DNA from: an uncultured Bacilli bacterium
GTDB taxonomy: Bacteria; Bacillota_I; Bacilli_A; RF39; UBA660
Length of the DNA stretch: 64,000 nucleotides
Direction: 5' to 3'
NCBI GenBank assembly: GCA_934096125.1
Contig: CAKOLB010000004.1
Span: forward strand, 55,117 to 119,116
The notes under the pieces are model-generated. The model saw nothing but the letters and a program-made list of their open reading frames with translations. It was not told the origin of the DNA and searched no databases. Within the stretch, counting starts at the first letter, position 1, and the number at the start of each line of letters is the position of its first letter. Positions 1 through 64,000 of this stretch are shown piece after piece. The translations under genes and the position numbers were made by a program.

Positions 1-1
1 T

Positions 2-397
2 GTAAGTGATGAAGATGTTAAAATAGAAATACATCAAAAAATAAATGAAATTGATTCTTATGATAAATTATTGCAAGTAAAAGAAGAAATTGAAGACCGC
101 TTTGGTAAAATTGATGAAAATATGCTTGTGTATATGTATGAAGAATGGTTTGAAAAGCTTGCCTTAAAATATAACATTACGAATGTGGTACAAACTGATA
201 GATTAGTGGAAGTTACTTTGCCTGAGGAAATATCTGCAGGTATTAAAGGCGATAAACTTTTGTTTGATGCGATGAACTTATCAAAATCATTTAATATAAA
301 GTATCAAAATAAAAAAATAATTATTACTTTATATATTAAAAATTTAGAAAAACACTTTATCTTTTATTTAGTTAGTTTATTAGAAAAGACTTTGTAA
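2..397 (+). CDS. mfd: transcription-repair coupling factor Mfd, C-terminal end (5' partial at window edge)
   Basis: The frame of ORF 71..397 stays open upstream to nt 2 (VSDEDVKIEIHQKINEIDSYDKL...). The sequence looks like the TRCF C-terminal region, and spoVT follows immediately as in Bacillus. Confidence 0.6.
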   Translation, partial: VSDEDVKIEIHQKINEIDSYDKLLQVKEEIEDRFGKIDENMLVYMYEEWFEKLALKYNITNVVQTDRLVEVTLPEEISAGIKGDKLLFDAMNLSKSFNIKYQNKKIIITLYIKNLEKHFIFYLVSLLEKTL

Positions 398-434
398 GAA
401 TAACACTAAAACTTTTGGTTATACTAAGGGTGAA

Positions 435-923
435 GTGAGTGTGAAAGTTTTGAAGTCAACAGGTGTTACAAGAAAAATAGATGAGCTGGGAAGAATAGTG
501 GTTCCCAAAGAGATACGAAAAAATTTAGGGATAAGAGAAGGAGAAAGTTTAGAGATATATACAAGTGATGATGCTATAGTCTTAAAAAAACATTATGAGA
601 TATGGCAAAATCATGAAAATATTAAAAGAATAATTAATATAGCAGAGGATATGCTGGATCTGGAAGTTTTAGTAACGGATAGAGAAAAGATTATTTTAGG
701 AAGTTGTAAGAATACTAAACTTTCAGTAGAACTACTTTCTTATATAGATAATCGGGAGATGTATTTTGGGTATGTGGAAAGTCTTGGAGATATTTACACA
801 CTGGTGCCGATTATTTCGGAGTCATCTGCTTTAGGTTTAATTATGATAAAGGAAAATGTTGATAATAGTAAGATAGGAAAGTTTTTAGCAAGGCTTATCG
901 CTGATAAAATTGATATAACATAA
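435..923 (+). CDS. spoVT: stage V sporulation protein T (AbrB-type N-terminus plus C-terminal sensor-like domain)
   Basis: N-terminal AbrB/SpoVT motif TRKIDELGRIVVPKEIRKNLGIREGESLEIY. The length (~160 aa) and the position after mfd also fit. The start could be GTG 441 instead. Confidence 0.8.
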   Translation: MSVKVLKSTGVTRKIDELGRIVVPKEIRKNLGIREGESLEIYTSDDAIVLKKHYEIWQNHENIKRIINIAEDMLDLEVLVTDREKIILGSCKNTKLSVELLSYIDNREMYFGYVESLGDIYTLVPIISESSALGLIMIKENVDNSKIGKFLARLIADKIDIT

Positions 924-1011
924 ATCTTAAGGATAAATTCTTTAAGATTTTTTTCATCTATTGATGAATACCTTAATTTGTGCTAGACTTAAGGTAAATT
1001 TGGGAGGTATT

Positions 1012-1479
1012 ATGCGCAAATTTGAAAAGATAAGTAAAGATGAGTTTCAGAAATATTTTAAAATAGAAGAGTATGAGGGTTTTAATCTTCCAAGAAGAGC
1101 GACGAAAAGTAGTGCTGGCTATGATTTTTTTGCTATTTCTGATTATGTGTTTCATCCAGGGGAAAAATTCCTTGTTCCAACTGGGTATAAAGTAAAAATG
1201 GAAAGTGATGAAATGCTTATGATTGTTATTCGAAGTAGTATGGCTATTAAGCGTAGTATTCGGGTAGTTAATCAAGTTGGAATTATTGAAAGTGATTATT
1301 ACAATAATGAAAGTAATGAAGGGCATATATTTGTGAGTTTAGAAAATTTTGGGGATGAAGATTTTGTATTAGAAAAAGGTGTGGCTTATGCGCAAGGAAT
1401 TTTTACGAAGTTTTTAGTGACTGATGATGATGTAGCTTTAAATAAGAGAACTGGTGGTATTGGAAGTACAACTAAATAA
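1012..1479 (+). CDS. dut: dUTP diphosphatase (trimeric dUTPase family)
   Basis: Motifs SAGYDF, IRSSMA and GIIESDYY. I moved the start from 961 to in-frame ATG 1012, which sits behind a GGGAGG ribosome-binding site. Confidence 0.75.
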   Translation: MRKFEKISKDEFQKYFKIEEYEGFNLPRRATKSSAGYDFFAISDYVFHPGEKFLVPTGYKVKMESDEMLMIVIRSSMAIKRSIRVVNQVGIIESDYYNNESNEGHIFVSLENFGDEDFVLEKGVAYAQGIFTKFLVTDDDVALNKRTGGIGSTTK

Positions 1480-1494
1480 AGAAAGGAAGAAAAA

Positions 1495-3012
1495 ATGAAA
1501 GAAAAATATTATATAACAACAGCGATTGCTTATACTTCAGGGAAACCTCATATTGGTAATACATATGAGATTGTTTTAGCAGATACAATTGCTAGATATA
1601 AAAGATTAATGGGGTATGATGTTTATTTTCAAACAGGTACTGATGAACATGGGGAAAAGATTGAAATTAAAGCAAAAGAACAAAATAAAACTCCTCAAGA
1701 TTTTGTTGATGATGTGTCAAAAGAGATTAAAAGTATTTGGGATGTTATGAATACAAGTTATGATAAATTTGTTAGAACAACTGATGAAGTTCATGAGAAA
1801 AAAGTTCAAGCTATATTTAAGAAAATGTATGATAATGGGGATATATATAAAGGAGAGTATACGGGAAAATATTGTATTCCTTGTGAATCCTTTTGGACTG
1901 ATACTCAGCTTGTGGATGGTAAATGTCCAGATTGTGGTAGAGATGTTGTTAGTAAAGGAGAAGAGGCTTACTTCTTTAGATTATCTAAATATCAAAAAAG
2001 ACTGGAAGATTATATTCTAAGTCATCCAGATTTTATTAAGCCAGAGTCTCGAAAAAATGAAATGCTTAATAATTTTATTCGTCCAGGTTTACAAGATTTA
2101 TGTGTGTCTAGAACTAGTTTTAAATGGGGAATTCCGGTGACATTTGATGATAAGCATATTGTTTATGTGTGGCTAGATGCACTTACTAACTATATTACGA
2201 ATATTGGTTATGATACAGAAAATCCATCTTCTGAATTTAATTATTGGTGGCCGGCTGATTTACATTTAGTTGGCAAAGATATTGTTCGCTTTCACACTAT
2301 TTACTGGCCATGCTTTTTGATGAGTCTTGGTTTAGATTTGCCTAAACAAGTATTTGGTCATCCATGGCTGATTGTGGAAGGTGGCAAGATGAGTAAGAGT
2401 CTTGGTAATGTGGTTTATGCCGATGATTTAGTGGCAAAATACGGTGTAGATGCAGTTAGATATTATTTTTTACATGAAATTCCATATGCATCTGATGGCT
2501 TGTTTACTGAAAAACTACTCGTAGAGAGAATTAACAGTGACCTTGTAAATGTTCTGGGAAATTTAGTAAATAGAACGATTACTATGGCTTATAAATATTT
2601 TGATGGTGTTATTGATTGTAAGCGAGAAAGTGAAGAAATAGATAAGGATTTTGAAAAAGTAATTGATACACTAAATGAAAATGTGGCTAAAAAAATGGAT
2701 GAATTAATGGTTGGAGATGCTTTAGAAGAAATATTTAAAGTATATAAAAGATGTAATAAATATATAGATGAAGCTATGCCTTGGGTACTTGCGAAAGATG
2801 AAGAGAAAAAGAATAGATTAGCAACAGTTCTTTACAACTTACTTGAGGGAATTAGAAAGGCAACCGTTTTATTACAAGCCTTTTTGCCTGAGACTGCTAA
2901 AAAAGTTTTAGATGCTTTAAATACAAAACAAAGAAGTGTACGTGATGAAGCATTATTATTGCCAGTTACTTTACAAAAATTAGATCATTTATTTGAAAGG
3001 ATAGATGAGTAA
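1495..3012 (+). CDS. metG: methionine--tRNA ligase (short form)
   Basis: HIGH-type motif KPHIGNTYE, KMSKS motif, and zinc knuckle CIPCESF...CPDCG. Confidence 0.9.
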   Translation: MKEKYYITTAIAYTSGKPHIGNTYEIVLADTIARYKRLMGYDVYFQTGTDEHGEKIEIKAKEQNKTPQDFVDDVSKEIKSIWDVMNTSYDKFVRTTDEVHEKKVQAIFKKMYDNGDIYKGEYTGKYCIPCESFWTDTQLVDGKCPDCGRDVVSKGEEAYFFRLSKYQKRLEDYILSHPDFIKPESRKNEMLNNFIRPGLQDLCVSRTSFKWGIPVTFDDKHIVYVWLDALTNYITNIGYDTENPSSEFNYWWPADLHLVGKDIVRFHTIYWPCFLMSLGLDLPKQVFGHPWLIVEGGKMSKSLGNVVYADDLVAKYGVDAVRYYFLHEIPYASDGLFTEKLLVERINSDLVNVLGNLVNRTITMAYKYFDGVIDCKRESEEIDKDFEKVIDTLNENVAKKMDELMVGDALEEIFKVYKRCNKYIDEAMPWVLAKDEEKKNRLATVLYNLLEGIRKATVLLQAFLPETAKKVLDALNTKQRSVRDEALLLPVTLQKLDHLFERIDE

Positions 3013-3805
3013 ATTGAAACCTTTTTTAATAGATTCTCATTGTCATTTGTTTAGTGATGATTACAGTGATTTAACCAAAGTAATTAAAGAAGCAAGGGAA
3101 GAACGGGTAAAATATTTTCTTAATAATGGGAGTAATAAAAAATATAATGAAGAGCTTATAAAGATGCTTTCAAATTATCCAAATATGGTTGGAGCTCTTG
3201 GTATTCATCCGGAGAGTGTGGAAGACGCAGGAGATGAAGATTTAGATTTTATTGAAAGAAATTTAGGTTATGAAAAGATTGTTGCTATTGGAGAGATTGG
3301 ACTTGATTACTATTATGGTAAAGCGAGTAAAGAGGCGCAAATTAAATTTTTGGAAAAACAACTAAAAATGGCCGAGAAATATGAGATGCCGGTTGTTATT
3401 CATAGTAGAGAGGCAACGCAGGATACTATTAGTCTTTTGCAAAAATATAATGTGAAAGGTGTTATCCACTGTTTTTCTGGAAGTTATGAAACGGCCAAAA
3501 TTTATATAAAAATGGGGTATAAACTGGGAGTTAATGGTGTTATTACTTTTAAAAATGCCAATATAAAAGAGGTAATAAAGAAAGTGGGTCTTGAAAATAT
3601 AGTTTTAGAAACTGATAGTCCCTATCTTACACCAGAGCCTTACCGTGGGAGACAAAATTGTCCCAAGCATGTGCTGGAAGTGGCAAAATTTGTCGCTGAT
3701 TTATTTGATACTACACTAGAAGAAGTAATGAAAGTTACGACAAATAATGTCTTAAATACTTTTTCAAAATTTGCAAAAATTGTAAGTTGCGATGAAAATG
3801 ATTAG
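3005..3805 (+). CDS. tatD: TatD-family metal-dependent DNase/hydrolase
   Basis: IDSHCHL start motif, GEIGLDYYY, VIHSREA, ETDSPYLTP. Follows metG as yabD does in Bacillus. Confidence 0.85.
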   Translation: MSKLKPFLIDSHCHLFSDDYSDLTKVIKEAREERVKYFLNNGSNKKYNEELIKMLSNYPNMVGALGIHPESVEDAGDEDLDFIERNLGYEKIVAIGEIGLDYYYGKASKEAQIKFLEKQLKMAEKYEMPVVIHSREATQDTISLLQKYNVKGVIHCFSGSYETAKIYIKMGYKLGVNGVITFKNANIKEVIKKVGLENIVLETDSPYLTPEPYRGRQNCPKHVLEVAKFVADLFDTTLEEVMKVTTNNVLNTFSKFAKIVSCDEND

Positions 3806-3842
3806 ATGATATAATATTTTGGCCTGGTGAGGAGGGCAATAG

Positions 3843-4367
3843 ATGAGAATTGTTAATTATTTTTTGAGGGTGTTTTTAATGATTGGTGTTTTGTTTTTAG
3901 CAGAAAGCAGTACGAATAATCATATGAAAATAGCCATAAATGAGAATGTTAATAAAACAATAAATGTTGATGCGATGTCAATGAAAGTATTGGAAGTTAC
4001 CGAGAGTTTGAAGTTTAGAGCCATAGATTCTTATACGGGTGATATGACTGGCTATGCGGCGAATTGTCCGAAGTGCAGCGGCAAGCTTTCATGTCTTCCT
4101 AGTTTGGATGTAACTGGGGGAAAAAATACTTATGAAGATGCGACTTATGGTAAAGTTAATATAGTTGCAGCGAGTAAAAATTTAGCGTGTGGCTCTATTG
4201 TTAGTTTTTATAATGATAGAATATCAAATGAAAAGATAGTAGCAATAGTACTAGATAGAGGAGTATATGCTAATACCTTAGACTTTTTAGCTCCGAGTGA
4301 AGCTTATGCTAGCAATTATATAGGCCGCAGAAGTATTACTTATGATGTGTTAAGAGTTGGGTGGTAA
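3843..4367 (+). CDS. secreted 3D/RlpA-like (double-psi beta-barrel) domain protein, YabE-like position
   Basis: N-terminal signal/TM segment, TGYAANCPKCSG motif, and C-terminal VAIVLDRGV...LDFL. Sits between tatD and rsmA where Bacillus has yabE. Confidence 0.45.
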   Translation: MRIVNYFLRVFLMIGVLFLAESSTNNHMKIAINENVNKTINVDAMSMKVLEVTESLKFRAIDSYTGDMTGYAANCPKCSGKLSCLPSLDVTGGKNTYEDATYGKVNIVAASKNLACGSIVSFYNDRISNEKIVAIVLDRGVYANTLDFLAPSEAYASNYIGRRSITYDVLRVGW

Positions 4368-4368
4368 G

Positions 4369-5154
4369 ATGCGAGCAAAAAAAAGACTAGGGCAAAACTT
4401 TTTGATAAGTAAGGAAATAATTAAAAAAATAATGTTAGAAGTTGAAGCTTTAGAAGATGATTTAATTATTGAAATTGGTCCAGGGATGGGAGCATTAACA
4501 AAAGCTATGAAGAAAAAAAATGCCCATTTAATAGCTTATGAACTGGATACTGATTTAAAGCAAGTCTTAAGTCCTTTAGAAGATGAGAAAACAAAAGTTA
4601 TATATAAAGACTTTTTGCAAAGTGATGTTAGAAGTGATATAAAAAATATGAAGTATAATAATATTTATATTGTTGGTAATTTACCATATTATATTACTAC
4701 TCCGATAATAGAACATATAATATCTTTGAATTTAGATTTAAAAAGACTTACAATTATGGTGCAAAGGGAAGTAGCTGAGAGATTTTTAGCAAAGCCTGGT
4801 TCAAAAAGTTATGGTTATATCACATTGTTTTTAAGATATTATTTTTCGGCTTATAAAGTATGTGATGTAAGTAGTAAATGTTTTAGCCCAGAGCCAAAGG
4901 TGCAAAGTGCTGTGGTAAGTTTTGAGCCAAGGAAGCAAAAATTAGAGCTGGATGATGGTTATTTTAAATTTTTGAAAGTAATATTTAAACAGAAGAGAAA
5001 AAATATTCGAAATAATTTAAAAGGTATTTATGAAGAAGATGTTTTAAAGGAAAAACTTGAGAAGATGAATTTGGATATGCAAGTAAGAGCAGAAGAATTA
5101 AGTGAAGAGCAAATAATAATGTTATATAAAGAGTTAACCAAGAAGAGGGGTTAG
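4369..5154 (+). CDS. rsmA: 16S rRNA (adenine1518/1519-N6)-dimethyltransferase
   Basis: LGQNFL start motif, EIGPGMGALT SAM-binding motif, and NLPYYITTPI. Start taken at ATG 4369, in frame with listed ORF 4357. Confidence 0.9.
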   Translation: MRAKKRLGQNFLISKEIIKKIMLEVEALEDDLIIEIGPGMGALTKAMKKKNAHLIAYELDTDLKQVLSPLEDEKTKVIYKDFLQSDVRSDIKNMKYNNIYIVGNLPYYITTPIIEHIISLNLDLKRLTIMVQREVAERFLAKPGSKSYGYITLFLRYYFSAYKVCDVSSKCFSPEPKVQSAVVSFEPRKQKLELDDGYFKFLKVIFKQKRKNIRNNLKGIYEEDVLKEKLEKMNLDMQVRAEELSEEQIIMLYKELTKKRG

Positions 5155-5208
5155 CTTTTTTTGAATAAATTACTTTGATAAATAATATAATTAAATGGTG
5201 ATTATATT

Positions 5209-5985
5209 TTGGATATAAAAAAAGGGGATTATGTAACTAGAAATAGTTATAATAATGATACTGTTTTTAAAGTTATAAATGTTAAAGATAATATGGTTTA
5301 TTTAAAAGGGGTAGAGGTTCGTTTAGTAGCCGATGCTTTAGTTACGGACTTAAGAAAAGAAGAAAATGTTAGTCAAGATAACTTAATAGATGAAATAAAA
5401 GTGCAAGAAGATCTTTTGGTGCGAGGGGAGTATTTTTATTTGCCGGCGAAAGTTCTTCATATTGATGCGGATGAGGAGTACTTGAGAAGATGTTTGAAGT
5501 TTTATAAGAAAAATGGGATTTTTGCTATTGGCAAGAAAATAAATGAGAAAAATATTTATGAGCAGTTACTCATGCTTTTAAGGGAATATAAACCCGATAT
5601 TGTTGTGATTACAGGACATGATGCTTATTATAAGAAAAAAGGAAATATTAATGATTTAAAAAATTATAAAAATTCAGCGTATTTTGTTAAAGCAGTGAAA
5701 GTAGCTAGAAATTATGAAAAAAGTCATGAAAAGCTTGTAATTATTGCTGGGGCTTGTCAAAGTGATTATGAAGAGTTAATTAAAGCTGGAGCAAATTTTG
5801 CCTCTAGTCCCAAAAGAATTAATATTCATGCATTAGACCCAGCGATTATTGCGAGTACTATATCACTTACGGAAAGAAGTAGGGAAATAGATTTAAAGAA
5901 ACTTTTAGATAAAACGAAATATAAAGAAGAAGGTATGGGGGGAATTATTTGTAATGGACTTATGTATGTGGGGTATCCAAGATGA
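5209..5985 (+). CDS. yabG: sporulation-specific protease YabG
   Basis: YabG-like sequence (DIVVITGHDAY, ACQSDYE) in the conserved position rsmA-yabG-veg. Confidence 0.8.
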   Translation: MDIKKGDYVTRNSYNNDTVFKVINVKDNMVYLKGVEVRLVADALVTDLRKEENVSQDNLIDEIKVQEDLLVRGEYFYLPAKVLHIDADEEYLRRCLKFYKKNGIFAIGKKINEKNIYEQLLMLLREYKPDIVVITGHDAYYKKKGNINDLKNYKNSAYFVKAVKVARNYEKSHEKLVIIAGACQSDYEELIKAGANFASSPKRINIHALDPAIIASTISLTERSREIDLKKLLDKTKYKEEGMGGIICNGLMYVGYPR

Positions 5986-6191
5986 ATATTAATATAATAA
6001 GAGATCATATCAAAAAACTTTTAAATAAGAAAGTAATGCTCTCTGTTTATGGGATGCGTAACAGAGTAACAAGATATGAAGGAATTGTTTATAAAATGTA
6101 TCCTAATATCTTTACGTTACTAATAAATGGAGAAGAGAAGAGTTTTTGTTATAGAGATGTTGCAACAGGAGATATAAAAATAAATGTATAA
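5982..6191 (+). CDS. veg: Veg protein
   Basis: 69 aa with a Veg-like pattern (GMRNRVTRYEGIVYKMYPNIFTL...SFCYRDVATGDIKI). Synteny after yabG. Confidence 0.8.
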   Translation: MNINIIRDHIKKLLNKKVMLSVYGMRNRVTRYEGIVYKMYPNIFTLLINGEEKSFCYRDVATGDIKINV

Positions 6192-6216
6192 TAAAAAAAA
6201 TAAAACATATAATTAA

Positions 6217-6507
6217 ATGGTGATAAAAATGGATGGAACGGTTTATGGTAATCAAGAAGTAAAAATGATTGATAGAAGTAATATTTCAATATCAGGAGTT
6301 AAAAAAATTGTTAGTTTTGATGATCAAGAGTTTTTGATGGAAACTAATATGGGAAATATGCGGATACTTGGAAATACTTTAGAGCTTTTGAAACTTGATA
6401 CTCAGGATGGAAATGTAAAGATTAAGGGGAAGATTAACTCCTTTATGTATGTAGATGGAAAGGGAAAAAATAAAGAAGATAGTTTGATGAGTAAGTTATT
6501 TAAATGA
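6217..6507 (+). CDS. yabP: sporulation protein YabP
   Basis: YabP-like core ISGVKKIVSFDDQEFLMETNMGNMRILGNTLELLKLD. Overlaps the yabQ start. Confidence 0.8.
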   Translation: MVIKMDGTVYGNQEVKMIDRSNISISGVKKIVSFDDQEFLMETNMGNMRILGNTLELLKLDTQDGNVKIKGKINSFMYVDGKGKNKEDSLMSKLFK

Positions 6508-6803
6508 GTAGTTCCCTGCAACTTGTAAGTTTTCTTTTTTCTTTTCTATTTGGAGTAGTATTTAGTTTTTTAACAAGTGTTAATAATTATGTTTTGCAGG
6601 ATAAATCAAAAATTGTGAAGTGCTTTATAACCGGGGTATTTGTTCTTGATATAGTACTTTTGTATGTTTATATGATGTATAAAATAAATATGGGAATTTT
6701 ACATATATACTTTATAATGGTATTGGTATTAGGTTATATTGGGGCGGTTAAGTGTCAAACTTGTGTCAAAAGAAAAATTAAACTATTTAAAAAGACAAAA
6801 TAA
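6504..6803 (+). CDS. yabQ: spore cortex biosynthesis membrane protein YabQ
   Basis: Small polytopic membrane protein directly after yabP with an ATGA overlap. Confidence 0.7.
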   Translation: MSSSLQLVSFLFSFLFGVVFSFLTSVNNYVLQDKSKIVKCFITGVFVLDIVLLYVYMMYKINMGILHIYFIMVLVLGYIGAVKCQTCVKRKIKLFKKTK

Positions 6804-6849
6804 GTTGTCTTTTTTTGATATACTAATTAAAGATTTGATGGGGTGGAAA

Positions 6850-7134
6850 ATGAAAAAAACAAGGAAAGAGAAGAAGAGACTTATTACGATTAGCTTGATT
6901 ATTATGTTTATGCTTGTGTCTTTGGTAACTTCTGTTGCTAGTGACTGGACTAAAATTTTAGAAAATAAAAGTAAGATAGAGTCTTTAAATGTCAAGTATA
7001 ATACTTTGCTAAGTGATGAAGAGAAGCTTGTTAGTGAAGTAACTAAACTTCAAGATACTGATTATATAGCAAGATATGCTAAAGAAAAGTATATGTATTC
7101 AGCAGATGGTGAAACAATTATTAGAATGGACTAA
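6850..7134 (+). CDS. divIC: septum formation initiator (DivIC/FtsB family)
   Basis: Basic N-terminus, a single TM segment, a coiled coil, and the [10 protein letters not shown] motif. Start set to ATG 6850 behind GGGGTGG; the listed 6739 start overlaps yabQ. Confidence 0.75.
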
Positions 7135-7709
7135 ATAATATTTTTCTTAAGTATTTCATCAATTAATCCATACTCGAGGGCTTCATCAGCGCTTAGAAAG
7201 TTATCTCTTTCGGTATCATTATAGATTTTTTCCACAGACTTTCCAGTGTTTTGAGCTAGTATTTGATTTAATTTTTCTTTAAGTTTAATAATTCTTTCAG
7301 CGGCAATTTTGATATCACTTGCCCGCCCACTTGCACCACCTAGAGGTTGGTGAATCATGACTTCAGTATTTGGTAAAGCATATCTTTTATCGCCACTTGA
7401 AAGTAAAAAGGCTCCCATACTTGCACAAAGACCAAGGCCAATGGTTATTATTTTGCTTTCAGTATACTTCATAGTATCGTAAATAGCCATACCAGCGGTG
7501 ATAGCTCCTCCAGGGCTGTTGATATAAAGGTAAATATCATCATGACTTAGGTTATCAAGATAAAGAAGCTGACCGATGATATTACTTGCCAAATTATCCT
7601 CAATTTCACCACTTAAAAAAATAATTCGGTCCTTTAAAAGACGAGAGTATAAGTCAAAGGCATACTCTTTATTGCTAGTTTTTTCAATTACTGTAGGTAT
7701 TATGTTCAT
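7131..7709 (-). CDS. clpP: ATP-dependent Clp protease proteolytic subunit
   Basis: ClpP motifs: YDIYSRLL-like [23 protein letters not shown] (catalytic Ser), MIHQP (His). Confidence 0.95.
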
Positions 7710-7813
7710 ATTTTTGTCTCCTTATAAGTAAATAATAGTAAATATATTTAAATTTTATTCACAAGAACTAAAAAAATTGATATAATTGTTATTAAGAATA
7801 GAGGGAGATAATA

Positions 7814-9457
7814 GTGAGCTATTTTGAAGTTGAATTTGATGGTGTGAAACATAAATATCCTCAAGGTACTTTGTTTTATGAAGTATCTAAGGCTTCTAAA
7901 AAAGAAAATATAATGGCTTATAAAATAGGTAATGAAGTGTTTTCTTTAGATGAAAAAGTAAATAAAAATGTTAAGATAGAGTTTATAAATACGGATGATA
8001 TAATTGGTAATAAGATATATAAAGCAGGACTTAAGTTTTTGTTTGAAGTGGCTCTTTTGGAGTGTTTTCCAAATTTAGAAGTTACTTATGAACATAGTGT
8101 GCCAAGAGGAATGCTTGCTCATGTATCAGGAGATAAAGTTTTAACCCAAGATGATATTTCAGTAATTAAGGGAAAGATGAGTGAGATAATATATAATAAT
8201 GATAAAATTATAAAGCTTAATATTTTGCCGAAAGAGGCGATTAATTATTTTTATCATCATTCTTTGTATGAAAAGGCGGAAAATATCCAAAATATAAGTG
8301 ATAGGGTTGTTAATTTTTATAGTTTGCGGAAAAGACTTAATTATTTTTATTCACTTATGCCTTATAATACTGGTGCTCTTAATAAGTTTGAAATAGTATA
8401 TTTAGGAAAAAATAAGTTAATATTTTTGTTCCCAACTGTTAAAAGTCATGGAAAAGTGCCAGAGTATGTGCATTATGCTAGTATCTTAGAAAGCTTTTGG
8501 GAAGGTAAAAAATGGCTTAATCAAATGCATATTCCTTATGTTTCCGATTTAAATAAATTAGTTGGTAATGGAAAGATTAAAGATTTTATTACTTCTTCTG
8601 AGCTTAAGTTTAACTTAAACATTTCCAAAGTGGTAAAGGATGTGCAAGCAAGAAAAGATATTAAGTTCATTTTGATTGCGGGTCCATCATCTTCAGGAAA
8701 GACAACGACGACCTCAAGAATTGCGAATTATTTTGCGGCTGAAGGGTATGATACAATTAAAATAAGTTTGGATGATTATTTTCTAGACCGAGAAAAAAGT
8801 CCAAAGGATGAAAATGGTAAGTATAATTTTGAATGTTTAGAAGCTTTGGATGTTTCCCTTTTTAATCAAGATTTAAATGATTTACTTATGGGTAAGGAAG
8901 TGTTGCTTCCAAAGTATAATTTTTTAACAGGGAAAGGTGAAAAGGGAAAAGAAAAAATTTCTTTAAAAGAAAATAGTATTGTTCTAATTGAAGGACTTCA
9001 TGCTTTAAATGAAGAACTTACGAAGTCTATTGCATCAACATATAAGTACAAAGTGTATTTAAGTCCATTTATTCCTCTTAGTATCGATAGACATAACTAT
9101 ATATCAACTCTAGATATGCGGCTTTTAAGAAGAATGGTTCGTGATAATAGAACAAGAGGTTATGAAGTTACAGCGACAATTGATAGTTGGCAGAGCGTTC
9201 GAAGTGGAGAAGAAAAATATATTTTTCCATATATTCATGAGGCTGATACAATTGTTAATACGGCGCTTCCCTATGAAATTGGGGTGCTGAAAGTTTATGT
9301 GCTTCCTCTTTTGTTATCAGTTGATGTAAATTCTATTTATTATGAAGAGGCAAGAAGATTAGTGGATTTCTTAAAACAGTTTTTTCCTATTCCAGGAGAA
9401 TATGTTAATGATGAATCAATATTACGCGAGTTTATAGGAGGTAAATATAATGATTAA
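7814..9457 (+). CDS. uridine-kinase-family nucleoside kinase with an N-terminal ThrRS/TGS-like extension
   Basis: P-loop IAGPSSSGKTTTT in the C-terminal half, with a long N-terminal domain typical of the Firmicute 'AAA/uridine kinase' fusion. Confidence 0.55.
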   Translation: MSYFEVEFDGVKHKYPQGTLFYEVSKASKKENIMAYKIGNEVFSLDEKVNKNVKIEFINTDDIIGNKIYKAGLKFLFEVALLECFPNLEVTYEHSVPRGMLAHVSGDKVLTQDDISVIKGKMSEIIYNNDKIIKLNILPKEAINYFYHHSLYEKAENIQNISDRVVNFYSLRKRLNYFYSLMPYNTGALNKFEIVYLGKNKLIFLFPTVKSHGKVPEYVHYASILESFWEGKKWLNQMHIPYVSDLNKLVGNGKIKDFITSSELKFNLNISKVVKDVQARKDIKFILIAGPSSSGKTTTTSRIANYFAAEGYDTIKISLDDYFLDREKSPKDENGKYNFECLEALDVSLFNQDLNDLLMGKEVLLPKYNFLTGKGEKGKEKISLKENSIVLIEGLHALNEELTKSIASTYKYKVYLSPFIPLSIDRHNYISTLDMRLLRRMVRDNRTRGYEVTATIDSWQSVRSGEEKYIFPYIHEADTIVNTALPYEIGVLKVYVLPLLLSVDVNSIYYEEARRLVDFLKQFFPIPGEYVNDESILREFIGGKYND

Positions 9458-10454
9458 AGTTGCGATTAATGGTTTTGGGAGAATTGGGAGGTTAGCTTTT
9501 AGACAAATAGTTACACAAACAGATTTTGATATTGTAGCTATTAATGACTTAACTAGTGCTGAAGATTTAGCATATTTAGTTAAGTATGATACTGTTCATG
9601 GCTCTTTTCATGAAGATGAAATTACTTTTGATGGTAATGAAATAGTTGTAGCAGGAAAGAAAAGAATTAAAGTTTATAGTGAAACTGACCCTTTTAATTT
9701 ACCATGGGGTGAATTAGGTGTAGATTTAGTTCTTGAATGTACTGGTAAGTTTACATCAAGAGAAGGGGCAATGAAACATATTACATCTGGCGCAAAAAAG
9801 GTACTTATTTCTGCACCTTGTAAAGATGAGGTAAAAACTATTGTTTATGGTGTTAATGATAATATTTTAACTAGTGATGATATTATTGTTTCTGGGGCAA
9901 GTTGTACTACCAATTGTTTGGCACCAGTTTTATATGTTTTAAATAAAAATATTGGAATTAAAAAAGGTTTTATGACTACTGTTCATGCTTATACAAATGA
10001 CCAAGCTACTTTGGATATTGCTCATAAAAAAGGTATTAAAGCTAGAAGAGGTAGAGCATGTGCGCAAAATATTGTTCCAGCATCTACTGGAGCAGCAAAA
10101 GCAATTGGGCATGTTATTCCTGAACTTAATGGAAAACTTGATGGAATGGCAATGCGAGTTCCAACTGCAGATGGTTCTTTAATTGATGTAACTTTGGAAC
10201 TAGCTCGAAAGACAACTATAGAAGAAGTTAATAATTTGTTTAAAAATAATCAAAGTGTTGTTCTTAAGTACACAGAAGACCCAATTGTTTCAAGCGATTG
10301 TCTTGGTAAAAAATTTGGGGCTATAGTTGATGGACTTTCAACTAATATAATTGAGTCAGATGACACACAACTTGTTAAAGTACTTGCTTGGTATGATAAT
10401 GAATATGGGTATACAGCACAAATGCTTAGAACTGCAAAAAAAATGTTTGAATAG
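9450..10454 (+). CDS. gap: type I glyceraldehyde-3-phosphate dehydrogenase
   Basis: INGFGRIGR Rossmann start, active site SCTTNCLAP, and WYDNEYGY. Confidence 0.95.
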   Translation: MIKVAINGFGRIGRLAFRQIVTQTDFDIVAINDLTSAEDLAYLVKYDTVHGSFHEDEITFDGNEIVVAGKKRIKVYSETDPFNLPWGELGVDLVLECTGKFTSREGAMKHITSGAKKVLISAPCKDEVKTIVYGVNDNILTSDDIIVSGASCTTNCLAPVLYVLNKNIGIKKGFMTTVHAYTNDQATLDIAHKKGIKARRGRACAQNIVPASTGAAKAIGHVIPELNGKLDGMAMRVPTADGSLIDVTLELARKTTIEEVNNLFKNNQSVVLKYTEDPIVSSDCLGKKFGAIVDGLSTNIIESDDTQLVKVLAWYDNEYGYTAQMLRTAKKMFE

Positions 10455-10477
10455 AGTCTTATGACTTTTTTTGCTAG

Positions 10478-10728
10478 TTATAAATAATTTTGATTGATTT
10501 TTTTGATAATGGAGTTAGGGTAAGGTTTTCTTTCATCAGTTTTGCCTACGATATAATCTATTGATGTGTCGTAAAATATAGCTAGTTCATAAAGCTAGTT
10601 GATTGGCATTAGTCTTTTGCCTATTTCACATTCACTAAATTGTTGCTGTTTAATTCCAAGGGCATTAGCTGCATCTTTTTGTTTTAAATCTTTGTCTTCT
10701 CTAATTCTTTAAGTCTATTGATATTCAT
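10478..10728 (-). pseudogene. decayed XRE-family HTH regulator
   Basis: The minus strand reads MNINRLKEL. A 1-nt frameshift is then needed to continue REDKDLKQKDAANALGIKQQQFSECEIGKRLMPIN. An in-frame TAG follows, then LYELAIFYDTSIDYIVGKTDERKPYPN. No intact ORF appears in the track. Confidence 0.6.
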
Positions 10729-10875
10729 ATGGAGTTTATTATTCTAGACAAAGTATTGGGCACTGCCAGGCTATGATGCATCTGGAAATGATATTAGAAA
10801 AGAAATTATAAAATATAAAATTTGATTTAATCGATTTGGATACTGAAACAAAATCAAACCCAATTAGGATAAACT

Positions 10876-10913
10876 AAAAAGTTAGTAAATTATTTAGTCT
10901 TTACTAACTTTTT
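10876..10913. terminator. bidirectional hairpin terminator overlapping the 3' end of the murJ-like gene
   Basis: AAAAAGTTAGTAAA..TTTACTAACTTTTT: perfect 9-bp GTTAGTAAA/TTTACTAAC stem flanked by A and T runs. The stop codon lies in the loop. Confidence 0.6.
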
Positions 10914-12515
10914 CTTTGGAAGTTTATTAATTATTCTATCTCCTAGTAGTTTGTTTAATAAGTCTTTATTCATGCTATAGTATAAAACTAGTGATGAAAG
11001 ACCGATGACCGCAAGAATTGTAAATGTTATGATTTTGCTGTAAGAATGGTCAAAAATTAAGTTGCGAGCTATAGTGCATATGATAACTAAAATGATAATT
11101 GTAATAAATAATTTAGGAATAGATTTAAGAGTTTCTTTGTAGCTGAAATTATATTTGTGTTTGAGTGTATATAAAGGAATTAATAGTGATAAACAGTAGC
11201 CGATGGTAGTTGCTAAGATAGCTCCATAAAATGGATAAATACCAATTTTGTTGAATAATAAAATTAAAGGAATATCAAGAATGGTTTTAGTGATAAGACC
11301 AATACCTACCGATGTATATATGAGTTTTGTTTTATTTAAACCTTGAAGAGCACTACATATCATTATGTAAGCAGAGTCTAAAATGGCTAGTAAAATGGTA
11401 TATTTAAATATTAGAGGTCCATAAAAACTTTGACCATAGAAACAAGTCCATATTTCTTTGGAAAAGATACTTAAGAAAATTGATAGGGGAAGTATTGCAT
11501 AAAGTAATACTTGAAGTGTTTTGTTAAATTGTAAGTTTACTTCTTTCATATCTTTTTTAGTAAAAGCTTCCACAATTGAGGGAATAAGACTGATGACTAG
11601 GCCTGTTGCAATGGCTGTAACAACACTTACAAGTTTTGCACCCCAGGTGGTAAAGATACTACTGATGGTTTCGATATCTTCGGCAGGATAACCAATCCAG
11701 TTTAAACCTTTGATAACTAAAATCATATCAACAGAATTATAAATACTGTTAGCAACATTGATAACGATGAAAGGAATGCAGTAGCCGATTAATTTTTTTA
11801 AGATAGATTTCTTTTCTTCTTGAGAGACTTCTTCGTACTTTGTAAATAAGTCTTTTTTGATGGCCCTAGTTTTTATAAGTAAGTACATATAAGAGATAAT
11901 GGCTCCGATGAATGCTCCAGAAACGGCGATACCTACGGCTTTAGCAACATTTAAATGAAATACTTTAAGAGCTAGAAAAGAACCAATGATGATTATTAGA
12001 ACTCTGGTAAATTGTTCGATAACTTGGCCAATTGATGGAGCGGCGATGTACCGGTGTCCTTGAAGATATCCTCTTAAAATACTTAGAAGAGGAACAACTA
12101 ATATGGCAAAAGATACACACCTAAGAACGTATGTTACATCGGCAACAGAATTTCCGCCTTGTAAATCACCAACGATAACCTGAGCTATTAATGGAGCACC
12201 GAAAAAACAAATACAAAAAGAGACAATAGAAAATATCTGAATGATTTTACTAGCATACTTAAACATATATGTTTTTTCTTTTTGTTTTCCTAAAGTGTTG
12301 TATTCACTTGTTATCTTACTAATGGCAAGAGGTATGCCGGCGGAAGAAATTATAAGAAAGAAATTATATATATTGTAAGCATAACCATATAAAGACCCAC
12401 CGTTTTCACCAATTATATTATAGAAAGGAATAACGTATACTACTCCTAAAATTTTGGATACGATAATAGCAATTGTGGCAATTAAAGCGCCTTCCATAAA
12501 TTCATTTTTTTTCAA
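10890..12515 (-). CDS. MOP-superfamily flippase (MurJ/SpoVB family)
   Basis: 541 aa with about 14 predicted TM segments and a MurJ/SpoVB-like N-terminus (GALIATIAIIVSKILGVVYVIPF). Confidence 0.7.
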   Translation of the reverse strand: MKKNEFMEGALIATIAIIVSKILGVVYVIPFYNIIGENGGSLYGYAYNIYNFFLIISSAGIPLAISKITSEYNTLGKQKEKTYMFKYASKIIQIFSIVSFCICFFGAPLIAQVIVGDLQGGNSVADVTYVLRCVSFAILVVPLLSILRGYLQGHRYIAAPSIGQVIEQFTRVLIIIIGSFLALKVFHLNVAKAVGIAVSGAFIGAIISYMYLLIKTRAIKKDLFTKYEEVSQEEKKSILKKLIGYCIPFIVINVANSIYNSVDMILVIKGLNWIGYPAEDIETISSIFTTWGAKLVSVVTAIATGLVISLIPSIVEAFTKKDMKEVNLQFNKTLQVLLYAILPLSIFLSIFSKEIWTCFYGQSFYGPLIFKYTILLAILDSAYIMICSALQGLNKTKLIYTSVGIGLITKTILDIPLILLFNKIGIYPFYGAILATTIGYCLSLLIPLYTLKHKYNFSYKETLKSIPKLFITIIILVIICTIARNLIFDHSYSKIITFTILAVIGLSSLVLYYSMNKDLLNKLLGDRIINKLPKKKLVKTK

Positions 12516-12690
12516 GTTATCATCTCCGTCTTCCTAATTATAATAGAAAATTTAGGGTGAGGCAAATAAATTTAAGGGAAAATGTCAAGTAGGGGTAAAA
12601 GTTATGAGGTGTTATGAAAGTGTCAAGTTCTTTTTTTATTATTTTAATAATCTAAAAAGTCGTGTTATAATTATGGTGGAGGATTGTCTT

Positions 12691-13392
12691 ATGAAGTTTA
12701 TTGAATTAAAAAATGTTAATAAAACTTATAAAAATGGGATAACAGCGATTGCGGATTTGTCGGTGGGAATTACCAAAGGTGAATTTGTCTTTGTAATAGG
12801 TCTTACCGCCAGTGGAAAATCGACGTTTATTAAAATGTTATATAGAGAAGAAAAACCAACTAGTGGAACTGTTTATGTTGGTGGTTTAAATGTGGGGAAA
12901 CTTAGAAATGGTAAGGTTTACAAACTTAGAAGAAAACTAGGAATTGTTTTTCAAGATTTTAAACTTTTGCCAAAGCTTACGGTTTATGAAAACGTTGCTT
13001 TTGCTCTTGAATGTATTGGTCTTAAGTCTAGTGAGATTAGACCAAAGGTTTTAAATGCCTTGGAAAGAGTAGGCTTAAAAGAAAAGGTAAGGGCATTTCC
13101 AGGGGAACTATCTGGTGGAGAACAGCAAAGAGTGTGTATTGCTAGGGCAATTGTAAATGAGCCAAAACTACTTATTTGTGATGAACCTACAGGTAATTTA
13201 GATCCTAAAACTAGTAAAGAAATTATGAAAGTAATTGAAAACATTAATAAAGATTTAGGGACAACTATAGTTATGGCTACTCATGATAAAGAAATAGTGG
13301 ACCGAATGAAGAAAAGAGTTCTTTTGATAGACCATGGGGTTTTAGCAGGAGACTATGCGAAAGGAAGTTATAAGACAAATGAGGGTGTGTAG
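12691..13392 (+). CDS. ftsE: cell division ATP-binding protein FtsE
   Basis: Walker A GLTASGKST, signature LSGGEQQR, Walker B LLICDEPTGNLD. Start moved to ATG 12691 behind GGTGGAGG. Confidence 0.9.
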   Translation: MKFIELKNVNKTYKNGITAIADLSVGITKGEFVFVIGLTASGKSTFIKMLYREEKPTSGTVYVGGLNVGKLRNGKVYKLRRKLGIVFQDFKLLPKLTVYENVAFALECIGLKSSEIRPKVLNALERVGLKEKVRAFPGELSGGEQQRVCIARAIVNEPKLLICDEPTGNLDPKTSKEIMKVIENINKDLGTTIVMATHDKEIVDRMKKRVLLIDHGVLAGDYAKGSYKTNEGV

Positions 13393-14272
13393 AATATTTA
13401 TAAGAAGTGTTAGAGATGCTTTTAAAAGTGTAGTTAGAAATTTCTCTTTAAGTTTTGCTTCAATCATGTGTACAACAATAACTCTTATTTTAGTATCTGT
13501 AGCTTTGATATGTGCTTTAAATGTGGATAATGCAACTAAGATGGTCGAAAATGAATTAACTGTTGTAGTATATTTGAAAAAAGATGTAACTGATGATGTG
13601 GTTAGTAATATTAAGGCAGATTTGAAAAATCAAGGGAATATAAGTGAGATGACTTATAAAAGTAAAGATGAGTGGAAAAGTGAAATGAGTGAATATGATG
13701 ATGCTTTTAAAACTGTCCTTGATTACTTAGATGAAAATCCTTTGCTTGATTCTTTTGTTATTAAAGTAAAAGATGTGAAGAAGTTAAAGGAAACTAGTGA
13801 GTATATTAAAACTTTAGATGGTGTAGATACTGTCAAATATGGTGAGGGAATGGTTGAAACTGTTATCTCGGTATTTGATATAGTTCAAAAGGTAGTTATT
13901 GTGGTGGTAATAGCTTTAGTGCTTGTTACAGGTTTTCTAATTAGTAATACTATTAAACTTACAATATTTAGCCGAAGAAATGAAATAGAAATAATGAGAC
14001 TCGTTGGTGCTAGCAATATGGCGATTAAATTACCATTTTTATTCGAAGGCTTTATGATTGGTTTAATTGGTTCAATAATTCCAGTGTGTGTAACAATTTA
14101 TGGATATGTAATTTTGTATACGCGATTACATGGTAGATTATTTTCTAATATGCTTATGCTTATTAAACCTTATAATTTTGTATTTTATGTCTCTTTAATA
14201 CTAGTTTTAATTGGAGCTTTAGTAGGTATGTATGGTAGTGTTAAAGCCGTTAGGAAGTATTTGAAGATATGA
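13379..14272 (+). CDS. ftsX: cell division permease-like protein FtsX
   Basis: Four-TM FtsX topology with an extracytoplasmic domain, and EIEIMRLVGAS motif. The start is uncertain (13355 or ATG 13379); either overlaps the ftsE end. Confidence 0.85.
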   Translation: MRVCRIFIRSVRDAFKSVVRNFSLSFASIMCTTITLILVSVALICALNVDNATKMVENELTVVVYLKKDVTDDVVSNIKADLKNQGNISEMTYKSKDEWKSEMSEYDDAFKTVLDYLDENPLLDSFVIKVKDVKKLKETSEYIKTLDGVDTVKYGEGMVETVISVFDIVQKVVIVVVIALVLVTGFLISNTIKLTIFSRRNEIEIMRLVGASNMAIKLPFLFEGFMIGLIGSIIPVCVTIYGYVILYTRLHGRLFSNMLMLIKPYNFVFYVSLILVLIGALVGMYGSVKAVRKYLKI

Positions 14273-15480
14273 TGAAGATGGTAAATTATTTTGTGCGTTA
14301 TATTCTAGCTATATGTATGATTTGTGCTTCTTTTATGGTAAATATTAAAAGTGCAAGTGCAAAAAGTGAAGCGACTACTTTGGCAGAACTTCGGCAAGAG
14401 CTTAAGAATTTACAAGCAAAAAAACAAAGTACACAAAATCAGAAGAACATGACGGAAAAAGAAAAGAGACAAAGAAATAATGATATTATGAATGCCAATC
14501 AGGAGATTCAAAATTCGGAGAATAAGATTGCTGAGGCTAAGGCTGATATCGAAGCAACACAAGTAAAGATTGCTGAGCTTGACAAACAGACTAAGGATCT
14601 TATGGAGTCCTATCAAGTGATGCTGGGTGATAATTCTTATCTAGAGTTTGTGACAGATTCTTCGTCGATGACTGAGCTTATCATGAGAATAGATGCTGTG
14701 CGGCAAGTAACTAATTACAATAAAGATAAACTAGCAGAGATGGAAGAACTTATTAAGACTAATGAGCAAAAACAAGTAGATTTAAAAAATTATGAAGTAG
14801 AACTTAATAATAATATTGATTCTTATCAAAAACAAATTGAAAGTTTAGACTCTAGTTTGCTTGCTCTTTCTGATATTTCAATTGGTATCGATGAAGAAAT
14901 TGATATTGTACAAACAAATATAAAAAATTATGTAGCAATGGGATGTGGAGAAAATCAAAAATTTACGGAATGTGCTTCATATTCTTATAATAGTACTTGG
15001 TTAAAGCCTGTTACCAAGGGGACTGTGACTAGTTTATTTGGCTGGCGAAAGTTAAACGGAGCTAGTAGCAACCATAGTGGTATTGATATTGGAACGCCGG
15101 AAGGAACAAGTGTTTATTCGGCCACAAATGGGAAAGTTGTCTATATTATAAGAGGCTCTAGTTGTGGGGGAAATCAAGTTTATATTGAGTCTAAAGTAGA
15201 TGGTGTTACTTATACGATGCTTTATGCACACATGTTATCAATTAATGTTAGCCTTCATCAAGATGTAAGTAATCAAACAGTTATAGGTAAATCTGGAGGT
15301 CAAAGTACGGCGAAAAAGTATGGTGGCTATGATAGATGTACTTTTGGAGCGCATCTTCACTATAGTGTTTCAAAGAGTAACTGGACTACTTGGTCACACT
15401 TCTATTCTAATTTAATTAATCCGCCGGGATTTCCAGGAAAAGGTGCTTCGTTTTATTCGCGGACACAATGGTTTAGATAA
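14269..15480 (+). CDS. M23-family peptidoglycan metalloendopeptidase with coiled-coil N-domain (FtsEX-partner type)
   Basis: Signal peptide, long coiled coil, and M23 motifs HSGIDIG and GAHLHY. Immediately downstream of ftsEX. Confidence 0.8.
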   Translation: MMKMVNYFVRYILAICMICASFMVNIKSASAKSEATTLAELRQELKNLQAKKQSTQNQKNMTEKEKRQRNNDIMNANQEIQNSENKIAEAKADIEATQVKIAELDKQTKDLMESYQVMLGDNSYLEFVTDSSSMTELIMRIDAVRQVTNYNKDKLAEMEELIKTNEQKQVDLKNYEVELNNNIDSYQKQIESLDSSLLALSDISIGIDEEIDIVQTNIKNYVAMGCGENQKFTECASYSYNSTWLKPVTKGTVTSLFGWRKLNGASSNHSGIDIGTPEGTSVYSATNGKVVYIIRGSSCGGNQVYIESKVDGVTYTMLYAHMLSINVSLHQDVSNQTVIGKSGGQSTAKKYGGYDRCTFGAHLHYSVSKSNWTTWSHFYSNLINPPGFPGKGASFYSRTQWFR

Positions 15481-15482
15481 TT

Positions 15483-15983
15483 ATGGAAGTTAAAAGAGTT
15501 GTAGTAGGTGACCTGCAAGAAAACTGTTATATTGTAAGTGATGGTAAGTATTCTTTAATTATTGACCCAGGAAGTGAAGCGGATAAAATATTAGAAGCTG
15601 CTAAAGACTTAAATGTTGTGGAAGTTCTTGTTACTCATCATCACTTTGACCATGTTGGAGCTTTAAAGCCAATTTTAAATCATTATAATTTAGAAGAAAA
15701 TAAAAGAAGTGGAAAATTTAATTATGAGATAATTTTAGTGCCCGGGCATACTTTGGATAGTAAATGTATTTATTTTCCTGATGATAAAATTATGTTTACA
15801 GGCGATTTTATCTTCTATAACGCAATTGGAAGAACTGATTTGGGTGGAAGTGATACTCTTATGAAGCAAAGTCTTGAAAGTATGATGGCTTATCCAGATG
15901 ATCTTATCCTGTATCCGGGGCATGGTTCGTCCACAACTTTAGGACGAGAAAAACAAAATTTTAAATATTATTATGATAATTAA
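15483..15983 (+). CDS. MBL-fold metallo-hydrolase
   Basis: THHHFDH motif, with downstream PGHT and GH residues. Confidence 0.8.
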   Translation: MEVKRVVVGDLQENCYIVSDGKYSLIIDPGSEADKILEAAKDLNVVEVLVTHHHFDHVGALKPILNHYNLEENKRSGKFNYEIILVPGHTLDSKCIYFPDDKIMFTGDFIFYNAIGRTDLGGSDTLMKQSLESMMAYPDDLILYPGHGSSTTLGREKQNFKYYYDN

Positions 15984-16084
15984 AACTACTTATTTGCGTA
16001 ATAAGTAGTTTTTTTAGTGGGAAAATGTGATGGTAAGTGTTTAGGACAAGAAAAAACTGATAAGAAATCTACTTATCAATTTTT

Positions 16085-16453
16085 TTAATATGTTTTTTCT
16101 GAGTAACTATGAGAATAAATAATTGGTTCCATAAATTCAACATAATTTAAGTAAATAATTCGGATTAAGTACCATAAGTTATTGGTGTTGTCTCGGATTA
16201 TTAAGTGGTCTTTGCCTGCTTCTTCAATAATTCCCTCATATACTTTATTTTGCCAAGCACTACTGTCGGGATAAGAGACATAAGCTTTGATTTTTCTTCC
16301 TTTGTTAAGTCTTAATATATTTTCAATATAACTTGCTTCCATCACTGGTGTTTTTTCTACTTCAATTGAAGACATGTTTCCAGGTGGAGTAGGAAAGTTT
16401 TGCGATGGAAATGTTGGATTTTGGTAGTAGTTACCATTCATAAAATTTATCAC
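16085..16453 (-). CDS. gerQ: spore coat protein GerQ
   Basis: GerQ-like core SYIENILRLNKGRKIKAYVSY...GIIEEAGKDHLIIRD...WYLIRIIYLNYVEF after a Q/P/N-rich N-terminus. Confidence 0.75.
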   Translation of the reverse strand: MINFMNGNYYQNPTFPSQNFPTPPGNMSSIEVEKTPVMEASYIENILRLNKGRKIKAYVSYPDSSAWQNKVYEGIIEEAGKDHLIIRDNTNNLWYLIRIIYLNYVEFMEPIIYSHSYSEKTY

Positions 16454-16529
16454 CTCTAAAAAAGTATATGTTTCTCTTTTCTTTTTTTGCTTATTTATGT
16501 TAAACTTATTATAAAAGTAGGTAGTAGTT

Positions 16530-17405
16530 ATGGATAATCTGAGTATAAAAGAAATAGTTATTAATGGATTGTGTTTTGTTTTCGGTGTATTTTTATATGC
16601 TTTAACCTTTAATTTGTTTTTAACTCCTAATAATTTGGTGGTATCAGGTTTTAGTGGTGTTGCAATTGTCGTGCAACAGTGGTTTGGAGTTACTCCATCA
16701 ATATTTATCTATGTTATGAATCTTTTGATGCTTGTAGTTGGTTTAATAGTTCTTGGATGGAGCGCTACAAAAAGAAATTTAGCGGGTTCATTATTATATC
16801 CATATATGATTATTGCATCGATGCCTATTGCTAAGTTTTTGAGTAAATATTTAATAAGTGATGATTTTTATTTAGTACTACTTTTTTCAACTATATTTTA
16901 TGGCGTTAGTAGTGGTCTTATTTATCGAAGTGGTTTTTCAACTGGTGGATCTGATATTATTATGCAGATAATTCATAAAAAGGTGCGAATTAGTGAGTCA
17001 AAGGCAATGATTGCAGCAAATACGATAATTATTATTTTGGGAATGTTTACCTTTGGCCTAAATCATGGTATTTATTCTTTTATAATTTTAGCAGGATCAA
17101 CTTATTTTGTTGATAAAATACTTTTTGGAGTATCAAATAGTAAACTTTTCTTTATTACGACGAAACATCCACATAAAATGAGAAAACTGATAATCGATGA
17201 GTTTGAAACAGGGCTTACTATTATTCCAACAAAGGGTGGATATACGAAGCAATCCGGGTTTTTAATTATGTGCGTTATAGCTAATACACAGTATTATTTA
17301 TTTAAAGAAAGAGTACTGGAGGTAGACCCGAATGCTTTTATAGTTATTGATAAGTGTTATGAAGTAAATGGAGGAGTTAAAAGAAGTAGTATTCCTTTTC
17401 TTTGA
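16530..17405 (+). CDS. YitT-family membrane protein (DUF2179 C-terminal domain)
   Basis: Five to six TM segments and a soluble C-terminal domain (TIIPTKGGYT...IVIDKCYEVNGG). Confidence 0.7.
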   Translation: MDNLSIKEIVINGLCFVFGVFLYALTFNLFLTPNNLVVSGFSGVAIVVQQWFGVTPSIFIYVMNLLMLVVGLIVLGWSATKRNLAGSLLYPYMIIASMPIAKFLSKYLISDDFYLVLLFSTIFYGVSSGLIYRSGFSTGGSDIIMQIIHKKVRISESKAMIAANTIIIILGMFTFGLNHGIYSFIILAGSTYFVDKILFGVSNSKLFFITTKHPHKMRKLIIDEFETGLTIIPTKGGYTKQSGFLIMCVIANTQYYLFKERVLEVDPNAFIVIDKCYEVNGGVKRSSIPFL

Positions 17406-17438
17406 TTTATGTGTTAAACTTACAAATGAGTGATAGAT

Positions 17439-18392
17439 ATGAAAAAAATTGTAATTTTTGGAGGAGGAAGTGGACTTTCTCAACTATTAAAGGGGATAAA
17501 GTTATTTCCTTTAGAAGTAACTGCAGTAGTTTCTGTTGCCGATAATGGTGGTAGTACAGGACTTTTACGAAGAGAACTTAATATTCCAGCGGTGGGAGAT
17601 ATTACAAAAGTAATGCTTAGTATGTCGGAAGCTAGCTCGGATGTTATCGATTTAATGAATTACCGGTTTACCAAACCAAAGTCTTTAAAGGTTCATTCAG
17701 TTAAAAATCTTTTATTGATGGCTCTTTTAGATATCAAGGGTGATTTTGCATCAGCTATGCCAATTATGGAAGACTTATTAGATGTTAAGGGAAAGATACT
17801 TCCTTTAACGGAGGATAATGTTAATTTAGTGGGTATTACTGCAAGTGGTAAAAAAATAGTAGGAGAAGAGCAGCTGACAAAGTGTGCAAGTAAAATTGTT
17901 AAAGTAGAATATGATAAAAAAATAACAGTTAATCCTAAAGTCTTAAAAGCTGTTGCAAATGCCGATTTAATTATCTTTTCTTCTGGTAGTTTGCTTACTA
18001 GTATTGTTCCACATCTAATTGATAAAACTTTAGTGGATGCGATTAATAATGCTAAAGCAGATGTGATGTATATATGTAATTTGTTTACTCAGCCAGGGGA
18101 AACTGATAATTTTACAGTTAAAGACCATATTGATTATTTAGAGAAATATTTGGGAAAAAATGCGATAGATGTTGTAATTGCTAATAATGTTGTTATGAGT
18201 AATAAGTTAGTGGCTAAGTATGCTACTGAAGAACAAAAAGATCAAATTGTATATAAAAATGAGCTTGACGATCGTGGTGTGTATGTTATTGCTGATAAAA
18301 TGTATACGATTGAAGATGGATTTTATCGGCATGATGCACTTAAAACTGGTTATTTAATCTTTTCTTATTTGATGGATGGGCGAAAAAAATGA
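17439..18392 (+). CDS. yvcK: gluconeogenesis factor YvcK (CofD-like, UPF0052)
   Basis: IVIFGGGSGLS and VADNGGSTG motifs, directly upstream of whiA. Start set to ATG 17439. Confidence 0.85.
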   Translation: MKKIVIFGGGSGLSQLLKGIKLFPLEVTAVVSVADNGGSTGLLRRELNIPAVGDITKVMLSMSEASSDVIDLMNYRFTKPKSLKVHSVKNLLLMALLDIKGDFASAMPIMEDLLDVKGKILPLTEDNVNLVGITASGKKIVGEEQLTKCASKIVKVEYDKKITVNPKVLKAVANADLIIFSSGSLLTSIVPHLIDKTLVDAINNAKADVMYICNLFTQPGETDNFTVKDHIDYLEKYLGKNAIDVVIANNVVMSNKLVAKYATEEQKDQIVYKNELDDRGVYVIADKMYTIEDGFYRHDALKTGYLIFSYLMDGRKK

Positions 18393-19303
18393 CTTTTACA
18401 ACGATGCTTAAAGAAGAAATTTCTAAAGAAGAGATAAACCTCATTAATATAAGATATGAGCTTTTGGCATTTTTAACTATTGCTGGAAAAATAAATACTG
18501 AGGAGTTACTTCTTACTTTGGAAAATGCAAGTATTGCTAGACGTATATATAAAGAACTAAAAATAATATATGGGGTAAATCCAAAAATAACTATTAGAAT
18601 GCAGAAAAGATTTAAAGTTAAACAAATATATATATTAAGTGTTAAAAATAATTTAGAGGTTATACAAGAAGATATAAATAAATTTAAGTTAGAAGATTTG
18701 GTTAGTGATGAAGAGAAGAAAGACTATTTGCTGGGAAGTTTTTTAGCTAGTGGTAATATTTCTAATCCGAGTACTAGTGGTTATCATTTGGAGTTTGTAC
18801 TAGCCTTAGAAAGTAAAGCTTTAGAGATTTTGGAAGTGTTAAATTATTTTAACTTAAAAGCGAAGATGATAAAAAGAGGATATAAATATATAACTTATAT
18901 TAAAGCTAGTGAGTGTATTAGTGATTTAATAAAGATGTTTAAAGCAACTAGTTCTTTGTTTTATTTTGAAGATATAAGAATATATAAAGATCATAAAAAT
19001 ATGGTTAATAGACTTAATAATTGTGAGATTGCTAATCAAGAGAAGAGTTTTAAATCGGGGATGGAACAAGTTAAAAATATAGAATACTTAAAAGAGCATG
19101 ATATGTTTGATTTGTTAGATGAGAAAACTAAGATTGTGGCAGAGATGAGAGTGATGTATCCAGAGTATTCGATGCAAGAGATTGCTGATTTAATAAGTAG
19201 TGAAAACAATTATAAAATAGGAAAGTCGGGTGTAAATCATCATTTTATTAAGATAAAAAATTTAGTGCAAAAAGAGATGGAGAGATGTAGGGATGAAAGT
19301 TAG
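18389..19303 (+). CDS. whiA: DNA-binding protein WhiA
   Basis: LAGLIDADG-like middle domain and a C-terminal HTH (MQEIADLI...GKSGVNHHFIKI). yvcK-whiA synteny. Confidence 0.85.
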   Translation: MTFTTMLKEEISKEEINLINIRYELLAFLTIAGKINTEELLLTLENASIARRIYKELKIIYGVNPKITIRMQKRFKVKQIYILSVKNNLEVIQEDINKFKLEDLVSDEEKKDYLLGSFLASGNISNPSTSGYHLEFVLALESKALEILEVLNYFNLKAKMIKRGYKYITYIKASECISDLIKMFKATSSLFYFEDIRIYKDHKNMVNRLNNCEIANQEKSFKSGMEQVKNIEYLKEHDMFDLLDEKTKIVAEMRVMYPEYSMQEIADLISSENNYKIGKSGVNHHFIKIKNLVQKEMERCRDES

Positions 19304-19790
19304 GTTAGCTTCAGAATTACAAAAGGATAGTATAATTGATGGTAAAGGAATAAGGACAGTTATTTGGTTTCAAGGATGCTCACATAAGTGCTTAGGGTGC
19401 CAAAATCCAGGGACGCATAGTTTTGATGGTGGTTTTGTTTGTGATACTAAAGATATATTTGTGCAAATAGATGAACTTTCTTATCAAAGTGGTATTACTT
19501 TATCTGGGGGAGACCCATTTTATCAAGCTGATGCGGCGCGTGAAATTGCTCATTATGCCCATCAAAAAGGTTTAAATGTGTGGGCATATACAGGCTTTGT
19601 TTTTGAAGATATTTTAAAAAGTGAAAATAGCATGAAAAAGCTTTTGGAAGAAATTGATGTTTTAGTGGATGGCCCTTTTATTATAGAGAAGAAAAGTTTT
19701 GGATGTAAGTTTCGCGGAAGTACTAATCAAAGAATTATAGATGTTGCTAAGTCTTTAGAAAGTGGTAAGGTGTGCTTGTATGAAGTTTGA
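19293..19790 (+). CDS. nrdG: anaerobic ribonucleoside-triphosphate reductase activating protein (radical SAM)
   Basis: FQGCSHKCLGCQNP CxxxCxxC cluster motif, GITLSGGDP, and ~165 aa length. Confidence 0.8.
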   Translation: MKVRLASELQKDSIIDGKGIRTVIWFQGCSHKCLGCQNPGTHSFDGGFVCDTKDIFVQIDELSYQSGITLSGGDPFYQADAAREIAHYAHQKGLNVWAYTGFVFEDILKSENSMKKLLEEIDVLVDGPFIIEKKSFGCKFRGSTNQRIIDVAKSLESGKVCLYEV

Positions 19791-20256
19791 TAGTAAATTA
19801 AATTATACGGTTTTAACTAATAAAGCAAATAAGACATTTTTAGAAAAATTTTCGGGTATAAGTGTGATAAATGAAAAGCTCTCTTTTGATGAGTTAAAAA
19901 AAAGCTTAGAGTTTTTTCCAAGTAAGCAAGTGGTGTTTGTAGAAACATTTTCTTATTTGCAAAAAACAGAAAGAGAGGCAGTAATTAAAATGTTGGAGCT
20001 AGAAAATGTAAAGTTTATTAATGTGACAAGTGATGTGGAAGAGGCTTTATATAGTGATTATGTTTATGTATTTGATGAAGATAATATGGTTTTAGAAGGA
20101 AAGACTTTCGAAGTACTTGAAAATGAAAAAATGTTAAAACAATTAGGATATGGGTTGCCATTTGTTACAGATTTATCAAGACAACTTATGATTTATGATC
20201 TTTTAGACTATCCATTTTATGATGTGAAAGATTTAGTGGAGGAATTATGGAGTTAA
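19780..20256 (+). CDS. degenerate EcfA-like ABC ATPase remnant (C-terminal half only, catalytic motifs lost)
   Basis: Resembles the Walker B-to-C-terminus part of ECF energy-coupling ATPases. It has VETF in place of DEPT and VTS in place of ITH, with no Walker A. It sits where ecfA1 normally lies upstream of truA. Confidence 0.5.
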   Translation: MKFDSKLNYTVLTNKANKTFLEKFSGISVINEKLSFDELKKSLEFFPSKQVVFVETFSYLQKTEREAVIKMLELENVKFINVTSDVEEALYSDYVYVFDEDNMVLEGKTFEVLENEKMLKQLGYGLPFVTDLSRQLMIYDLLDYPFYDVKDLVEELWS

Positions 20257-20798
20257 AAAATTTAAGGGGATGTATAATTGGTCTTGTTTATGATAAATAT
20301 AAAGAAGAGAAAATGACTGGCCTTGTAAAAGATATTGTAACTAAAAAGACTTTGGCATCTTTAAAAATGGTAGGTTTAGCTGAAAGTTTGGTAGATGAAG
20401 ATATAGGTAGTTTATCAAGGGGTGAGCAAAATAAAGTTGGGCTTGCAAGTAAACTTTTAGATGATGTGATTGTGCTAAAGGATTTTTCTGTAGGTTTAAC
20501 TAAGAAAGAATTAACATTTTATAAACGATTATTTAAAAAGATTTCATCTTATAATAAAAAAATAATTTTGATTGATAAGAATGCTGAGCTTTTTATAGAT
20601 TTAGTTGATAATATTTATGTGATTGATGAAGATATTTTGTATGAAACAAATGATATATATGATGCTAAACTTTATGACTATATCGATAAGCCATTTTTGG
20701 TAGAATTTACTATGCTTTCCGAAGACTATGGTGTTAAACTAAATCATTATTATGAACTAGATGAGCTTTTGAAAGCAATATATAGGATTAAATCATGA
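20247..20798 (+). CDS. degenerate EcfA-like ABC ATPase remnant (signature motif kept, Walker A/B lost)
   Basis: LSRGEQNKV resembles the LSGGQ signature. The Walker B position reads VLKDFSVGL and there is no P-loop. The C-terminal EcfA2-like tail is retained. GGAGG RBS before ATG 20247. Confidence 0.5.
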   Translation: MELKNLRGCIIGLVYDKYKEEKMTGLVKDIVTKKTLASLKMVGLAESLVDEDIGSLSRGEQNKVGLASKLLDDVIVLKDFSVGLTKKELTFYKRLFKKISSYNKKIILIDKNAELFIDLVDNIYVIDEDILYETNDIYDAKLYDYIDKPFLVEFTMLSEDYGVKLNHYYELDELLKAIYRIKS

Positions 20799-21514
20799 GA
20801 TACTTAATTCGTTTTAGATATGATGGTACTTGCTTTCATGGTTTTCAAAGGCAAAAAGAGTTAAAAAGTGTGCAGGGAACGCTGGAAAATGCTCTATCAA
20901 AAATGCTTGATTGTCAGATAGTTATTAAAGGTAGTGGCAGGACGGATGCAGGAGTTCATGCTTTAGCACAGTGTGCTCATTTTGATTATGATGGAAGTCT
21001 TGGCAAGAAAGATTTAGAAATAATTAATGATTATTTAGGAGGAGAAATCTATATTGATAAAATAGAGAAAAAGTCTAGTGATTTTCATGCTCGGCATAGT
21101 GTTTTAAAGAAGGTTTATGAATATCGGGTTAATTTTGGCCCTTTTAAAGATGAGTATAAAGGATACTATTATCAGTATAAGGGGAAGTTTGATATTAAAG
21201 AGATGAAAAGAGGGGCAAAGTTAATGGAAGGTAAACATGATTTTCGCCAGTTTGTAAGTGGACCACGGAATGATTATACTTCCTACATTTACAAAATAAC
21301 AATAAAAGTAAAGAAGAATATACTTATATTTAAGTTCGTTGGAGCAGGGTTTTATAGATATATGGTAAGGCATTTGGTTGGAGCTTTAATGGATATTGGG
21401 AAAGGAAAATTAAAGGCTGAAGATGTTAAAGCTATGCTGGAGTGTCAAGATATGTCTAAAAATCATAGTATTGTGGTGGCAGATGGCCTTTATTTAGTGA
21501 AAGTTTATTATTAA
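20795..21514 (+). CDS. truA: tRNA pseudouridine(38-40) synthase
   Basis: GSGRTDAGVHA catalytic motif, FYRYMVRHLVG, and conserved truA-rplM-rpsI order. Confidence 0.9.
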   Translation: MRYLIRFRYDGTCFHGFQRQKELKSVQGTLENALSKMLDCQIVIKGSGRTDAGVHALAQCAHFDYDGSLGKKDLEIINDYLGGEIYIDKIEKKSSDFHARHSVLKKVYEYRVNFGPFKDEYKGYYYQYKGKFDIKEMKRGAKLMEGKHDFRQFVSGPRNDYTSYIYKITIKVKKNILIFKFVGAGFYRYMVRHLVGALMDIGKGKLKAEDVKAMLECQDMSKNHSIVVADGLYLVKVYY

Positions 21515-21530
21515 TAATCGTGAAAACTTG

Positions 21531-21559
21531 TTGACTTTTTGTAGGTTTTCCCATATAAT
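21531..21559 (+). promoter_or_regulatory. sigma-A type promoter of the rplM-rpsI operon, followed by an ~80-nt leader
   Basis: TTGACT (21531-21536), 17-nt spacer, TATAAT (21554-21559). The leader up to ATG 21640 may be an L13-type autoregulatory leader, but I did not verify any structure. Confidence 0.6.
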
Positions 21560-21639
21560 TTTAATCGGTACATTTAATTTGTGATTTTTATTTAGCCGTG
21601 GGAAAGCTTGATAAAAAACATAAATGGAAGGAAATTATT

Positions 21640-22071
21640 ATGAAAACATTTATGCAAAGAAAAGAAGATATCGAAAGAAATTGGTATGTAATTGATGCTG
21701 AAGGTCAAACTCTTGGACGCATTGCAACTAAGGCTGCCCATGTACTTCGTGGAAAGCATAAAGTTACATATACTCCTCATGTTGACTGTGGCGATTATGT
21801 TATTATTATTAATGCAGAAAAAGTTGCTTTAACTGGTAACAAACTAAATGATAAGATGTATTATAATCATAGTGGTTATCCAGGAGGACTTAGAGAAAGA
21901 ACTGCAAAAGAAATGATTGAAAAATATCCAGAAGAAATGGTTGAAAGAGCTGTTAAAGGAATGCTTCCTCACAATAGACTTGGAAGAGCTATGGGTAAGA
22001 AGTTATTTGTTTATCGTGGTACTGATCATAAGCATCAAGCTCAAAAACCACAAGCTTTGGAAGTTAAATAG
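21640..22071 (+). CDS. rplM: 50S ribosomal protein L13
   Basis: Classic L13 N-terminus [29 protein letters not shown]. Start set to ATG 21640 rather than 21598. Confidence 0.95.
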
Positions 22072-22079
22072 GAGGATAT

Positions 22080-22499
22080 ATGACTAAGAAACAAGAATGG
22101 ACTGCAACAGGTAGAAGAAAAAGAAGTGTTGCGCAAGTAAAACTTGTTGGTGGAACAGGTAATATTACTGTTAATGGTGTTGATGTTAATGAGTATATGC
22201 CATATGCTACACTTGTAAAAGATTTAAAACAACCACTTACTGTTACTGATAATGAAAATCGTTTTGATATTACAGTTACTGTTAAAGGTGGAGGTTTTTC
22301 TGGTCAAACTGGTGCTATTAGATTAGCTATTACTAGAGCATTACTTAAATTTGATGCTAATACTGACCAAACTAGGGAAGATAGTTATAGACATGTTTTA
22401 AAAATTAATGGATTTACAACAAGAGATCCAAGAATTAAAGAAAGAAAGAAATATGGTCTTAAAAAAGCACGTCGTGCACCACAATTCTCTAAGAGATAA
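22080..22499 (+). CDS. rpsI: 30S ribosomal protein S9
   Basis: [10 protein letters not shown] motif and C-terminal [14 protein letters not shown]. Confidence 0.95.
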
Positions 22500-22518
22500 T
22501 ATCAATTTTCTTTGGAAA

Positions 22519-22543
22519 GGCTACCCTTTTGGGTGGTTTTTTT
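22519..22543 (+). terminator. rho-independent terminator after rpsI
   Basis: CTACCC-TTTT-GGGTGG hairpin (one G-U pair) followed by a T7 run. Confidence 0.6.
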
Positions 22544-22786
22544 GTTTAGCTTCATTTTCTACATATGCTTACTTTATTGCTCAAAGTGATACTGCGTCGA
22601 ATAGTAGTGTGCGAGTACAAACATCCCCAACTGATAACTTATCTTTTAGTATGGGGTCTTCCATTAACTTAACGGCAGACCAATCATCATTTGCAAGTGG
22701 TAAAGGTAATGTGACAGGAAGTACAACTGCAAAATTTAACTCGTATTAAGGAGTTATGTGAAAAAAATGAGGACATAGACCCAGCA

Positions 22787-23065
22787 GTGCGGATGGCTCG
22801 TCTTGATGCTTTGAATAAGTGTCTCTCTTTATCAGATGCTTTGGATACAAAAGATGTTTGTGAACTTGATAAAAAACGTGATGGGGTTATGATAAGTGGA
22901 TATGAAGATGGTCTTAGTCCGGTGGAAAAGCTATATCAAGAAATTGTTAGTTTGCATCTTTATACTTCTCAAGAGAGGTTTTTACGAAATCTTTTGAAAG
23001 AAAGCAGAGATATGCCTGATAGTACAAAAAGATATTATGGTTTGCCGCTTTCTAGAACACGCTAG
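22787..23065 (+). CDS. hypothetical protein (no recognisable family)
   Basis: 92-codon ORF with a GTG start (alternative ATG 22793). It ends inside a palindromic terminator. No motif recognised. Confidence 0.35.
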   Translation: MRMARLDALNKCLSLSDALDTKDVCELDKKRDGVMISGYEDGLSPVEKLYQEIVSLHLYTSQERFLRNLLKESRDMPDSTKRYYGLPLSRTR

Positions 23066-23084
23066 AGAATTCTCTAGTTTTTTT
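23062..23084 (+). terminator. palindromic hairpin plus T-run
   Basis: CTAGAGAATTCTCTAG perfect 16-nt palindrome followed by TTTTTTT. Confidence 0.5.
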
Positions 23085-23155
23085 ATGTCAACGTGATCTT
23101 AATTTTCTTGTAAAACATTATTATAAATAGTACAATTAATTTGTGAGGTATAGAT

Positions 23156-24019
23156 ATGAGGCTAAGTGAAAAATGGCAAGATTATGAATGTATAGATGCT
23201 GGTAATGGAGAAAAGTTAGAACGATTTGGAGATGTTGTGCTTGTAAGACCGGAACCACAAGCGATGTGGCCAAGGCAAATAAATGATAGTTGGAAAAAAA
23301 TTGATGGGATTTATCATCGAAGTAAAGATGGGGGAGGAAGCTGGGAGTTTTATAAAAAGTTGCCAGATTTTTGGACAGTTTCTTATGGCGATTTAGTGTT
23401 TAAAGTAACGCCGACGAATTTTAAGCACACTGGTCTTTTCCCTGAACAAGCCACTAACTGGGATTTTATGATGGATAAAATAAAAAATGCCGGCCGAGAT
23501 ATAAAAGTTTTGAACTTGTTTGGATATACAGGGGCAGCGACAGTTGCTTGTAGTAAAGCTGGGGCTAAAGAGGTAGTGCATGTAGATGCGTCTAAAGGAA
23601 TTGTTGGATGGGCTAAAGAAAATGCTAAATTATCTGGTGTTAGCAACAACTACATTAGATATTTAGTAGATGATTGTTTGAAGTTTGTTGAAAGAGAGAT
23701 TAGAAGAGGTAATAAGTATGATGCAATAGTTATGGACCCTCCAAGCTATGGACGAGGACCCTCTGGGGAAATGTGGAAACTTGAAAAAAATTTAGAAAAA
23801 CTCATTACTAGGTGCTCTATGTTACTTTCTGATAAACCATTATTCTTTTTAATAAATGCTTATACTACAGGTTTATCTAGTACAGTTTTATATAATATAT
23901 TAAAACTTACGATCGAAAAGAAATATAATGGAAAGGTTGATGCTGGAGAAATAGGTCTTCCAATTACTAATAATAAACTTGTTCTTCCTTGTGGTATTTA
24001 CGGTAGATGGCAGGCATGA
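23156..24019 (+). CDS. class I SAM-dependent (RlmI/RlmK-like) RNA methyltransferase
   Basis: LNLFGYTGAATVA SAM-binding motif, HVDASK, and VMDPPSYGRGP catalytic-loop motif. Confidence 0.7.
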   Translation: MRLSEKWQDYECIDAGNGEKLERFGDVVLVRPEPQAMWPRQINDSWKKIDGIYHRSKDGGGSWEFYKKLPDFWTVSYGDLVFKVTPTNFKHTGLFPEQATNWDFMMDKIKNAGRDIKVLNLFGYTGAATVACSKAGAKEVVHVDASKGIVGWAKENAKLSGVSNNYIRYLVDDCLKFVEREIRRGNKYDAIVMDPPSYGRGPSGEMWKLEKNLEKLITRCSMLLSDKPLFFLINAYTTGLSSTVLYNILKLTIEKKYNGKVDAGEIGLPITNNKLVLPCGIYGRWQA

Positions 24020-24729
24020 GAAGTAATAGAGATATTTTTATAAGTTATGTAAATAGTTTTAAGTTTAAGGGAAAAGAAAGTAATCGAAAACTTAATCACT
24101 CGGTTAGAGTAAGCATGCTTTGTAAAGGAATTGCTAAAAGTCTTAACTTAAGTGAAAAAGAAATAGAACTTGCCGAGTTAATTGGACTTGTTCATGATAT
24201 TGGGAGATTTTGGCAATGGGAAAAATATCAGACGTTTGATGATAGTAAAAGTATTGATCATGCGTTGCTGGGAATAGAAGTCTTATTTGAAAATAAAGTG
24301 ATTGAAGATTTTAATGTTGATATCAAAGACTTTCAAACTATTAAAGATGCTGTCTTTTATCATAATAAATATAAAGTAGATAATGCACTTAATCTTGAGA
24401 GTTTAATTATGGTAAAAATAATAAGGGATGCTGATAAAGCGGACATACTTTGTATGGTTGCTAATGATATACTTCCTTTAGAGGAAGATGGACAAAAGTT
24501 AAGTGAGCAAGTAGTACGTAGTTTTTTGAATAAGACTAGTGTAAAAATACTAGATGTACATAACTTGAGTGATAAGATACTTTTTCAACTGGCCTTTATA
24601 TTTGATTTAAATTTTGAGTATACAAAAAAATTTGTAAAAAAAGAAAGATGTTTAGATGTAATATATGAAAAATTAGAGAAAAAAGAGGTTATTAAGCCTT
24701 ACTTTGAATTTGGAAAAAGATATTTGTAA
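24007..24729 (+). CDS. HD-domain phosphohydrolase
   Basis: H...LVHDIGR HD motif and RDADKADIL. Confidence 0.7.
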   Translation: MAGMRSNRDIFISYVNSFKFKGKESNRKLNHSVRVSMLCKGIAKSLNLSEKEIELAELIGLVHDIGRFWQWEKYQTFDDSKSIDHALLGIEVLFENKVIEDFNVDIKDFQTIKDAVFYHNKYKVDNALNLESLIMVKIIRDADKADILCMVANDILPLEEDGQKLSEQVVRSFLNKTSVKILDVHNLSDKILFQLAFIFDLNFEYTKKFVKKERCLDVIYEKLEKKEVIKPYFEFGKRYL

Positions 24730-24795
24730 GTTATGTCTTTTTTTTTGAAAAGTTATGTTATATAATAGGTTTGCTAAAAAAAGTGGGTGAAGTAT

Positions 24796-25620
24796 ATGGA
24801 AGAAAGATATAAAGAGATAGAAAGAAGTATTATAAAGAAGTATCGAAAAGAGTTATGGAGTAAATTTATGCATGGGGTTTCTTTATATAACCTAATTGAA
24901 GAAGGGGATAGAGTAATGGTGTGTGTGTCTGGTGGTAAAGACTCTTTTTTGCTTGCAAAATGTATTGAAGAATTACAAAAACATGGGAATGTTCATTTTG
25001 ATGCCTATTTTGTTATGATGGATCCTGGCTATAGTGAAGAGACACTTGAAGCAATTTGGAAGAATGCTGAGGTTTTAAATGTTGATTTGCAAAGTTTTAA
25101 GTCTGATATTTTTGAAGTTACAAATGAGCTGGCAGAGAAAAGTCCTTGTTATTTATGTGCGAGAATGAGAAGAGGGCATTTATATAATAAGGCTAAGGAG
25201 CTTGGGTGTAATAAAATAGCTTTAGGTCATCACTTCGATGATGTTATTGAGACAACTCTTTTATCAATGTTTTATGGAGCGGAGCTAAAAACAATGCTTC
25301 CGAAACTACATAGTGATAATTTTGAGCATATAGATTTAATTAGACCTCTTTATTTTGTTAAAGAAGAAAATATTATAAAATGGAGAGAATATAATAATCT
25401 AAAGTTTATTAATTGTGCTTGTAAGTTTACTTTGGAAAATAATGTACCTAATAAAGGAACAAGTAAAAGAAAAGAGATAAAGGAAATAATAAAAAGTCTT
25501 AAAAAAATAAATAAAGATATTGATTATAATATATTTAAGTCTTTAGATAATATAAATTTAAATTGTGTTCTAGGTTATAAAAAGGATGGCGATTATAAAT
25601 CATTTTTAGACAATTTTTAG
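24796..25620 (+). CDS. ttcA: TtcA-family tRNA thiolation ATPase (PP-loop)
   Basis: PP-loop VCVSGGKDS, CYLCARMRRG, and LGHHFDDVIET. Start set to ATG 24796. Confidence 0.75.
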   Translation: MEERYKEIERSIIKKYRKELWSKFMHGVSLYNLIEEGDRVMVCVSGGKDSFLLAKCIEELQKHGNVHFDAYFVMMDPGYSEETLEAIWKNAEVLNVDLQSFKSDIFEVTNELAEKSPCYLCARMRRGHLYNKAKELGCNKIALGHHFDDVIETTLLSMFYGAELKTMLPKLHSDNFEHIDLIRPLYFVKEENIIKWREYNNLKFINCACKFTLENNVPNKGTSKRKEIKEIIKSLKKINKDIDYNIFKSLDNINLNCVLGYKKDGDYKSFLDNF

Positions 25621-25628
25621 GGGGATAT

Positions 25629-27080
25629 ATGGATAGTGAAAAGTTACCAAAGGATATTTGGGAGAAAATAAATTATAAACATTTGCGAAAAATAGAAGAA
25701 AGCTTGCAGCCTCTTGTAGGGAATATGGCAAGGATTTATGCAGTGCATTTTCTTTTGTTAATTGGTTATGAAAGAGCATGGGATTTTGTAAATAATAAAT
25801 ATGGTACTTTAAATAAAGAAAATGTCCAAAAAATATTTAATGTGGATGAAGATATAAGTTATGTAAAGTTTACTTTGGATAAGAAAAGATATGTGCCAGT
25901 TTTAAATGAAAGGTTAGTGGAAAAGCTTTTTGGAAAAAGTTATAAAGATGAAACTTCATTAATTAAAGAGTATATAAATGGATTTGAAAAACAAATGACA
26001 AGTCAAAAACAACATAAGAAGAATGCAGAAGAGTTTATTGATAATTTTTATTATATACATAAGAATTTCGATAAGATAGTAGAACTTCATTATGAAAAAC
26101 AAGCTCTTTTTCAAAAAAAAATAAGATTAAATATTGAGGAGATTAATAAACTTTGTAAAGTATGTCGAGAAAATAGACCTTATAATAAATATTCTTTTTT
26201 GGAAAGTTATGCAAGGTTTATGGATAATGGTGATTTGGTTTTGGCTAGGACTAGCGAGTTAAAAAAGTTTATGGATTTGCAAAAGTTTAAAAAGATACCT
26301 AATACATTTGTGTATAATGATGGTTATTTCATGCATATGATGGGGCCACATGATGAGAGAATATTTGCTTCTGGTTATAAAACTCATAGTTGTTTTGCCC
26401 CAATGCATAATGCTGATAATAAAGGAAAGGATAATGGGCTTCTTTCGTATTCAATAAAGAGTATGTATGGTGGAGTGCTTGAACTAATTAATAATCAAGG
26501 TAAAGTTTTGATGATTGGCCCTATTTTAAGAAATGGTAATGTTTTGATGATACATTCAATTGAGAGTATTAATTTGACTATAGAGGAAAAAACAGTGCTA
26601 GAAAAGATGCTTCATAAGTGGAGTGAAAGAGTAATTATGGAAAGTAAGTTTAATCATGATGATATAGATTATGTGTTAATTACTGATTTACATCCAATGA
26701 TAGATTTTGATTCACTTTCAAAAAGCCCATATAAATTTGAAGTTTATGATCCTTTTGAAGAATATGAGGGAATGTATACCAATTTTGATAAGACAGAGCA
26801 TTACGTTTTAAAGGCAAATCAAAATAAGGACATGAAGTTTGGGAGTATGGTTTCAGCTTTGTATACTTATGATGATTATAATTTATTATGCGGAGTTTTT
26901 TTGCCTTTGAACATTATAAAAATAAAGGATATGAAAAAGCTAAAAGAAGTGCTTTTAAAAAGGAGTTTGGAAGATAATATTAATTACTTTCAAGTTTATA
27001 ATGATTTGGTGGGTACTGGGTTTGACAAAGTGTATTATGATAATTTTGGAAATGTTTTAAAAAGAGAAAAAAAATTGTAA
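25629..27080 (+). CDS. hypothetical protein, 483 aa, no family recognised
   Basis: Long uninterrupted ORF tightly packed after ttcA. No motif I can name. Confidence 0.5.
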   Translation: MDSEKLPKDIWEKINYKHLRKIEESLQPLVGNMARIYAVHFLLLIGYERAWDFVNNKYGTLNKENVQKIFNVDEDISYVKFTLDKKRYVPVLNERLVEKLFGKSYKDETSLIKEYINGFEKQMTSQKQHKKNAEEFIDNFYYIHKNFDKIVELHYEKQALFQKKIRLNIEEINKLCKVCRENRPYNKYSFLESYARFMDNGDLVLARTSELKKFMDLQKFKKIPNTFVYNDGYFMHMMGPHDERIFASGYKTHSCFAPMHNADNKGKDNGLLSYSIKSMYGGVLELINNQGKVLMIGPILRNGNVLMIHSIESINLTIEEKTVLEKMLHKWSERVIMESKFNHDDIDYVLITDLHPMIDFDSLSKSPYKFEVYDPFEEYEGMYTNFDKTEHYVLKANQNKDMKFGSMVSALYTYDDYNLLCGVFLPLNIIKIKDMKKLKEVLLKRSLEDNINYFQVYNDLVGTGFDKVYYDNFGNVLKREKKL

Positions 27081-27156
27081 TGAATAATATAAATGAAAAA
27101 GTAATTGATTTAAAAAGTTATGGAAATAAAAGAAGTAATTATTAATAATATTTAAT

Positions 27157-27807
27157 ATGAATAGATATTATTGGTTTGTAATTACTCTTTTTTTGCTAGT
27201 TTTAGTATTTTTTAGTGGCAAATCTGCTCATGCTAGTTTACCTCTTTTGGGAAGAACTATTGTGGTTGATGCAGGACATGGCGGGTTAGACCCTGGAGCT
27301 ATTTATAATGATATTTATGAGAAAGACATTACTTTAAAAATTGGAAAGTATTTAGAAGAGTATTTGACTAAAATGGGGGCAACAGTTGTGATGACAAGAA
27401 CTGATAATAATGATTTAAGTAATGGAACACAAAACAAACGAAAGAAAAAAGATTTTGATGAAAGAATTAAAATAATTAATGATAAAAAAATAGATATGTA
27501 TGTATCAGTTCATTTAAACTTTTTAAAAAATTCTAGATACTATGGTCCTCAAGTGTTTTATAATTATGATAACAAAGATTTGGCTGATTTCATTCAGAAA
27601 TATTTAAATAAACAACTTAAAGGGAAAAGAAATGTTAAAAGTATTCCAAGTAATACATATATGTATAAGAGATTAAAAAGGCCAGGATTTTTGATAGAAT
27701 GTGGGTTTTTATCAAACGCTGAAGAAAGAAATAAACTTACAAATAAAAGTTATCAACAAAAGTTTGCTCAGAGTTTAGCTGAAGCGATAAGTCATTATTA
27801 TAATTAA
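27157..27807 (+). CDS. cwlD: germination-specific N-acetylmuramoyl-L-alanine amidase CwlD (Amidase_3)
   Basis: Signal/TM N-terminus, VVDAGHGGLDPGA, SVHLNF, LIECGFLSN, and CwlD-like length. Confidence 0.8.
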   Translation: MNRYYWFVITLFLLVLVFFSGKSAHASLPLLGRTIVVDAGHGGLDPGAIYNDIYEKDITLKIGKYLEEYLTKMGATVVMTRTDNNDLSNGTQNKRKKKDFDERIKIINDKKIDMYVSVHLNFLKNSRYYGPQVFYNYDNKDLADFIQKYLNKQLKGKRNVKSIPSNTYMYKRLKRPGFLIECGFLSNAEERNKLTNKSYQQKFAQSLAEAISHYYN

Positions 27808-27971
27808 TTGTTATTAACTGTGGCTTTTTTTGTTTTAGTATGTTATGATAAAGTAAAGTAGAGTTAGTAAATGGTAGTTGTGTTATTCTTTAGTTGGTCA
27901 ATTATTTTTATAATTCTATTTGTTTTTGAATAATCAGAATAAATGATTGATGAGAAAGGAAGTTGTAGTTT

Positions 27972-28844
27972 ATGAATTGTTCAAATTGTGGTTATTATAA
28001 TAATACTGAGTCAAAATTTTGTGTTAAGTGTGGTCAAAGTTTGGCTTTAAGTGTTGATGTGAATTCATTAGGAGCGGCATCAAATGTGCAAATGCCTATT
28101 AACAACGTTGGTGTTGTGGAGAAACAAGTTAACATCCAACCTCAAAGCCCTGAAGTTTTAAGTGTTTCAAATAATAGTAAAGTTGAAATAATGGATTTAT
28201 TTAAATTAGTATTTAGTTTTATTACTAAGCCGTTTACAGCAACTCAAGAAAAAATGGGTATGATTTCTGAGATTAAAAATTCAGTTTTAATAACAGTAAT
28301 TGTTTCACTTATTGCAACACTTATTAATTTAGTGAAATCAATGATTTCTGCGGTAGTGGTTAAAGATTTTGACTGGTATGCTGGAACTTATAAGACAACT
28401 GTTCAAATGGCTAATTTAGGTAAATTAAATTATTTACAATTAATCGGAAAAACTTTAATTATCATAATAGCTTCGATTGCTTTTATTGCAGCGGTTTATT
28501 ATATTGTAAGCTTGATTATAAAAAAGCAACCTTCTTTTGCTAAAATACTGGGAATATCAGCTCTTTGTGTTACTCCAGTTTTAGGAGCGGTATTGTTATT
28601 TGCACCTATATTGTCTCTTATATGGTCTTTATTGTATATGCCAGTAGTTATTATAGGTTTTGTTTATACTTTTATTCTTATGTATGAAGGCATTAATAAT
28701 GAAATAGCACTAGATGGTAATGTTAAATATTATTTTAATTTAATATGTTTATCGATTATTCTTATAGCACTATACTATTTATATACTAAGATGTTTGTCG
28801 GTTCTATTACGGGAATAAGTGACGTAATGAATTTACTAGGGTAA
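27972..28844 (+). CDS. zinc-ribbon plus Yip1-like polytopic membrane protein
   Basis: N-terminal CSNCG...CVKCG double-CxxC ribbon, then about five TM segments. Confidence 0.5.
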   Translation: MNCSNCGYYNNTESKFCVKCGQSLALSVDVNSLGAASNVQMPINNVGVVEKQVNIQPQSPEVLSVSNNSKVEIMDLFKLVFSFITKPFTATQEKMGMISEIKNSVLITVIVSLIATLINLVKSMISAVVVKDFDWYAGTYKTTVQMANLGKLNYLQLIGKTLIIIIASIAFIAAVYYIVSLIIKKQPSFAKILGISALCVTPVLGAVLLFAPILSLIWSLLYMPVVIIGFVYTFILMYEGINNEIALDGNVKYYFNLICLSIILIALYYLYTKMFVGSITGISDVMNLLG

Positions 28845-28852
28845 TTTTAGTT

Positions 28853-30388
28853 ATGAATAATAATTATAATTTTGACCCTATGACAGGTGCACCAATTCAA
28901 CAGAGTGTTAATGACTTACAAAAAAAGAAAAAAAATAATATTTTTAAATTTGTTGTGGCTGGTATAGTTTTATGTGTAGTTGTTGGTCTATTATTTTTAT
29001 TTTTAAATAAAAATGATAAAAATGTGAATTCTTTAACTGTGGATTATGATTTAATTTTTGATGTGAGTAAACCAATTCCGGTAAAAAATGGAGATAAATA
29101 TGGATATATTGATACTGATGGAAAAATTTTATTAGATTTTAACTATAAAGCAGCGGATACTTTTTATGGTGATTATGCGGTTGTAGGTGTTGATAATCCT
29201 GATAAAACTGCTTATTATGATACTGTTTATGAGGTTATTGATAGAAATGGAAATGTGAAAATGACCTCTGATAGTTATGTTGCTCCAAAGTATTATGAAG
29301 ATGCTGGTGTATGGGTTATTAATAACACTATGTATGACTCTAAACTTAATAAGCTTTTAGATGATGGGGTAGACGTTAAATATTTGGCATATGATTATTT
29401 TCAATTTATAAATAGAGAAAAAAAAGAATCTGGAATCATTAAATCAAATGGGAAGAAAGTCTATACTATAAATGAAAGTTATATTTCTTCAAGTATATCA
29501 GAAAATGAATATAATCAAGATGATTTATATGCTGAGATTCGTACCTCTGGAGATAATGGTAAGGAAATGGTTATATCCTTAAAAACAAATGATGTTTTAT
29601 TTACTTTAGATGATGCTGATAAATACTATTTGAATGCTGAAAAAGATGGTATTTTTACTTATTATAATCATGAACAAGATGATGGTTATGAAAATAAAAA
29701 GTATTTAGTATTCATGAATAATAAATTAGTTTATCAAACTACTGAAAAGGTATCTGATGTAAAATTCTTAGATTATAAAAATCAAATCTTAAAAATAAGT
29801 TATGGTTATGATTATAGAGAGTTAGGAAAAGAGTATTTATTTGATTATTACGATATTAAAAGTGGGTCTATGTTAAGTTCAGAACCTGATAATTCGAGTT
29901 CGGATTCTGATTTAGAAAAAGAGAAAAGAGAAAAAGACTATGGATATAAAGAATTCATGTGCTCAGGAAAGGTTGGTTTAAAGAAAGATAATAAAGAAGT
30001 AGTATCTTGTGATTATTATGAAATTGATTATTTAAACTTGAATATGTTTAATTATATGAAATCAAAAGGACAAGAGTTAGTTGTGTTAGAAAAATATGAT
30101 GAAACGATATTATATGATGTTAAAAATTCAAAAACAATAGAATCGTTTGATTCTTTAACTTATGTTACTCCTACGGGGAATACTACTTTTATTGATTTAT
30201 CTAAATATGATGATAATTTTACAAAGACTGGAGTTCATGTTTATAACTTAATAACTAATAAATCTATGGATTATTCTGGAGATGTTAATGTTAGTTTAAA
30301 AGTTAATTATATAATAGTAGATGATGGAACTAAGCAAACATATTATAATATGGATTTTAAAGAAATATATAGTGTAGAAAAAGTGTAG
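28853..30388 (+). CDS. membrane-anchored WG-repeat (KWG) protein
   Basis: Single TM after a K-rich N-terminus, with repeats of the NGDKYGYIDTDGKILLDFNYKAADTFYGDYAVV type. Confidence 0.5.
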   Translation: MNNNYNFDPMTGAPIQQSVNDLQKKKKNNIFKFVVAGIVLCVVVGLLFLFLNKNDKNVNSLTVDYDLIFDVSKPIPVKNGDKYGYIDTDGKILLDFNYKAADTFYGDYAVVGVDNPDKTAYYDTVYEVIDRNGNVKMTSDSYVAPKYYEDAGVWVINNTMYDSKLNKLLDDGVDVKYLAYDYFQFINREKKESGIIKSNGKKVYTINESYISSSISENEYNQDDLYAEIRTSGDNGKEMVISLKTNDVLFTLDDADKYYLNAEKDGIFTYYNHEQDDGYENKKYLVFMNNKLVYQTTEKVSDVKFLDYKNQILKISYGYDYRELGKEYLFDYYDIKSGSMLSSEPDNSSSDSDLEKEKREKDYGYKEFMCSGKVGLKKDNKEVVSCDYYEIDYLNLNMFNYMKSKGQELVVLEKYDETILYDVKNSKTIESFDSLTYVTPTGNTTFIDLSKYDDNFTKTGVHVYNLITNKSMDYSGDVNVSLKVNYIIVDDGTKQTYYNMDFKEIYSVEKV

Positions 30389-30405
30389 TGAAAGAGGGAA
30401 GTTAT

Positions 30406-33114
30406 ATGTTTTGTCCAAATTGTGGAAATAAAATAAATAAAAATGAAGACTTTTGCTCTAGTTGTGGTACTAATGTAAAAAATTTATTTCCTCCAAAAAA
30501 TAATATATTTTTAAAATGCTTGCAGATATTTGTTAATAATAAGAAAAAAGTGTCTTTGACTTTTTGTGCATCCTTGATTGTTGTTGTAAGTGTTTTACTT
30601 TTTAATAGAGTTTATGGTTTTCATAATTTAAGTTGGGATGATAGTTATAGCGATTATAAACTTACATATGTTTCTCAAACTAATGTTAAGTTGGGAGTAA
30701 AATACAATGGAAATGATGGCTTAAAAAATATTAAGTATATGGCTACTTGTGGAGAAGTTAAAAGTAAGGGATTAAATATAATTTGGGATTTAACTAATTC
30801 TAAAGGCGATTGCGTTATTACAGCTCAAGTGAAAAAAAGAAAAATTACAAAAAGTGTTAAAGTAATAGATGATAAAATAAATGAGGCAGATTTGTGGCTT
30901 TCGGAAGACGAAGATTTTGATAGTGATGATGATTCTGATTATGATGGACTATCTAATAAGCAGGAAAAAGAGTATGGAACTAATCCAAAACTTTTAGATA
31001 GTGATATGGATGGGCTAGATGATTATTATGAAATATTTACTAGTAAAACTGACCCGTTAAAGAAAGATTCTGATAATGATGGTTTAAATGATTATGATGA
31101 AATAGAACTCGGATTAAATCCGCTAGAAAAAGATTCTAAAAATGATGGATTGCTTGATGGAAATAGAACTTTAACGTATGAGTATGAAAAAAATAATATT
31201 AAGATTATTATTAAAGGAACAGGAAATATAGCTAGTGTTAATGCTATAATCAATTCTGATACTAAGATTAGTAATAAAAAAGGTTTAATTAATAAGTTAT
31301 ATACTTTTTATACGGATGGAAAAATAAAGGAAGCTGAAGTAGTTATTCCATATACTGATGAAGAATTAATAAAGTATGGTTTAAGTGAAGATAACTTATC
31401 ACTATATTATTATAATACTGATAGTTCAGTATATGAAAAAATAGATACTGTTATAGATAAAGAAAACAATATTTTAAAAGCTAATTTAGAGCATTTTTCA
31501 AATTATGTTATTGGAGATTCTTCTTTGGTAAGTAATAATATTTCAACAGAAGTGTTATTTATTTTAGATAATTCTTGGAGTATGTATAGTGATGAGGATT
31601 ATAAAAAGATTACTGGTAATGATTCGACTTCGAAGTGGGAAGGATTTGATGCTTCGGGTTTAAGATTTAAACTTACTGACAATTTAATGACAAGGCTTGG
31701 AAATAAAAATTATAAAATTGGATTATCTGAGTTTCGGCGAGATTATCAAAATATCATGGGAATTGGTAGTAGCTTACGAAAACTAAAAAGTGCAATTGAA
31801 TTAATGAATGGAAATTTTTCAACGATTTTACCTGGTACAGATATTTCTAATGCTTTGGTAAGTGGTATTCAGGAATTTAGTGATGATGACACTAATAAAT
31901 ATATAGTTTTACTTACAGATGGGCAGGATTCTGATTTACATAAAGAGGCAAGCAATGTTATAAATAAAGCTACGCTTAAAAATGTAAAGATTTGTTCTAT
32001 AGGTTTTGGTGGAGGTTCTTATAATATGGAACTTGCAAATATTTCTAATGCCACTGGTTGTAAATTTTATTCTTCTGGGGAAGCCTCAGGACTTACAGAG
32101 TTATTTGAAAATCTTGGCTCAGAGTTGGATGATGATTTAGTTGATATTGATAATGATAATAAAGCAGATGGTATTTTAGTTGCTGATAGTGATTTTATAG
32201 TTAATAGAGATGGTTTTTCTTTTAATAATTATCGCTCTAACTTAGCTGATGGACATTGTTATGGTATGGCAACCTTTGCCCAACTTTATTACAAAAAAAT
32301 GTTACCCTTAACTTTTCAAAGTAAAGTACTTGAAGATGCACGTTCTTATGCGTATGATTTAACTAATATATCAAATAATTATCCTAACTTATATAGCTAT
32401 AAGTTACAATCTAATGCACTGAAATATACTTTTGGTTTTGATGTTTTTAAAGAAGAAGTGCCATCGGATTATAGAGTGTTAGAAAAAAATAGATTACTAA
32501 TATCATCAAAATATAAACAAGATATTGAGAGGTTAAATCTTTATGATATCAATCAGCTAGAGTCATCCTTGACCAAAGAAGAGAAAGAACAACGTTATGG
32601 AGTAAATTTTAAAACTTATGAAGTGCCATATTTAAATGAAGATAAAATGCAAAATAATAGTGTTATGGTTCAAGATGATGTAGAACTTTTAAATGCTATA
32701 TATGCATCCTTTATAAAACAATATAATGCATCAAGTTATAGTTCGGGAATGAATTTTGTTTTGTGGCTTAGGAATGTCATAGGGACAGAGTCAAATGATT
32801 ATTCTGGACAGCAAGGTTTTATAAATATTCTTAAAACCCGAATAACTGATAAAGACCCTGTAGTGCTAGCTTCAAATTATAGTGGTGGATTACATGCGAT
32901 AAATGCTATTAGTTTAGTTCAAAGTATTGATAATCCTAATTACTATTACATTGGTGTTTATGATAATAACTATCCAGGAGAAAAAAGATATGTTGATGTC
33001 GAGTGTAAAAATGATTCTTGTTTCACTGTTAGTAATAGTTATTATTCAATGTCAGGTGAACCGCTTAGAATTACACCGTCTTTGGAATATGATTTAAACT
33101 ATTTTAAACAATAG
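30406..33114 (+). CDS. zinc-ribbon / TSP3-like Ca-binding repeat / VWA domain protein with a possible C-terminal Cys-peptidase-like domain
   Basis: CPNCG...CSSCG ribbon and a TM segment. DSDxDGLxDYxE repeats run x4-5. VWA MIDAS motif is LFILDNSWSM, followed by VLLTDGQD. C-terminal GHCYGMA ... GGLHAINAI ... YYIGVYDNN. Start set to ATG 30406. Confidence 0.55.
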   Translation: MFCPNCGNKINKNEDFCSSCGTNVKNLFPPKNNIFLKCLQIFVNNKKKVSLTFCASLIVVVSVLLFNRVYGFHNLSWDDSYSDYKLTYVSQTNVKLGVKYNGNDGLKNIKYMATCGEVKSKGLNIIWDLTNSKGDCVITAQVKKRKITKSVKVIDDKINEADLWLSEDEDFDSDDDSDYDGLSNKQEKEYGTNPKLLDSDMDGLDDYYEIFTSKTDPLKKDSDNDGLNDYDEIELGLNPLEKDSKNDGLLDGNRTLTYEYEKNNIKIIIKGTGNIASVNAIINSDTKISNKKGLINKLYTFYTDGKIKEAEVVIPYTDEELIKYGLSEDNLSLYYYNTDSSVYEKIDTVIDKENNILKANLEHFSNYVIGDSSLVSNNISTEVLFILDNSWSMYSDEDYKKITGNDSTSKWEGFDASGLRFKLTDNLMTRLGNKNYKIGLSEFRRDYQNIMGIGSSLRKLKSAIELMNGNFSTILPGTDISNALVSGIQEFSDDDTNKYIVLLTDGQDSDLHKEASNVINKATLKNVKICSIGFGGGSYNMELANISNATGCKFYSSGEASGLTELFENLGSELDDDLVDIDNDNKADGILVADSDFIVNRDGFSFNNYRSNLADGHCYGMATFAQLYYKKMLPLTFQSKVLEDARSYAYDLTNISNNYPNLYSYKLQSNALKYTFGFDVFKEEVPSDYRVLEKNRLLISSKYKQDIERLNLYDINQLESSLTKEEKEQRYGVNFKTYEVPYLNEDKMQNNSVMVQDDVELLNAIYASFIKQYNASSYSSGMNFVLWLRNVIGTESNDYSGQQGFINILKTRITDKDPVVLASNYSGGLHAINAISLVQSIDNPNYYYIGVYDNNYPGEKRYVDVECKNDSCFTVSNSYYSMSGEPLRITPSLEYDLNYFKQ

Positions 33115-33251
33115 ATGGTTTTTCTAAATCATCTTTTTGTATGGCTTACTTCACTTAATTATCACTTTTTTACCTTAAGTTTACCAAAAATATATTCTAT
33201 ATTTATTTTGTTTGGTGTGATATAATTGATTAGTAAAGGTGGCATGGTGAT

Positions 33252-34187
33252 GTGAAGTTAAAGACATTTAAAACCTTAGATGAACAAATAGATATTCTAA
33301 CAAAAAAAGGATTAGTTATTGAAGATACTGAGGCTGCTAAAAATATATTGCTTCGAGAGAATTATTTTTTCTTAAGTGGTTATCGTCATTTATTTATGGA
33401 TCCAAGTAATAATAAACGTTACTTAGAAAATACAACATTTGAAGAGTTATTTGCAATGTTTACTTTTGATAGACAACTTAGAAATATTATTTTTAAAAAT
33501 ATATTAATTGTGGAAAATAATTTGAAAAGTATACTGGCTTATGTGATGAGTAAAAACCATGGTTTTAAAGAACATAATTATTTAAATCCAAATAATTTTA
33601 ATAATGACCCTAGACGAAGTAAACAAATAAATGATTTAATAAGAAAGATGAAAAGGCAAATAACTGTTAATGGTAAACAACATACAGCGACTGCTCACTA
33701 CCTATATAATTATGGTTATATTCCTTTATGGGTTGTTGTAAAAGTCTTATCATTTGGGATAGTTGGAGAACTTTATACTGTGCTTCAGCATCAAGACCAA
33801 CAAGAAATTGCCGATGTTTATGGTATTTCCATTGATAATATGGTTTTATATTTACCACTAGTTGCTAATTATCGTAATTTGTGTGCTCATGAAGATATAT
33901 GTTATATAAACAGAACTCAAAAGGAGATTGAAAACACCAAATACCATCGTCTTTTGTATATTCCTTTAGCAAGTGGGGAGTATATATATGGTAAAAATGA
34001 TTTGTTTGCTCTGGTAATAATATTAAAACAATTGCTTGATGCTGATAATTTTAATCTATTTATAAGTGAAATAGCATATGAATTTGATAGACTGGCAGGG
34101 AAGCTTAAAGTAATAGAGATTGAAAAGGTTATGCATGAAATGGGATTTCCAAATAATTATAAAGAAATAGTGAGGTTAGAAAAATGA
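33252..34187 (+). CDS. Abi_2 (AbiD/AbiF-like) abortive-infection family protein
   Basis: N-terminal FKTLDEQIDILTKKGLVIED...NYFFLSGY, IPLWVVVKVLSFG, and YRNLCAHED motif, as in the Abi_2 family. Confidence 0.7.
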   Translation: MKLKTFKTLDEQIDILTKKGLVIEDTEAAKNILLRENYFFLSGYRHLFMDPSNNKRYLENTTFEELFAMFTFDRQLRNIIFKNILIVENNLKSILAYVMSKNHGFKEHNYLNPNNFNNDPRRSKQINDLIRKMKRQITVNGKQHTATAHYLYNYGYIPLWVVVKVLSFGIVGELYTVLQHQDQQEIADVYGISIDNMVLYLPLVANYRNLCAHEDICYINRTQKEIENTKYHRLLYIPLASGEYIYGKNDLFALVIILKQLLDADNFNLFISEIAYEFDRLAGKLKVIEIEKVMHEMGFPNNYKEIVRLEK

Positions 34188-35299
34188 AAGATAATATAAA
34201 TAATAATAATAGAAAAACAATTAATTATATATTAATATTTTTTATTGGTTGTTTAGTGATGTATGCGGTTGTTTACTTTTTTCCAACGACAATTACGCAA
34301 AAAGTAACTAAATTAGAAAAAGATGTAACAGTGACAGATACTGGTATAGCAGATGCAGTTGAGAAAGTATATGATGCAGTTGTTATAGTATCTACTTATA
34401 AAAATGACCAATATACAGCATCAGGAACTGGTTTTGTCTTTAAAAAAGATAATGATACTTATTATCTTCTTACCAATAATCATGTTATTGAAGGTGGTAA
34501 TAAAGTAACTGTTACATTTACCAATGGTAATGTTGTGGAAACAAAAGTGGTTGGTAGTGATCAATATTCTGATATAGCTGTTTTATCATTAGAAAGTAAA
34601 GATGATATAGCTGTAACTTCACTTGGTAATAGTGAGAATTTAAGGGTAGGGGATACAGCTTTTACTGTTGGAGCTCCACTTGATAGTGTCTATTCATGGA
34701 CTGTTACAAGAGGAATAGTTTCTGGGAAAGATAGAATGGTTGAAGTATCTTTAGGTTCCAGTAGTAACAGTAGTGATTATGTTATGAAAGTTTTACAAAC
34801 TGATGCATCAATTAACTCTGGTAATAGTGGTGGACCTTTATGTAATTCTAATGGTGAAGTTATTGGTATTACTTCCCTTAAGCTTGTTAGTAGTGGGGTT
34901 GAGGGAATGGGATTTGCCATTCCAATTGAAAATGCTTTAACTAAGGCGGAAGAAATTATCTCAGGCGTATCATCAGAATATCCTTATTTAGGAGTTGGAA
35001 TGATTGATATAGCTACTGCTTACTATTCATATGAGTATTATGACTTGATTAAGAGTTCTGGTCTTTCAAGTGGTGTTATAGTAACTCAAGTAGAAAAGAA
35101 AAGTCCAGCAGGAGAAGCTGGTTTGAAAGATAATGATATAATAACTAAGATTGATGATAAAGAAGTTAAAAATGTTGCTTATTTAAGATATTATTTATAT
35201 CAATATAAGGTTGGAGATAAAGTTAAAATTACATTTAATAGAGATGGTAAAGAAGAAAGTGTAGAAGTAAAACTTGGAACTAATAAAACTACAACTTAA
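34184..35299 (+). CDS. htrA: HtrA/DegP-family serine protease with PDZ domain
   Basis: TNNHV (His), SDIAVL (Asp), GNSGGPL (Ser), N-terminal TM, and C-terminal PDZ. Confidence 0.9.
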   Translation: MKDNINNNNRKTINYILIFFIGCLVMYAVVYFFPTTITQKVTKLEKDVTVTDTGIADAVEKVYDAVVIVSTYKNDQYTASGTGFVFKKDNDTYYLLTNNHVIEGGNKVTVTFTNGNVVETKVVGSDQYSDIAVLSLESKDDIAVTSLGNSENLRVGDTAFTVGAPLDSVYSWTVTRGIVSGKDRMVEVSLGSSSNSSDYVMKVLQTDASINSGNSGGPLCNSNGEVIGITSLKLVSSGVEGMGFAIPIENALTKAEEIISGVSSEYPYLGVGMIDIATAYYSYEYYDLIKSSGLSSGVIVTQVEKKSPAGEAGLKDNDIITKIDDKEVKNVAYLRYYLYQYKVGDKVKITFNRDGKEESVEVKLGTNKTTT

Positions 35300-35320
35300 A
35301 TATGGGAGTGATGGTAAAGT

Positions 35321-35908
35321 ATGAAGTGGAAGAGATTAGGAGCTTATCTTATTGATTATACATTTGTGATACTACTGGCAACTTTAATAGCGCAAATTCA
35401 TGTTATTAATCCATATTATGATAATTATCAAGCTGCTTACGAAAAGTATGAAGAAGTAATTAGTGATGTAAATGTTAATAATTCTCTTAGTTATATTAAA
35501 TCTAGTGAGTATGCAAGTAGTTATCATGATGTTATTAAATATGGTTCAGTGATATCGAGTATTTCTATTGTTTGTACACTTCTTTATTTTGTTGGTTTTC
35601 AAAAATGGAATAAAGGTCAAACTTTAGGAAAGAAAATGTTCGGTTTAAAACTGGTAAATGATGAGGGAGAAAATCCAAGTTTACTTGCCTATATCTTGAG
35701 AACAGTTATTATTTATAATGTTTTAATTAATATGCTTATTATAATTTTGGCATTTTTATGCAAGGGGTTAGTATTTGTTATTTTATCGATTATTCTAAAT
35801 TTTGTTGGTAATATTTTGGTATATGGAAGTGCGGCATGTATATTTTTGCGAAAAGATAATAAAGGACTTCATGATATTATTGCTAAAACGAATGTTGTGG
35901 ATGCTTAA
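35321..35908 (+). CDS. RDD-family membrane protein
   Basis: RLGAYLIDY N-terminal motif, GQTLGKKMFGLKLV, and GLHDIIAKT. Confidence 0.7.
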   Translation: MKWKRLGAYLIDYTFVILLATLIAQIHVINPYYDNYQAAYEKYEEVISDVNVNNSLSYIKSSEYASSYHDVIKYGSVISSISIVCTLLYFVGFQKWNKGQTLGKKMFGLKLVNDEGENPSLLAYILRTVIIYNVLINMLIIILAFLCKGLVFVILSIILNFVGNILVYGSAACIFLRKDNKGLHDIIAKTNVVDA

Positions 35909-35938
35909 AAAAAGACAAGTTTTAATTAACTTGTCTTT

Positions 35939-36490
35939 TTATCTGGCATGACCTAGTGTTCTATTTTTTAGTTTTTCTTTAATTTCTTCCTCATTATTTG
36001 AGCAAGATAAATTTGGTGTGATACCATACAGTTTAGCTTGGTCTTTAAACATTGATTGAGCGATTAAAACTGCATAACTTGGTCTTTTTTCTTTCATAGC
36101 ATTTGTAAATGGTTTTATATATTTTTCAAATATACTTTTTATGTTAGTTATATTATTAGTTTTAGCATCGTTATATACACCGCTAGCTAAAGCTGGACTT
36201 AACATATCATATGTATAAAGCAAGACTTGACCAGTTTTATCTTTTAATAGAAGACTACGTAGTGTTCGAAAAGCTTCCATATAAATACAGTTATCTGCAA
36301 AACCTAAAGAAGATAGTATAGCTGTAACATCGCAGCCGCCGGGCTTGTAACCATTACCAGGTTTATTTACAAAGTCATTACATGCTTGGCTGTTGGGATT
36401 AACGTATTTTCCTTTTTTATTACAGTATCCGTTTCCTGTCCATCTGTCGATTGAACCATCAAAGTTTGCACAATTTAAACAATTATTCAT
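35939..36490 (-). CDS. Cys-rich hypothetical protein
   Basis: N-terminal CLNC...C...C cluster, then GGCDVTAILSSLGFADNCIYMEAFRTLR. This resembles an uncharacterised Firmicute C-x-x-T-A...D-x-C...LR family. Function unknown. Confidence 0.45.
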   Translation of the reverse strand: MNNCLNCANFDGSIDRWTGNGYCNKKGKYVNPNSQACNDFVNKPGNGYKPGGCDVTAILSSLGFADNCIYMEAFRTLRSLLLKDKTGQVLLYTYDMLSPALASGVYNDAKTNNITNIKSIFEKYIKPFTNAMKEKRPSYAVLIAQSMFKDQAKLYGITPNLSCSNNEEEIKEKLKNRTLGHAR

Positions 36491-36644
36491 ATTTTCCCCC
36501 TTGTTGTACTAGCTATTATACTATTTATTTGCAGGTTGTCAATAGTAGTACCTTGTGTGTTAATCATACCTAAATGATTAAAAAATATTGTTAGGCACTT
36601 GACGATATTTTTTTTTTAAGATAAAATTGTATTTCGGTGGTATT

Positions 36645-37100
36645 ATGAGTGAGTGTGGTGTTTTGCGGAAAATTCATGATGTTGATAAATTAATCATGAA
36701 AGAGTTTATTGCGGGGCGAGAAAATTCTTCAAAGTTTTATGTTCCTAGTGCAACGCAGATGAAAATTATGAAATACATATTAGATAACTGTGATAATCCG
36801 GTTTATCAAAGAGATTTGGAAAACATTTTGGGTCTTTCAAGAGCCAGTGTTTCTGGAGTGTTAAAGACGATGGAGAAACATAAAATGATAAAGCGGGTAA
36901 TAGATAGTGATGATGTTAGATGTAAAAGGATAATGCTTAATGATGCTGCTTTGATGATATTTAACCAAGGAAAAGAGAAGTTTACTGAACTTGAGGCTGC
37001 TGTTATAAAGGGGCTTTCGAAGAAAGAGTTAGATACGTTTGATTGGTTGATAAAAAAGATAGAGAATAATATAATTGATTATGTAAATGAGAAAGGATAA
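36645..37100 (+). CDS. MarR-family transcriptional regulator
   Basis: Winged-helix region QRDLENILGLSRASVSGVLKTMEKHKMIKR, upstream of an ABC exporter pair. Confidence 0.75.
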   Translation: MSECGVLRKIHDVDKLIMKEFIAGRENSSKFYVPSATQMKIMKYILDNCDNPVYQRDLENILGLSRASVSGVLKTMEKHKMIKRVIDSDDVRCKRIMLNDAALMIFNQGKEKFTELEAAVIKGLSKKELDTFDWLIKKIENNIIDYVNEKG

Positions 37101-37103
37101 GTT

Positions 37104-38867
37104 ATGAGAAAATTAATAATAAAAAATTTTAATAAAAAAGATTGGGCTCTAATTTTAGTTAGCGTTGTTTTAATTTTCGGTCAAGTATGGCTAGAACTTA
37201 AGATGCCCGATTATATGTCACAAATTACAGTTTTAGTGCAAACTGAGGGTAGTAAAATGTCTGAAATTATTAAAAATGGGGCATATATGATTTTATGTGC
37301 TTTGGGAAGTTTACTAAGTGCTGTAGTTGTTGGATATTTGATTGCCCGTTTATCTGCGAACTTTTCAAAAGACTTAAGAGAAAAGTTATTTAGTAAAGTT
37401 GAAAGTTTATCTATGCATGAGATAAAAGGCTTTTCAACTAGTAGTTTAATTACTAGGACAACAAATGATGTTACTCAAATAGAAATGTTTGTAGGTATGG
37501 GGATTCAACTTTTGATAAAAGCTCCGATTACGGCGATATGGGCGATTACCAAAATACTAAATAAAAGCTGGCAATGGAGTGCGGTGACAGCTACTTGTGT
37601 AGTAATACTACTTGCGGTTATAAGTATTTTAGTTGTTTTAGTTATGCCAAAATTTAAGATTGTTCAAAAATTAACTGATAAATTAAATAATGTTACGAGA
37701 GAAAATTTAATGGGTATTAGAGTGGTTAGAGCTTTTAATGCGGAAGATTTTCAACAAGACAGATTTGAAGATGTTAATAATAATTTAACAAATTTACAAC
37801 TTTTCAATCAAAAAACTATGGCGATAATGTCACCAGTGATGTACCTTATTATGTATATGTTAACTTTGGCAATTTACTTTATCGGAGCCTTTTTAATTCA
37901 AGATGCTATGATGGCAGATAAAATTTCATTGTTTGGAGATATGGTGGTATTTTCTAGTTATGCAATGCAAATTATTATGTCTTTCTTGATGTTAGCAATG
38001 ATTTTTATGATTTTACCAAGAGCTAGTGTTTCTGCAGGAAGAATAAATGAGGTGTTGGAAACAAATGTTTCTATTCAAAATGGTAGTTATACAAATATAG
38101 ATACGGATGAAGTTGGAGTTGTTGAATTTAAAAATGTATCGTTTAAATATCCTGATGCAGAAGAATATATTTTGAAAGATATATCATTTACGGCGAAAAA
38201 AGGAGAGACTGTTGCATTTATTGGATCTACTGGAAGTGGAAAGTCAACCTTAATTAACTTAATAGTTCGTTTTTATGATGCTACTAGTGGAGAAATATTA
38301 ATTGATGGTATAAATGTAAAAGATTATGATACTGAAGTGCTTTATAAAAAAATTGGATATGTTTCTCAGAAACCAGTGATATTTAGTGGAGATATAAATT
38401 ATAATATTGCTTATGGTGAAGCTAAAAATGAAATAACTGAACAAAAAATTAAAGAGGCAGCTTTAGTGGCACAAGCTCAAGAGTTTATTTTGAAAATGGA
38501 TGAAACATATCAAACAAAGCTTGCGCAAGGAGGAACAAACGTTTCTGGGGGACAAAAACAAAGATTATCGATTGCCCGGGCCATTGCTCGAGATCCGGAA
38601 GTATATATATTTGATGACTCTTTTTCAGCGCTTGACTATAAAACGGATGCAACACTTCGAAGTGAACTCAAGAAATATACAAGTGATGCTACAAACTTAA
38701 TAGTAGCACAAAGAATAGGAACTATTATGCATGCTGATAAAATTATTGTACTTGATAATGGATGTGCAGTTGGAGTGGGTACGCATGCGGAACTTTTAAA
38801 AAATTGTGATATATATAAACAAATTGCGTTATCACAATTATCGAAGGAGGAACTGGAAAATGCCTAG
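37104..38867 (+). CDS. ABC exporter, fused permease/ATPase subunit A
   Basis: Six TM segments, Walker A GSTGSGKST, signature VSGGQKQR, and Walker B IFDDSFSALD. Confidence 0.9.
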   Translation: MRKLIIKNFNKKDWALILVSVVLIFGQVWLELKMPDYMSQITVLVQTEGSKMSEIIKNGAYMILCALGSLLSAVVVGYLIARLSANFSKDLREKLFSKVESLSMHEIKGFSTSSLITRTTNDVTQIEMFVGMGIQLLIKAPITAIWAITKILNKSWQWSAVTATCVVILLAVISILVVLVMPKFKIVQKLTDKLNNVTRENLMGIRVVRAFNAEDFQQDRFEDVNNNLTNLQLFNQKTMAIMSPVMYLIMYMLTLAIYFIGAFLIQDAMMADKISLFGDMVVFSSYAMQIIMSFLMLAMIFMILPRASVSAGRINEVLETNVSIQNGSYTNIDTDEVGVVEFKNVSFKYPDAEEYILKDISFTAKKGETVAFIGSTGSGKSTLINLIVRFYDATSGEILIDGINVKDYDTEVLYKKIGYVSQKPVIFSGDINYNIAYGEAKNEITEQKIKEAALVAQAQEFILKMDETYQTKLAQGGTNVSGGQKQRLSIARAIARDPEVYIFDDSFSALDYKTDATLRSELKKYTSDATNLIVAQRIGTIMHADKIIVLDNGCAVGVGTHAELLKNCDIYKQIALSQLSKEELENA

Positions 38868-41136
38868 ACCAAATAGAGGGACTGGAAAAGCTAAGGATTT
38901 TAAGGGAGCGCTTAAAAGACTATTTAAAGAATTAAAAGAGTTTCGAGTGCTAGTTTCTATAGCAATGGTTTTGGCTGTTGTCTCAGCAGTTTTGACTATT
39001 TGTACTCCTAATATTTTATCTGATTTAACGGATAAGATATCTGAGGGACTAGTAATAAATAAAGATAATTTTGAAAAAATTACTAAAGAAGTAACGGGCT
39101 CATTTAGTCAATCAAAAATGGCTAGTATCATGGCGATGGATTTAAGCGATAAAAAAATGATGAGTTTATTTTTAGATAGTAGTATTTCGCCAGAAGATTT
39201 GGAAAGTTTTCAAAAAATAACTAAGTCGCTTCAAAATACTAGTGATGAAAGTGAACAGATGAAGTTAATTGCTAGCATTCCATCTAGTATTTTGGCGAAA
39301 GTTTTAAACCAAGATGATAAAATAAGTATTCAAGATAAAGTAACATTTATTAAAAGTATGGGTAGTGATTTAGTTATTCCTGATAGCATTGCTAGTAGCT
39401 TATTTACAGAGTTTTCTATTGATGGTGTAGTAATTACTAGTAGTGATTCTGCTAGATTTATGGAAATGCTTAGTACGGTAAAGGATGAAGATGTAAGTCT
39501 TTTATATAGTAAACTAGATAAGTTACCTGATAATATAAAAGAAGTAGTAAAGCCTGTTTTGGATATGGTAAAAATTAAAAGTATTGCTCTTACACTTGTT
39601 GTTATTTACTTAATTAGTGCGTTATTTAATTATATTGAATCTATATCTATGACTAGTGTTTCGAATAATTTTGCTCGTCGTATTAGAACAAAAATATCAG
39701 AAAAGATTAATGCTTTACCACTTAAATACTTTGATAAACATGCAACTGGTGATACTCTTTCAAGAGTAACTAATGATGTTGATACAATTGCCCAGTCGAT
39801 GAATCAGTCATTGTCAACTTTAGTAAGTGCTGTAACATTATTCTTAGGAACAGTCCTAATGATGTTTGTGACAAACTGGGTTATGGCATTAACAGCGATA
39901 ATTGCAAGTTTACTGGGATTTATCTTTATGGTGCTTGTTCTTTCTAAATCACAAAAATATTTTGTCGCTAAACAAAAAGGTTTAGGAAATTTAAATGGAC
40001 ATATTGAAGAGATATATTCAGGACTTATGGTAGTAAAAGCTTATAATGGTGTGAAAGATGCAACTGATAAATTTAATAAATTAAATTATAATTTATATAA
40101 TGCTAATTGGAAAAGTCAATTTTTATCAGGTCTTATGATGCCAATGATGGTATTTATTGGAAACTTTGGTTATGTTGCAGTATGTATTGTTGGTGCATTA
40201 CTTGCAATGAAAGGTTATATTAGTTTTGGTGTTATCGTAGCATTTATTGTGTATGTTAGATTGTTTACATCACCTTTATCACAAATAGCTCAAGCGATGA
40301 CAAGTTTACAATCTACTGCAGCGGCAAGTGAAAGAGTGTTTGAATTTTTAGATGAAAAAGAGATGAGTAGTGAAGAAAAAGTAACTAAACATTTAGATAA
40401 AGATAAAGTTAAAGGAAAGATAGAATTTAAACATGTATCCTTTAAATATGATGGTAATGATAAGCCGACGATTAATGATTTTAGTGCTATTGCAAAACCT
40501 GGTCAAAAGGTAGCGATTGTTGGACCTACTGGAGCAGGAAAGACAACCATGGTTAATTTGCTTATGAAGTTTTATGATATTAATGATGGGGAAATACTTA
40601 TTGATGGAGTATCAACTAAAGACTTGACAAGAAAAAATATTCATAGCTTGTTTACGATGGTTCTTCAAGATACTTGGATTTTTGATGGAACTGTAAAAGA
40701 AAATATTGTATATAATCAAAGTGATGCAAGTGACTATGATGTGCGAGAAGTTTGTAAGACTGTTGGGCTTGATCATTTTATTAAGACGTTACCTAGTGGT
40801 TATGATACAGTTATTAGTGAAGATTTGATTTCGGCAGGACAAAGACAACTTTTAACAATTGCTAGGGGAATGATGCAAAATGTGCCTTTCCTAATTTTAG
40901 ACGAAGCAACTAGTAATGTTGATACTAGAACGGAAGAATTGGTTCAAAAAGCGATGGATAAACTTACGGAAGGAAAAACTTCATTTATAATTGCCCACAG
41001 ATTATCCACAATTAAAAATGCAGATTTAATATTAGTTATGAAAGATGGTAATATTATTGAACAAGGTGATCATGAAAGCCTTCTTGCTAAAAAAGGATTT
41101 TATGCTGATTTATACAATTCTCAATTTGAGTTATAG
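38860..41136 (+). CDS. ABC exporter, fused permease/ATPase subunit B, with ~190-aa insertion between TM1 and TM2
   Basis: Walker A GPTGAGKTT, signature ISAGQRQL, and Walker B ILDEATSNVD. Start set to ATG 38860 behind AGGAGG, overlapping the subunit A stop. Confidence 0.9.
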   Translation: MPRPNRGTGKAKDFKGALKRLFKELKEFRVLVSIAMVLAVVSAVLTICTPNILSDLTDKISEGLVINKDNFEKITKEVTGSFSQSKMASIMAMDLSDKKMMSLFLDSSISPEDLESFQKITKSLQNTSDESEQMKLIASIPSSILAKVLNQDDKISIQDKVTFIKSMGSDLVIPDSIASSLFTEFSIDGVVITSSDSARFMEMLSTVKDEDVSLLYSKLDKLPDNIKEVVKPVLDMVKIKSIALTLVVIYLISALFNYIESISMTSVSNNFARRIRTKISEKINALPLKYFDKHATGDTLSRVTNDVDTIAQSMNQSLSTLVSAVTLFLGTVLMMFVTNWVMALTAIIASLLGFIFMVLVLSKSQKYFVAKQKGLGNLNGHIEEIYSGLMVVKAYNGVKDATDKFNKLNYNLYNANWKSQFLSGLMMPMMVFIGNFGYVAVCIVGALLAMKGYISFGVIVAFIVYVRLFTSPLSQIAQAMTSLQSTAAASERVFEFLDEKEMSSEEKVTKHLDKDKVKGKIEFKHVSFKYDGNDKPTINDFSAIAKPGQKVAIVGPTGAGKTTMVNLLMKFYDINDGEILIDGVSTKDLTRKNIHSLFTMVLQDTWIFDGTVKENIVYNQSDASDYDVREVCKTVGLDHFIKTLPSGYDTVISEDLISAGQRQLLTIARGMMQNVPFLILDEATSNVDTRTEELVQKAMDKLTEGKTSFIIAHRLSTIKNADLILVMKDGNIIEQGDHESLLAKKGFYADLYNSQFEL

Positions 41137-41528
41137 AGAGGAAACTTCAGTTCATGCTAAATAAAAAACATATTTAGTTTGAATAGTAAAAAGTGTTAAG
41201 TTTTTCTCTTTTTTTTTACAGTAAATAAGAGTAAAATTTTTAATTATTTAAAAATAAATTAAATATATTAAAAATAATTATATCTATTTTTTTCTTTTCC
41301 AAATGAAATTTTCTTATTACGACAAAAAAACAAATAATTACAACTCATAGAATGATGTGTGATCACTTCAAAAGAAATTTTTTGCTCTTGTTGAATTTTT
41401 TTGCTTGGCGATGATATAAATTACTTAGGTGGTAAGTATTTACAATATAAGAAAATATGATAAACTAGTTATACCAAGTATGACTATAACTTTAAGATTA
41501 AGTTAGTAGTTTAGTGGTGGAGGATGTT

Positions 41529-42089
41529 ATGTTCGAAGTAGAATTAAATTATATACGAAATGAGAGAATAAGGGAGAGTGCTAAAGTTTTAATTGATGGA
41601 TTGCCAGAGTACTTTTTTCGGATTGCTGCCTCTTCAACGGGAAAATATCATCCTGCTTTTGCCTTGGGTGAAAGAGGTTTAGTAAGACATACTAAAGTAG
41701 CGGTGAGAATAGCGTATGAGTTATTTCAGATTATACCTTATGATCGTTTATTTTCTAGTGATGAAAAAGATATTATGATATTAAGTTTATTGATACATGA
41801 TGGAATAAAAAAAGGATTTACTGAAGAAAGATATACTAGGTTTGATCACCCTAATTTGATAGCAGATTATGTGGAGTTAAATAAAGGGAAAACTAGGCTC
41901 AGTGAAAAAGAGATAGATTTAGTAAAGCATGTTTTAAACTCCCATATGGGAAAGTGGAATACAAATCCTTATAGTAAGGTTGTGCTTAAGCTTCCAAATG
42001 ATAAATATCAATATTTTGTGCATATGTGTGATTATTTAGCTAGTCGTAAGTTTTTAAATGTTAATTTTAATGGTGATAATATAGAATAA
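41529..42089 (+). CDS. HD-domain protein
   Basis: GKYHP and LLIHDGIKKG motifs. Start at ATG 41529 behind GGTGGAGG. Confidence 0.6.
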   Translation: MFEVELNYIRNERIRESAKVLIDGLPEYFFRIAASSTGKYHPAFALGERGLVRHTKVAVRIAYELFQIIPYDRLFSSDEKDIMILSLLIHDGIKKGFTEERYTRFDHPNLIADYVELNKGKTRLSEKEIDLVKHVLNSHMGKWNTNPYSKVVLKLPNDKYQYFVHMCDYLASRKFLNVNFNGDNIE

Positions 42090-42200
42090 AGATGGTAATA
42101 GTTGAAATAGCATAAGGTGCTAAGCAGATAAAACAATGTTAAATAATTTTTGGGATATTTCGTTTTTTGAAAAAAGGCATATAATATCTTAGGTGATAAC

Positions 42201-42247
42201 ATGAATGATAGAGCTTTAAAAAAGGTGGTTTTGGATGCCGGACATGG
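42201..42247 (+). pseudogene. split Amidase_3-LysM hydrolase gene, segment 1 of 3
   Basis: ATG 42201 encodes MNDRALKKVVLDAGHG. The frame then enters unrelated sequence and stops at TGA 42270-42272. Confidence 0.8.
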
Positions 42248-42269
42248 GAGATACTGTTATTCTACACAA
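42242..42269. repeat. attL of element 1 (core ACATGG plus P' arm TTATTCTACACAA)
   Basis: TTATTCTACACAA (42257-42269) is the exact inverted complement of TTGTGTAGAATAA at 50551-50563. Confidence 0.7.
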
Positions 42270-42317
42270 TGAATAGAAACTATCAGAACTAGTTGATTTA
42301 CATGAAAATTAAACTTT

Positions 42318-42345
42318 AAAGAGATATTTGAAAAAGTATCTCTTT
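42318..42345 (+). promoter_or_regulatory. perfect 9-bp inverted repeat upstream of mob (candidate oriT hairpin or insulating terminator)
   Basis: AAAGAGATA-N10-TATCTCTTT followed by TTGCATATT, 29 nt before the mob start. Confidence 0.3.
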
Positions 42346-42373
42346 TTGCATATTAAAAAAAAGGGGGAATTAT

Positions 42374-43633
42374 ATGAGTTATGCAATATTTAGAAGTCAA
42401 CCAATAAATACACTACAAGATTTAGCGCAAATTGGTTCACACAATAAAAGAGAAAAGAAAGCTTATAAGAGCAATCCAGATATAAAATTAGATAGAAGTA
42501 AGGATAATATAGAATTAGTAAAATGTGCTGAAAAATATGTTAAAAGATTTTACGAATTAACTAAAGACTATAAAAAAGAACATGAAGAAAGACAAAAGAC
42601 AATGCGAGAAGATAGAAAAAAATCCTATTATAAAATGCTTAATGATGCTAGAAATGTAGTAGCAGATGAATTGTTATTTACAAGTGATAGTTTATTCTTT
42701 AAAGATAAAAGTAAGAAAGAAATATTAAGGTGGGCTAATACTTGTATGGATTTTGTTTATAATGATTTAGGTTATACTAAAGAACAGGTATTACATTCTA
42801 CTATTCATATGGATGAAAAAACACCACACATTCATTGTGTAGTGATTCCACTAGTTAAAAAATTAGATAAAAGAACTAATACAGAAAGATATACTATCTC
42901 AAAAAAGCAATATATCAAAAATAACGAGCATTTAAGTGAATTACAAGATAAATACCATAATAGATTAGTTAAGGCTGGTTTTGATCTAGAAAGAGGTTTA
43001 AAAGGCAGTACAGCAGAGAATATAAATATAAAAGAATTTAAAAAAATGACTAGAAGGTTAGATAAGTCATTAGAGAAAAGTACACTATTATTAAATGATG
43101 ATTATAATGACTTAAAAGTTAAATTAAATAAAAGTAAACCTACAATAACTGGCAAGGAAGTTAAAATAGATAAAGATACTTATCAAACATTAAATAAATT
43201 TATGAGTACGGCTAAAAGAATAATAGAAGATATTCCTAAAACACAATCAATGGTAAAAACTTTAGATGAGTATACCAAAATCTTTAGAAGTACGCAAAGA
43301 GAGAATATTCAATTAAAGAAAGAAGTAAATAGACTTGAATTAGAAAAAGAAGAAATCAAACAAGAAAATAATAGACTAGAAAATCTTATGTATAATTTAC
43401 TTCAAAGATTAAAAGATTTATTTAAAAAAATTCTTCATATAGGTACTGATAAAGAAAAAGATAATGTATCAAAAGAAATAAAGTATCATTATGATAATAA
43501 TTATTATAACGATTTAGATTTATGCTATATTTCTAAGGGAACAACTAAAGAAAGAGATATATTTGAACACATTGGTTATATCAAAAAAGGGTATAACAAA
43601 GAAAAAGAAGAAGATTTTGATATAAATAGATAA
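42374..43633 (+). CDS. mob: MobV-family (Mob/Pre) relaxase
   Basis: N-terminal HNKR motif, HMDEKTPHIHCVVIP (HxDExxPHxH) motif, and a coiled-coil C-terminal half. Confidence 0.8.
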   Translation: MSYAIFRSQPINTLQDLAQIGSHNKREKKAYKSNPDIKLDRSKDNIELVKCAEKYVKRFYELTKDYKKEHEERQKTMREDRKKSYYKMLNDARNVVADELLFTSDSLFFKDKSKKEILRWANTCMDFVYNDLGYTKEQVLHSTIHMDEKTPHIHCVVIPLVKKLDKRTNTERYTISKKQYIKNNEHLSELQDKYHNRLVKAGFDLERGLKGSTAENINIKEFKKMTRRLDKSLEKSTLLLNDDYNDLKVKLNKSKPTITGKEVKIDKDTYQTLNKFMSTAKRIIEDIPKTQSMVKTLDEYTKIFRSTQRENIQLKKEVNRLELEKEEIKQENNRLENLMYNLLQRLKDLFKKILHIGTDKEKDNVSKEIKYHYDNNYYNDLDLCYISKGTTKERDIFEHIGYIKKGYNKEKEEDFDINR

Positions 43634-43699
43634 GTCAAAACAAAAACGGACTTTTTTCGTGGTATAATAAAGAAAAACTTGTTATTTTTGGAGGTAGTT

Positions 43700-45910
43700 A
43701 TGAACAAAGAAAATAAAATTATAAATTTTAAAAATGAAGATTCAAAGAAAAATATTTCTTTAGAATTAGATAAAAAAATGATTTTTATTTACGGTAAAAA
43801 TGGTAGTGGCAAAACAACTTTTTCTAGATCGAACGATTTGGATAAAAAATATGTATTTAATGAAGACTTCGTATATAAAAATGTTTATATAATAGACGCT
43901 GAAGGAGCAAAAATTGATTCAGGTGTTAAAAATAATTTTTCAGAGTTGCTTGTTGGAGAAGATGTTGTTCTATTAAAAGAAAAACAAAATAAATTAGAAG
44001 AAATATATAAAGAATTAAATACTAAAAGTAATGATAATGAAACATTTATCAATTCTAGTTTAGCAAGTAATGGTATTCCAAACAGTTATAATTTTTTAAA
44101 GGAAAAAGTTGATGAAACTTTTAATTATGATGAAACAAAAACAATCGAAGAACAAATGGAGATATATAAGAGCGATTTAGAATTGGAACAGACTATTACA
44201 AATGATAAAGAGTTAGAAATCAATGTGAATCAAATAAAGAAACATGAGAATATTAAATTATTAATAGAAAAAATAAAAAAAATACCATTGTTAGAGGAGT
44301 TTCTTTTTTCAGAGGATTATCCAATACTATTGAAACTTAATTCTGATTTAGACATTATTAATACAAATATTCAAAACATTAAAAGTTTAGAAGAGTTAGG
44401 GAAAAAGAAAAGGGTAGAAAAAAATGATTTTTCTATTATAAGAGATTGTATAACATTACAAGAAAAAGTGGGAACTGATATTTGTGTATTATGTGGTAAT
44501 ACTGAAATTAAAGCAGGTATAGAAGAATGGAAGAAAATATTTCAGGACAAAACAGTAAATTTAAAAACGAAAGTAATATCAGAATTAAATGATATTCTAA
44601 AAAATTGTAAAACTATTATTGATGATAGAAAAGTATATGAACCTGTTGCACCTGGTACTATTAACAATATAATAATATTTATAGGAATTATAGAAAACGC
44701 TTTAAAAGAAGTGAATTTAGGCAATGTTTTAGAAATTAAATATCAAGAAATCGTAAGAGAAAAATATACTGAAGACATTATTCAAAAGTATAAAACTATT
44801 GCAAATTACGTATTAAAGAAATATAAAGATAAAACTATTTTCTTAAATTCATCACTTAAAAGTGTAGGTGGTAAAATAAAAGTAATAAAAGAAAACATAG
44901 AAAAAATTTTAAAGCTAAATGCTGACACCCATAAAGAATCAATAAACTCTATTCTTAAAGATTTGGGATTAGATAAAGAAATAACCGTTGGTGTTGATAG
45001 ACTAGGCGGTAAAATAAAATATTCACTAAATGTAGTTAATAACAATTTATCAAAATTGAGTGATGGGCAAAAACATAAATTAGCTTTGGCAATATTTTTA
45101 AATACTATTAAAAATGAAGATTTAAAAGGTAAAACAGTTGTGTTTGACGACCCTGTTGTTGCGCTTGATGAACTAGGATATCACTTTTTTAAACAATATG
45201 TTATAAAAAATATAATGAATAATCCTAACATAGAAGAATGCCCTAATCTTATTATATTAACTCACAACTTTAATTATCTTTATATACAAACAAGTAATAT
45301 AATAATTAGTCCTAATTTACAAGACAATACAAAAATATTGAAATTAAATTCAGATGGATTTAAAGAATTAGATTTTGAATTGTTTAAATTAGATGATATC
45401 GCATTATTTAAAAAATGCTTAGATAATATTAAGTATGAAGATGAATTGATAGACTTAAGTAGTTTATACAATAAAGTTTTTAGAGAATTTTTGGATTTAA
45501 AACTAAGAATACTTGGAAATCCATTAAATGGTAATCCAGCAGAAGAAATAAAGATAATAGTATCTGATGAACAAACAAGAAAATTGTTGCAGGAACAAAG
45601 TAATAAGTTAAGTAGTTATTCAAAAAATAAAAATATAACAATAGAAGAATCGAAAGAAGGTTTTTGCTTATTATCAGATATGCTAAAGACAATAGGGTTT
45701 GATGAATATATTCTGCCTCAAAACATTGATTCAATTAAAAATATTGTAAAGAGGGAAGAAATAATTTATTCAGATATATTTTATATTATTCATGAAATAG
45801 CAAATATTTTAAGAAATGAAGATAATAAATATAAAAATTATATAAATTATTTAAATCATCCAAGAATATCATTTACTAAAAATATGATGTCAACATCTAT
45901 GGATGCATAG
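43700..45910 (+). CDS. AAA_13 / RloC-PrrC-like ABC-type ATPase with zinc-hook insert (putative anticodon nuclease)
   Basis: Walker A GKNGSGKTT and a long K/E-rich coiled insert with CVLC (CxxC). Signature LSDGQKHKLA, Walker B VVFDDPVVALDE, and H-loop LTHN. The ~200-aa C-terminal domain has FREFLD and YLNHPR. Start at ATG 43700 behind GGAGG. Confidence 0.55.
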   Translation: MNKENKIINFKNEDSKKNISLELDKKMIFIYGKNGSGKTTFSRSNDLDKKYVFNEDFVYKNVYIIDAEGAKIDSGVKNNFSELLVGEDVVLLKEKQNKLEEIYKELNTKSNDNETFINSSLASNGIPNSYNFLKEKVDETFNYDETKTIEEQMEIYKSDLELEQTITNDKELEINVNQIKKHENIKLLIEKIKKIPLLEEFLFSEDYPILLKLNSDLDIINTNIQNIKSLEELGKKKRVEKNDFSIIRDCITLQEKVGTDICVLCGNTEIKAGIEEWKKIFQDKTVNLKTKVISELNDILKNCKTIIDDRKVYEPVAPGTINNIIIFIGIIENALKEVNLGNVLEIKYQEIVREKYTEDIIQKYKTIANYVLKKYKDKTIFLNSSLKSVGGKIKVIKENIEKILKLNADTHKESINSILKDLGLDKEITVGVDRLGGKIKYSLNVVNNNLSKLSDGQKHKLALAIFLNTIKNEDLKGKTVVFDDPVVALDELGYHFFKQYVIKNIMNNPNIEECPNLIILTHNFNYLYIQTSNIIISPNLQDNTKILKLNSDGFKELDFELFKLDDIALFKKCLDNIKYEDELIDLSSLYNKVFREFLDLKLRILGNPLNGNPAEEIKIIVSDEQTRKLLQEQSNKLSSYSKNKNITIEESKEGFCLLSDMLKTIGFDEYILPQNIDSIKNIVKREEIIYSDIFYIIHEIANILRNEDNKYKNYINYLNHPRISFTKNMMSTSMDA

Positions 45911-46068
45911 TCTTTTTTGAAAAATGGATATATAAAGATACATTTTAGTAACACACTACGATATTGACAGAGCCAATAACGATGTGTGCCAAGGGGATTG
46001 TCCCTTTGGAAACCCTATTAGCTCTATCGCCACTTTCATTGCTAAAGCAACAAAACGTGCCACGAGCT

Positions 46069-46103
46069 AAAAAGACTGACAAAAATTAATTGTCAGTCTT
46101 TTC
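46069..46103. terminator. bidirectional hairpin terminator
   Basis: AAAGACTGACAA-N7-TTGTCAGTCTTT perfect 12-bp stem flanked by A and T runs. The stop of the minus-strand XRE gene lies in the loop. Confidence 0.65.
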
Positions 46104-46361
46104 TGATGGAATATCATCAAATAGTTGTCTGATGTCTATTCCTAAAGCATCAGCAAATTTACCTATGGTTTCTAATGTTGGAGTTTTATCAATGCTTAAG
46201 CATTCTAAATCTCGAACATATCCATGAGTCAGTTCAGTTAAATCAGCTAATTCTTGAAGTGTATAACCACGTATAAGTCTGTATTTTCGAATGTTTTTTC
46301 TAACTTGAATAGATAAAATTGTTTTTGAATATCTTCTCATAGAAGTTATACACCTCCTCAC
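46086..46361 (-). CDS. XRE-family HTH transcriptional regulator
   Basis: HTH region LIRGYTLQELADLTELTHGYVRDLE. 91 aa. Confidence 0.75.
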   Translation of the reverse strand: MRRCITSMRRYSKTILSIQVRKNIRKYRLIRGYTLQELADLTELTHGYVRDLECLSIDKTPTLETIGKFADALGIDIRQLFDDIPSEKTDN

Positions 46362-46448
46362 ATTTAAATTATTTCATAAAAATTTTAAAAAATATGTCGC
46401 CTGACAGAAGTTTTTGTGATATAATTAAAATGAAAGGAGACTGCTTTT

Positions 46449-46925
46449 ATGAAGAAATGCAAATATTGTCAAACTGAAATTGACTCAAAAGCAAAAATTT
46501 GCCCAAACTGTAAAAAGAAACAAGGTAAACCAAAATGGTTAATAGCTTTAATTGTTATTATTGTAATAATGATTATTGCATCTGTTGCTGGAGGTAACGA
46601 AGAGAATGCTAAGGAAGGAAATGTTTCAAACGGAGGTAATAAGCCAACAGAAAAATTTACTTATGAAGTAACAAAACAATATGCAGATGAATATGGTATG
46701 TCTTATTATATAGAAGGTAGTGTAAAAAATAATAAGGATAAAGATTATTCATATGTTCAAATTGAATTTGTTTGCTATGATGCAGAAGGCAATAACCTTG
46801 GAACTGCTATTGATAATACAAATAATTTACTAGGAAATCAGACTTGGAAATTTAAAGCAATGGCTATGTTTAGTGATGCTGAAACTGTTGATCATTGCGA
46901 TTATCATGAAATAACAAGCTGGTAA
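46449..46925 (+). CDS. zinc-ribbon / TM / FxLYD-like domain protein
   Basis: CKYC...CPNC ribbon, one TM, and an extracellular beta-rich domain with IEFVCYDAEGNNLG (FxLYD-like). Confidence 0.45.
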   Translation: MKKCKYCQTEIDSKAKICPNCKKKQGKPKWLIALIVIIVIMIIASVAGGNEENAKEGNVSNGGNKPTEKFTYEVTKQYADEYGMSYYIEGSVKNNKDKDYSYVQIEFVCYDAEGNNLGTAIDNTNNLLGNQTWKFKAMAMFSDAETVDHCDYHEITSW

Positions 46926-47035
46926 AATAGTTGGAAGTCTTTTTAAGACTTCTTTTTGTTAGATTTTTTTACCAAAATAGTCGTTTTATATTTGTTTTAT
47001 GTTATAATAATATTTAATGAAAAAAGGGTGGTTTT

Positions 47036-47335
47036 ATGTATCAATTATTGAGTTTATTCAGTTTTCTTATTAGGGCATATTTGTGTTATTGCACAATAGA
47101 TAATATTCCAATATTAGCTAATCCGATATTAAATAGTATTTTAGGGGAAGTAATATCCTTATATACTATTTTGTGGGCAATAAGTTATTTTGTTGTTGGA
47201 AGATTTTATGATAAAGGTTCTGAACCCTTGTTAGGTGTTATTTTATATTTTATTGTATATGTTGTAATTCTGGGAATTACATATTTATTGTTGTTATTAT
47301 TAACATATATTGGAGTTTTACCAATAGTTATATAA
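47036..47335 (+). CDS. small hypothetical membrane protein
   Basis: 99 aa with three hydrophobic segments. No family recognised. Confidence 0.4.
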   Translation: MYQLLSLFSFLIRAYLCYCTIDNIPILANPILNSILGEVISLYTILWAISYFVVGRFYDKGSEPLLGVILYFIVYVVILGITYLLLLLLTYIGVLPIVI

Positions 47336-47364
47336 ATAAAAAAACTTATCGTTGTGATAAGTTT

Positions 47365-47904
47365 TTATAGGTTTATTCTATCATCAGGTAATTTTGAGTA
47401 ATCATATTTTTCAGCACACATTTCTAAATCTTCGTAAATAGAGGTTAATTGTGCTAATATTTTTTCGGGTGGAAGTAATTCTTTATAATAATCATAATCT
47501 TTAAGTAAAAGCATCATTTGGAATATTCTTGTTCTGCAATCAGCAACTTTAGTTCTTTTCTCATAAGAATCTTCTAATAAATCCAATTGAGATTCTCTAT
47601 ATTGTTTTACTAATTCCTTTATATTTTTAGGAGTTTTATGTTTTGAAGTGTCTTTGAAACTATCTAGAATATCACTATAACCAGCAGTAGTTAAAAGAAA
47701 TTCTAAACTTATTTCTAATACTTCAGATAAACTTCTTAACATATCTATATCTGGTTTTTTAATATTACCTTTTTCAAGTTCATTATATGTAGAGTGATGT
47801 GTATTGATTAAACGAGCTACTTTTCTTTGAGAGTAGCCTTTTTTTGTTCTAGCAGTCCTTAATATTTTACTTAATTCTTCAAGATTAGCATTATTATTTT
47901 CCAT
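47365..47904 (-). CDS. XRE-family HTH regulator with C-terminal extension (element repressor candidate)
   Basis: HTH region KKGYSQRKVARLINTHHSTYNELEKGN. Divergent from the HTH_36-like ORF across an operator-bearing intergenic region. Confidence 0.7.
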   Translation of the reverse strand: MENNNANLEELSKILRTARTKKGYSQRKVARLINTHHSTYNELEKGNIKKPDIDMLRSLSEVLEISLEFLLTTAGYSDILDSFKDTSKHKTPKNIKELVKQYRESQLDLLEDSYEKRTKVADCRTRIFQMMLLLKDYDYYKELLPPEKILAQLTSIYEDLEMCAEKYDYSKLPDDRINL

Positions 47905-47971
47905 TTAAACCACCTCTAAAATGCTTTCTTCCAATAACATAATACCATAACGAAAATTAAAAAGCAATAAT

Positions 47972-48037
47972 TTTGTCGGTTATTCTTGACAAAATTATAA
48001 TTACAATGTATATTATAGTTGTCGGGCAATCTTGACA
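47972..48037. promoter_or_regulatory. two copies of a 20-bp operator-like site overlapping -35 elements
   Basis: TTGTCGGTTATTCTTGACAA (47972-47991) and TTGTCGGGCAATCTTGACAA (48018-48037). Each is a TTGTC...GACAA inverted repeat containing TTGACA. The first TTGACA has a 17-nt spacer to TATATT. Confidence 0.5.
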
Positions 48038-48134
48038 AAAAAGGGGGATAGTAATAAAGTAGATTGCTAATGCGACTAATGTTCTTTGAAAATTTACACA
48101 AGTCTTTAAAGGTTAATTAAAAGGGGGTGATAGC

Positions 48135-48638
48135 ATAACAGAATCTATAAAAGATGGGTTTTGGATTATACCTGCAAAAGTAGGTATAGATGATGCACTC
48201 ACATTACAAGATAAATTACTATATGCTCAAATCTTATCATTAACAAGACAAGATGGATTCTGTTTTGCTACTAATTCTTATCTATCTAATTTAAATAATG
48301 TTACTCCAAAAACAATTTCTAACAGTATTTCTAATCTTAAAAAAAATAATTATATACGAGTTGAATATCACAAGGAAAAAATAAATAAAGATAAAAGAAA
48401 AATATTTGTAACTGATAAGGGGGTATGGAAAACAAATCCTGGGGATATAGAAAAAAATGTTAATACCGGTATGGAAGATAATTTCCAATATAATAATATA
48501 AAGAATAAAAAGATAAAAAAATATAATACCAATAATAATGTTCCTTGGTGGCTAGATAAAGAAATTAAAGAAAATCCTGCATCTCTAGAAGAACAAGCAG
48601 AGATGGAAGCACTACTAAGCGAATTTAAAAAAGATTGA
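48135..48638 (+). CDS. HTH_36-type winged-helix protein (plasmid/ICE replication- or regulation-associated), no canonical start codon
   Basis: The frame is open from 48117 to TGA 48636-48638 and encodes ...WIIPAKVGIDDALTLQDKLLYAQILSLTRQDGFCFATNSYLSNLNNVTPKTISNSISNLKKNNYIRVEY. The strong SD AAGGGGG (48121-48127) lies 7 nt before ATA 48135. The first in-frame ATG/GTG/TTG is not until about 48470. Confidence 0.55.
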   Translation: MTESIKDGFWIIPAKVGIDDALTLQDKLLYAQILSLTRQDGFCFATNSYLSNLNNVTPKTISNSISNLKKNNYIRVEYHKEKINKDKRKIFVTDKGVWKTNPGDIEKNVNTGMEDNFQYNNIKNKKIKKYNTNNNVPWWLDKEIKENPASLEEQAEMEALLSEFKKD

Positions 48639-48714
48639 AAAGGAGTTGGTTTTATAAATAAATACAAGACTAAATCATAAAATTTAATAAAAAGGAAAAG
48701 GGGGAATTATAAGA

Positions 48715-48846
48715 ATGGAGGTAGTACTTAAGGCAAAACACACATTTAAAACTGATATATCAAACGAAGAATTATTTAGAGATAGATTTAACGAGATATT
48801 GTTAAAAGTTATATTGCATCTTGAGCAAAATTACCAAAGTAGTTAA
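48715..48846 (+). CDS. small ORF (43 aa) immediately upstream of recombinase 1
   Basis: ATG 48715 preceded by AAAAGGGGG. Encodes MEVVLKAKHTFKTDISNEELFRDRFNEILLKVILHLEQNYQSS. Too short to appear in the track. Confidence 0.35.
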   Translation: MEVVLKAKHTFKTDISNEELFRDRFNEILLKVILHLEQNYQSS

Positions 48847-48937
48847 AAAAATTATAAATAACTATCAAAAAGGGGTATAATATAAGTTGTAGTCGATTTA
48901 GTTCTGATAGTTATACACAGAATTGGAGGATATAACT

Positions 48938-50533
48938 ATGAGACTAAGAGTTGGTATTTATGGGAGGTTATCACAAGAGGATATAGATAAGATAAACAAA
49001 GAAGATGAAAGTGAAAGTATCCAAAATCAAAAAAGAATGTTATTAGAGTATGCTTTAAAAAATGATTGGGATGTAGTTGATATTTATATTGATGAAGATT
49101 ATTCAGGTGCTGGAGTTTATAGACCAGAGTTTGAGAGAATGCTAAAAGATTGTGAAAATGGAAAACTAGATATAGTTTTATGTAAGAGTCAATCAAGATT
49201 CTCGAGAGATATGGAAATAATTGAAAGATATATAAATAACAAATTTAAAGAATGGAATGTTAGATTTATTAGTTTAGTAGATAATATAGATACTGATAAT
49301 AAATCTAATAAGAAATCTATTCAAATATTAGGACTAACTAATGAATGGTATTTAGAAGATTTATCAGATAACATTAAAAGAACAATTAGGAATAAAAAAG
49401 AGTCTGGACAATTTACTGGTTCATTTGCTCCCTATGGTTATTTAAGAAGTGAAGAAGATAAACACAAATTAGTTATTGATCCTATTGCTTCAATCATTGT
49501 TAAAAAGATATTTGAAATGTATAAACAAGGTAATGGTTATACTAAAATAGCAACTTATTTGAATGATACTAATGTTCCTAGTCCTTATGAACACAAAAAA
49601 GCAAGTGGTAGTAAATTTGTATGTGGAAATGTTGGAAAGGAAAAATCATATTGGTATTCAGATACAATTGCTAAAATCTTAAAAGATGAAGTATATATTG
49701 GAAATCTAGTACAAGGAAAAACAAGGCATATAAGTTATAAAAATAAAAAATCAGTTCCTGTTCCTAAAGAAGATTGGATAATTGTTAAAAACACACACGA
49801 ACCTATAATAGATGAAGATACTTGGAATATAGTTTCTGCTAAATTTAAAGGTAGGACAAAGCCAAGTAAATCTGGGGAAATTCATATGTTTACTAAAAAG
49901 GTTTATTGTGATTGTTGCAAAAAAATATTTTATAATGGTTATTCTAAATCAGGAAATGGGAACAAGCATTATTATTTAACTTGTAAGTCTAGAAAATCAG
50001 GGGTGTTTTGTGAAAATAATCTATCTATTAGAGTAGATAAATTAAAAGACTTTATCCTTAATGAGATTAATGAATATATCAAAGTTTATCATAATTCTAA
50101 AGCTTTAAATGAGAAATACCAAAAATTAAATACTAAGAATAATAAAAATGAGATTCAAGAACAAATTAAAACTTTGGAAAAACAACAAACTGAATTAGAA
50201 AAATCACAAAGTAAAAAGAATTCTTATTTAAGAAAATTATATGAAGATAGAATAGAGGGTTTCATTACTGATGAGCAATACAAAGCTTTTAGTAAAGACT
50301 ATGATGATGAATTAAATGAATTGCAAAACAGAATTCAATTAATAAAAGATGAAATCACTCTCTTAAATCAAAGGCACAGTGATATGATTGATAGAGATAA
50401 AATATTTAATAAATATAAATCTATAAAGGAATTAGATAGAAGTATATTAGATGATTTTATAGAAAAAATATATATCGGTGCAGTAGATAAAGAAACGAAT
50501 GAACGAGAAATAAATATTGTATGGGCCATATAA
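48938..50533 (+). CDS. large serine recombinase (resolvase domain, recombinase domain, zinc ribbon, coiled coil)
   Basis: VGIYGRLSQED catalytic-Ser motif, SIQNQ, YIDEDYSG, and SRFSRD. Cys cluster CDCC...C...C. C-terminal coiled coil with FIEKIYIG...REINIVW (DUF4368-like). Start at ATG 48938 behind GGAGG. Confidence 0.9.
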   Translation: MRLRVGIYGRLSQEDIDKINKEDESESIQNQKRMLLEYALKNDWDVVDIYIDEDYSGAGVYRPEFERMLKDCENGKLDIVLCKSQSRFSRDMEIIERYINNKFKEWNVRFISLVDNIDTDNKSNKKSIQILGLTNEWYLEDLSDNIKRTIRNKKESGQFTGSFAPYGYLRSEEDKHKLVIDPIASIIVKKIFEMYKQGNGYTKIATYLNDTNVPSPYEHKKASGSKFVCGNVGKEKSYWYSDTIAKILKDEVYIGNLVQGKTRHISYKNKKSVPVPKEDWIIVKNTHEPIIDEDTWNIVSAKFKGRTKPSKSGEIHMFTKKVYCDCCKKIFYNGYSKSGNGNKHYYLTCKSRKSGVFCENNLSIRVDKLKDFILNEINEYIKVYHNSKALNEKYQKLNTKNNKNEIQEQIKTLEKQQTELEKSQSKKNSYLRKLYEDRIEGFITDEQYKAFSKDYDDELNELQNRIQLIKDEITLLNQRHSDMIDRDKIFNKYKSIKELDRSILDDFIEKIYIGAVDKETNEREINIVWAI

Positions 50534-50550
50534 TTTAGTCCATACAGGAC

Positions 50551-50580
50551 TTGTGTAGAATAAACATAACCTCCACATGG
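50551..50580. repeat. attR of element 1 (P arm TTGTGTAGAATAA plus core ACATGG)
   Basis: Lies 18-47 nt after the recombinase stop. The arm is the inverted repeat of 42257-42269, and the core is identical to 42242-42247. Confidence 0.7.
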
Positions 50581-50806
50581 TGGTGATGATCCGGGGACTA
50601 TTGCAAATGGAATAACTGAAAAAGATTATACTTTGAAGATAACAAATTATATTCACAACAGATTAGATGAACTTGGAGTGCCAAATAAATTATCGAGGAG
50701 TACTGATGAGACTTTAGATGCCAGTAGTAGGCCACAGAGAATACAAAGTCTTTATGGAAATGGGAGTGATGTGATTGTTGTGTCTAATCACATAAATGCA
50801 GGGGGA
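50581..50806 (+). pseudogene. split Amidase_3-LysM hydrolase gene, segment 2 of 3
   Basis: Continues in frame from segment 1: (G)GDDPGTIANGITEKDYTLKITNYIHNRLDELGVPNKLSRSTDETLDASSRPQRIQSLYGNGSDVIVVSNHINAGG. It then diverges and stops at TAA 50816-50818. Confidence 0.8.
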
Positions 50807-50828
50807 CAGGACGCGTAATATGTGGTTA
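50785..50828. repeat. attL of element 2 (B arm TAATCACATA, core GGA, P' arm TATGTGGTTA)
   Basis: TAATCACATA at 50785-50794, GGA at 50804-50806, and TATGTGGTTA at 50819-50828. The last is the inverted form of TAACCACATA. Confidence 0.6.
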
Positions 50829-50928
50829 ATCGTAGGCGCAGTGTATAACTTTAATAAGCTTCTTATTTTACTGTATATGATGGTATAATAGATATATCAA
50901 ATAACTTTAAAGATGAGAGGTGAAAAGA

Positions 50929-51840
50929 ATGTTATATATAACTGGTGATACTCATGGAGATTTTTATAGATTTGGTCATTTAGGATTAAATGAAGGTGAT
51001 ATTATGATTATCTTAGGGGATGTGGGTATTAATTATTACTTAGATGAATATGATAAAAAGTTAAAGGAAAGATTAAAAAGATATAATTTTAAATTTTTCT
51101 GTATTCAAGGTAATCATGAAAAAAGACCAGAAAATATTTCAAGTTACCACGAAGTGGAAATGTTTGGCGGTAAAGTATTTGTAGAAGATGAATATCCTAA
51201 TTTAGTATTTGCTAAAAATGGAGAACTTTATAATATTGATGACAAAAGTATTTTAGTAATAGGTGGAGCTTATTCTATTGATAAAGATTATAGAATAAGT
51301 AAAGGATATCCTTGGTTCAAAGATGAACAATTAACTGAGAAAGAGAGACTAAATATATTGGACGAGTATTCTGGTAAACATGTGGATATAATTTTATCTC
51401 ATACTTGTCCATTAAGATATGAACCTAAAGAAAGCTTTAAATTAAGTTTGCCACAGATTGCGATAGATAAATCTATGGAGTATTTTCTAAATGAAGTAGA
51501 GCAAAGAGTAGATTATGGTAAATGGTATTGTGGACATTATCATTTAGAAAAAATTGTGGACAAGTTAGAGTTTATGTTTGGAAGAATTAAAAGTGTTGAC
51601 ACAGGAGAATTTATTCCTAAATATGATTTCCATAATGGCTACAAAATAGTTAGAGATGTATGTAGTCAAAAAGATTATAAATATTGTCCTGAATGTAAAG
51701 GAGATAATATAATTATAGAAAAAGGTGAAGGACATAATATTAATGGTTTAGATTTTATTGCTATCATTTGTAATGATTGTAAAAAAGTTTATGGATTTAA
51801 TGATGTTAATTATAAACGTAATTGTCCTAAAGAATTGTAA
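50929..51840 (+). CDS. calcineurin-like metallophosphoesterase with C-terminal zinc ribbon
   Basis: GDTHGD, GDVG, and QGNHE motifs, plus SHTCP. C-terminal CPECKG...CNDCKK. Confidence 0.7.
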   Translation: MLYITGDTHGDFYRFGHLGLNEGDIMIILGDVGINYYLDEYDKKLKERLKRYNFKFFCIQGNHEKRPENISSYHEVEMFGGKVFVEDEYPNLVFAKNGELYNIDDKSILVIGGAYSIDKDYRISKGYPWFKDEQLTEKERLNILDEYSGKHVDIILSHTCPLRYEPKESFKLSLPQIAIDKSMEYFLNEVEQRVDYGKWYCGHYHLEKIVDKLEFMFGRIKSVDTGEFIPKYDFHNGYKIVRDVCSQKDYKYCPECKGDNIIIEKGEGHNINGLDFIAIICNDCKKVYGFNDVNYKRNCPKEL

Positions 51841-51914
51841 CTGTGTTTACCAAATTTTAAAATTTATGCTATAATTAAGATGTAATAATTATTTGACTAA
51901 GTGTGGTGAGTAGT

Positions 51915-52550
51915 ATGGAGTATAGAAAATATTCATTTAGACATGCAGAAGATATTTTTAAAAACGATAAGGATTTTACTTATTTATGGAATGAAATTTT
52001 GGAAGTGCTTGATAGTATAAGCGATGATGATTTAATTAATGAATTTAACATTGAAACTAGAAAAGCAAAAAGCATTTCCGAAGCAATTAATAAATTAATT
52101 GCAAAAAGGCTAAGTGAAAAAGGATGGCATGAACAAAGTTACATTTTTGCTGACCCTGATTATTCTGATAATAAAGGTACATGGAGATTAGATTTTGCAA
52201 AAGATAATATTGCAATTGAAGTTGCATTTAATCATGGAGGAAATGTATCTTGGAATTTAATTAAGCCAGTATTATCTAGTGAATTAAATCATGTTAAAAA
52301 GGCAATACAAACTCAAGCTGGCGTTGTCATAACAGCAACTGATGCTATGAAAAAAGCCGGTGGATTTGATAATGCTATCGGTACCTATGAAAAATATGTT
52401 GAATATCTAAAACCATTAAATAATTTGTTAACCACACCTATGATGATAATAGGATTAGAACCACCAAAAAAGTTTACTATTGAGCAGAAAAAAGAAGATG
52501 GTAAAATGGTTGGACATGTTAAATTAAAAGAAGAAGATAATAACTTTTAG
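51915..52550 (+). CDS. BglII/BstYI-fold restriction endonuclease-like protein (orphan)
   Basis: WRLDFAKDNIAIEVAFNH...SSELNH...GVVITAT...TYEKY...MMIIGL parallels the BglII core DIDFGKRDTLVEVQFSN...SELFH...IIITK...LVGL as I recall it. The D-x8-E spacing is kept, but the E-V-Q glutamine position is Ala. Confidence 0.55.
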   Translation: MEYRKYSFRHAEDIFKNDKDFTYLWNEILEVLDSISDDDLINEFNIETRKAKSISEAINKLIAKRLSEKGWHEQSYIFADPDYSDNKGTWRLDFAKDNIAIEVAFNHGGNVSWNLIKPVLSSELNHVKKAIQTQAGVVITATDAMKKAGGFDNAIGTYEKYVEYLKPLNNLLTTPMMIIGLEPPKKFTIEQKKEDGKMVGHVKLKEEDNNF

Positions 52551-52601
52551 ACTTACAATTTTGTGAGTCTTTTTATTTTGAAAAAGAAAGGATACGATAT
52601 T

Positions 52602-52895
52602 ATGAAAATAAAAACAAATAGAGAAGAGGGTTATGTAGTTATGGGTAACTATCATCTAAGAGATAAAAAATTAAGCTTAAAAGCAAAAGGACTATTATCT
52701 ATAATGTTGTCATTACCAGACACATGGTGTTATTCCACGCTAGGATTATCTAGTATTTGTGTTGAAAGCAGGGATACAGTTAGAAATATATTAAAAGAAT
52801 TAAAGGAAGCAAAATATTTAAAGGTAGTTGAAAATAGAGATGAAAATGGTAGATTTAATTATGAATATGTAATTTATGAAAAACCCTATATGTAA
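52602..52895 (+). CDS. HTH_36-type winged-helix protein
   Basis: LSLKAKGLLSIMLSLPDTWCYSTLGLSSICVESRDTVRNILKELKEAKYLKV. Same family pattern as the ORF at 48135. Start set to ATG 52602. Confidence 0.55.
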   Translation: MKIKTNREEGYVVMGNYHLRDKKLSLKAKGLLSIMLSLPDTWCYSTLGLSSICVESRDTVRNILKELKEAKYLKVVENRDENGRFNYEYVIYEKPYM

Positions 52896-53069
52896 TAATC
52901 CATGGTATCATTACGGTTACATGGATTTCCGTATGCGGTTATTTATTCACAATAAATTATTTAGAAGTAATTAATAAAACAAATAGATAAAGTCGATAAA
53001 ACCTCTATCGATTCAAAAAAAGAGAAGGTTTTATAGTATAATTTCTCTTTTCATTGGTTAATTTAGCTA

Positions 53070-54467
53070 TTAAATAAATTCTTTTAATATATTTTCTAAG
53101 TATTTACTATTTAACCAAAAACAATGCTTTGTATATTCAGCTAATCCTGTTAACTTGTCTTTTACAGGTAATGGCAAAGTATCTTTTGAGTCTCTAGCAT
53201 GTGGTCTAACATGGCAAACTCCATTATCCCCGATTCCTGGAAAGTTAGTATTTCTTTTACCCATATTATCAATTGATTTAATAATATTTCCAGATAAAAT
53301 AATGTTTTTTGTATTATTCCACATATTTTTCACTTCATTTTCAAGTGTTAGTTCTGGCATGTTCCATAATTTTATACCACTAAAGATATAATCATTATCT
53401 TTCTTTTTAAATATAAAGAACATGTATTTTGTAGTTTCTAATTCTTCTTTTAACTTTGATTCTTCCCAATCAGTTGTTTTAAAATCCATATAATTGAAAT
53501 ATGGAAAAGGCATAGATTCTTTAATGTGTCCATTTTCTTCAACTCTGATTGTTCTTGGAACTATATTTGCTTTTTGGAATTCATCAGTATCACGAAGTCT
53601 AGATTTAACATTAAACATTCTAGCTATCAGTATTCCATTTAAATTTTTTGCATTAGAATCAATATTAAATTCATGCATTAATTGTTTTTGAGTTTTCCCC
53701 TGATATTTCTTGGTAACATTTTCAACAAATTCAGTAAATGATTCACCAGCATTTTTAATAACTTTTTCAACATCTTCATAATTTCCAATATATTTTCTAA
53801 CGAGTCCTGTCATATAAGAAGTTTTTAAACAAAATGCTCTTTGCTTTGCTTTAATTGATGAAAAAGGTTGTTCTCTAACGGATTTTTTATTTGCTCCTTT
53901 TGTACAAGCACCAAGATACATTGTATCTGCTTCTGATATCTCATGGGCTTTTCCTTGTTTAATTTTATTAATTATTGTTTCCCAATCCTTAATAATTATT
54001 GGTAAATCTTCTTTTGGAAATGTAAATAATAACTCGTGTGTTATTCTTAAATCATTTTTATTTTTGTGAGGTTCGTAAAAATACCAAATTATTTGAATTT
54101 TATTATTTTTAAACCAAAAATGACTAGAGTAAAATTCATTTTTATATTCATCCATATAATTAATTATGTTTAGAACAAGTCTTTCTTTAGCTGATAAAGT
54201 ATTGTCTTTGTTTTTCTTATACGGTGTAACTTTAAGTTCTATTCCCGCATCAATAAAGTCAGGCGCAGATATTGAATTAATGTTGTATCCATATACATTA
54301 GTTTCAAATAAATGACCAAAGAAAGCTTTATTAAACTTTTCATCATCTTTGTTATATTCATTGTTATAAATAGTTGTTACATTCATATTATTTAATTCTT
54401 TAAAAGTTTTTCCTAATGCACTTTTAGCTAAAATTTGAATTTCATCTTTTGTGTAACTTTTTGCCAT
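53070..54467 (-). CDS. MutH/Sau3AI-family type II restriction endonuclease
   Basis: N-terminal MutH-like core APDFIDAGIELKVTP (D...E-x-K). The size fits the two-domain Sau3AI type. Divergently paired with a C5 methyltransferase. Confidence 0.7.
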   Translation of the reverse strand: MAKSYTKDEIQILAKSALGKTFKELNNMNVTTIYNNEYNKDDEKFNKAFFGHLFETNVYGYNINSISAPDFIDAGIELKVTPYKKNKDNTLSAKERLVLNIINYMDEYKNEFYSSHFWFKNNKIQIIWYFYEPHKNKNDLRITHELLFTFPKEDLPIIIKDWETIINKIKQGKAHEISEADTMYLGACTKGANKKSVREQPFSSIKAKQRAFCLKTSYMTGLVRKYIGNYEDVEKVIKNAGESFTEFVENVTKKYQGKTQKQLMHEFNIDSNAKNLNGILIARMFNVKSRLRDTDEFQKANIVPRTIRVEENGHIKESMPFPYFNYMDFKTTDWEESKLKEELETTKYMFFIFKKKDNDYIFSGIKLWNMPELTLENEVKNMWNNTKNIILSGNIIKSIDNMGKRNTNFPGIGDNGVCHVRPHARDSKDTLPLPVKDKLTGLAEYTKHCFWLNSKYLENILKEFI

Positions 54468-54636
54468 AAAAATTTCCTTTCGATCTTGTTTTTATCTCAA
54501 AAATAATTTAAAATATATATATAGTGTTGATCTTTTTAAAATATTATTTTATAATTAATATGTAAGAAGTTGATCTTTTCGCTTAAATATATTATAATAT
54601 ATTTAAATATGTTTAACAATTATTAGGAGGCGTTTT

Positions 54637-55875
54637 ATGCAAAAAACAGTAGTAGAATTATTTGCCGGTGTTGGTGGATTTAGATGTGGATTAAATAATG
54701 TAAAATTAAAAGATAATAAAGTTATTGAAAAAGGTAATTGGAATTTTGTGTGGGCGAATCAATGGGAACCTTCTACTAAAACACAAGAGGCTTTTGAATG
54801 CTATTCAAAAAGATTTGGAAAGGATGATGTTAGTAATGTAGATATATTTCAAGTAAATAAAAAAGAGATACCTAATCATACTTTATTAGTTGGTGGTTTT
54901 CCATGTCAAGATTATTCTGTTGCACAGACACTATCTAATAGCAAAGGAATTGATGGAAAAAAAGGTGTTTTGTGGTGGGCAATTGCAGATATATTAAAAG
55001 TTAAGAAACCTCCATTTGTGTTTTTAGAAAATGTTGATCGCTTACTTCTTTCGCCAGCGAGTCAAAGAGGCAGAGATTTTGGAATAATTTTGAGAAGTTT
55101 TTATGAAAATGGATATGATTTAGAATGGCGAGTTATCAATGCGGGAGAATATGGATTTCAACAAAAACGTAGGAGAATTTATATAATTGCATATCACAAA
55201 TCAACTAAATATTGTAAGAAAATGAGAAAAATTGATAAGAAAAATATATTACTTAAGGAAGGTATTTTCATAAAACAGTTTCCTGTAAAAGAGAAAGAGT
55301 TTAACTCAAATGTATCAAGTATTTCAGAATATAAAGATTTAGTCGATGTTAGTGATAATTTTAAAAACCAATTTTATAATTCTGGAGTTATGATAAATGG
55401 TGAAATATATACTGCCAAATTAGAACATAATTGCGATAGTGTATATCAGTTAGGCAATTTAATAGAAACTAATAAGGTTGATGAAAAATATTTCCTTTCA
55501 AAAGATAGAATTGAGAAATTTAGAATATTAAAGGGAAGTAAAAGAATACCTAGAAAAAAGCCAAATGGAGATGATTACATTTATTCTGAAGGTTCAATGC
55601 CATTTCCTGATAATCTAAATGTTCCTGCTAGAACAATGCTGACTTCAGAAAGTGGAACTAGCAGAATGACACATGTTATAGAGGACTATAGAACTAAAAA
55701 ATTAAGATTTTTAACACCATTAGAGTGTGAAAGAATTAATGGATTTCCAGATAATTGGACAAATACTGGGATGAGTGATAAGAAACGATATTTCATGATG
55801 GGTAACGCTTTAGTAGTAAATGTTGTTGAAAAAATAGGGATTGAATTGGAAAAAATAGTAGAAATGGAAGAGTAA
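54637..55875 (+). CDS. DNA (cytosine-5)-methyltransferase, Sau3AI-type (GATC specificity inferred)
   Basis: Motif I ELFAGVGGF, motif IV GGFPCQDYS, motif VI LENVDRLL, motif VIII QQKRRRIYIIA, and motif X GNALVV. WANQWEPS and SPASQRGRDF resemble M.Sau3AI-like enzymes. Confidence 0.85.
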   Translation: MQKTVVELFAGVGGFRCGLNNVKLKDNKVIEKGNWNFVWANQWEPSTKTQEAFECYSKRFGKDDVSNVDIFQVNKKEIPNHTLLVGGFPCQDYSVAQTLSNSKGIDGKKGVLWWAIADILKVKKPPFVFLENVDRLLLSPASQRGRDFGIILRSFYENGYDLEWRVINAGEYGFQQKRRRIYIIAYHKSTKYCKKMRKIDKKNILLKEGIFIKQFPVKEKEFNSNVSSISEYKDLVDVSDNFKNQFYNSGVMINGEIYTAKLEHNCDSVYQLGNLIETNKVDEKYFLSKDRIEKFRILKGSKRIPRKKPNGDDYIYSEGSMPFPDNLNVPARTMLTSESGTSRMTHVIEDYRTKKLRFLTPLECERINGFPDNWTNTGMSDKKRYFMMGNALVVNVVEKIGIELEKIVEMEE

Positions 55876-55984
55876 ATGAAAAAATGTTAAAATTTGGTAA
55901 TTTATCTAAATAGTGTTATAATTTTATACAGAAGATATGCAGTATTTGTCTTTTTAAGATGGATACTGCATTTTTTTGAAGTAG

Positions 55985-56950
55985 GTGGTAGTATTGGATT
56001 CACTTAATTATGAAGTTTTTAAAAAAATAAAGAAATATTATAATGATAATTGCAAACCTTTAATTTTTGTTGGAGAAAAATTATTATCGCAGAATAACAA
56101 ATGTAAAATGTATTTTTGTGATGTTGATTTAAATCAAGAAAAAGAAAATTATAGAAAAGTTTTTCAAGAATATTTGGCACTTTATGTTAGAAATCATGAT
56201 TTGCTAAAATATTATGATAAGATTATAAAAAGTGAAACAGAAGATGAAATTTCAGAAGCTTTAATTTATTATGGAAATGATTTGTGGAATAATACCGTAT
56301 TGATAACTACAACTACACCAGAGACTTTAGGGATATATGGAGAAGCCATTAATGATTTTTATTTAAATATTGTTAAGAATGAAAATATAATTATCACTTA
56401 TTCAGCAAAAAGGGGGTATGGTGAACGTAATATAAAAGGGGTAGATGTAGTTGCATGTACTTGGAAAAAAGATAATCTTGTACTAATATTTTCTGAGTGT
56501 AAATTTGTCGAATCAATATATAAGGCGTCGTGTGGTTTATATAATGATATAAAGGGAACTCAATATGAATTGGCACATATAAGTAAAGATTATATAAACG
56601 GATATTCTACTTATATTGTTGATAATGCTCATTCAATTTTTGCAGAGAGTAATAATTCAGATAAAATTATAGATGTTTTGGACAAATTGAATAGTAGGAT
56701 AATAAATGGAAACAAGGCGATAGATGTGTTTAATGAATTAAACATAAAAATTCAATTTAATTTCTTTGCAATTTACTGTGATAATAAATTTACACCAGAT
56801 GAAAGACAAATAATGTTTGAAAAAGTATATAATGCTTTTTATGAAAATGTAAAATTAACAGGTATTAAAAATTATGATATGGAAATTGTGTATATACCTA
56901 TTAAAAATACAAGCTCTGTGGTAAAGGAATGTATGAGACAATGGAATTGA
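55985..56950 (+). CDS. HamA-like (DUF1837-type) PD-(D/E)xK nuclease candidate, first gene of a Hachiman-like pair
   Basis: 321 aa, with GVDVVACTWKKDNLVLIFSECKF giving a D...E-x-K arrangement. Overlaps the downstream helicase gene by 22 nt. Confidence 0.5.
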   Translation: MVVLDSLNYEVFKKIKKYYNDNCKPLIFVGEKLLSQNNKCKMYFCDVDLNQEKENYRKVFQEYLALYVRNHDLLKYYDKIIKSETEDEISEALIYYGNDLWNNTVLITTTTPETLGIYGEAINDFYLNIVKNENIIITYSAKRGYGERNIKGVDVVACTWKKDNLVLIFSECKFVESIYKASCGLYNDIKGTQYELAHISKDYINGYSTYIVDNAHSIFAESNNSDKIIDVLDKLNSRIINGNKAIDVFNELNIKIQFNFFAIYCDNKFTPDERQIMFEKVYNAFYENVKLTGIKNYDMEIVYIPIKNTSSVVKECMRQWN

Positions 56951-59322
56951 CACGAAATACAATTGTAAAGAAAATAAATTTATTTTCAATGGAAAGGAAT
57001 AATAAAGAATTAATAAATCTACTATGTGATATTTTAGAAAGTAAAAATTACATGGATAATTATGATCTTATTTTAATTATAATAAATATTGCCGAACTTT
57101 ATGGTTATCAAGAATTTTTTAATAATTTTGATGCAAATAGTATACCTAAATATAACGTGCATGCAATATCTAATGATATTAGAAAAAATCTATATAAAAG
57201 CAAAAAAGGTAATAATATATATTATAATTCTGGACAATTATCTTTATTAAAAGAATTATCACTATATGATAAGCTTTTTATATCAGCTCCCACGTCATTT
57301 GGTAAAACCAGTTTAGTTTTAGAGCATATAGCAATGAATAACTCAATATATAAAACTATTATTTTTTTAGCTCCAACTAATGCATTAGTAGAAGAATTGT
57401 ATCTAAAATTTTTAAAATTAAATAAAGAATGTAATTTAAATTATGATGTAATAACAATGCCAAAAAATAAAAATAATAATACAATATGGATATTAACACC
57501 AGAGAAATTTTTACTTTTGGTTGAAGAAAAAAGTATAGATTTTGATTTGATAGTTATGGATGAGGCTTATAAAATTGAAAATGAAGAATCAATTGATAGA
57601 AAAGATATTTTAAATTCTAGGTCAAGCAAATATAGGAAAGTAATGGAATATATGGCTAATTCTAATTCGAAGATTATATTTTTATCTCCATATACTTATA
57701 ATAAGGCGCCATCTATGACAAGATTCTTAAAAAAATATAGTATCAAGGATATTGACAGGAATATTAATTATGTAAAAAAAGACATAATAGATATTTATGA
57801 TAGCAAAAGTTATAAAAGTAATTTTTCCAATAGTATATTTAGTATTAAAAAAGGTGATTCTGGGATTAAAAAAGCAATGGCAGCTGTTCCCTATTTATCT
57901 GATAATACAATTATATATGTAAAATATCCAAGTGAGGCAATAAAAGTTTTAGAATTAATGCCTAATGAAAAAGCAAGTATAGATAATGAAAGATTTAAAA
58001 AATTTTTGAACCATTTAAAAGAAAATTATTTATTTGAAGACAGCAATTGGTATATTATAGATGCTCTAGAAAAGGGAATTGGCATATATGTATCACCTAT
58101 TCCTCGATATATAAAAAAAGAAATAATATATTTATTTAATAAGGGAATAATAAAAAAACTTATAGTTACAACTGCATTTGCTGAAGGAGTTAATAGTTCA
58201 GCTAAGAACATAATTATAACAAATAGAATAACAGGATCTAATAAAAAACTAACTAATTTGGATATATTGAATTTAAGTGGTAGAGCAGGCAGATTTGGTG
58301 TATATAGCAAAGGAAAAGTTTTTTCTGCAGTTGAAGAAGTAAGTGATATTTTAAGAAAATCATCTGAAAATGGAGTAATTATAAATAATCCTAATTACGA
58401 ATTAGCAAGTGATATTATACCTAGAACTGATTATGAAATCGATATGATAGATGATTATCTATTAAATGAAGAAGAAAAAAATATAAAGGAAACCACAAAA
58501 AAAAGGCAATTAAATTTTAATTTGACCAACGATGATTTAAATATAGCTTTATCAATTGCAAATGAAATAAAAATCGATGTATATTCATATTTTTTTGAAA
58601 CAATTAACAATGGAAAAATTCAAGATATAAGATTTAATAATATTAAAAATTTATTGTCTACAGAGAAAAATGATATTATAAAATCAATTACATTTATTTT
58701 TAACGAATTAAAAAATGCAGATATTCCAATAGTTTCAGATTTTGGTGATATTAATCCATTTAATAGTAAAGGTGATTTTATTTGGGGCATTTTTTACGGA
58801 ATCCACTCTTCAGGAAATATTAGAGATGTTTTGAAATCAAGAAAAGGCTTTATTTTAAAACAGTTAAGTGAAATTGAAAAAATATTAAATTTAAAACTTA
58901 AAAATTTTAATAATAAAGAAATAGAAAAAATATTACGTGAGTACGATAAAAAATGGATATACGATTATTTAACTAAAGGTGAAATTGATGATGCAAAACT
59001 ATATAATGGTGCATTTAAATTTATATCAAACATAATTGAATATAGAATACCATTTTATATTGGATTGTATATATCAGTTTTTAAAATGTTTTGTAGAAAG
59101 AATAATTTAAATTATGATTTTAATTTTGATATTGTTGAAATATCTACATCATTAGAAAATAAAAATATAGAAAAAAAGTATTCTGATATGTTGGAATTTG
59201 GCATACCATTAGATACAATCAAAAAGATAAATAAATTTAAAAATGATAATAATATTTTTGAAATATTAGATGATTATGAAAAAATTATGTTAAGTGAATA
59301 TAATTACTATTTTGATAAATAA
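56929..59322 (+). CDS. HamB-like SF2 (Ski2/Hel308-like) helicase
   Basis: Motif I SAPTSFGKTS, Ia LAPTNALVEE, II VMDEAYK, V TTAFAEGVN, and VI LSGRAGRFG. 797 aa with a long C-terminal domain. Confidence 0.6.
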   Translation: MYETMELTRNTIVKKINLFSMERNNKELINLLCDILESKNYMDNYDLILIIINIAELYGYQEFFNNFDANSIPKYNVHAISNDIRKNLYKSKKGNNIYYNSGQLSLLKELSLYDKLFISAPTSFGKTSLVLEHIAMNNSIYKTIIFLAPTNALVEELYLKFLKLNKECNLNYDVITMPKNKNNNTIWILTPEKFLLLVEEKSIDFDLIVMDEAYKIENEESIDRKDILNSRSSKYRKVMEYMANSNSKIIFLSPYTYNKAPSMTRFLKKYSIKDIDRNINYVKKDIIDIYDSKSYKSNFSNSIFSIKKGDSGIKKAMAAVPYLSDNTIIYVKYPSEAIKVLELMPNEKASIDNERFKKFLNHLKENYLFEDSNWYIIDALEKGIGIYVSPIPRYIKKEIIYLFNKGIIKKLIVTTAFAEGVNSSAKNIIITNRITGSNKKLTNLDILNLSGRAGRFGVYSKGKVFSAVEEVSDILRKSSENGVIINNPNYELASDIIPRTDYEIDMIDDYLLNEEEKNIKETTKKRQLNFNLTNDDLNIALSIANEIKIDVYSYFFETINNGKIQDIRFNNIKNLLSTEKNDIIKSITFIFNELKNADIPIVSDFGDINPFNSKGDFIWGIFYGIHSSGNIRDVLKSRKGFILKQLSEIEKILNLKLKNFNNKEIEKILREYDKKWIYDYLTKGEIDDAKLYNGAFKFISNIIEYRIPFYIGLYISVFKMFCRKNNLNYDFNFDIVEISTSLENKNIEKKYSDMLEFGIPLDTIKKINKFKNDNNIFEILDDYEKIMLSEYNYYFDK

Positions 59323-59333
59323 AATCATGTCCG

Positions 59334-59362
59334 TTGACTGTCCTATAAATTTATGGTAAAAT
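59334..59362 (+). promoter_or_regulatory. near-consensus sigma-A promoter in the hamB-to-59637 intergenic region
   Basis: TTGACT (59334-59339), 17-nt spacer ending in TGG, then TAAAAT (59357-59362). Confidence 0.5.
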
Positions 59363-59636
59363 GGTAATATAGGATAAGTGTAAGAGATGCAAATTTATGA
59401 GAGGATTTTCCCTCTTTTTTTGTGTCTTTAAAAAAAATTATCTTTTTGAAAGAAAGGTAAATTTTATCTAAAATATTCTAAACTGTCGGAGACTATTAGT
59501 GGGTTTTAGGGATATTCCCTAACAAGCTAGATGGGTGTGTATACACCATGCTTGATATATTATATTACACGGGTATGTAACCTCAAAATAGGATTTAATG
59601 GTAATCTGAAATGTGGTATGAAATGAAAGGAGAAAT

Positions 59637-60209
59637 ATGGAATTTAAGTCAATGGAGAAGTGGCGTGTTTTACAGAAGTTTAAAATTAGCGAAAAACAGT
59701 ATAAGAGATTAGTGAAAAGATTAAAAAGAAGACATCCTAATGAAAGATGGATTGATGAACATTTTGCTCAAAATGGTGAAAGAGTAGTATATCTAAAATT
59801 AGAATTTGTAGAATGGATAGAAGAAGTTTATTTAAATAACAATCTATTTTATTTAGATGCTGAAATTGTTTTCTTTAAAAAGCAAATATTAAGACTAGAA
59901 GATGAATTAAATTTTCCTCATAGTGGGTTTGAATATGAAGATATATCTTTAAAAGATTTAAGGGAGTATTTTAATAAGAGTAAAGATGTGATAGGTGTTG
60001 CAATAAATAGAATGGAAAAGAGAAATGATAAATCATTCAAGTATATAAAAGATGCTAAAGTTATGATTAATAAAGAAGGCGTTAAATGGTTAAGTGAAAA
60101 CTATTTCCGTAAAGATTATTTAAAAAAGTTAGAATTTTATAAATTAGAACTTCAAAATGTTAAGAGAAAAAGAAATAGATTAAAAGAATATAGTATTTTC
60201 TATTACTAA
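59637..60209 (+). CDS. hypothetical basic protein (190 aa), element-encoded
   Basis: GGAG RBS before the ATG. K/R-rich N-terminus (KQYKRLVKRLKRRHPNERW) and a K/R-rich C-terminal tail. No family recognised. Confidence 0.5.
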   Translation: MEFKSMEKWRVLQKFKISEKQYKRLVKRLKRRHPNERWIDEHFAQNGERVVYLKLEFVEWIEEVYLNNNLFYLDAEIVFFKKQILRLEDELNFPHSGFEYEDISLKDLREYFNKSKDVIGVAINRMEKRNDKSFKYIKDAKVMINKEGVKWLSENYFRKDYLKKLEFYKLELQNVKRKRNRLKEYSIFYY

Positions 60210-60312
60210 CTAGATTAGTTTGGAATATAACTAATTTTTTTATGTCCTAATTTTGATAATAAAGTCTTATAGTTGTTCTTATTTCATAAAATGAAAGGAG
60301 AGGTGTAGATTA

Positions 60313-60405
60313 GTGAATATAACTGAAACTTTCGATAAAGATAAAAACTTGGTTGAATTAATAGAGGAGTATTTAAAATTGATGTTAGAAAATAGTAAGC
60401 AATAA
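60313..60405 (+). CDS. small ORF (30 aa) immediately upstream of recombinase 2
   Basis: GTG 60313 lies 10 nt after GGAGAGG. Encodes VNITETFDKDKNLVELIEEYLKLMLENSKQ. Same position relative to the recombinase as ORF 48715. Confidence 0.3.
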   Translation: MNITETFDKDKNLVELIEEYLKLMLENSKQ

Positions 60406-60463
60406 GAGTTTGTGATATAATGATATTGCTTATTGAAGTTATACACGTTGGAAGGAGTAGTAA

Positions 60464-62089
60464 GTGTATAACAATGTAATACAAGCACCAAGTTTTTATA
60501 GAGTAGGTATATATATCAGATTATCAGAAAGTGATGAAGATAAAACTTATGAGTCAGAGAGTGAAAGTATAATCAATCAAAGAAATTTATTAATGGATTA
60601 TGTAAAAATGAGTGGATTTACTTTGGTTGATGAGTATGTAGATGATGGATTTACAGGAACTAACTTTGATAGGCCTTCTTTTCAAAGATTATTAAAAGAT
60701 ATTGAAAGTGGTCGAATCAATTGTGTAATCACAAAAGACTTATCAAGATTAGGTAGAGATTATATTCAATGTGGATATTATGTAGAACAATATTTTCCAC
60801 AAAAGAAAATTAGATATATTTCTATACTAGATCAAGTTGATACATTTCTAGAAAGTGCTAATAATGACATTGCTCCATTTAAAGCTTTGTTTAATGATAT
60901 GACTAGTAAGGATACTTCTAAGAAGATTCGTTCAATATTAAAAAATAAAAAAGAACAGGGTAAATTTATTGGAAGCAAACCATGTTATGGATATATGAGA
61001 GATCCACTTGATAAAGGACATTTAATACCCAATCCAGAAGTTGCTCCTGTTGTTAAAAGGATATTTAAAATGGCTCATTCTGGAACTGGAGTAAGTGATA
61101 TAGTATCATACTTAAATGATAATAAGATATTAAGCCCTAGTATGTATAAAAATACTAAATCATCTTCAAGACAAAAAGTGAATGTATGGACAATATCCTC
61201 AGTCAACAAATTACTAAAAAATAGAATGTATACAGGAGATATGGTACAAAATGTTCAAACTAAGTTAAGTTATAAATCTCAGAAGAAAGTTGCTTTAGAA
61301 AAAGAGTTTTGGATAATAGTTGAAAATACTCATGAACCTCTTGTTAGTAAAACAGTATTTGAAGCAATACAAAATGCTCCTGCTAGAGTAAGGACAACCC
61401 ATTGTAATAGAGAAAAAAGATTATTAGAAAATCTTCTTGTTTGCAAAGAATGTGGAAACTCTTTAAGCGTTCTTTATAGAAAAAATAAAAATTATAAGGG
61501 TGGAAAGTATTGGAGTGTTAATTGCAATAAATATGCAAGAGATCCAAGAAGACATTTGTGCTATCCACACTTCTTTCCTTATGATAAACTAGAAGAAAAA
61601 ATAATGAGTGTTATTAAAACTACTTGTCAAAAATATTTAGATAGTTTAAATATCAAAGAATTATCTGAAAGAGTATTACAAGATAGAGCAAAGGAAAAGA
61701 ATGATAGGCAAAAGGAAAAGCAACAATTATTAAATGAGATTGATGAATTAAAAAGAAAATCTGATGCTTTATATGATGACAAATTTAATGGAATAATAAG
61801 TGTTGATACTTATACAAGAATCTCTGCACAAACTGAAAAACAAATATCAGCCTTAAATTATAGAATTTATGAAATAGATAATGAAGAAAATCAGATTAAA
61901 GAAGATACAAAAGAAATAACTAAATATGAAGAACAAATAAAATCACTTTTAAATTTAGATGAACCCAACAGAGAACTCATAAAAACTTTAGTAAAAAAAA
62001 TTTATATAGATAAAGATAGAAATATAGAAATTCAATATAGATTTAAGGTGCTAGATGATATAAAAACTAATTATGAAGAAATAAATTAA
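60464..62089 (+). CDS. large serine recombinase (second, distinct copy)
   Basis: VGIYIRLSESDED catalytic-Ser motif, SIINQ, YVDDGFTG, and LSRLGRD. Zinc ribbon CKECG...C...C. C-terminal coiled coil with LVKKIYID...IEIQYRF. Confidence 0.9.
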   Translation: MYNNVIQAPSFYRVGIYIRLSESDEDKTYESESESIINQRNLLMDYVKMSGFTLVDEYVDDGFTGTNFDRPSFQRLLKDIESGRINCVITKDLSRLGRDYIQCGYYVEQYFPQKKIRYISILDQVDTFLESANNDIAPFKALFNDMTSKDTSKKIRSILKNKKEQGKFIGSKPCYGYMRDPLDKGHLIPNPEVAPVVKRIFKMAHSGTGVSDIVSYLNDNKILSPSMYKNTKSSSRQKVNVWTISSVNKLLKNRMYTGDMVQNVQTKLSYKSQKKVALEKEFWIIVENTHEPLVSKTVFEAIQNAPARVRTTHCNREKRLLENLLVCKECGNSLSVLYRKNKNYKGGKYWSVNCNKYARDPRRHLCYPHFFPYDKLEEKIMSVIKTTCQKYLDSLNIKELSERVLQDRAKEKNDRQKEKQQLLNEIDELKRKSDALYDDKFNGIISVDTYTRISAQTEKQISALNYRIYEIDNEENQIKEDTKEITKYEEQIKSLLNLDEPNRELIKTLVKKIYIDKDRNIEIQYRFKVLDDIKTNYEEIN

Positions 62090-62195
62090 ATAATAAAAAT
62101 AGGGTGGTAAAATTTGGTAATCACACAATCTTACCATCCCCTATACTATTTTTAGAAAAAATAAAAACGCAGTAAAATCAAGAAAAATGATAGCC

Positions 62196-62218
62196 TAATC
62201 ACATAAAATCTTTCCGGA
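62196..62218. repeat. attR of element 2 (P arm TAATCACATA plus core GGA)
   Basis: TAATCACATA at 62196-62205 and GGA at 62216-62218. About 107-129 nt after the recombinase stop. Confidence 0.6.
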
Positions 62219-63133
62219 GGTGGCGATGGTGCAGAAGTAATATATGCTCTTAGAAATAATGATGTATTTGCAAGTAAAATTGCAAGAGAACTAGAGAGTG
62301 CAGGACAAAATATTAGAAAATATTATCAGAGAAGACTTCCAAGTAATCCAGCGAAAGATTATTATTATATAATGCGAGATACTCCTAATAATGAAACTGT
62401 AATTGTAGAGTATGGGTTTGCAGATTCTACTGGTGATGATGTTGAGCAGTTAAAAAATACTTGGGAAAACTTAGCAGAAGCGGTGGTTAAAGCAATTACT
62501 GAGTATGCTGGCGGTACTTATACACTTCCAAATACGGGCAATTATTACATAGTTAAAAGTGGTGATAGTCTATGGAGCATATCCAAAAAAACAGATGTTT
62601 CTATTGCCAAGATTAAGGAACTTAATAATCTTAAGAGTAATTTGTTAAGTATTGGTCAGAAATTAACATTACCACAAACAAGTGAAGATACCCCATCGCT
62701 AGATACATATATTGTTCAAAAAGGCGATAGTTTATATAAAATCGCTAACAAGTTTAATACTACTGTTGATAACTTAAAACTTATTAACAATCTTCAAAGC
62801 AATAATTTAGCTATAGGTCAAAAATTAAAGGTAAGTAGTAGTGAAAACAAATACACAGTGCAAAAAGGTGATACACTATACAGCATTGCCACTAAATTTT
62901 CTGTTAGTGTAGATTCATTAAAAAACGCTAATAATTTAGTTAGTAACACAATTGCCGTTGGTCAATCCTTAATTATCCCAGAACAAAAAACAACTAAAAC
63001 TTATACGGTTCAAAAAGGCGATAATCTTTATAGCATAGCAAGGCGATATAATACGACTGTAAATACAATAATGTCTTTAAATAATCTAGCTTCAACTAAT
63101 TTAACTATCGGTCAAAAGCTACTTGTTCCGTAA
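62219..63133 (+). pseudogene. split Amidase_3-LysM hydrolase gene, segment 3 of 3 (end of the Amidase_3 domain plus four LysM repeats)
   Basis: The frame of ORF 62372..63133 is open upstream to 62216 and reads GGGDGAEVIYALRNNDVFASKIARELESAGQ...YYYIMRDT...VEYGFADS. Four Y-x-V-x-x-GD-(S/T/N)-L-(Y/W)-x-I-(A/S) LysM units follow. Confidence 0.8.
62543..63130 (+). repeat. four tandem LysM domain-coding repeats
   Basis: YYIVKSGDSLWSISKK..., TYIVQKGDSLYKIANK..., KYTVQKGDTLYSIATK..., TYTVQKGDNLYSIARR..., each ending in IGQKL or VGQSL. Confidence 0.85.
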
Positions 63134-63140
63134 ATGTATA

Positions 63141-63170
63141 AAAACCCCGTTTTTCAAAAGCGAGGTTTTT
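63141..63170. terminator. bidirectional hairpin between convergent genes
   Basis: AAAACCCCG-N11-CGAGGTTTTT, an imperfect stem with one mismatch, flanked by A and T runs. Confidence 0.45.
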
Positions 63171-63186
63171 ATATGTAATTTTAAAA

Positions 63187-63867
63187 TTATTTTTTCTTTT
63201 TGGTGTGTTTTAAAAATCCTCTAGTTTTATTTTTAATAATTTTAGTCATATTAGGGAAAGCTTTAATGATTCTTTCATACATAAAAGGATTAATAATAAC
63301 AAGTTTTTTAATAGCTTTGTTGATGTCTTCAGTTGAGTCTTTTCTCAAATTTTTGGTAATACTTTTGATATTAAAAACAACGTTGCAAGTTATAATGATA
63401 TCAAAAAGAAATATGAATAAAATGACAATACTACTAAGTTCTTTTATATTAGGTGGTATTTTGGTTATAGCGTTATAGATAAATGGGTGAATGTAGTTTA
63501 GAAAGATAACTCCCGTTAAGGCAAAAGGAACCATAGTTTCTAAACATATTCTACCATTTATATTAAATTTCATATCGGAGTAATCCCACCATCTAAGTTT
63601 AAATATTTTTTCCATTAAAAAGCTGGTAAGATACTCAACTAATGAACATATAAACATAATTAAAACGAAAAGAACTAAGTAGTTATCTTTGTATTTGTCA
63701 AGCAGCCACACTAAAAGAAGACATCCCGCTCCATAGATTGGACAATATGGACCAATTAGAAAACCTCGATTGATTAATTTTTTTTCTTTAAAAAAAGTAA
63801 AGACTATTTCTATTAACCAACCAAAAAAAGAATATATAATAAATAGTAAAAAGTATGTGTATATCAT
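63187..63867 (-). CDS. polytopic membrane protein (putative ABC-transporter type IV / CmpB-like family)
   Basis: N-terminus FFGWLIEIVF...RGFLIGPYCPIYGAG is typical of that family. About six TM segments. Confidence 0.55.
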   Translation of the reverse strand: MIYTYFLLFIIYSFFGWLIEIVFTFFKEKKLINRGFLIGPYCPIYGAGCLLLVWLLDKYKDNYLVLFVLIMFICSLVEYLTSFLMEKIFKLRWWDYSDMKFNINGRICLETMVPFALTGVIFLNYIHPFIYNAITKIPPNIKELSSIVILFIFLFDIIITCNVVFNIKSITKNLRKDSTEDINKAIKKLVIINPFMYERIIKAFPNMTKIIKNKTRGFLKHTKKKK

Positions 63868-64000
63868 TTTTGTTCTCCCTTACTACTATCTATTATACAT
63901 TAATAACTTTTCTTTGCAAATATTAATGTAGCTTAGTGCATACACCAGCATTAGGATTATAAAAACAATGACTTTTGTACCTTCCCGCTAGGTCTTGATT

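Follow-up and report, generated by a model that had tools for sequence, protein, structure and literature searches.

Into which base pairs of a bacterial amidase gene did a mobile island recombine, and which bases on either side of that point might its recombinase read? The window considered here, a stretch of 64,000 nucleotides (64 kb) with a G+C content of 28.5% from an uncultured low-GC gut bacterium of the Bacilli, raises this question at two junctions: the DNA to the left of position 50806 and the DNA to the right of 62218 belong to one gene, which according to Pfam encodes an Amidase_3 domain and four LysM repeats. Judging from comparison across related loci, it is highly probable that the intervening DNA, called element 2 here, is a large serine recombinase (LSR) island that integrated by attP x attB recombination into the H-I-N-A-G-G-G-D-G-A-E codons of this chromosomal gene, with strand exchange at the non-palindromic dinucleotide GG and with a motif, putatively read by the zinc-ribbon domain (ZD) of the enzyme, that is displaced in attB. 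Cleavage with a 2-bp stagger is presumed in this mechanism, as is excision, if and when it takes place; in LSR systems the staggered double-strand cut goes with a phosphoserine link and subunit rotation, and excision is controlled by a recombination directionality factor (RDF).

Element 2 extends from 50806 to 62220 on the forward strand (11,415 bp, one core copy included). Its ends carry a conserved backbone (50806-51840, 52566-53001 and 59453-62218) with variable cargo between, and among the cargo Pfam recognizes a metallophosphoesterase, a BglII-like endonuclease, a helix-turn-helix (HTH) protein, a MutH/Sau3AI-like endonuclease, a C5 DNA methylase and a DEAD/ResIII helicase. Element 2 is a restriction-modification (RM) and defence island, not a prophage. 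The sole recombinase among its annotated open reading frames (ORFs) is a serine recombinase of 541 aa, encoded on the forward strand at 60464-62089, with Resolvase (PF00239, 3.1e-18), Recombinase (PF07508, 7.2e-23) and Zn_ribbon_recom (PF13408, 2.8e-8) domains. The N terminus of this enzyme carries the R-L-S-E-S-D serine motif and aligns to the catalytic domains of TnpX and TP901-1, and the solved structure closest to its catalytic domain is that of TnpX (2mhc, E = 9.5e-31). A Pfam search finds no DUF4368 in the enzyme, and no relaxase is present among the ORFs of the element. Directly 5' of the recombinase, in every family member examined, lies a forward-strand ORF of 190 aa (59637-60209) without a Pfam match, which is a candidate directionality factor, accessory protein or regulator.

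The preliminary description had already recognized that a serine-recombinase element splits the amidase gene, and this reading is borne out. The fragment to the left of element 2 (50578-50805, forward strand, reading GGDDPG...SNHINAGG) has no start codon of its own, and a second LSR gene (48923-50533) ends just 5' of it. The true start codon lies further upstream, in a short forward-strand piece at 42201-42244 (MNDRALKKVVLDAGH) that stops at the CA core of another element, element 1; the rest of Amidase_3 and the four LysM repeats follow at 62221-63133, also on the forward strand. With the start codon at 42201-42244 and both elements in between, the amidase gene is therefore in three pieces. 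When these are joined in silico at the cores of both elements, they give an Amidase_3 and LysM ORF of 394 aa that aligns without gaps to intact homologues. Element 1 (42245-50577, 8,333 bp) lies in G-H-G-G codons near the amidase start and encodes a Mob_Pre relaxase (42374-43633), an AAA_13 protein (43679-45910), an HTH protein on the minus strand (47365-47904) and the LSR at 48923-50533, which contains DUF4368 and is 33% identical to the enzyme of element 2. The attL and attR of element 1 share ACATGG, and its rebuilt attP is a dyad about CA (42243-4/50576-7) with 21/34 matches and with arms TTGTGTAGAATAA placed 12 nt from the CA core. Element 1 is a second, independent LSR element and looks like an integrative mobilisable element of the Tn4451 type.

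Several minor observations concern the amidase gene itself. At 42170-42200, just 5' of the amidase ribosome-binding site (TAGGTGAT), lies CATATAATAT, which is conserved at the same place in the loci L001-L021; it holds a perfect TATAAT and is also similar to the -10 boxes of mother-cell sigma factors (CATA...TA), and it could bear on whether or not the amidase is a sporulation gene. As further context, related contigs carry some genes of sporulation type (CotZ and a SleB-like Hydrolase_2). In addition, a second, distant Amidase_3 paralogue at 27277-27441 of the window, with 40% identity to the N-terminal part, appears uninterrupted.

The position of the exchange was approached by comparing the window with 21 empty sites, with 11 further occupied genome loci and with some 30 loci that encode related recombinases. 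A scan of one genome per species yielded loci in metagenome-assembled genomes (MAGs) of uncultured gut Bacilli: 21 loci have an amidase that is uninterrupted at the site, and in 12 others the match begins or breaks off precisely at the junction. All 21 empty sites read AAT GCN GGN GGT GGN GAT GGN GCN GAR, that is N-A-G-G-G-D-G-A-E, with the second G replaced by S in two of them. Moreover, exactly three residues (GGG, GSG or GAG) stand between NA and DGAE in 116 of 116 intact homologous proteins, and none has four glycines, so that the intact reading at the site is HINAGGGDGAE. Neither the genome scan nor the protein search contained an empty site of the same species, and the protein search contained no intact amidase of the window's species; among intact homologues, identity reaches about 85% over the catalytic domain and about 73% overall.

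In the window, attL (..GCA GGG GG A CAG GAC..) and attR (..TCC GGA GG T GGC GAT..) share two dinucleotides in the register that yields three glycines, and both are GG. The one that we take to be the core is formed by bases 1 and 2 of the second Gly codon, at 50804-50805 in attL and 62219-62220 in attR, both on the forward strand; attL and attR share this 2-bp core without a long duplication. At the attR side, all of the 11 other occupied genome loci, which represent at least six unrelated element ends, adjoin the host at the same GG (62219-62220). In these loci the GG is preceded by CTTCGGG, GTCTGGA, TCGCGA, TCTTGT, TTCCCA or TCACCA rather than by host GGN, and the three preceding bases are therefore element DNA. 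The bases that flank the core differ between the junctions (G-GG-A in attL, A-GG-T in attR), and across loci each follows either host or element. Thus base 50803, immediately 5' of the core, differs among hosts that carry the same element end (G in the window versus A in L078; G in L069 versus A in L074), and the identity of base 50806, immediately 3' of it, depends on the element lineage (A, T or C) and not on the host. The GGA at 62216-62218 does not change between hosts whose downstream codons differ, and becomes CGA in the family whose recombinase is 87% identical to that of the window.

The symmetry of the rebuilt attP points to the same dinucleotide. Only with the GG core at 50804-5/62219-20 do the arms form a dyad, with matches at 15/32 positions and the 9/10 motif in register, and this is the best of seven shifted centres. 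An element with a recombinase 61% identical to that of the window and with different arms (L022, CCTACATTCTT) also has an attP dyad about the same GG, with 19/34 matches. The other occupied loci, the covariation with host or element, the dyad register and the symmetry about the core in these further attP sites, that of element 1 included, are independent of one another in selecting this core, and the placement of the exchange at GG of the second Gly codon is in our view a solid correction, reached by comparison. Neither an excised circle nor an intact attP, which would allow the core to be observed rather than deduced, was present in metagenome_contigs or viral_contigs when these were searched with the pattern TAATCACATA-N20-32-TATGTGGTTA; that search returned six further attL sites together with unrelated chance matches.

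With this core the four half-sites can be delimited. The left, or P, arm of attP is the right end of element 2 (62193-62218, forward strand) and consists of CTAATCACATA followed by a 13-nt spacer, AAATCTTTCCGGA; the right, or P', arm is the left end of the element (50806-50831, forward strand) and consists of a 13-nt spacer, ACAGGACGCGTAA, followed by TATGTGGTTAAT. The P' arm is conserved in eight attL sites of the element-2 family and also occurs, with a different spacer, in the family with 81% identical recombinases. The rebuilt attP is thus a dyad of the form TAATCACATA-13 nt-GG-13 nt-TATGTGGTTA, and its predicted full sequence is AGCCTAATCACATA-AAATCTTTCCGGA-GG-ACAGGACGCGTAA-TATGTGGTTAATCG, reading ...CTTTCCGGAGGACAGGACG / CTTTCCGGAGGACAGG about the core if exchange occurs at 50804-50805/62219-62220. 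The predicted attB is GTGTCTAATCACATA-AATGCAGGG-GG-TGGCGATGGTGCAGAAGTAATA, where TGGCGATGGTGCAGAAGTAATA is the right, or B', arm (62221-62242, forward strand). Excision at the GG core would be expected to leave the junctions TAATCACATAAATGCAGGGGGTGGCGATGGTGC in attB and TAATCACATAAAATCTTTCCGGAGGACAGGACGCGTAATATGTGGTTA in attP.

The motif TAAYCACATA occurs at three of these half-sites. Exact copies of TAATCACATA lie on the forward strand in the attB left (B) arm (50785-50794, 9 nt from the core GG, half-site positions 11-20) and in the attP left arm (62196-62205, 13 nt from the core, half-site positions 15-24), and an inverted copy with one mismatch, TATGTGGTTA (minus strand TAACCACATA), lies in the attP right arm (50819-50828, again 13 nt from the core). 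The motif is thus 4 bp nearer the core in the left arm of attB than in attP, and the right arm of attB has no recognisable copy at the symmetric position, in agreement with the preliminary description, which had found the motif in three of the four half-sites. The distances to GGA that it reported (9, 10 and 12 nt) are correct as measured, as are the sequences and coordinates that it gave for CTAATCACATAAA, TAATCACATA, TATGTGGTTA, GGA and TATGCTCTTA; counted from the true core, the distances become 13 and 13 nt in attP and 9 nt in attB left, and the 4-bp offset was missed because they had been taken from the wrong reference point. The weak motif-like TATGCTCTTA (62243-62252) was considered as the attB right-arm copy and is ruled out: its first base is 22 nt away from the core, beyond the extent of a typical attB, and I-Y-A-L codons account for it.

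Three exact occurrences of TAAYCACATA are found in the 64-kb window, all at the junctions of element 2, where 0.69 would be expected across the window; an exact repeat of at least 13 nt between two random 60-nt segments of the window has P = 4e-4, and for a 9/10 motif match in exact dyad register P is about 0.002. In addition, in relatives with recombinases that share 96%, 87% and 81% identity with the enzyme of the window, the left arm CTAATCACATA is kept exactly 13 nt from GG, with spacers that vary (AAATCTTTCCGGA, TTTTTCTTCTCGA and TTTTTCTTCTGGA), and the right arm TATGTGGTTAA is likewise kept 13 nt from GG with a spacer that changes from ACAGGACGCGTAA to TGGAGCATCGTTT. These chance expectations, together with the conservation in relatives, show that the motif is real and not a chance match. 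A constant motif beside diverging spacers is the signature of a distal motif contacted by protein. According to Rutherford et al. (2013), in the attP structure of the LI/A118 integrase (LI being the enzyme of a Listeria innocua prophage) the zinc-ribbon domain reads a 9-bp motif at positions 16-24, and in the LI/A118 attB this motif stands at 11-19, 5 bp inward (PMC3783163). By position and by analogy with this literature, TAAYCACATA may be the motif read by the zinc-ribbon domain of the element-2 recombinase, and its 4-bp inward shift in attB may let the enzyme distinguish attB from attP, as in the A118/LI model.

One may argue that the motif in the left arm of attB is a mere by-product of coding and that the recombinase reads other bases of attB. 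The codons concerned, Ser-Asn-His-Ile-Asn, are part of the active-site motif of Amidase_3, and TAATCACATA in attB left is accordingly under coding constraint (S-N-H-I-N), so that conserved codons explain the motif in full; the missing copy in the right arm and a shift of 4 rather than 5 bp fit this argument as well. Exact motifs are also not significantly enriched in occupied sites (5/5 versus 9/16 in empty ones, p = 0.12) once the six loci that had been found through the motif itself are left out, and an initial p = 0.027 that included them was discarded. Against the argument stand the 13-nt exact identity between attB left and attP left (P = 4e-4), the inverted motif in the other attP arm, invariant across relatives with 81-96% identity, and a non-amidase pseudo-site used by the 81% family, which keeps 8/11 motif bases and 8/9 spacer bases (AATG-AGGG) at the same distance to GG. 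Hence we regard a coding by-product as unlikely, and a motif recognized in attB as in attP as the better reading.

As for the core itself, the closest competitor of the downstream GG is the other shared GG, in the first Gly codon (50801-50802 in attL, 62216-62217 in attR), at which exchange would equally give three glycines. It is a shared dinucleotide in the right register and predicts the same protein sequence for attB, but in attR the 87% family has CG at this place (CTCGA-GG), and the downstream GG is all that the remaining families at the hotspot have in common. Exchange there would also make base 50803 element-derived, yet this base differs from host to host next to one and the same element end. 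Moreover, the attP symmetry falls to 7/32, and the attP predicted from this core, CTTTCCGGGGGACAGG, has 28 nt between the motifs and is asymmetric (10/16). Exchange at the first Gly codon is therefore quite improbable, and the GG of the second codon is retained.

The preliminary description placed the crossover in the GGA shared by both junctions (50804-50806 and 62216-62218), with a GA core as in TnpX, whose core dinucleotide is GA, and with HINAGGGGDGAEV as the restored sequence. GGA does occur at both junctions, the join is in frame, and TnpX is indeed the nearest solved structure to the catalytic domain of the recombinase. However, joining at GGA gives HINAGGGGDGAE, with a fourth glycine and hence a 1-residue insertion relative to the three glycines of 21/21 empty sites and 116/116 homologues; the predicted junctions would be ...AATGCAGGGGGAGGTGGCGAT (four Gly) / ...GCAGGGGGAGGTGGCGAT for attB and ...CTTTCCGGACAGGACG / ...TTTCCGGACAGGACG for attP. 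The comparison with empty sites, which that description had itself named as the test of its proposal, places the junction elsewhere than GGA in all 21 cases, and the restored sequence HINAGGGGDGAEV falls with it. The true core lies 3 nt, or one codon, away. In addition, the attL of a sister element (L033) reads GGC GGT CAGGACG, with GGT in place of GGA and no GA possible there. The GGA at 62216-62218 consists of the last 3 nt of the attP left arm: it stays constant across hosts and is replaced by CGA, GCGA, TTGT, CCCA or ACCA in other elements, which identifies it as element DNA. Furthermore, GGA and GA registers put the attP arms out of dyad register (4-7/32 matches: 7/32 with a GA core and 4/32 with GG in the register of the preliminary description). 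A crossover in GGA thus has very little left in its favour compared with the GG core. Separately, a shared GA at 50810-11 in attL and 62225-26 in attR, in the three-residue register, was tried as the core and rejected, since it predicts NAGGQDGAE, which occurs in no homologue, and would also turn the host-like GGTGGC of all attR sites into element DNA.

That the 13-bp direct repeat CTAATCACATAAA (50784-50796 and 62195-62207) might itself be the crossover, as a tyrosine-integrase core or a target-site duplication, can practically be set aside: it is the longest exact repeat at both ends and improbable by chance (P = 4e-4), but joining there breaks the amidase frame (..SNHIKSFRRWRWC), the empty sites have AATGCNGGN between repeat and junction, dyad matches amount to 6/32, relatives retain only 11 nt of it, and the only recombinase among the annotated ORFs of element 2 is of the serine type. 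On this point the preliminary description was right, both in excluding the repeat as the crossover on the ground that a join there scrambles the amidase and in reading it as a recombinase-binding arm motif common to attP and the left arm of attB, as predicted from the sequence. The repeat would consist of the attB-left and attP-left copies of the recognition motif plus flanking bases.

The att system of element 2 is of the canonical LSR kind, and its underlying biology is standard. The closest parallel in layout is the A118/LI serine integrase: its attP is likewise an imperfect dyad of about 50 bp around a 2-bp core, each arm of this attP contains a distal motif of 9-10 bp (at about 15/16-24) that recurs nearer the core in attB, and the enzyme also has three domains (catalytic, recombinase and zinc-ribbon) (PMC3783163). 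In contrast to A118/LI, the displacement in element 2 is 4 bp rather than 5 and is seen in one attB arm only. The structure of the LI C-terminal domain gives no match to the element-2 recombinase at E<=1e-5, and LI is not a close relative.

TnpX (Tn4451/Tn4453) and TndX (Tn5397), from clostridial LSR transposons, share with element 2 hosts among the low-GC Firmicutes, and TnpX offers the closest solved catalytic domain. The analogy with TnpX drawn in the preliminary description holds for this domain (2mhc, E = 9.5e-31) and fails for the GA core, the multi-target lifestyle and DUF4368. Unlike these systems, element 2 has a GG core, its enzyme is without DUF4368, and its integrations are at one site and one look-alike pseudo-site; unlike the Tn4451 group, it has no MobV/Mob_Pre relaxase, whereas element 1 carries both Mob_Pre and an LSR with DUF4368. 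Exchange by TnpX and TndX takes place at 2-bp identical sequences (PMC5704250), and DUF4368 marks the multi-targeting, TndX-like clade of LSRs (PMC10083194).

LSR elements are also found inside genes of spore formers: skin, with SpoIVCA, in sigK; SPbeta, with SprA, in spsM; and gin in gerE (PMC4191935, PMC5499854, PMC5595907). Excision of these elements is developmental, from sporulation-specific genes, with an RDF as its trigger in the mother cell. Element 2 resembles them in lying within a coding gene and in that precise excision in silico restores the ORF, but here the amidase is interrupted twice and the cargo is of the RM and defence type instead of a prophage. In addition, Durrant et al. 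(2022) described many diverged LSRs that target one conserved coding site, for example in prolyl-isomerase or Mg-chelatase genes (PMC10083194). The LSR clade at the amidase site (about 50-96% identical) similarly uses one conserved site within a gene, and differs from those examples in its target, an Amidase_3 active-site motif in uncultured gut Bacilli.

Indeed, the same amidase GG is used by a clade of recombinases whose identity to the enzyme of the window is 96, 87, 81, 73, 61 or about 50% (L022-L032), and the attP arms clearly differ between its members while attB is constant. Within the 81-96% families, every integration examined lies either at the GG of the amidase or at a single look-alike pseudo-site. 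One could go further and propose that the amidase codons are a landing pad for a radiating LSR clade that shuttles interchangeable defence cassettes between uncultured gut Bacilli, and that the amidase becomes active only after two regulated excisions, and so is doubly gated; this would be a speculative reading that we consider rather improbable. If true, it would be a case of regulated gene integrity as for skin and SPbeta, with the addition of a series of diverged attP sites versus a constant attB, the 4-bp shift and a one-armed attB. More immediately, the junction, attB and attP of the element-2 family are now set to the base pair, as is needed for island annotation and for testing of the recombinase, and attP dyad symmetry together with empty-site comparison resolves the core among competing identities (GGA, two GGs and the 13-bp repeat). 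Moreover, the comparative set of recombinases (about 50 to 96% identity), which share core and attB and diverge in their attP arms, is usable for studying the evolution of LSR DNA specificity. The main contribution is nevertheless a correction of detail, of modest interest to specialists.

Some further observations were made at related loci. The 81% family is also found in a non-amidase site, TTTTTTATTTACATAAATGTAGGG-GG-TGGAGAAGGCTCTTGTGGTAAAT, joined at GG, in L051, L052, L056 and L058, with junctions near 2560-2625 or 1420-1485, and 11750. This site lies about 10 kb upstream of a called 393-aa amidase gene. Of the motif, 8/11 bases are retained there, as is most of the inner arm, and the sequence looks like a piece of a decayed amidase (IYINVGGGEG); it may represent a pseudo-attB or a gene relic, or it may belong to another element.

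Protein P0174, a C-terminal amidase fragment with 98% identity that stems from another occupied site, begins with MNYC-GG-DGAEV. It follows that in a different sample the same species, or a very close one, has another element at the amidase GG. In addition, near-identical recombinases and element ends enclose wholly different middles when the window (51900-59450) is compared with L034, L035, L043 and L051-L057. The cargo is a type II RM system in the window; a type I RM system with HipA and MazE in L043; a D12 methylase, ParB_N, SNF2 and PIN in L034; an N6_N4 methylase, SWI2/SNF2 and a 1580-aa SMEK_N protein in L035; and a KAP NTPase and APH in L053-L057. Judging by these comparisons, the differing middles indicate an exchange of defence-type cassettes on a fixed integration backbone. 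At sites of this kind, elements are already known to accrete in tandem (PMC7192596). In L022, two successive attR-type junctions with different element arms (10004-10005 and 13255-13256) lie 3.2 kb apart, each followed by an amidase-like GG-TGGAGATGG or GG-TGAAGATGG, which suggests tandem accretion at this hotspot as well.

What the first reader, a model, noticed from the sequence alone, without database searches (positions are those of the whole stretch)
50929..52550. Orphan BglII-fold nuclease next to a zinc-ribbon metallophosphoesterase: possibly a second nuclease sharing the GATC methylase
The 211-aa protein at 51915-52550 follows the BglII/BstYI core pattern (LDFAKDNIAIEVAF, SSELNH, VVITAT, IIGL) with the D-x8-E spacing. 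The residue at the BglII glutamine position is Ala, and no methyltransferase is adjacent. Characterised members of this fold (BglII AGATCT, BstYI RGATCY, and the related BamHI) all cut sites with a GATC core. The only methylase on the element is the Sau3AI-type enzyme 2 kb away, which would modify every such site. One methylase could therefore protect against two nucleases. Alternatively the protein is a non-classical effector working with the upstream metallophosphoesterase (GDTHGD, GNHE, C-terminal CxxC...CxxC), a pairing I cannot assign to a described defence system.
Basis: inference. Interest (0 to 1): 0.6.

Follow-up and report, generated by a model that had tools for sequence, protein, structure and literature searches.

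The report
Second GATC restriction nuclease sharing one methylase
The 211-aa protein is an intact BglII-type restriction enzyme whose relatives almost always sit beside a Sau3AI-type GATC cytosine methylase, so here it is a second nuclease relying on the methylase 2 kb away; the neighbouring phosphoesterase is not its partner.

Summary
Window 51915-52550 encodes a BglII/BstYI-fold protein (Pfam PF09195 above cut-off). Its AlphaFold model matches only BglII, BstYI, BamHI and OkrAI, and the D93-x8-E102 catalytic pair is intact.

I fetched 80 species-level loci using this protein alone. In 76 of them a full-length orthologue of the window's 412-aa C5 methylase lies nearby, usually within 0.7 kb. 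Identities of nuclease and methylase co-vary (r=0.84). This family is therefore the nuclease of a GATC/m5C restriction-modification system.

In 15 of the 80 loci a Sau3AI-family nuclease is also present, in at least eight gene orders.

The "orphan" label and the phosphoesterase pairing are not supported. No phosphoesterase homologue occurs in any of the 80 loci. The phosphoesterase and the HTH gene are backbone genes of a serine-recombinase island. The nuclease is a 718-bp promoter-gene-terminator cassette inserted between them.

Recognition sequence and cleavage are inferred, not shown. This is a modestly new variant of a known kind of system.

The parts
51846..51875 (+). Promoter-like site for R1 (TTTACC-18-TATAAT with TG-extended -10), inside the R1 cassette
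   Evidence: Consensus scan. Promoter-like hits in this region as a whole are not above chance. However, a TGnTATAAT element at the same distance from the ATG is also present in L024 and L016.
51850..52567 (+). 718-bp R1 cassette (promoter, gene, hairpin) inserted between the island backbone genes for the phosphoesterase and the HTH_36 protein
   Evidence: Window 50865-51849 and 52568-53003 match L119 4940-5922 and 5943-6376, which lie only 20 bp apart in L119. Nearly the same block (51856-52576) abuts the methylase in L024/L025. The block 51862-52543 stands alone in L004-L023.
51915..52550 (+). R1: BglII/BstYI-fold type II restriction endonuclease, 211 aa; D93, E102 and Q74 form the predicted metal site
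   Evidence: PF09195 at 45.2 bits. PDB profile hits to BstYI and BglII. AF2 pLDDT 82 and pTM 0.83; Foldseek top 14 hits are BglII, BstYI, BamHI and OkrAI only. D93 and E102 are invariant in 81 of 81 sequences. dN/dS is 0.06-0.2.
52549..52570 (+). Terminator-like hairpin plus T-run directly after the R1 stop codon
   Evidence: A similar hairpin follows R1 in L024.
52563..52895 (+). HTH_36 protein (97-110 aa) resembling the N-terminal DNA-binding domain of phage replication initiators; island backbone gene, not part of the R-M set
   Evidence: PF13730 E=4.4e-7. phrog_428 E=6.5e-19. A 56%-identical homologue directly follows the phosphoesterase in L119. Absent from all 80 R1 loci.
53070..54467 (-). 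R2: Sau3AI-family type II restriction endonuclease, 465 aa
   Evidence: NCBIfam NF040973 equivalog, 497 bits against a cut-off of 300. MutH domain E=2.6e-30. PADLOC REase_II E=3e-105.
54482..54598 (.). R2-M intergenic control region with three GATC sites (54482, 54529, 54572); two of them lie in TTGATC -35 hexamers of promoter-like sites facing M
   Evidence: GATC is otherwise four-fold depleted in the window. In the 73 loci where it could be measured, the 200 bp upstream of M holds 1.12 GATC on average against 0.47 expected.
54637..55875 (+). M: Sau3AI-type C5 cytosine methyltransferase, 412 aa; inferred to make GAT(m5C) and to protect against both R1 and R2
   Evidence: PF00145 E=2.2e-65. 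TIGR00675. Orthologues at 40-83% identity lie next to R1 in 76 of 80 loci. GATC specificity is inferred from the pairing with a Sau3AI-family nuclease and from PMC3287169 and PMC4471560.
50929..51840 (+). Metallophosphoesterase with C-terminal zinc ribbon; first backbone gene of the island, not a partner of R1
   Evidence: PF00149 and phrog_1649. Zero of 80 R1 loci carry a homologue. An 80%-identical copy heads a different island that carries a YobI ATPase. A 68%-identical copy sits beside HEPN_AbiU2 and Cas9.
50804..62300 (+). Approximate extent of the carrying island: phosphoesterase, R1, HTH_36, R2, M, Hachiman HamA/HamB, a 190-aa ORF and a large serine recombinase (60464-62089), inserted in an Amidase_3-LysM gene
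   Evidence: The left end is defined by contigs with different upstream flanks, whose homology starts at 50750-50804. An amidase fragment lies at 50633-50818 and the LysM part at 62372-63133. The right end is not mapped precisely.

Best explanation
R1 (51915-52550) is an active BglII-fold type IIP restriction endonuclease. By analogy with its structural relatives it should act as a homodimer on a palindrome with a GATC core, most likely GATC itself, and cut unmethylated DNA to leave 5' GATC overhangs. It would be blocked when the GATC cytosine carries a 5-methyl group. That methyl group is supplied by the Sau3AI-type C5 methylase at 54637-55875. The same methylase also licenses the Sau3AI-family nuclease R2 (53070-54467) next to it. 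One methylase therefore protects the host from two nucleases of different families. R1 entered this island as a self-contained 718-bp cassette between two backbone genes, in a genome already methylated at GATC. Shown here: the fold, the catalytic residues, family-wide linkage to this methylase, recurrence of the two-nuclease arrangement, purifying selection and the cassette boundaries. Inferred: the recognition sequence, the cleavage chemistry, the methylation sensitivity and any benefit of having two nucleases.
For: Fold and active site:
- PF09195 scores above its cut-off.
- The family profile hits BstYI and BglII, with D93/E102 aligned to the catalytic D84/E93 of BglII.
- The AF2 model (pLDDT 82) matches only BglII, BstYI, BamHI and OkrAI (E 5e-9 to 1e-4); the next hit has E of at least 0.08.

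Linkage to the methylase:
- 80 loci from 80 species were fetched using R1 alone. 76 of them carry a full-length orthologue of the window's methylase, 75 within 2.2 kb.
- All three viral contigs with R1 also carry it.
- The 4.76-kb Macrococcus plasmid pMP21332_4 carries only rep, R1 and dcm.
- R1 and M identities to the window co-vary (Pearson r=0.84, n=73).

Two-nuclease arrangement:
- A Sau3AI-family nuclease is also present in 15 of 80 loci, in at least eight gene orders. These loci concentrate in Bacillales and Clostridia clades of the R1 tree.
- All 15 keep the R1 catalytic residues.
- On plasmid pBEH1, R1 lies 10 kb from a Sau3AI R-M pair and has no methylase of its own.

Selection:
- dN/dS is 0.06-0.2 for R1 in every comparison with meaningful divergence.

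Specificity context:
- GATC is the most depleted 4-bp palindrome in the window (O/E 0.25), in R1+M loci (0.70) and in two-nuclease loci (0.56).
- M.Sau3AI makes GAT(m5C) (PMC3287169).
- Sau3AI-type methylation by M.DpnIII blocks BglII, BamHI and Sau3AI (PMC4471560).
- Every characterised PF09195 member cuts a GATC-core site, including R.Nph3I at RGATCY (PMC10734518).
Against: - No biochemical data exist for any member of this subfamily in the material I could search.
- PADLOC and NCBIfam have no specific model for it.
- The BglII Gln95 position is Ala or Gly throughout the family, so catalysis may differ in detail.
- About a quarter of the most distant family representatives lack the catalytic Glu.
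- Copies 91% identical to the window's stand alone in a sister species, with no such methylase within 8-10 kb. A strict dependence on an adjacent methylase does not predict this.
- The two search patterns used to fetch the 80 loci include E102, N106, H107 and N114. Their invariance is therefore partly built in; D93, K129 and D152 are free of this bias.
- GATC depletion could come from deamination of m5C rather than from restriction.
Confidence: 0.8

Rival explanations
1. R1 is an active nuclease protected by the same methylase, but it recognises only a 6-bp subset of GATC sites (such as RGATCY or AGATCT). It would then differ from R2 in target range rather than duplicate it.
For: All characterised PF09195 members recognise 6-bp sites: BglII at AGATCT, BstYI at RGATCY (PDB hits) and R.Nph3I at RGATCY. 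A GATC methylase would cover any such subset.
Against: In 61 loci the only adjacent methylase is a 4-bp GATC type and R1 is the only nuclease. In those loci GATC depletion shows no flank preference: RGATCY O/E 0.93, YGATCR 0.95 and RGATCR 1.06, conditional on GATC. This test is weak, because depletion may be mutational.
Confidence: 0.3
2. R1 in the window is a selfish or transitional passenger. On this view a nuclease gene landed in an already methylated genome and is in the course of replacing R2 or being lost, with no added defence value.
For: R1 is a discrete 718-bp cassette with the same ends in three unrelated contexts. In L024/L025 it occupies the place upstream of M that R2 occupies in the window. 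Its position and orientation relative to M vary widely.
Against: Strong purifying selection (dN/dS 0.06-0.2) and intact catalytic residues. The two-nuclease state is kept across deep branches in two Firmicute clades. The window and L028 show similar divergence for R1 and M (dS 1.12 and 1.18). The island is found unchanged in many metagenomes; its phosphoesterase is indexed in 77 blocks of the collection.
Confidence: 0.15
3. R1 works with the upstream zinc-ribbon metallophosphoesterase as a two-gene defence effector that is independent of methylation.
For: The genes are adjacent and on the same strand in the window, 75 bp apart. The phosphoesterase has a weak PADLOC hit to the candidate PDC-S10 (E=8e-4), and homologues lie in defence islands.
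Against: Zero of 80 R1 loci and zero of three viral loci contain a phosphoesterase homologue. In L119 the phosphoesterase is followed directly by the HTH_36 gene, with no R1. R1 has its own promoter-like site and terminator-like hairpin. The phosphoesterase family is phage-typical: phrog_1649, found in 154 phage records.
Confidence: 0.03
4. R1 is a catalytically dead DNA-binding protein, for example a regulator of the R-M genes, rather than a nuclease.
For: The Gln95-equivalent position is Ala. Some distant relatives lack the catalytic Glu.
Against: D93 and E102 are invariant, and position 74 is always E or Q apart from one K, in the 81 sequences closest to the window protein. In about 60 loci R1 is the only nuclease candidate next to the methylase. 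PGAP annotates plasmid copies as restriction endonuclease.
Confidence: 0.04

Closest known systems
BstYI (RGATCY) and BglII (AGATCT), Pfam PF09195; more distantly BamHI and OkrAI
   Same: Same fold (Foldseek E 5e-9 to 1e-4). Same D-x8-E catalytic spacing and a similar size of about 200-220 aa. Presumably a GATC-core target.
   Different: Only 16-20% sequence identity. The Gln after the catalytic Glu is replaced by Ala or Gly family-wide. The partner here is a C5 methylase for 4-bp GATC. From my own knowledge, not checked here, BglII and BamHI have N4-cytosine methylases specific for their 6-bp sites. Specificity of R1 is untested.
Sau3AI / LlaKR2I / DpnIII restriction-modification systems (GATC, m5C)
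   Same: Same methylase type. The window's M is divergently paired with an NF040973 Sau3AI-family nuclease. GAT(m5C) blocks cleavage (PMC4471560, PMC3287169).
   Different: The described systems are reported as one nuclease plus one methylase (PMC4471560). Here, and in 15 of 80 related loci, a second nuclease from a different family (BglII/BstYI rather than MutH/Sau3AI) is attached to the same methylase.
R.Nph3I / M.Nph3I of Nitratiruptor phage NrS-3 (PMC10734518)
   Same: A PF09195 nuclease shown experimentally to cut a GATC-core site, with an adjacent methylase.
   Different: Nph3I recognises RGATCY and is paired with an m6A methylase. It has no second nuclease.
DpnII cassette (two methylases, one nuclease; described in PMC4471560)
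   Same: A GATC-targeting type II system with an unequal number of modification and restriction genes.
   Different: It is the mirror image: two methylases serve one nuclease, whereas here one methylase serves two nucleases.

Membership tests
BglII/BstYI family type II restriction endonuclease (PF09195) | Sequence match to the family model above the curated threshold | tested here: met
   45.2 bits against a cut-off of 26, E=1.1e-11, covering 162 of 163 model positions. All 120 listed homologues carry PF09195. PGAP gives this name to plasmid homologues.
BglII/BstYI family type II restriction endonuclease (PF09195) | BamHI/BglII-like alpha/beta fold | tested here: met
   AF2 pLDDT 82 and pTM 0.83. 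The top 14 Foldseek PDB hits are exclusively BglII, BstYI, BamHI and OkrAI.
BglII/BstYI family type II restriction endonuclease (PF09195) | Catalytic Asp and Glu in D-x8-E spacing | tested here: met
   D93 and E102 align to BglII D84 and E93. Both are invariant in 81 of 81 sequences, although E102 lies in one of the two search patterns.
BglII/BstYI family type II restriction endonuclease (PF09195) | Gln two residues after the catalytic Glu (BglII Q95; 'EVQF' in BstYI) | tested here: not met
   A104 in the window. The family has Ala in 74 and Gly in 7 of 81 sequences. This marks a distinct subfamily and does not exclude it from the fold.
BglII/BstYI family type II restriction endonuclease (PF09195) | Mg-dependent cleavage of a palindromic GATC-core site | not testable with these tools
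   Needs purified protein. Inferred only from the relatives and from the partner methylase.
Type II restriction-modification system | Nuclease gene genetically linked to a methylase gene across genomes | tested here: met
   76 of 80 species loci, 3 of 3 viral contigs and a minimal plasmid. Identity correlation r=0.84. In the window the gap is 2.09 kb, with R2 and an HTH gene in between.
Type II restriction-modification system | The methylase modifies every site the nuclease can cut | not testable with these tools
   GATC/m5C specificity of M is inferred from its pairing with a Sau3AI-family equivalog and from the literature. R1 specificity is unknown.
Sau3AI-family R-M (the R2-M pair in the window) | NF040973 equivalog nuclease plus an adjacent C5 methylase | tested here: met
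   497 bits against a cut-off of 300. PF00145 E=2.2e-65. The genes are divergent, with a 169-bp spacer.
Solitary (orphan) restriction endonuclease | No cognate methylase in the same element | tested here: not met
   The family's usual methylase is in the same island, 2.09 kb away. True solitary copies exist elsewhere: L004-L011, L015-L023 and L055.
   Zero of 80 R1 loci carry a homologue. Phosphoesterase homologues occur without R1 in L114-L119.

The most novel reading that the evidence does not exclude
Nuclease genes of this family move as solo promoter-gene-terminator cassettes into genomes whose GATC sites are already m5C-methylated. The resulting two-nucleases-one-methylase cassettes are then kept by selection. 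The two nucleases have unrelated architectures: a two-site looping Sau3AI type and a single-site dimeric BglII type. They would cover each other's blind spots, such as single-site DNA or nuclease-specific anti-restriction proteins. Solitary copies in sister species would rely on a methylase encoded far away.
Probability: 0.35. Interest if true: 0.6.

Novelty: new variant of a known kind. Interest (0 to 1): 0.45.

Why it matters
Restriction-modification is usually described as one nuclease matched to one methylase. Here one GATC cytosine methylase is repeatedly attached to two nucleases from different families, in about a fifth of the species carrying this nuclease family. In the window the second nuclease arrived as a precisely bounded 0.7-kb cassette. 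This gives a concrete, testable case of how nuclease genes are added or swapped around a resident methylase, and of whether doubling nucleases broadens defence. It also points to an uncharacterised nuclease subfamily (331 clusters at 50% identity) that probably cuts GATC and is blocked by m5C. The basic mechanism is ordinary type II restriction, and annotation pipelines already name the protein family.

Tried and rejected
- **Phosphoesterase partnership.** tblastn of the phosphoesterase against all R1 loci gave no hit outside the identical island. Contexts of phosphoesterase homologues show it is island backbone. Rejected.
- **HTH_36 and R2 as one 1.9-kb insertion between R1 and M.** The comparison with L024/L025 suggested this. 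I revised it after L119 showed that HTH_36 is a backbone gene and R1 is the inserted piece.
- **Terminal repeats around the R1 cassette.** Only short AT-rich chance matches were found, so there is no transposon-like signature.
- **Flank bias of GATC depletion, to separate 4-bp from 6-bp recognition.** No bias was seen, but the test is weak.
- **Literature.** Six full-text searches found no description of this subfamily or of a Sau3AI plus BglII-like two-nuclease cassette. REBASE could not be consulted.
- **Diverse alignment as a locus query.** The 40-sequence alignment A1 was too variable for locus searching; A2 was used instead.
- **First phosphoesterase look-up.** It used the GTG start and found nothing. 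The ATG start at 50929 worked.
- **Single-sequence PDB search.** It was dominated by spurious repeat-protein hits. The profile search was clean.
- **Promoter scan.** The number of hits is not above chance for the region, so individual sites are only suggestive.

Full report
**What is at the coordinates**

The window is low-GC (about 28%) DNA, probably from a Firmicute. Between 50.8 and 62.3 kb it carries, in order:
- a 61-aa remnant of an Amidase_3 gene (50633-50818);
- a metallophosphoesterase (50929-51840, PF00149, phrog_1649);
- the flagged protein R1 (51915-52550);
- a 97-110-aa HTH_36 protein (52563-52895);
- a Sau3AI-family nuclease R2 on the minus strand (53070-54467; NF040973, 497 bits against a cut-off of 300);
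- a 412-aa C5 cytosine methylase M (54637-55875);
- Hachiman HamA and HamB (55985-59322);
- a 190-aa ORF;
- a large serine recombinase (60464-62089);
- the LysM part of the interrupted amidase gene (62372-63133).

**R1 is a BglII-fold nuclease with an intact active site**

- Pfam PF09195 matches end to end at 45.2 bits, against a cut-off of 26.
- A profile built from 40 diverse relatives finds only BstYI (E=1.8e-9) and BglII (E=1.4e-7) in the PDB. It aligns 'LDFAKDNIAIEVAF' with BglII 'IDFGKRDTLVEVQF'. This places D93 and E102 on the catalytic D84 and E93, and A104 on Q95.
- An AlphaFold2 model (pLDDT 82, pTM 0.83) has as its 14 best PDB matches only BglII, BstYI, BamHI and OkrAI. The next hit has E of at least 0.08.
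- The family is sizeable. It has 2169 sequences at E up to 1e-3 in the 90% clusters and 331 clusters at 50% identity.
- NCBI's pipeline names plasmid copies 'BglII/BstYI family type II restriction endonuclease'. NCBIfam and PADLOC have no specific model for this subfamily.

**Its partner across genomes is the window's methylase**

I fetched 80 loci from 80 species using R1 alone. They span Bacilli, Clostridia, Flavobacteriia, Campylobacterota, Actinomycetota, Saccharibacteria and one archaeon. I then searched these loci with the window's other proteins.

- A full-length orthologue of M (40-83% identity) is present in 76 of 80 loci. It usually lies 5-700 bp from R1 and appears in all relative orientations.
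- Of the four exceptions, two are cut by contig ends (L045, L089) and two are truly solitary (L023, L055).
- The three viral contigs that carry R1 also carry M.
- The 4.76-kb Macrococcus plasmid pMP21332_4 holds only rep, R1 and dcm.
- R1 and M identities to the window co-vary (r=0.84, n=73).
- Vsr, the usual companion of C5 methylases, is present in 15 loci. A C-protein is present in 4.

R1 is therefore the nuclease of a type II R-M system built on a Sau3AI-type methylase.

**Two nucleases with one methylase is a recurrent arrangement**

- A Sau3AI-family nuclease accompanies R1 and M in 15 of 80 loci: L028, L034, L037, L039, L040, L046, L051, L053, L060, L064, L078, L086, L088, L093 and L099. 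At least eight gene orders occur. L060 has the window's order, with vsr in place of the HTH gene.
- These loci concentrate in two Firmicute clades of the R1 tree and also occur sporadically elsewhere, which argues for long retention.
- All 15 keep D93 and E102, and have E or Q at position 74.
- On Priestia filamentosa plasmid pBEH1, R1 lies 10 kb from a Sau3AI R-M pair and has no methylase of its own.
- R1 is under purifying selection in every context (dN/dS 0.06-0.2). For the window against L028, R1 and M have similar dS (1.12 and 1.18).

**Specificity is an inference**

- M.Sau3AI makes GAT(m5C) (PMC3287169).
- The Sau3AI-type methylase M.DpnIII protects DNA from Sau3AI, BglII and BamHI (PMC4471560).
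- Every characterised PF09195 enzyme cuts a GATC-core site, including R.Nph3I at RGATCY (PMC10734518).
- GATC is the most depleted 4-bp palindrome in each set tested:
  - the window: 44 observed against 179 expected, O/E 0.25;
  - R1+M loci: O/E 0.70;
  - two-nuclease loci: O/E 0.56;
  - the species with solitary R1: O/E 0.23.
- There is no further bias by flanking bases. This fits 4-bp recognition, but only weakly, because m5C deamination could cause the same depletion.

**How R1 came to sit here**

- The island recurs unchanged behind different upstream flanks in many gut metagenomes. Its left end lies at about 50750-50804.
- An 8.3-kb element (42248-50574) lies just upstream in the window. 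It carries a Mob_Pre relaxase, an AAA ATPase and another serine recombinase. One contig, L106, lacks it.
- A related island, L119, has the phosphoesterase (80% identity) followed 20 bp later by the HTH_36 gene, and carries different cargo (a YobI ATPase).
- Against L119, window 51850-52567 is a clean 718-bp insertion. It holds an extended -10 promoter-like site, R1 and a terminator-like hairpin.
- Nearly the same block abuts the M promoter region in L024/L025, where R2 is absent.
- The same block also stands alone in a sister species. There it shows 86% nucleotide identity to the window, while core genes are about 70% identical.
- No terminal repeats flank the block.

The phosphoesterase and the HTH gene are therefore island backbone. 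R1 is an independently acquired cassette, placed 0.5 kb from a pre-existing R2-M pair. The phosphoesterase is of a type common in phages (154 phage records), and its homologues appear with other cargo.

**Verdict**

The 'orphan' label and the phosphoesterase pairing are not supported.

The mechanism is ordinary type II restriction. The recurring two-nuclease architecture and the solo nuclease cassette are modestly new. I found no description of them in six full-text searches, and I could not consult REBASE.

Open points:
- biochemical proof of activity and specificity;
- the source of protection in genomes with solitary copies;
- the loss of the catalytic Glu in some distant relatives.

Noticed in passing
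window 42248-50574 and 50804-62300: Two mobile elements, each ending in a large serine recombinase (48923-50533 and 60464-62089), sit in tandem inside one Amidase_3-LysM gene. Contig L106 lacks the first element precisely. Related species carry other defence cargo at the same site, behind 89-97-aa amidase fragments (MmeI-like methylase, EcoRI-type methylase with GmrSD, D12 methylase, YobI ATPase).
   Followed up: partly
window 54482-54598: Three GATC sites lie within 91 bp of the R2-M spacer, although GATC is four-fold depleted overall. Two of them form the TTGATC -35 hexamers of promoter-like sites facing M. This suggests methylation-dependent control of the methylase gene. In the 73 loci where it could be measured, GATC is about 2.4-fold enriched in the 200 bp upstream of M.
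   Followed up: partly
L004-L011, L015-L023 (e.g. L016 10001-10633): Solitary R1 copies (91% aa identity) are fixed between a 62-aa ORF and a 572-aa protein that has no Pfam or PADLOC hit, next to AbiD and an HtrA-like protease. No GATC-type C5 methylase lies within 8-10 kb, yet dN/dS is below 0.3 and GATC O/E is 0.23.
   Followed up: partly
L052 10650-11273 (also L066, L075, L079, L087, L092, L095): Flavobacterial R1-M cassettes hold a conserved gene of about 207 aa between R1 and M. It has a PD-(D/E)xK-like 'VDLII...YIDEKAQ' motif and no Pfam or PADLOC hit. An HTH_3 controller-like gene sits upstream in four loci (three of them in this group). This may be another kind of second nuclease.
   Followed up: partly
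L114 4428-5921: A 68%-identical homologue of the zinc-ribbon phosphoesterase lies 10 bp downstream of a HEPN_AbiU2 gene and directly upstream of a type II CRISPR-Cas9 locus. The phosphoesterase family (4954 homologues at E up to 1e-10) may have its own defence-island association.
   Followed up: no
alignment A1: About a quarter of the most distant R1-family representatives (such as P0162, P0186, P0211, P0220, P0222, P0232, P0252, P0261) have H, V, A, L, N or Q in place of the catalytic Glu. D93 stays nearly invariant.
   Followed up: no
window 43679-45910: A 743-aa AAA_13/ABC-type ATPase with PADLOC PDC-S06 hits (E=1.2e-11) is the apparent cargo of the upstream element, next to a Mob_Pre relaxase (42374-43633).
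   Followed up: no
L103 (Staphylococcus simulans plasmid NZ_CP095106.1, 4050 bp): This small plasmid carries R1 and rep. Its M gene spans the record origin and aligns in two pieces that suggest a frameshift. It may be a nuclease with a broken methylase, or a sequencing error.
   Followed up: no
window 55985-56950: The HamA partner of the clear HamB helicase matches HamA models only weakly (PADLOC E=2.3e-4; Pfam HamA listed as 'weak' in the contig gene tables), so it is a divergent Hachiman.
   Followed up: no

Follow-up and report, generated by a model that had tools for sequence, protein, structure and literature searches.

Known Sau3AI-like systems

Sau3AI, from Staphylococcus aureus 3A, is an enzyme of about 490–509 aa in which a MutH-like catalytic domain is combined with a C-terminal effector domain, and its partner is an m5C methylase; in Staphylococcus, the two genes lie in tandem. 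Several related GATC systems—LlaKR2I from a Lactococcus plasmid, DpnIII from pneumococcus PMEN1, and Sth368I from ICESt1 of S. thermophilus, all compared here by description—likewise join a Sau3AI-like nuclease to an m5C methylase, come from Firmicutes, and are carried on mobile DNA. The product of M.Sau3AI is GATm5C (PMC3287169). For DpnIII, cutting at GATC has been established experimentally, the partner methylase produces GATm5C, and the resulting cytosine methylation blocks Sau3AI, BglII, and BamHI (PMC4471560), while Sth368I resides on an integrative element (PMC5812530, PMC4176335).

Here, we describe a restriction–modification (R-M) locus from an uncultured Bacilli bacterium, contained in a 64-kb window (the whole stretch of DNA that was analysed). 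Its nuclease (R, 465 aa) has the two-domain make-up and the type of methylase partner (M) known from Sau3AI, but R and M are divergently transcribed, unlike the Staphylococcus arrangement, and the carrier is a small serine-recombinase element inserted in an amidase gene rather than a plasmid or conjugative element. In the literature cited here, neither a GATC-bearing promoter cassette nor a second nuclease is mentioned for LlaKR2I, DpnIII, or Sth368I. We consider it likely that the account as a whole—a working Sau3AI-family GATC R-M system, a promoter switch, a carrier element, and a second nuclease—is correct.

An intact Sau3AI-family pair

The first-pass annotation had proposed a divergent Sau3AI-type pair, and both open reading frames were recovered at exactly the same positions: R, a Sau3AI-family type II restriction endonuclease, at 53070–54467 on the minus strand, and M, a C5 cytosine DNA methyltransferase of 412 aa, at 54637–55875 on the plus strand. 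R matches the NCBIfam model restrict_Sau3AI (NF040973) over its full length, with residues 6–462 covering model positions 3–475 of 475 at 497.3 bits, against an equivalog cutoff of 300. Its N-terminal part scores 104.8 bits against Pfam MutH (residues 59–161), and within that match lies a PD-(D/E)XK-type core, P69-D70-F...E77-L-K79, in the peptide APDFIDAGIELKVTP (residues 68–82); D70, E77, and K79 are invariant among 11 homologues. Alignment to the Sau3AI structure (PDB 4pxg) extends over residues 7–460 and both domains (E=2.7e-68; 34% identity to Sau3AI) and places this core on the Sau3AI catalytic segment, where the crystal form carries Ala at the Glu position. Residues 259–460 also align to the isolated Sau3AI C-terminal domain (PDB 2reu, 7xm0; E=2e-18). 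Judged by these alignments, R is composed of an N-terminal MutH-like catalytic domain and a Sau3AI-type C-terminal effector domain, the second DNA-binding one, such that both the catalytic core and the two-domain class that had been read from its letters and length at first pass hold up.

A mismatch-repair MutH was also considered as an identity for R. The two MutH equivalog models returned 68 bits (cutoff 243) and 44 bits (cutoff 230), scores so far under the cutoffs that this identity can be dismissed, and the additional C-terminal domain of Sau3AI type speaks against it as well.

M was identified by PF00145 (221.6 bits), TIGR00675 (253 bits), and the PADLOC model MTase_II (PDLC03329; 550 bits). 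The earlier description of a complete C5 methyltransferase with motifs I, IV, VI, VIII, and X proved accurate: we located FAGVGG (I) at residue 9, GFPCQ (IV) at 87, ENV (VI) at 131, QKRRR (VIII) at 176, and GNA (X) at 389, and additionally motif IX, RFLTPLE, at 357. Relatives of M in the PDB are HhaI and HaeIII-type enzymes only, matched over the catalytic half.

The protein identical to R occurs on at least 47 public contigs and that identical to M on 37, and the genes are therefore not assembly artefacts. Of 80 related loci with sufficient left flank, nearly all show M divergent to a Sau3AI-like R, a pairing that serves as indirect evidence for the target of M. Because solitary methylases are frequent on mobile elements (PMC4176335), one might suppose that one gene, or even both, persist as inactive remnants—for instance, a dead nuclease beside a surviving methylase. 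This is highly improbable given that both frames are full length against hundreds of homologues, that the catalytic residues of R and the methyltransferase motifs of M are intact, that identical proteins are found on dozens of contigs and in different hosts, and that the R gene itself contains no GATC at all. As far as its sequence can tell, the pair is an intact and ordinary member of the Sau3AI family.

Evidence for GATC as the recognition site

From homology and indirect sequence signals, we infer that R and M recognise GATC and that M makes GATm5C. The pair would then constitute a type IIP/IIE system of the Sau3AI family in which M methylates the GATC cytosine and R cuts unmethylated GATC, and it is very probably active as such. 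The GATC specificity suggested in the first-pass annotation agrees with the frequency of the tetranucleotide, which was found 44 times in the 64-kb window against about 145 expected (0.30 of the expected frequency). Within the window, depletion is alike in the chromosome, in element 1, and in element 2, the element that carries the R-M module.

A Sau3AI-family system in which the recognition sequence or the methylated base differs from GATC or GATm5C is very unlikely, though the distances involved give the idea some footing: R is just 34% identical to Sau3AI, and its nearest relatives on annotated plasmids and phages are 42–47% identical in the best matches, with no characterised enzyme among them. 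The same distance nonetheless separates DpnIII from Sau3AI, and LlaKR2I, DpnIII, Sau3AI, and MutH all act on GATC at similar divergence (PMC4471560). Three further observations speak against another specificity: the threefold depletion of GATC in host and element DNA, its standing as the sole strongly enriched non-Shine-Dalgarno tetramer in control regions of the family, and the fact that solved members of the fold adopted by the alternative partner nuclease (below) all recognise NGATCN.

A GATC-bearing control region between R and M

The 169-bp divergent control region between the two genes (54468–54636) holds three GATC sites, at 54482–54485, 54529–54532, and 54572–54575. Given the 44 GATC sites of the 64-kb window, the Poisson probability of three in a spacer of this length is 2.4e-4. 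Among 68 non-identical homologous spacers, GATC reaches 14.35/kb vs 0.66/kb in genes and flanks (~22-fold), although these spacers share descent and the counts thus overstate their independence. It is also the top non-Shine-Dalgarno tetramer in the homologous spacers, and the positions of the sites are conserved. This GATC-bearing promoter cassette had been overlooked at first pass.

The sites coincide with predicted promoters. On the plus strand, the putative distal methylase promoter (54482–54514) consists of a GATC directly 5' of TTGTTT (54486–54491), a 17-nt spacer, and TAAAAT (54509–54514), and is a weak match to consensus. Promoter 2 (54527–54555) and the proximal promoter 3 (54570–54598) both read TTGATC, 17 nt, TATAAT, with the GATC of promoter 2 lying within its -35 hexamer. 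On the minus strand, the predicted R promoter (54591–54619) reads TTGTTA, 17 nt, TATAAT; its -10 (54596–54591) overlaps that of methylase promoter 3 (54593–54598), and both draw on the palindrome ATTATAAT. Promoters 2 and 3 and the R promoter each score 10/12 in a scan, which, in this very AT-rich DNA, returned 32 promoter-like sites vs 25.9 expected by shuffling, and all are consensus predictions.

TTGATC-N16-18-TAnnnT is present in 64 of the 68 homologous spacers, the R-strand TTGT box with the shared -10 in 61, and the full composite in 50. The promoter 2 module occurs in about half of the relatives and is missing as a unit from the rest. GATC-TTGnnn-N17-TAAAAT precedes M also in loci that lack a nearby R start (L108 and L112), the TTGATCTT motif upstream of M is retained in plasmid systems that are distant and differ in gene order, and the promoter cassette stays when the partner nuclease is swapped. 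TTAATC replaces TTGATC in some relatives, and one locus (L064) keeps both genes yet has lost all three GATC sites, from which it follows that the sites are not indispensable.

A proposed CfrBI-like expression switch

CfrBI of Citrobacter freundii serves as a mechanistic template for expression in which M comes first and R later. There, methylation of the site in the -35 box moves polymerase to the R promoter (bioRxiv 10.64898/2025.12.04.692298; review PMC3874152). As in the locus described here, its R and M genes are divergent and accompanied by no C protein. Two more similarities, predicted in our case, are that the methylase promoter contains a site recognised by the system itself within its -35 box and that it is overlapped by the R promoter. 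The enzymes themselves are unrelated to R and M—CfrBI comes from a Gram-negative host, recognises CCWWGG, and methylates with an m4C enzyme—and CfrBI uses a single site, as opposed to the two or three in tandem promoters whose regulatory role is predicted here.

Based on sequence and conservation, expression of the pair is probably set by an epigenetic switch of this type. Two or three tandem methylase promoters would each have their own GATC in or beside the -35 box, and the proximal one would share its palindromic -10 with the divergent R promoter, such that RNA polymerase could use only one of these two at a time. Upon entry into a naive cell, where the sites are unmethylated, the methylase promoters would win and the genome would be protected first; M would then methylate or occupy its own promoter sites, methylase transcription would drop, and the R promoter would be freed. 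We lean modestly towards a promoter switch that depends on methylation or on M. The same sequence evidence is fitted by a model in which the GATC sites act as operators, with the M or R protein blocking the methylase promoters sterically and the methyl mark having no effect on polymerase, and methylases that repress themselves by promoter binding are known (SsoII, Ecl18kI, and MspI; PMC3874152). M, however, has no N-terminal helix-turn-helix extension, with motif I beginning at residue 9, and binding would therefore have to rely on the catalytic site, where turnover is the norm. We regard the operator model as rather unlikely, although the sequence by itself does not tell the two mechanisms apart.

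A probable second nuclease on the same element

Another gene of element 2, R2 (51903–52550, plus strand; 215 aa), encodes a probable second restriction endonuclease of the BglII/BstYI/BamHI fold; its true start is likely the ATG at 51915, giving 211 aa. The gene had gone unremarked in the first-pass annotation. R2 scores 45.2 bits against PF09195 (cutoff 26) with the full profile covered, and its family profile matches BstYI (1sdo), aligning D97-X8-E106-V-A108 to the D-X8-E-V-Q of BstYI. D97 and E106 are invariant, and Ala108 stands where BglII and BstYI carry a catalytic Gln. In fold searches with the predicted structure (pLDDT 75.6), all 13 matches with E<=1.3e-4 were to BglII, BstYI, BamHI, or OkrAI, and the next match had E=0.14. 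These four enzymes recognise GATC-core hexamers; the predicted fold of R2 matches theirs and its D-X8-E-V motif aligns with BstYI, but at 12–21% identity.

The gene neighbourhoods of R2 homologues point to a link with methylases like M. In 6 of 10 sampled contexts, a C5 methylase of 405–414 aa lies within one gene of the R2 homologue, and in four of those six it is 69–72% identical to M; 3–4 of the 10 have no nearby methylase. These contexts include two-gene cassettes with a methylase ~70% identical to M and no Sau3AI-like R. In the window, M is two genes from R2. A 214-aa Priestia megaterium "restriction endonuclease" adjoining a Sau3AI-like R was also checked and is not homologous to R2.

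The cognate methylases of BglII and BamHI modify cytosine at N4. R2 and its relatives, unlike these two enzymes, appear to be partnered by a GATC-type C5 methylase, which is sometimes shared with a Sau3AI-like nuclease. GATm5C is known to block both BglII and BamHI (PMC4471560). R2 is probably a further restriction enzyme, one that recognises a GATC-core site and against which M also protects, and we put the chances evenly that it is an active nuclease covered in this way. When the bases flanking the surviving GATC sites were examined, AGATCT was seen once where 6.3 would be expected, but with 44 sites in all the numbers are too small to infer the R2 hexamer.

The locus may therefore represent a modular GATC defence cassette rather than a simple R-M pair, in which one methylase with its own methylation-sensing promoter block is combined with interchangeable or stacked nucleases of two families; we advance this tentatively, at slightly less than even confidence. 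Under such a scheme, a GATm5C methylase would serve two unrelated families, Sau3AI-like and BglII/BstYI-like, and the promoter block would move with it whether the genes are arranged divergently, in tandem, convergently, or as a trio. With both nucleases present in the window, one methylase would license two restriction enzymes.

Element 2 and its insertion site

The R-M module is carried by an integrative element of 11.4 kb (element 2, 50806–62218), delimited by flank alignment. Its cargo comprises a Metallophos gene, R2, an HTH gene, R, M, a HamA/HamB-like pair, orf190, and a large serine recombinase of 541 aa (60464–62089, plus strand) with Resolvase, Recombinase, and Zn_ribbon_recom domains; the recombinase scores far under the cutoffs of the nearest NCBIfam models, CcrB and XisF. 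The edges at about 50806 and 62218 are sharp (left, GCAGGGGG/ACAGG; right, CCGGAGG/TGGCG, with the slash at the boundary), and the element sits in a conserved motif of an Amidase_3-LysM gene, splitting its reading frame. Removing it in silico yields ...HINAGGGDGAEV..., and the frame restored in this way can be aligned with intact homologues (71–86% identity) with no gap. Element 2 is present in different hosts and is identical in loci L001–L008, though the flanks of these differ by 20–30%.

The first-pass annotation had described an excisable element inside a possibly sporulation-related gene. Of this description, the sharp boundaries, the gene interruption, and a frame restorable in silico stand, whereas the sporulation connection does not: the interrupted gene reaches 61.5 bits against the NCBIfam model for CwlD, far under the cutoff of 221.55, and no other sporulation equivalog was passed, with matches limited to generic LysM-domain models. 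The host does carry yabG and therefore probably sporulates. Searches for the attB and attP junctions of the excised state returned none in JGI metagenomes and, for attP, none in IMG/VR; as all known copies of the element come from ENA, Logan, and NCBI assemblies, this negative result carries little weight. No intact same-species amidase was found in a set of 5.8 billion proteins (best full-length matches 70–73% identical) or among same-species contigs, in which the insertion site is always occupied by some element of varying cargo.

These results bear on whether the main role of the pair is that of an addiction module, with excision of element 2—for example, in sporulation—killing or conflicting with the cell that loses it. 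The precise boundaries of the element, its on-board recombinase, and the restorable frame are compatible with such a role; post-segregational killing by R-M systems is a known means of stabilising mobile elements (PMC4176335); and the chromosome retains ~0.7 GATC/kb, so that killing would be possible. Excision was nevertheless not seen in the junction searches of JGI metagenomes and IMG/VR, the interrupted amidase gene is not one recognised as belonging to sporulation, and a site that is always occupied, with varying cargo, is more readily explained as an integration hotspot than as a developmental switch. The killing-style conflict envisaged earlier for a compartment that excises the element also falls away for the mother cell: both genes remain on the excised circle, and since this terminal cell does not divide, the methylase is not diluted and no killing is expected. 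Loss of the element in dividing cells would give ordinary post-segregational killing, not a new conflict. We accordingly hold an addiction module as the main role to be unlikely; any such role would add to phage defence, not replace it.

Element 2 can also be compared with skin-like sporulation intervening elements and SCC/Tn4451-type elements, with which it shares a large serine recombinase gene at one end. As with these elements, it is inserted precisely inside a coding sequence whose frame can be restored, here in silico, and its host has sporulation genes (yabG). It differs from them in that its target is not a known sporulation gene, that it occurs in several hosts, and that other cargo is found at the site. 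In these respects, element 2 behaves as an active mobile element, not a domesticated one.

Implications

Taken alone, the R-M pair extends a familiar enzyme family by one more uncharacterised member, and with Sth368I a Sau3AI-like system on an integrative element was already known. The surrounding features carry wider consequences. If the modular arrangement is confirmed, the locus would clearly illustrate how nucleases are swapped or stacked while the methylase stays the same, and it would offer a source of new GATC-core restriction enzymes. The amidase gene appears to be an integration hotspot at which one serine-recombinase element takes the place of another and the defence cargo changes, which bears on how defence islands move among uncultured gut bacteria. 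Finally, a mechanism based on a recognition site within a promoter has been demonstrated experimentally for very few systems (CfrBI and LlaDII). Should the predicted switch be confirmed, an entire, widespread Sau3AI-type clade in gut Firmicutes would have an epigenetic timer in the GATC that it recognises and that lies in the promoter of M, and natural variants with one, two, three, or no GATC sites would allow that switch to be studied.

An intact Sau3AI-family restriction-modification pair

The first-pass annotation had described a divergent pair comprising a Sau3AI-type nuclease and a C5 cytosine methylase, and both reading frames lie exactly where it put them: the nuclease gene (R; 53070–54467, minus strand, 465 aa) and the methylase gene (M; 54637–55875, plus strand, 412 aa) are transcribed away from each other across a 169-bp spacer (54468–54636). 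The Sau3AI-type assignment of R is borne out by several comparisons—its N-terminal part matches Pfam MutH in a domain search, the full-length protein scores 497 bits against the NCBIfam equivalog for Sau3AI-family endonucleases (cutoff 300), residues 7–460 align with the full-length Sau3AI structure 4pxg (E = 2.7e-68), and 2reu, a structure of the Sau3AI effector domain alone, is matched by the C-terminal half of R. Residues D70, E77, and K79, which come from the peptide quoted in that annotation (residues 68–82), are invariant across R homologues. We rejected the possibility that R is a repair MutH, as the models for that group were missed by a wide margin. R shares 34% identity with Sau3AI, a distance equal to that of DpnIII, for which GATC cutting has been shown experimentally (PMC4471560). 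M, likewise, is the complete C5 methylase proposed, with motifs I, IV (GFPCQ, at residue 87), VI, VIII, and X as well as motif IX, and strong family scores. Dozens of public contigs encode identical R and M proteins, and we conclude that the pair is a real, intact Sau3AI-family restriction-modification system.

Probable recognition of GATC

Homology points to a GATC system, and M.Sau3AI is a GATm5C enzyme (PMC3287169). The genome-wide GATC count suggested in the first-pass annotation was made here on the 64-kb window, which holds 44 sites versus ~145 expected under a maximal-order Markov model. A threefold deficit appears separately in the chromosomal part (30 vs 91), in the 11.4-kb serine-recombinase element that bears the pair (element 2; 9 vs 26), and in a second element of the same region (element 1; 5 vs 20), and the R gene contains no GATC at all. 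Three of the nine sites in element 2 fall within the spacer between R and M (Poisson probability 2.4e-4 at window density).

We compared this arrangement with 80 loci from species-representative genomes that carry R homologues (56–73% identity), nearly all of which show the divergent layout where enough left flank is available. Among the 68 non-identical spacers from these loci, GATC density reaches 14.35/kb, versus 0.66/kb in the genes and flanks; at least two sites occur in 63 of them, and among over-represented tetramers, GATC is exceeded only by two Shine-Dalgarno words. A word hoarded in the control region of a family and avoided by its hosts elsewhere is good indirect evidence of the recognition site, and on homology and these sequence signals the system is almost certainly GATC-specific.

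A conserved, predicted promoter block containing the probable recognition site

Two of the spacer sites form part of predicted sigma-A-type promoters for M, each with a TTGATC −35 element, a 17-nt spacing, and TATAAT (54527–54555 and, proximal to the gene, 54570–54598, both plus strand); at the third, a GATC at 54482 lies directly 5' of a weaker predicted M promoter with the same orientation, TTGTTT-N17-TAAAAT. The predicted R promoter (54619–54591, minus strand; TTGTTA-N17-TATAAT) reads the opposite strand of the palindrome ATTATAAT, and its −10 therefore overlaps that of the proximal M promoter. These are predictions in AT-rich DNA and the 68 spacers share ancestry, within which limits TTGATC-N16-18-TAnnnT is kept in 64 spacers, the R-strand −35 and −10 in 61, and the full composite in 50. 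Some relatives have TTAATC at one spacer position, and in L064 (contig CANQBE010000014.1) AATC or AATT stands at each of the three GATC positions, with R and M both intact—a natural variant that could reveal whether the spacer sites are needed.

The block accompanies M rather than R. It is retained whole where M follows or faces another nuclease, and the motif TTGATCTT occurs upstream of M, in any gene order, in distant plasmid systems of Priestia, Lactiplantibacillus, and Clostridium tagluense whose R proteins are 37–42% identical. The homologous spacers compared with that of the window come from loci L001–L088, L097, L108, and L112. None of the literature searched describes such a block in Sau3AI-type systems, though a prior report may exist.

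The same architecture is known from CfrBI, where the system's own site lies in the −35 element of the methylase promoter and the R promoter overlaps it; there, methylation of the −35 site weakens sigma binding and polymerase passes to the R promoter (bioRxiv 10.64898/2025.12.04.692298; PMC3874152). Because of this shared architecture we prefer a mechanism in which M comes first and R later: on unmethylated incoming DNA M would be expressed first, and would then limit its own expression and release R, as sequence and conservation suggest. Alternatively, the M protein itself may occlude its spacer GATC sites.

A probable second nuclease covered by the same methylase

Outside the pair described in the first-pass annotation, element 2 encodes a 215-aa protein (R2; 51903–52550, plus strand) that matches Pfam Endonuc-BglII above cutoff, and a profile built from its homologues matches BstYI, whose D-X8-E-V-Q motif aligns with D97-X8-E106-V-A108 of R2. 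The predicted structure (pLDDT 75.6, pTM 0.77) finds fold matches at E ≤ 1.3e-4 only in BglII, BstYI, BamHI, and OkrAI, the next match having E = 0.14. Enzymes of the BglII/BstYI/BamHI group cut at AGATCT, RGATCY, and GGATCC. DNA carrying GATm5C has been shown to resist BglII and BamHI (PMC4471560).

Ten diverse R2 homologues were sampled for context. Some stand in two-gene cassettes with a C5 methylase 69–72% identical to M and no Sau3AI-like gene, in divergent (L097, L128), tandem (L108), or convergent (L112) orientation; in L097, the BglII-like gene stands in place of R, downstream of the same GATC-bearing spacer. R2-M-R trios occur in L102–L104 and L030, and in L111 a 50%-identical methylase lies one gene from the R2 homologue. 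The simplest reading of these sequences is that R2 is probably a restriction enzyme against which M also protects, in which case the window would hold two nucleases and one methylase. Doubts attach to this reading from the Ala that R2 has in place of the catalytic Gln and from solitary homologues (three or four copies among the ten contexts). Separately, one of the window's 44 GATC sites reads AGATCT, where flanking-base frequencies predict 6.3; the scarcity could hint at a hexamer preference of R2, but so few sites allow no firm reading.

The carrier element and its integration hotspot

Alignment of the window with eight contigs encoding an identical R placed the edges of element 2 where identity begins, between GCAGGGGG and ACAGGACG (~50806), and where it ends, between TTCCGGAGG and TGGCGATGG (~62218). 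Beyond these edges, the sequence diverges by 20–30% and the neighbour genes differ, on both sides in contigs L004, L005, and L006 and on the left side only in L008; since the element is identical and the flanks have diverged, the same 11.4-kb element is present in several hosts. Its cargo comprises a metallophosphoesterase, R2, an HTH protein, R, M, a HamA/HamB-like pair, a 190-aa reading frame, and a 541-aa serine recombinase. The first of these (50920–51840, plus strand, 306 aa) is calcineurin-like and ends in a Cys-rich tail; it has 65%-identical homologues beside the same restriction-modification type in L031 and L040, without a BglII-like gene. Directly downstream of M, the Hachiman-like pair (55985–59322, plus strand) shows a strong HamB helicase match (PADLOC, 237 bits) and a weak HamA/DUF1837 match (18.6 bits, E = 2e-4). 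The 190-aa frame (59637–60209, plus strand), just upstream of the recombinase gene, matches no family; L015 has a partial homologue (63% identity over ~100 residues) together with an 81%-identical recombinase, and the protein is a candidate for a directionality or regulatory role.

As the first-pass annotation had it, this element sits within a gene. Element 2 splits an Amidase_3 gene with four LysM domains within the codons of the invariant motif NAGGGDGAE, and element 1 interrupts that gene at DAGHGG. Once the three gene pieces (42192–42240, 50575–50805, and 62219–63133) are rejoined, the encoded protein shows a gap-free alignment with intact homologues (71–86% identity). Element 1 (~42240–50575), a Tn4451-like mobilisable element absent from L001, L002, and L007, encodes a Mob_Pre relaxase (42374–43633), an AAA_13 ATPase (43679–45910, 743 aa), and a DUF4368-containing, TnpX-like serine recombinase (48923–50533). 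An intact amidase gene was found in none of the ten contexts shown from 24 same-species contigs (L115–L124), nor was an intact same-species protein found in a set of 5.8 billion proteins. The two amidase sites also hold different serine-recombinase elements, one with SMODS/S_4TM (CBASS-like), Fic, and HipA genes and another with a different Mob_Pre, and L004 has a second recombinase element in tandem. The Amidase_3-LysM gene is an integration hotspot.

Sporulation, excision, and maintenance of the element

The window encodes the sporulation-specific coat protease YabG (5209–5985, plus strand; PF05582, 297 bits) in a metG-tatD-ksgA-yabG neighbourhood, and related contigs carry CotE, GPR, and SpoIID genes; since yabG is present, this uncultured low-GC host probably forms spores. 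The suggestion that the interrupted gene is itself sporulation-related found no support: NCBIfam model scores ruled out CwlD, and the amidase matches no other recognised sporulation protein.

The conflict on excision that had been proposed is also weak. The predicted empty chromosomal site (attB, AATGCAGGGGGTGGCGATGG) and excised-circle junction (attP, TCTTTCCGGAGGACAGGACGCGTAATATG) were not found in JGI metagenomes, nor attP in IMG/VR, so no excision was seen, a weak negative given that the element is known only from ENA, Logan, and NCBI assemblies; a circle excised in the mother cell would still carry both R and M, leaving nothing diluted. Loss of element 2 from dividing cells would instead be classical post-segregational killing, which stabilises the element and is an accepted property of restriction-modification systems on mobile DNA (PMC4176335).

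With LlaKR2I, DpnIII, and Sth368I as precedents, the last likewise carried on an integrative element (PMC5812530, PMC4176335), the system is an ordinary one. What lifts it slightly above routine is the conserved cassette with GATC in its predicted promoters, together with a single methylase that two unrelated nucleases probably share.

Follow-up and report, generated by a model that had tools for sequence, protein, structure and literature searches.

Two overlapping genes in the window (here, the whole stretch of DNA analysed, 64,000 nucleotides) raise the question of whether they form a Hachiman defence system or, as the first-pass annotation also considered, a subtype that has diverged or a separate nuclease-helicase system. 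Profile, structure and synteny evidence all confirmed the Hachiman HamA-HamB module, consisting of a DUF1837-type nuclease and a Ski2-like helicase. With a probability that we put at roughly 0.9, the two genes make up a complete type I Hachiman defence system, in which HamA is the nuclease and HamB the helicase.

Gene structure of the hamAB locus

Two ORFs were found just as they had been annotated at first, one at 55985-56950 (+, 321 aa from GTG) and the other at 56929-59322 (+, 797 aa), and all of the motif strings quoted at that time were present in the translations. The GTG at 55985 opens the longest hamA ORF, of 321 aa. However, the true start is most likely the TTG at 55994, yielding a product of 318 aa, because this codon lies 5 nt after a GGTGG ribosome-binding site (RBS) at 55984-55988, HamA homologues have lengths of 314-321 aa, an ATG occupies the homologous position in the related locus L005, and gene callers reported a HamA of 318 aa on near-identical contigs. 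For hamB, the alternative ATG at 56929 gives 797 aa, and the previously reported 22-nt overlap with hamA holds for this start. The gene probably starts at the ATG at 56941 (793 aa, 10-nt overlap), which is favoured by the agreement with P0039 and by overlaps of 8-10 nt in homologous loci. With either start, the two genes share a strand, and hamA directly precedes hamB in the layout of a two-gene operon. Both ORFs are full-length, and no damage is seen in the RBS, the overlap or the terminator. All features are listed in Table 1.

Table 1. Features of the hamAB locus and its products, in window coordinates. HamA residues follow the 321-aa numbering.
Feature	Position	Strand	Remarks
Putative hamAB promoter, TTGGTA-17-TATAAT	55894..55922	+	Consensus scan; TG-extended -10 TGTTATAAT at 55914-55922
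Leader hairpin and T7 run	55937..55978	+	16-bp stem at 55937-55971; between -10 box and hamA RBS; terminator scan
hamA	55994..56950	+	Single-domain DUF1837 / PD-(D/E)xK effector nuclease; 318 aa from TTG 55994
HamA motif 1, GIYGE	56330..56344	+	Helix 117-130; G116, G119 and E120 invariant in alignments A1 and A4
HamA motif 2, GVDVV	56438..56452	+	aa 152-156; D154 invariant; start of strand 155-161
HamA motif 3, IFSECKF	56486..56506	+	aa 168-174; E171-x-K173 in strand 164-175
hamB	56941..59322	+	SF2 Ski2/Hel308-like sensor helicase; 793 aa from ATG 56941
HamB N-terminal alpha-helical domain (~90 aa)	56941..57210	+	Expected HamA-binding NAH/TPR-like module
HamB Q-motif YYNSGQLSLL and motif I / Walker A SAPTSFGKTS	57220..57312	+	SAPTSFGKTS, aa 119-128; K126 (797-aa numbering)
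HamB motif II / Walker B, VMDEAYK	57553..57573	+	aa 209-215; D-E-x-Y-K invariant in clade
HamB RecA2 motifs V and VI, TTAFAEGVN and LSGRAGRFG	58168..58299	+	aa 414-422 and aa 449-457
HamB C-terminal alpha-helical region (~aa 480-793)	58381..59319	+	Low GC
Terminator-like hairpin and T-run	59399..59424	+	77 nt past the hamB stop codon; terminator scan

HamA is a DUF1837 protein with an intact active site

The first-pass annotation had been unable to confirm the HamA assignment by profile, and this caution was justified. The window protein did not match PF08878 in Pfam even at E≤1, and nothing was matched in NCBIfam or PHROGs. Only the HamA1 profile among the PADLOC HamA models matched it, over nearly the full length and with only 18.6 bits. 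Sequence and profile searches against PDB chains returned chance matches only, and a Foldseek search of the PDB with the HamA model was negative. When the HamA clade profiles were compared with K-12 AbpA by hhalign, nothing was found, which we attribute to the degenerate DUF1837 domain of AbpA and to the single-sequence template. At the level of the family, PF08878 was matched by 21 of the 28 HamA clade representatives (best 4.2e-28). The clade is small and sharply bounded, comprising 77 representative clusters among 1.84 billion. Membership of the window HamA in the DUF1837/HamA homology family is settled by the family-level and structural evidence; the outcome that would have refuted the assignment, a protein matching neither DUF1837 nor any nuclease fold, was not what we found.

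The D...E-x-K arrangement pointed out earlier, made up of GVDVV and IFSECKF, belongs to a conserved active-site set. Across the clade, down to 19% identity, E120, D154 and K173 were invariant and E171 was retained at 90% or more. In the HamA model, E120, D154 and the ExK occupy the canonical helix-strand-strand positions of a PD-(D/E)xK site. The ExK is essential in the HamA proteins of ECOR31 (E138/K140; PMC12278908), DEC14B (E150/K152; PMC11914072) and S. thermophilus (E147/K149; PMC13064477). Searches of Pfam, PADLOC, NCBIfam and PHROG revealed no additional N-terminal effector domain beyond HamA.

HamB is an ordinary Hachiman helicase

The PADLOC HamB1 HMM matched the window HamB far beyond chance (E 8.9e-71), and 19 of the 21 PADLOC matches were HamB models, the top three being HamB1. 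The closest PDB sequence match was HamB (8zue_B), and hhalign against K-12 AbpB gave 99.6% over 621 columns. None of the helicase motifs varies within the clade, and the SF2 Ski2-like ATPase/helicase set is intact.

Two properties of HamB had been taken as signs of divergence. The first was DEAY in place of DEAH/DExH. DExYK is invariant in the clade, K-12 HamB carries VIDEFYK (DEFY) at this position and ECOR31 HamB carries DEGH (PMC12278908), indicating that motif II varies within Hachiman; DEAY was therefore rejected as the mark of a new subtype. The second was the long C-terminal domain with its AT-rich coding sequence. The low GC content is real (19.7% in the 3' part of hamB versus 25.5% in the surrounding element and 28.5% in the window), but the domain could be aligned with K-12 HamB out to residue 759/793, which identifies it as the normal HamB C-terminal region and argues against a novel fusion.

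At the other end of the protein, the model shows helices at residues 5-60, the HamB1 profile match begins at aa 10, and the alignment of this part with K-12 HamB starts at residue 41 of the K-12 protein. Judging from the published complexes (PMC11914072, PMC12278908), this N-terminal helical domain would be expected to bind HamA. Overall, the window HamB has the short K-12/AbpB-like architecture, in which an N-terminal helical domain is followed by RecA1 and RecA2 and then by a helical C-terminal region.

Hachiman type II comprises PADLOC HamA2/HamB2 and a third gene. In the window, the best HamB2 match (1.3e-54) ranked behind the HamB1 models, and HamA matched HamA1 only. A 190-aa ORF at 59637-60209 was considered as a third Ham gene and rejected, since it had no match to a PADLOC or any other family and, in other loci, accompanies the recombinase (L004, L015, L027) rather than hamAB. 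As a single-domain DUF1837 protein with an intact active site, the window HamA is type I-A in the scheme of Cui et al. 2025. With 318 aa, no extra domain and an intact ExK, it does not belong to the AbpAB-type Hachiman (HamA I-B, I-C, I-D).

hamAB is cargo of a serine-recombinase element

The hamAB genes are carried by a serine-recombinase element of ~11.4 kb (about 50808-62220), alongside a Sau3AI-type restriction-modification (R-M) system. The boundaries of the element are defined by a split cell-wall amidase gene of the host, an uncultured gut spore-former. An empty, uninterrupted amidase site was not present in related strains among the 8 places listed. The interior of the amidase gene is a strain-variable hotspot for recombinase elements. 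The element had been described as an island of three defence systems. This description was supported in part. The identification of the Sau3AI-type R-M pair is secure (REase_II 3.2e-105, MTase_II 9.4e-166), and a BglII-family gene is indeed present (PF09195, 1.1e-11), but the latter lacks a methyltransferase of its own.

The order hamA-hamB with an overlap of 8-10 nt recurred in about 16 related loci (L001, L002, L004-L014, L017-L019, L021, L027). Gene order, sizes and translational coupling had been the initial grounds for the HamA-HamB assignment. These loci usually adjoin an R-M system. No match was obtained when the module was compared with plasmid and phage collections by blastn.

A conserved leader hairpin and a metallophosphoesterase gene

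The leader hairpin folds as RNA with -22.8 kcal/mol (z -5.4), and an Rfam search of the leader yielded no family, only chance hairpin matches. Upstream of it lies the predicted promoter at 55894..55922, a function suggested by its sequence; the extended -10 box is equally far upstream of the hairpin in L005, L001, L011 and L012, despite different upstream genes. A further gene of the same element, at window 50920-51840, encodes a metallophosphoesterase of 306 aa with a C-terminal Cys-rich domain, whose sole PADLOC match was weak (PDC-S10, 8e-4).

These features bear on the alternative that the locus is a regulated and extended variant, in which the hairpin would act as an attenuator or operator setting hamAB expression and the metallophosphoesterase would serve as an accessory third component. 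Conservation of the hairpin and the RBS is ~100% when the window is compared with L005, though the HamA proteins are only 70% identical; the same stem is found in L001, L011 and L012, and different stems occupy the same place in L006, L007 and L014. Regulation would also fit with reports that Hachiman is mildly toxic and that PezAT represses it in Streptococcus (PMC12278908, PMC13064477). However, L008-L010 and L013 have no leader hairpin, and that of the window may be nothing more than a terminator belonging to the methylase gene upstream. Likewise, metallophosphoesterases 64-66% identical to the window copy lie ~16-31 nt downstream of hamB in L001, L011 and L012, but the gene is not beside hamAB in six other loci (L009, L010, L014, L017, L019, L021), and the window copy is separated from hamAB by 4 kb that include the R-M system. 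The association may thus reflect a shared pool of mobile-element cargo. We consider this alternative rather unlikely. Equally doubtful is the joint proposal for this gut-Firmicute clade that the promoter-proximal hairpin and U-run would keep a self-toxic hamAB near-silent until it is required, that the Zn-ribbon metallophosphoesterase would cooperate with it, and that the module would be borne by interchangeable serine-recombinase elements which permanently split the amidase gene of a spore-former.

Integrity of the system

Some relatives of the locus have decayed. L020 has a fragmented hamA, while L015, which has the same recombinase element, has a truncated hamA and a deletion of hamB. This indicates that carriage of hamAB is not always maintained, and the window copy might accordingly be seen as an inactive relic, passively carried by the mobile element. 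Nevertheless, its full-length ORFs contain all of the clade-invariant catalytic and ATPase residues, its RBS, terminator and gene overlap are undamaged, and near-identical intact copies, with one residue difference per protein, occur in independent metagenomes (L004, L027), making a relic very unlikely. Hardly credible, and largely refuted already, is a distinct nuclease-helicase system or new subtype that merely resembles Hachiman: the HamA missed by direct Pfam and NCBIfam searches, its small, sharply bounded clade and the negative Foldseek and AbpA comparisons speak for it, but DEAY, the C-terminal domain and HamA family membership are all accounted for within Hachiman.

Proposed mechanism and significance

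For the type I Hachiman system, whose gene structure, family, fold, conserved catalytic and ATPase residues and hamA-hamB coupling are established here, a mode of action can be proposed from the E. coli and S. thermophilus systems (PMC12278908, PMC11914072, PMC13064477), which supply the formation of a complex, DNA damage as the trigger, the activity of the nuclease and abortive infection as the outcome. Translationally coupled HamA and HamB would assemble into a 1:1 complex, as the heterodimers in 8ZUE and 8VX9 suggest (PMC11914072, PMC12278908), and this complex would restrain HamA while intact dsDNA is surveyed. Phage infection would generate damaged DNA or 3' single-stranded ends, and the ssDNA would enter the helicase site of HamB. 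ATP binding and hydrolysis by HamB would then activate HamA, which would degrade phage and host DNA indiscriminately and so abort the infection. Phage protection by the window HamAB is likewise an extrapolation from the Proteobacterial and Streptococcus systems, whose HamA proteins are ~10% identical to the window clade.

The main value of this result lies in annotation, in that Hachiman is correctly assigned in a gut spore-former that is uncultured and low in GC. HamB is easily found, whereas the HamA profiles of Pfam and PADLOC detect this HamA clade barely or not at all, so that automated pipelines requiring both genes may under-count Hachiman in such genomes. A clade-specific HamA profile built from alignments A1 and A4 would cure this. 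In addition, a short K-12/AbpB-like HamB combined with a catalytically intact single-domain HamA is the layout expected of the ancestor of the AbpAB form, in which DUF1837 is dead. The system is an ordinary type I Hachiman and leaves the current understanding of Hachiman action unchanged.

Comparison with known systems

K-12 AbpAB (YfjL-YfjK; PDB 8ZUE; 'type I-B', Cui et al. 2025, PMC11914072) has a HamA of 538 aa, in which the N-terminal domain is a Cap4 nuclease and the DUF1837 domain is catalytically dead. In contrast, the window HamA (318 aa) is single-domain with an intact E…D…ExK, and sequence similarity between the two was not detectable. DEC14B ('type I-A', Cui et al. 2025) falls into the same category as the window HamA, with DUF1837 only and a conserved (D/E)xK. 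This is the majority class, with 86% of 1781 HamA sequences, and the nuclease activity of DEC14B-class HamA needs HamB (PMC11914072). However, the Walker A of DEC14B HamB is at G272-T274, which corresponds to a long N-terminus, whereas the window HamB is short (compared by description).

ECOR31 HamAB (PDB 8VX9/8VXY; Tuck et al. 2024, PMC12278908) has a HamB of 1174 aa, whose N-terminus is longer, which carries an OB-like barrel at its C-terminus and whose motif II is DEGH, compared with 793 aa, no OB barrel in the model and DEAY in the window. The window HamA is ~70 residues longer than that of ECOR31, the extra residues being mostly N-terminal.

The S. thermophilus HamAB (type III-B, Tian et al. 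2025, PMC13064477) is a Firmicute Hachiman like that of the window. Its three essential HamA motifs, E93, D127 and E147/K149, mirror E120, D154 and E171/K173, the first two being 34 residues apart in both; E93, the counterpart of motif 1, is an essential acidic residue (PMC13064477). Its HamB is of the long form (Walker A at K275), unlike the short window HamB. In S. thermophilus, the level at which Hachiman is expressed affects the outcome of defence (PMC13064477). A PezAT module located upstream regulates the Streptococcus system in trans, whereas the window has no TA module but a conserved leader hairpin.

Finally, the archaeal Ski2-type DNA helicases Hel308/Hjm act in DNA repair and have neither a HamA-binding N-terminal domain nor a nuclease partner. 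The N-terminal alpha-helical (NAH/TPR-like) domain is present in HamB and absent from other Ski2 helicases.

HamA belongs to the Hachiman nuclease family

Searched directly against Pfam, NCBIfam and PHROG, the window HamA gave no matches, and the PADLOC HamA1 model scored just 18.6 bits (E 2.3e-4), yet with an alignment spanning almost all of the protein and of the profile. Of 37 close homologues, aligned at 43-90% identity across 97% or more of the length, 17 matched the Pfam family HamA/PF08878. When 1.84 billion representatives were searched exhaustively with a profile, a small clade of 77 clusters with a sharp boundary emerged; 21 of the 28 full-length members matched PF08878 (best E 4.2e-28). 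That standard profiles detect this clade so poorly was mildly unexpected.

Residues G116, G119, E120, D154 and K173 (321-aa numbering) are invariant down to 19% identity, and E171 is conserved at 90% or more. They were placed on a helix (117-130) and two strands (155-161 and 164-175) and form the canonical E…D…ExK arrangement. The essential E93 and D127 of S. thermophilus HamA are spaced 34 residues apart, exactly as are the corresponding E and D here, and in three characterised systems defence is lost when the ExK-equivalent residues are mutated (PMC13064477, PMC11914072, PMC12278908). Furthermore, hamA leads directly into hamB with an overlap of 8-10 nt in related loci L001, L002, L004-L014, L017-L019, L021 and L027.

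No match to HamA was obtained with Foldseek, with PDB sequence and profile searches, or with hhalign against AbpA, the HamA of E. coli K-12. These negatives show rapid divergence of HamA and a degenerate DUF1837 domain in AbpA. They are outweighed by independent lines of evidence, among them family membership through the homologues' PF08878 matches, the catalytic residues and hamA-hamB synteny, which settle the assignment to Hachiman HamA. The first-pass annotation, which had proposed it but could not confirm it by profile, is thus borne out.

HamB is an ordinary member of its family

HamB models made up 19 of the 21 PADLOC matches to the helicase (HamB1, E 8.9e-71), in which Pfam recognised DEAD, ResIII and Helicase_C domains. 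The top sequence match among solved structures was 8zue_B (E 1.2e-25; 1.6e-36 using the family profile), the helicase chain of the E. coli K-12 Hachiman/AbpAB complex (PMC11914072).

Two features had been considered odd, the DEAY form of motif II and the long, AT-rich C-terminal domain. Both proved to be ordinary. D-E-x-Y-K shows no variation across the HamB clade, the aligned stretch of K-12 HamB reads VIDEFYK, and ECOR31 HamB, from another E. coli Hachiman, carries DEGH (PMC12278908); motif II simply varies among HamBs. The C-terminal third of hamB (GC 19.7%) contains numerous invariant residues; its counterpart by homology in K-12 HamB is the C-terminal helical region.

The second-best match to the HamB clade profile was PDB 9wh1_B (853 aa), whose deposited name is 'DNA polymerase theta (Helicase domain only)'. 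It aligned from the Q-motif to past motif VI (E 1.4e-23) and outscored ECOR31 HamB.

Gene starts, overlap and the hamA leader

Both open reading frames and every quoted peptide string were found as first described. The hamA start is most likely TTG 55994 (318 aa), because GGTGG sits 5 nt upstream, close homologues measure 314-321 aa, the homologous codon in hamA of locus L005 is ATG, and on near-identical contigs from metagenomes the called gene is 318 aa long. For hamB, agreement with the homologous protein P0039 and with loci L004 and L027 makes ATG 56941 (793 aa) the most likely start. The genes overlap under either choice of starts, as had been claimed, but by 10 nt and not 22 nt if hamB starts at ATG 56941.

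In the hamA leader, an extended -10 box (TGTTATAAT) is followed after 14-16 nt by a 16-bp hairpin (dG -22.8 kcal/mol, z -5.4), a T7 run and the RBS. The L005 leader is nearly identical, with HamA just 70% identical and the sequence farther upstream diverged. The same stem recurs in L001, L011 and L012, whose upstream genes differ, and other stems occupy the equivalent position in L006, L007 and L014; four of the related loci have no hairpin, and Rfam returned no family match. Possible roles for the hairpin are attenuator, operator or 5' stabiliser, or it may simply be the terminator of the methylase gene. Conservation of a hairpin and U-run between a promoter-like -10 box and the hamA RBS was mildly unexpected.

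Features of the locus and its surroundings (window positions unless a related locus is named)
Feature	Position	Strand	Remarks
Amidase_3-LysM gene pieces	~42204-42251, 50573-50806, 62218-63133		three fragments
Element 1	about 42250-50578		second split of the amidase gene
Mob_Pre relaxase	42374-43633		element 1
AAA_13 ATPase	43679-45910		element 1; 743 aa; weak PADLOC PDC-S06 and AbiLi-type matches
HTH/CapH-like regulator	47365-47904	-	element 1
Serine recombinase	48923-50533		element 1
Element 2	about 50808-62220		~11.4 kb; carries hamAB
Metallophosphoesterase	50920-51840		element 2; 306 aa; Cys-rich (Zn-ribbon-like) C-terminal tail
BglII/BstYI-family endonuclease	51903-52550		PF09195 1.1e-11; weak BstYI match
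Sau3AI/MutH-type endonuclease and C5 methylase	53070-55875		PADLOC REase_II 3.2e-105, MTase_II 9.4e-166
HTH_36 protein			element 2
hamA leader	55914-55993		extended -10 box, hairpin, T7 run, RBS
hamA, longest ORF	55985-56950	+	321 aa from GTG
hamB, as first read	56929-59322	+	797 aa
Terminator-like hairpin	59399-59416		3' of hamB
190-aa ORF	59637-60209		between hamB and recombinase
Large serine recombinase	60464-62089		right boundary of element 2
Metallophosphoesterase genes downstream of hamB	L001 9247-10164; L011 13244-14161; L012 3800-4717		related loci

Two elements in one amidase gene

The description of element 2 as a compact defence island is fair, given its cargo (hamAB, the Sau3AI-type R-M and the BglII-family endonuclease) and the R-M neighbours of hamAB in relatives: some type of R-M system adjoins hamAB in most related loci with readable flanks. 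The BglII/BstYI-family gene has no adjacent methyltransferase. Since BglII and BstYI sites include GATC, we speculate that the C5 methylase of the Sau3AI-type (GATC) pair might on its own guard against both enzymes.

The metallophosphoesterase, 4 kb 5' of hamA, is 64-66% identical to the gene immediately 3' of hamB in L001, L011 and L012, exceeding the conservation of HamA and HamB (48-51%). At least six other loci lack it beside hamAB. This mildly unexpected neighbour is recurrent, not obligatory, and may be an accessory gene or just co-travelling cargo. The 190-aa ORF had no matches in Pfam, NCBIfam, PADLOC or PHROGs; it accompanies the recombinase (L004, L027, a fragment in L015) and not hamAB elsewhere, and might act as a recombination directionality factor or regulate the element.

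Element 2 cuts the amidase gene between '…HINAGG' and 'GGDGAEVIY…'; the joined pieces read MNDRALKKVVLDAGHG, GDDPG…HINAGG and GDGAEVIY… in succession. Element 1 has the look of a small integrative, mobilisable element, one of whose cargo genes is possibly Abi-like. The double-split layout is also found in L011, a distant MAG. That the gene is split twice and always occupied was mildly unexpected.

Comparison of the region at ~50.5-63.9 kb with L025-L032 revealed that conspecific strains, which share an identical flanking protein, carry alternative recombinase elements at one amidase site: Hachiman and type II R-M in L027, an Eco57I-like type IIG enzyme in L025, L028, L029, L031 and L032, and type I R-M in L026 and L030. 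An unoccupied site was not found among these eight same-species contexts. Related elements with the same target occur in other taxa (L011, L015, L017/18). As the host encodes Spo0A and has a SleB-like hydrolase gene close by, these may be skin-like intervening elements excised in sporulation.

Some related elements have lost Hachiman. In L015 (10001-10586), whose recombinase is 94% identical to that of the window and whose amidase target is shared, hamA ends at residue 154, and deletion has removed hamB and most of the 190-aa ORF. The hamA of L020 (4046-4844) lies in 141-aa and 103-aa fragments 5' of an intact hamB.

Proposed mechanism and comparison with known Hachiman systems

The locus is a real, intact and fully recognisable Hachiman system of a known kind. 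What the locus itself shows is limited to its parts: domains, ATPase and catalytic residues, gene coupling and operon signals. How these work together is inferred from Hachiman systems already characterised. HamA and HamB would assemble into a heterodimer via the HamB N-terminal helical domain, and HamB would keep HamA in check while intact dsDNA is being scanned. HamA would be switched on once the helicase, with ATP, takes in damaged DNA or 3' ssDNA, and non-specific degradation of phage and host DNA would then abort the infection (PMC12278908, PMC11914072, PMC13064477).

PADLOC indicates type I (HamA1/HamB1) and detected no third Ham gene at the locus. In the scheme of Cui et al., HamA is 'type I-A', the majority class (86%; PMC11914072), as it has no additional domain and its active site is intact. 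The Cap4-fused AbpAB form was rejected for this single-domain protein with an intact site. Both proteins nonetheless have their nearest structural counterparts in the K-12 pair; HamB, whose Walker A falls near residue 125, is of the short architecture. An AbpB-like short HamB is therefore coupled here with an active HamA of the ancestral type.
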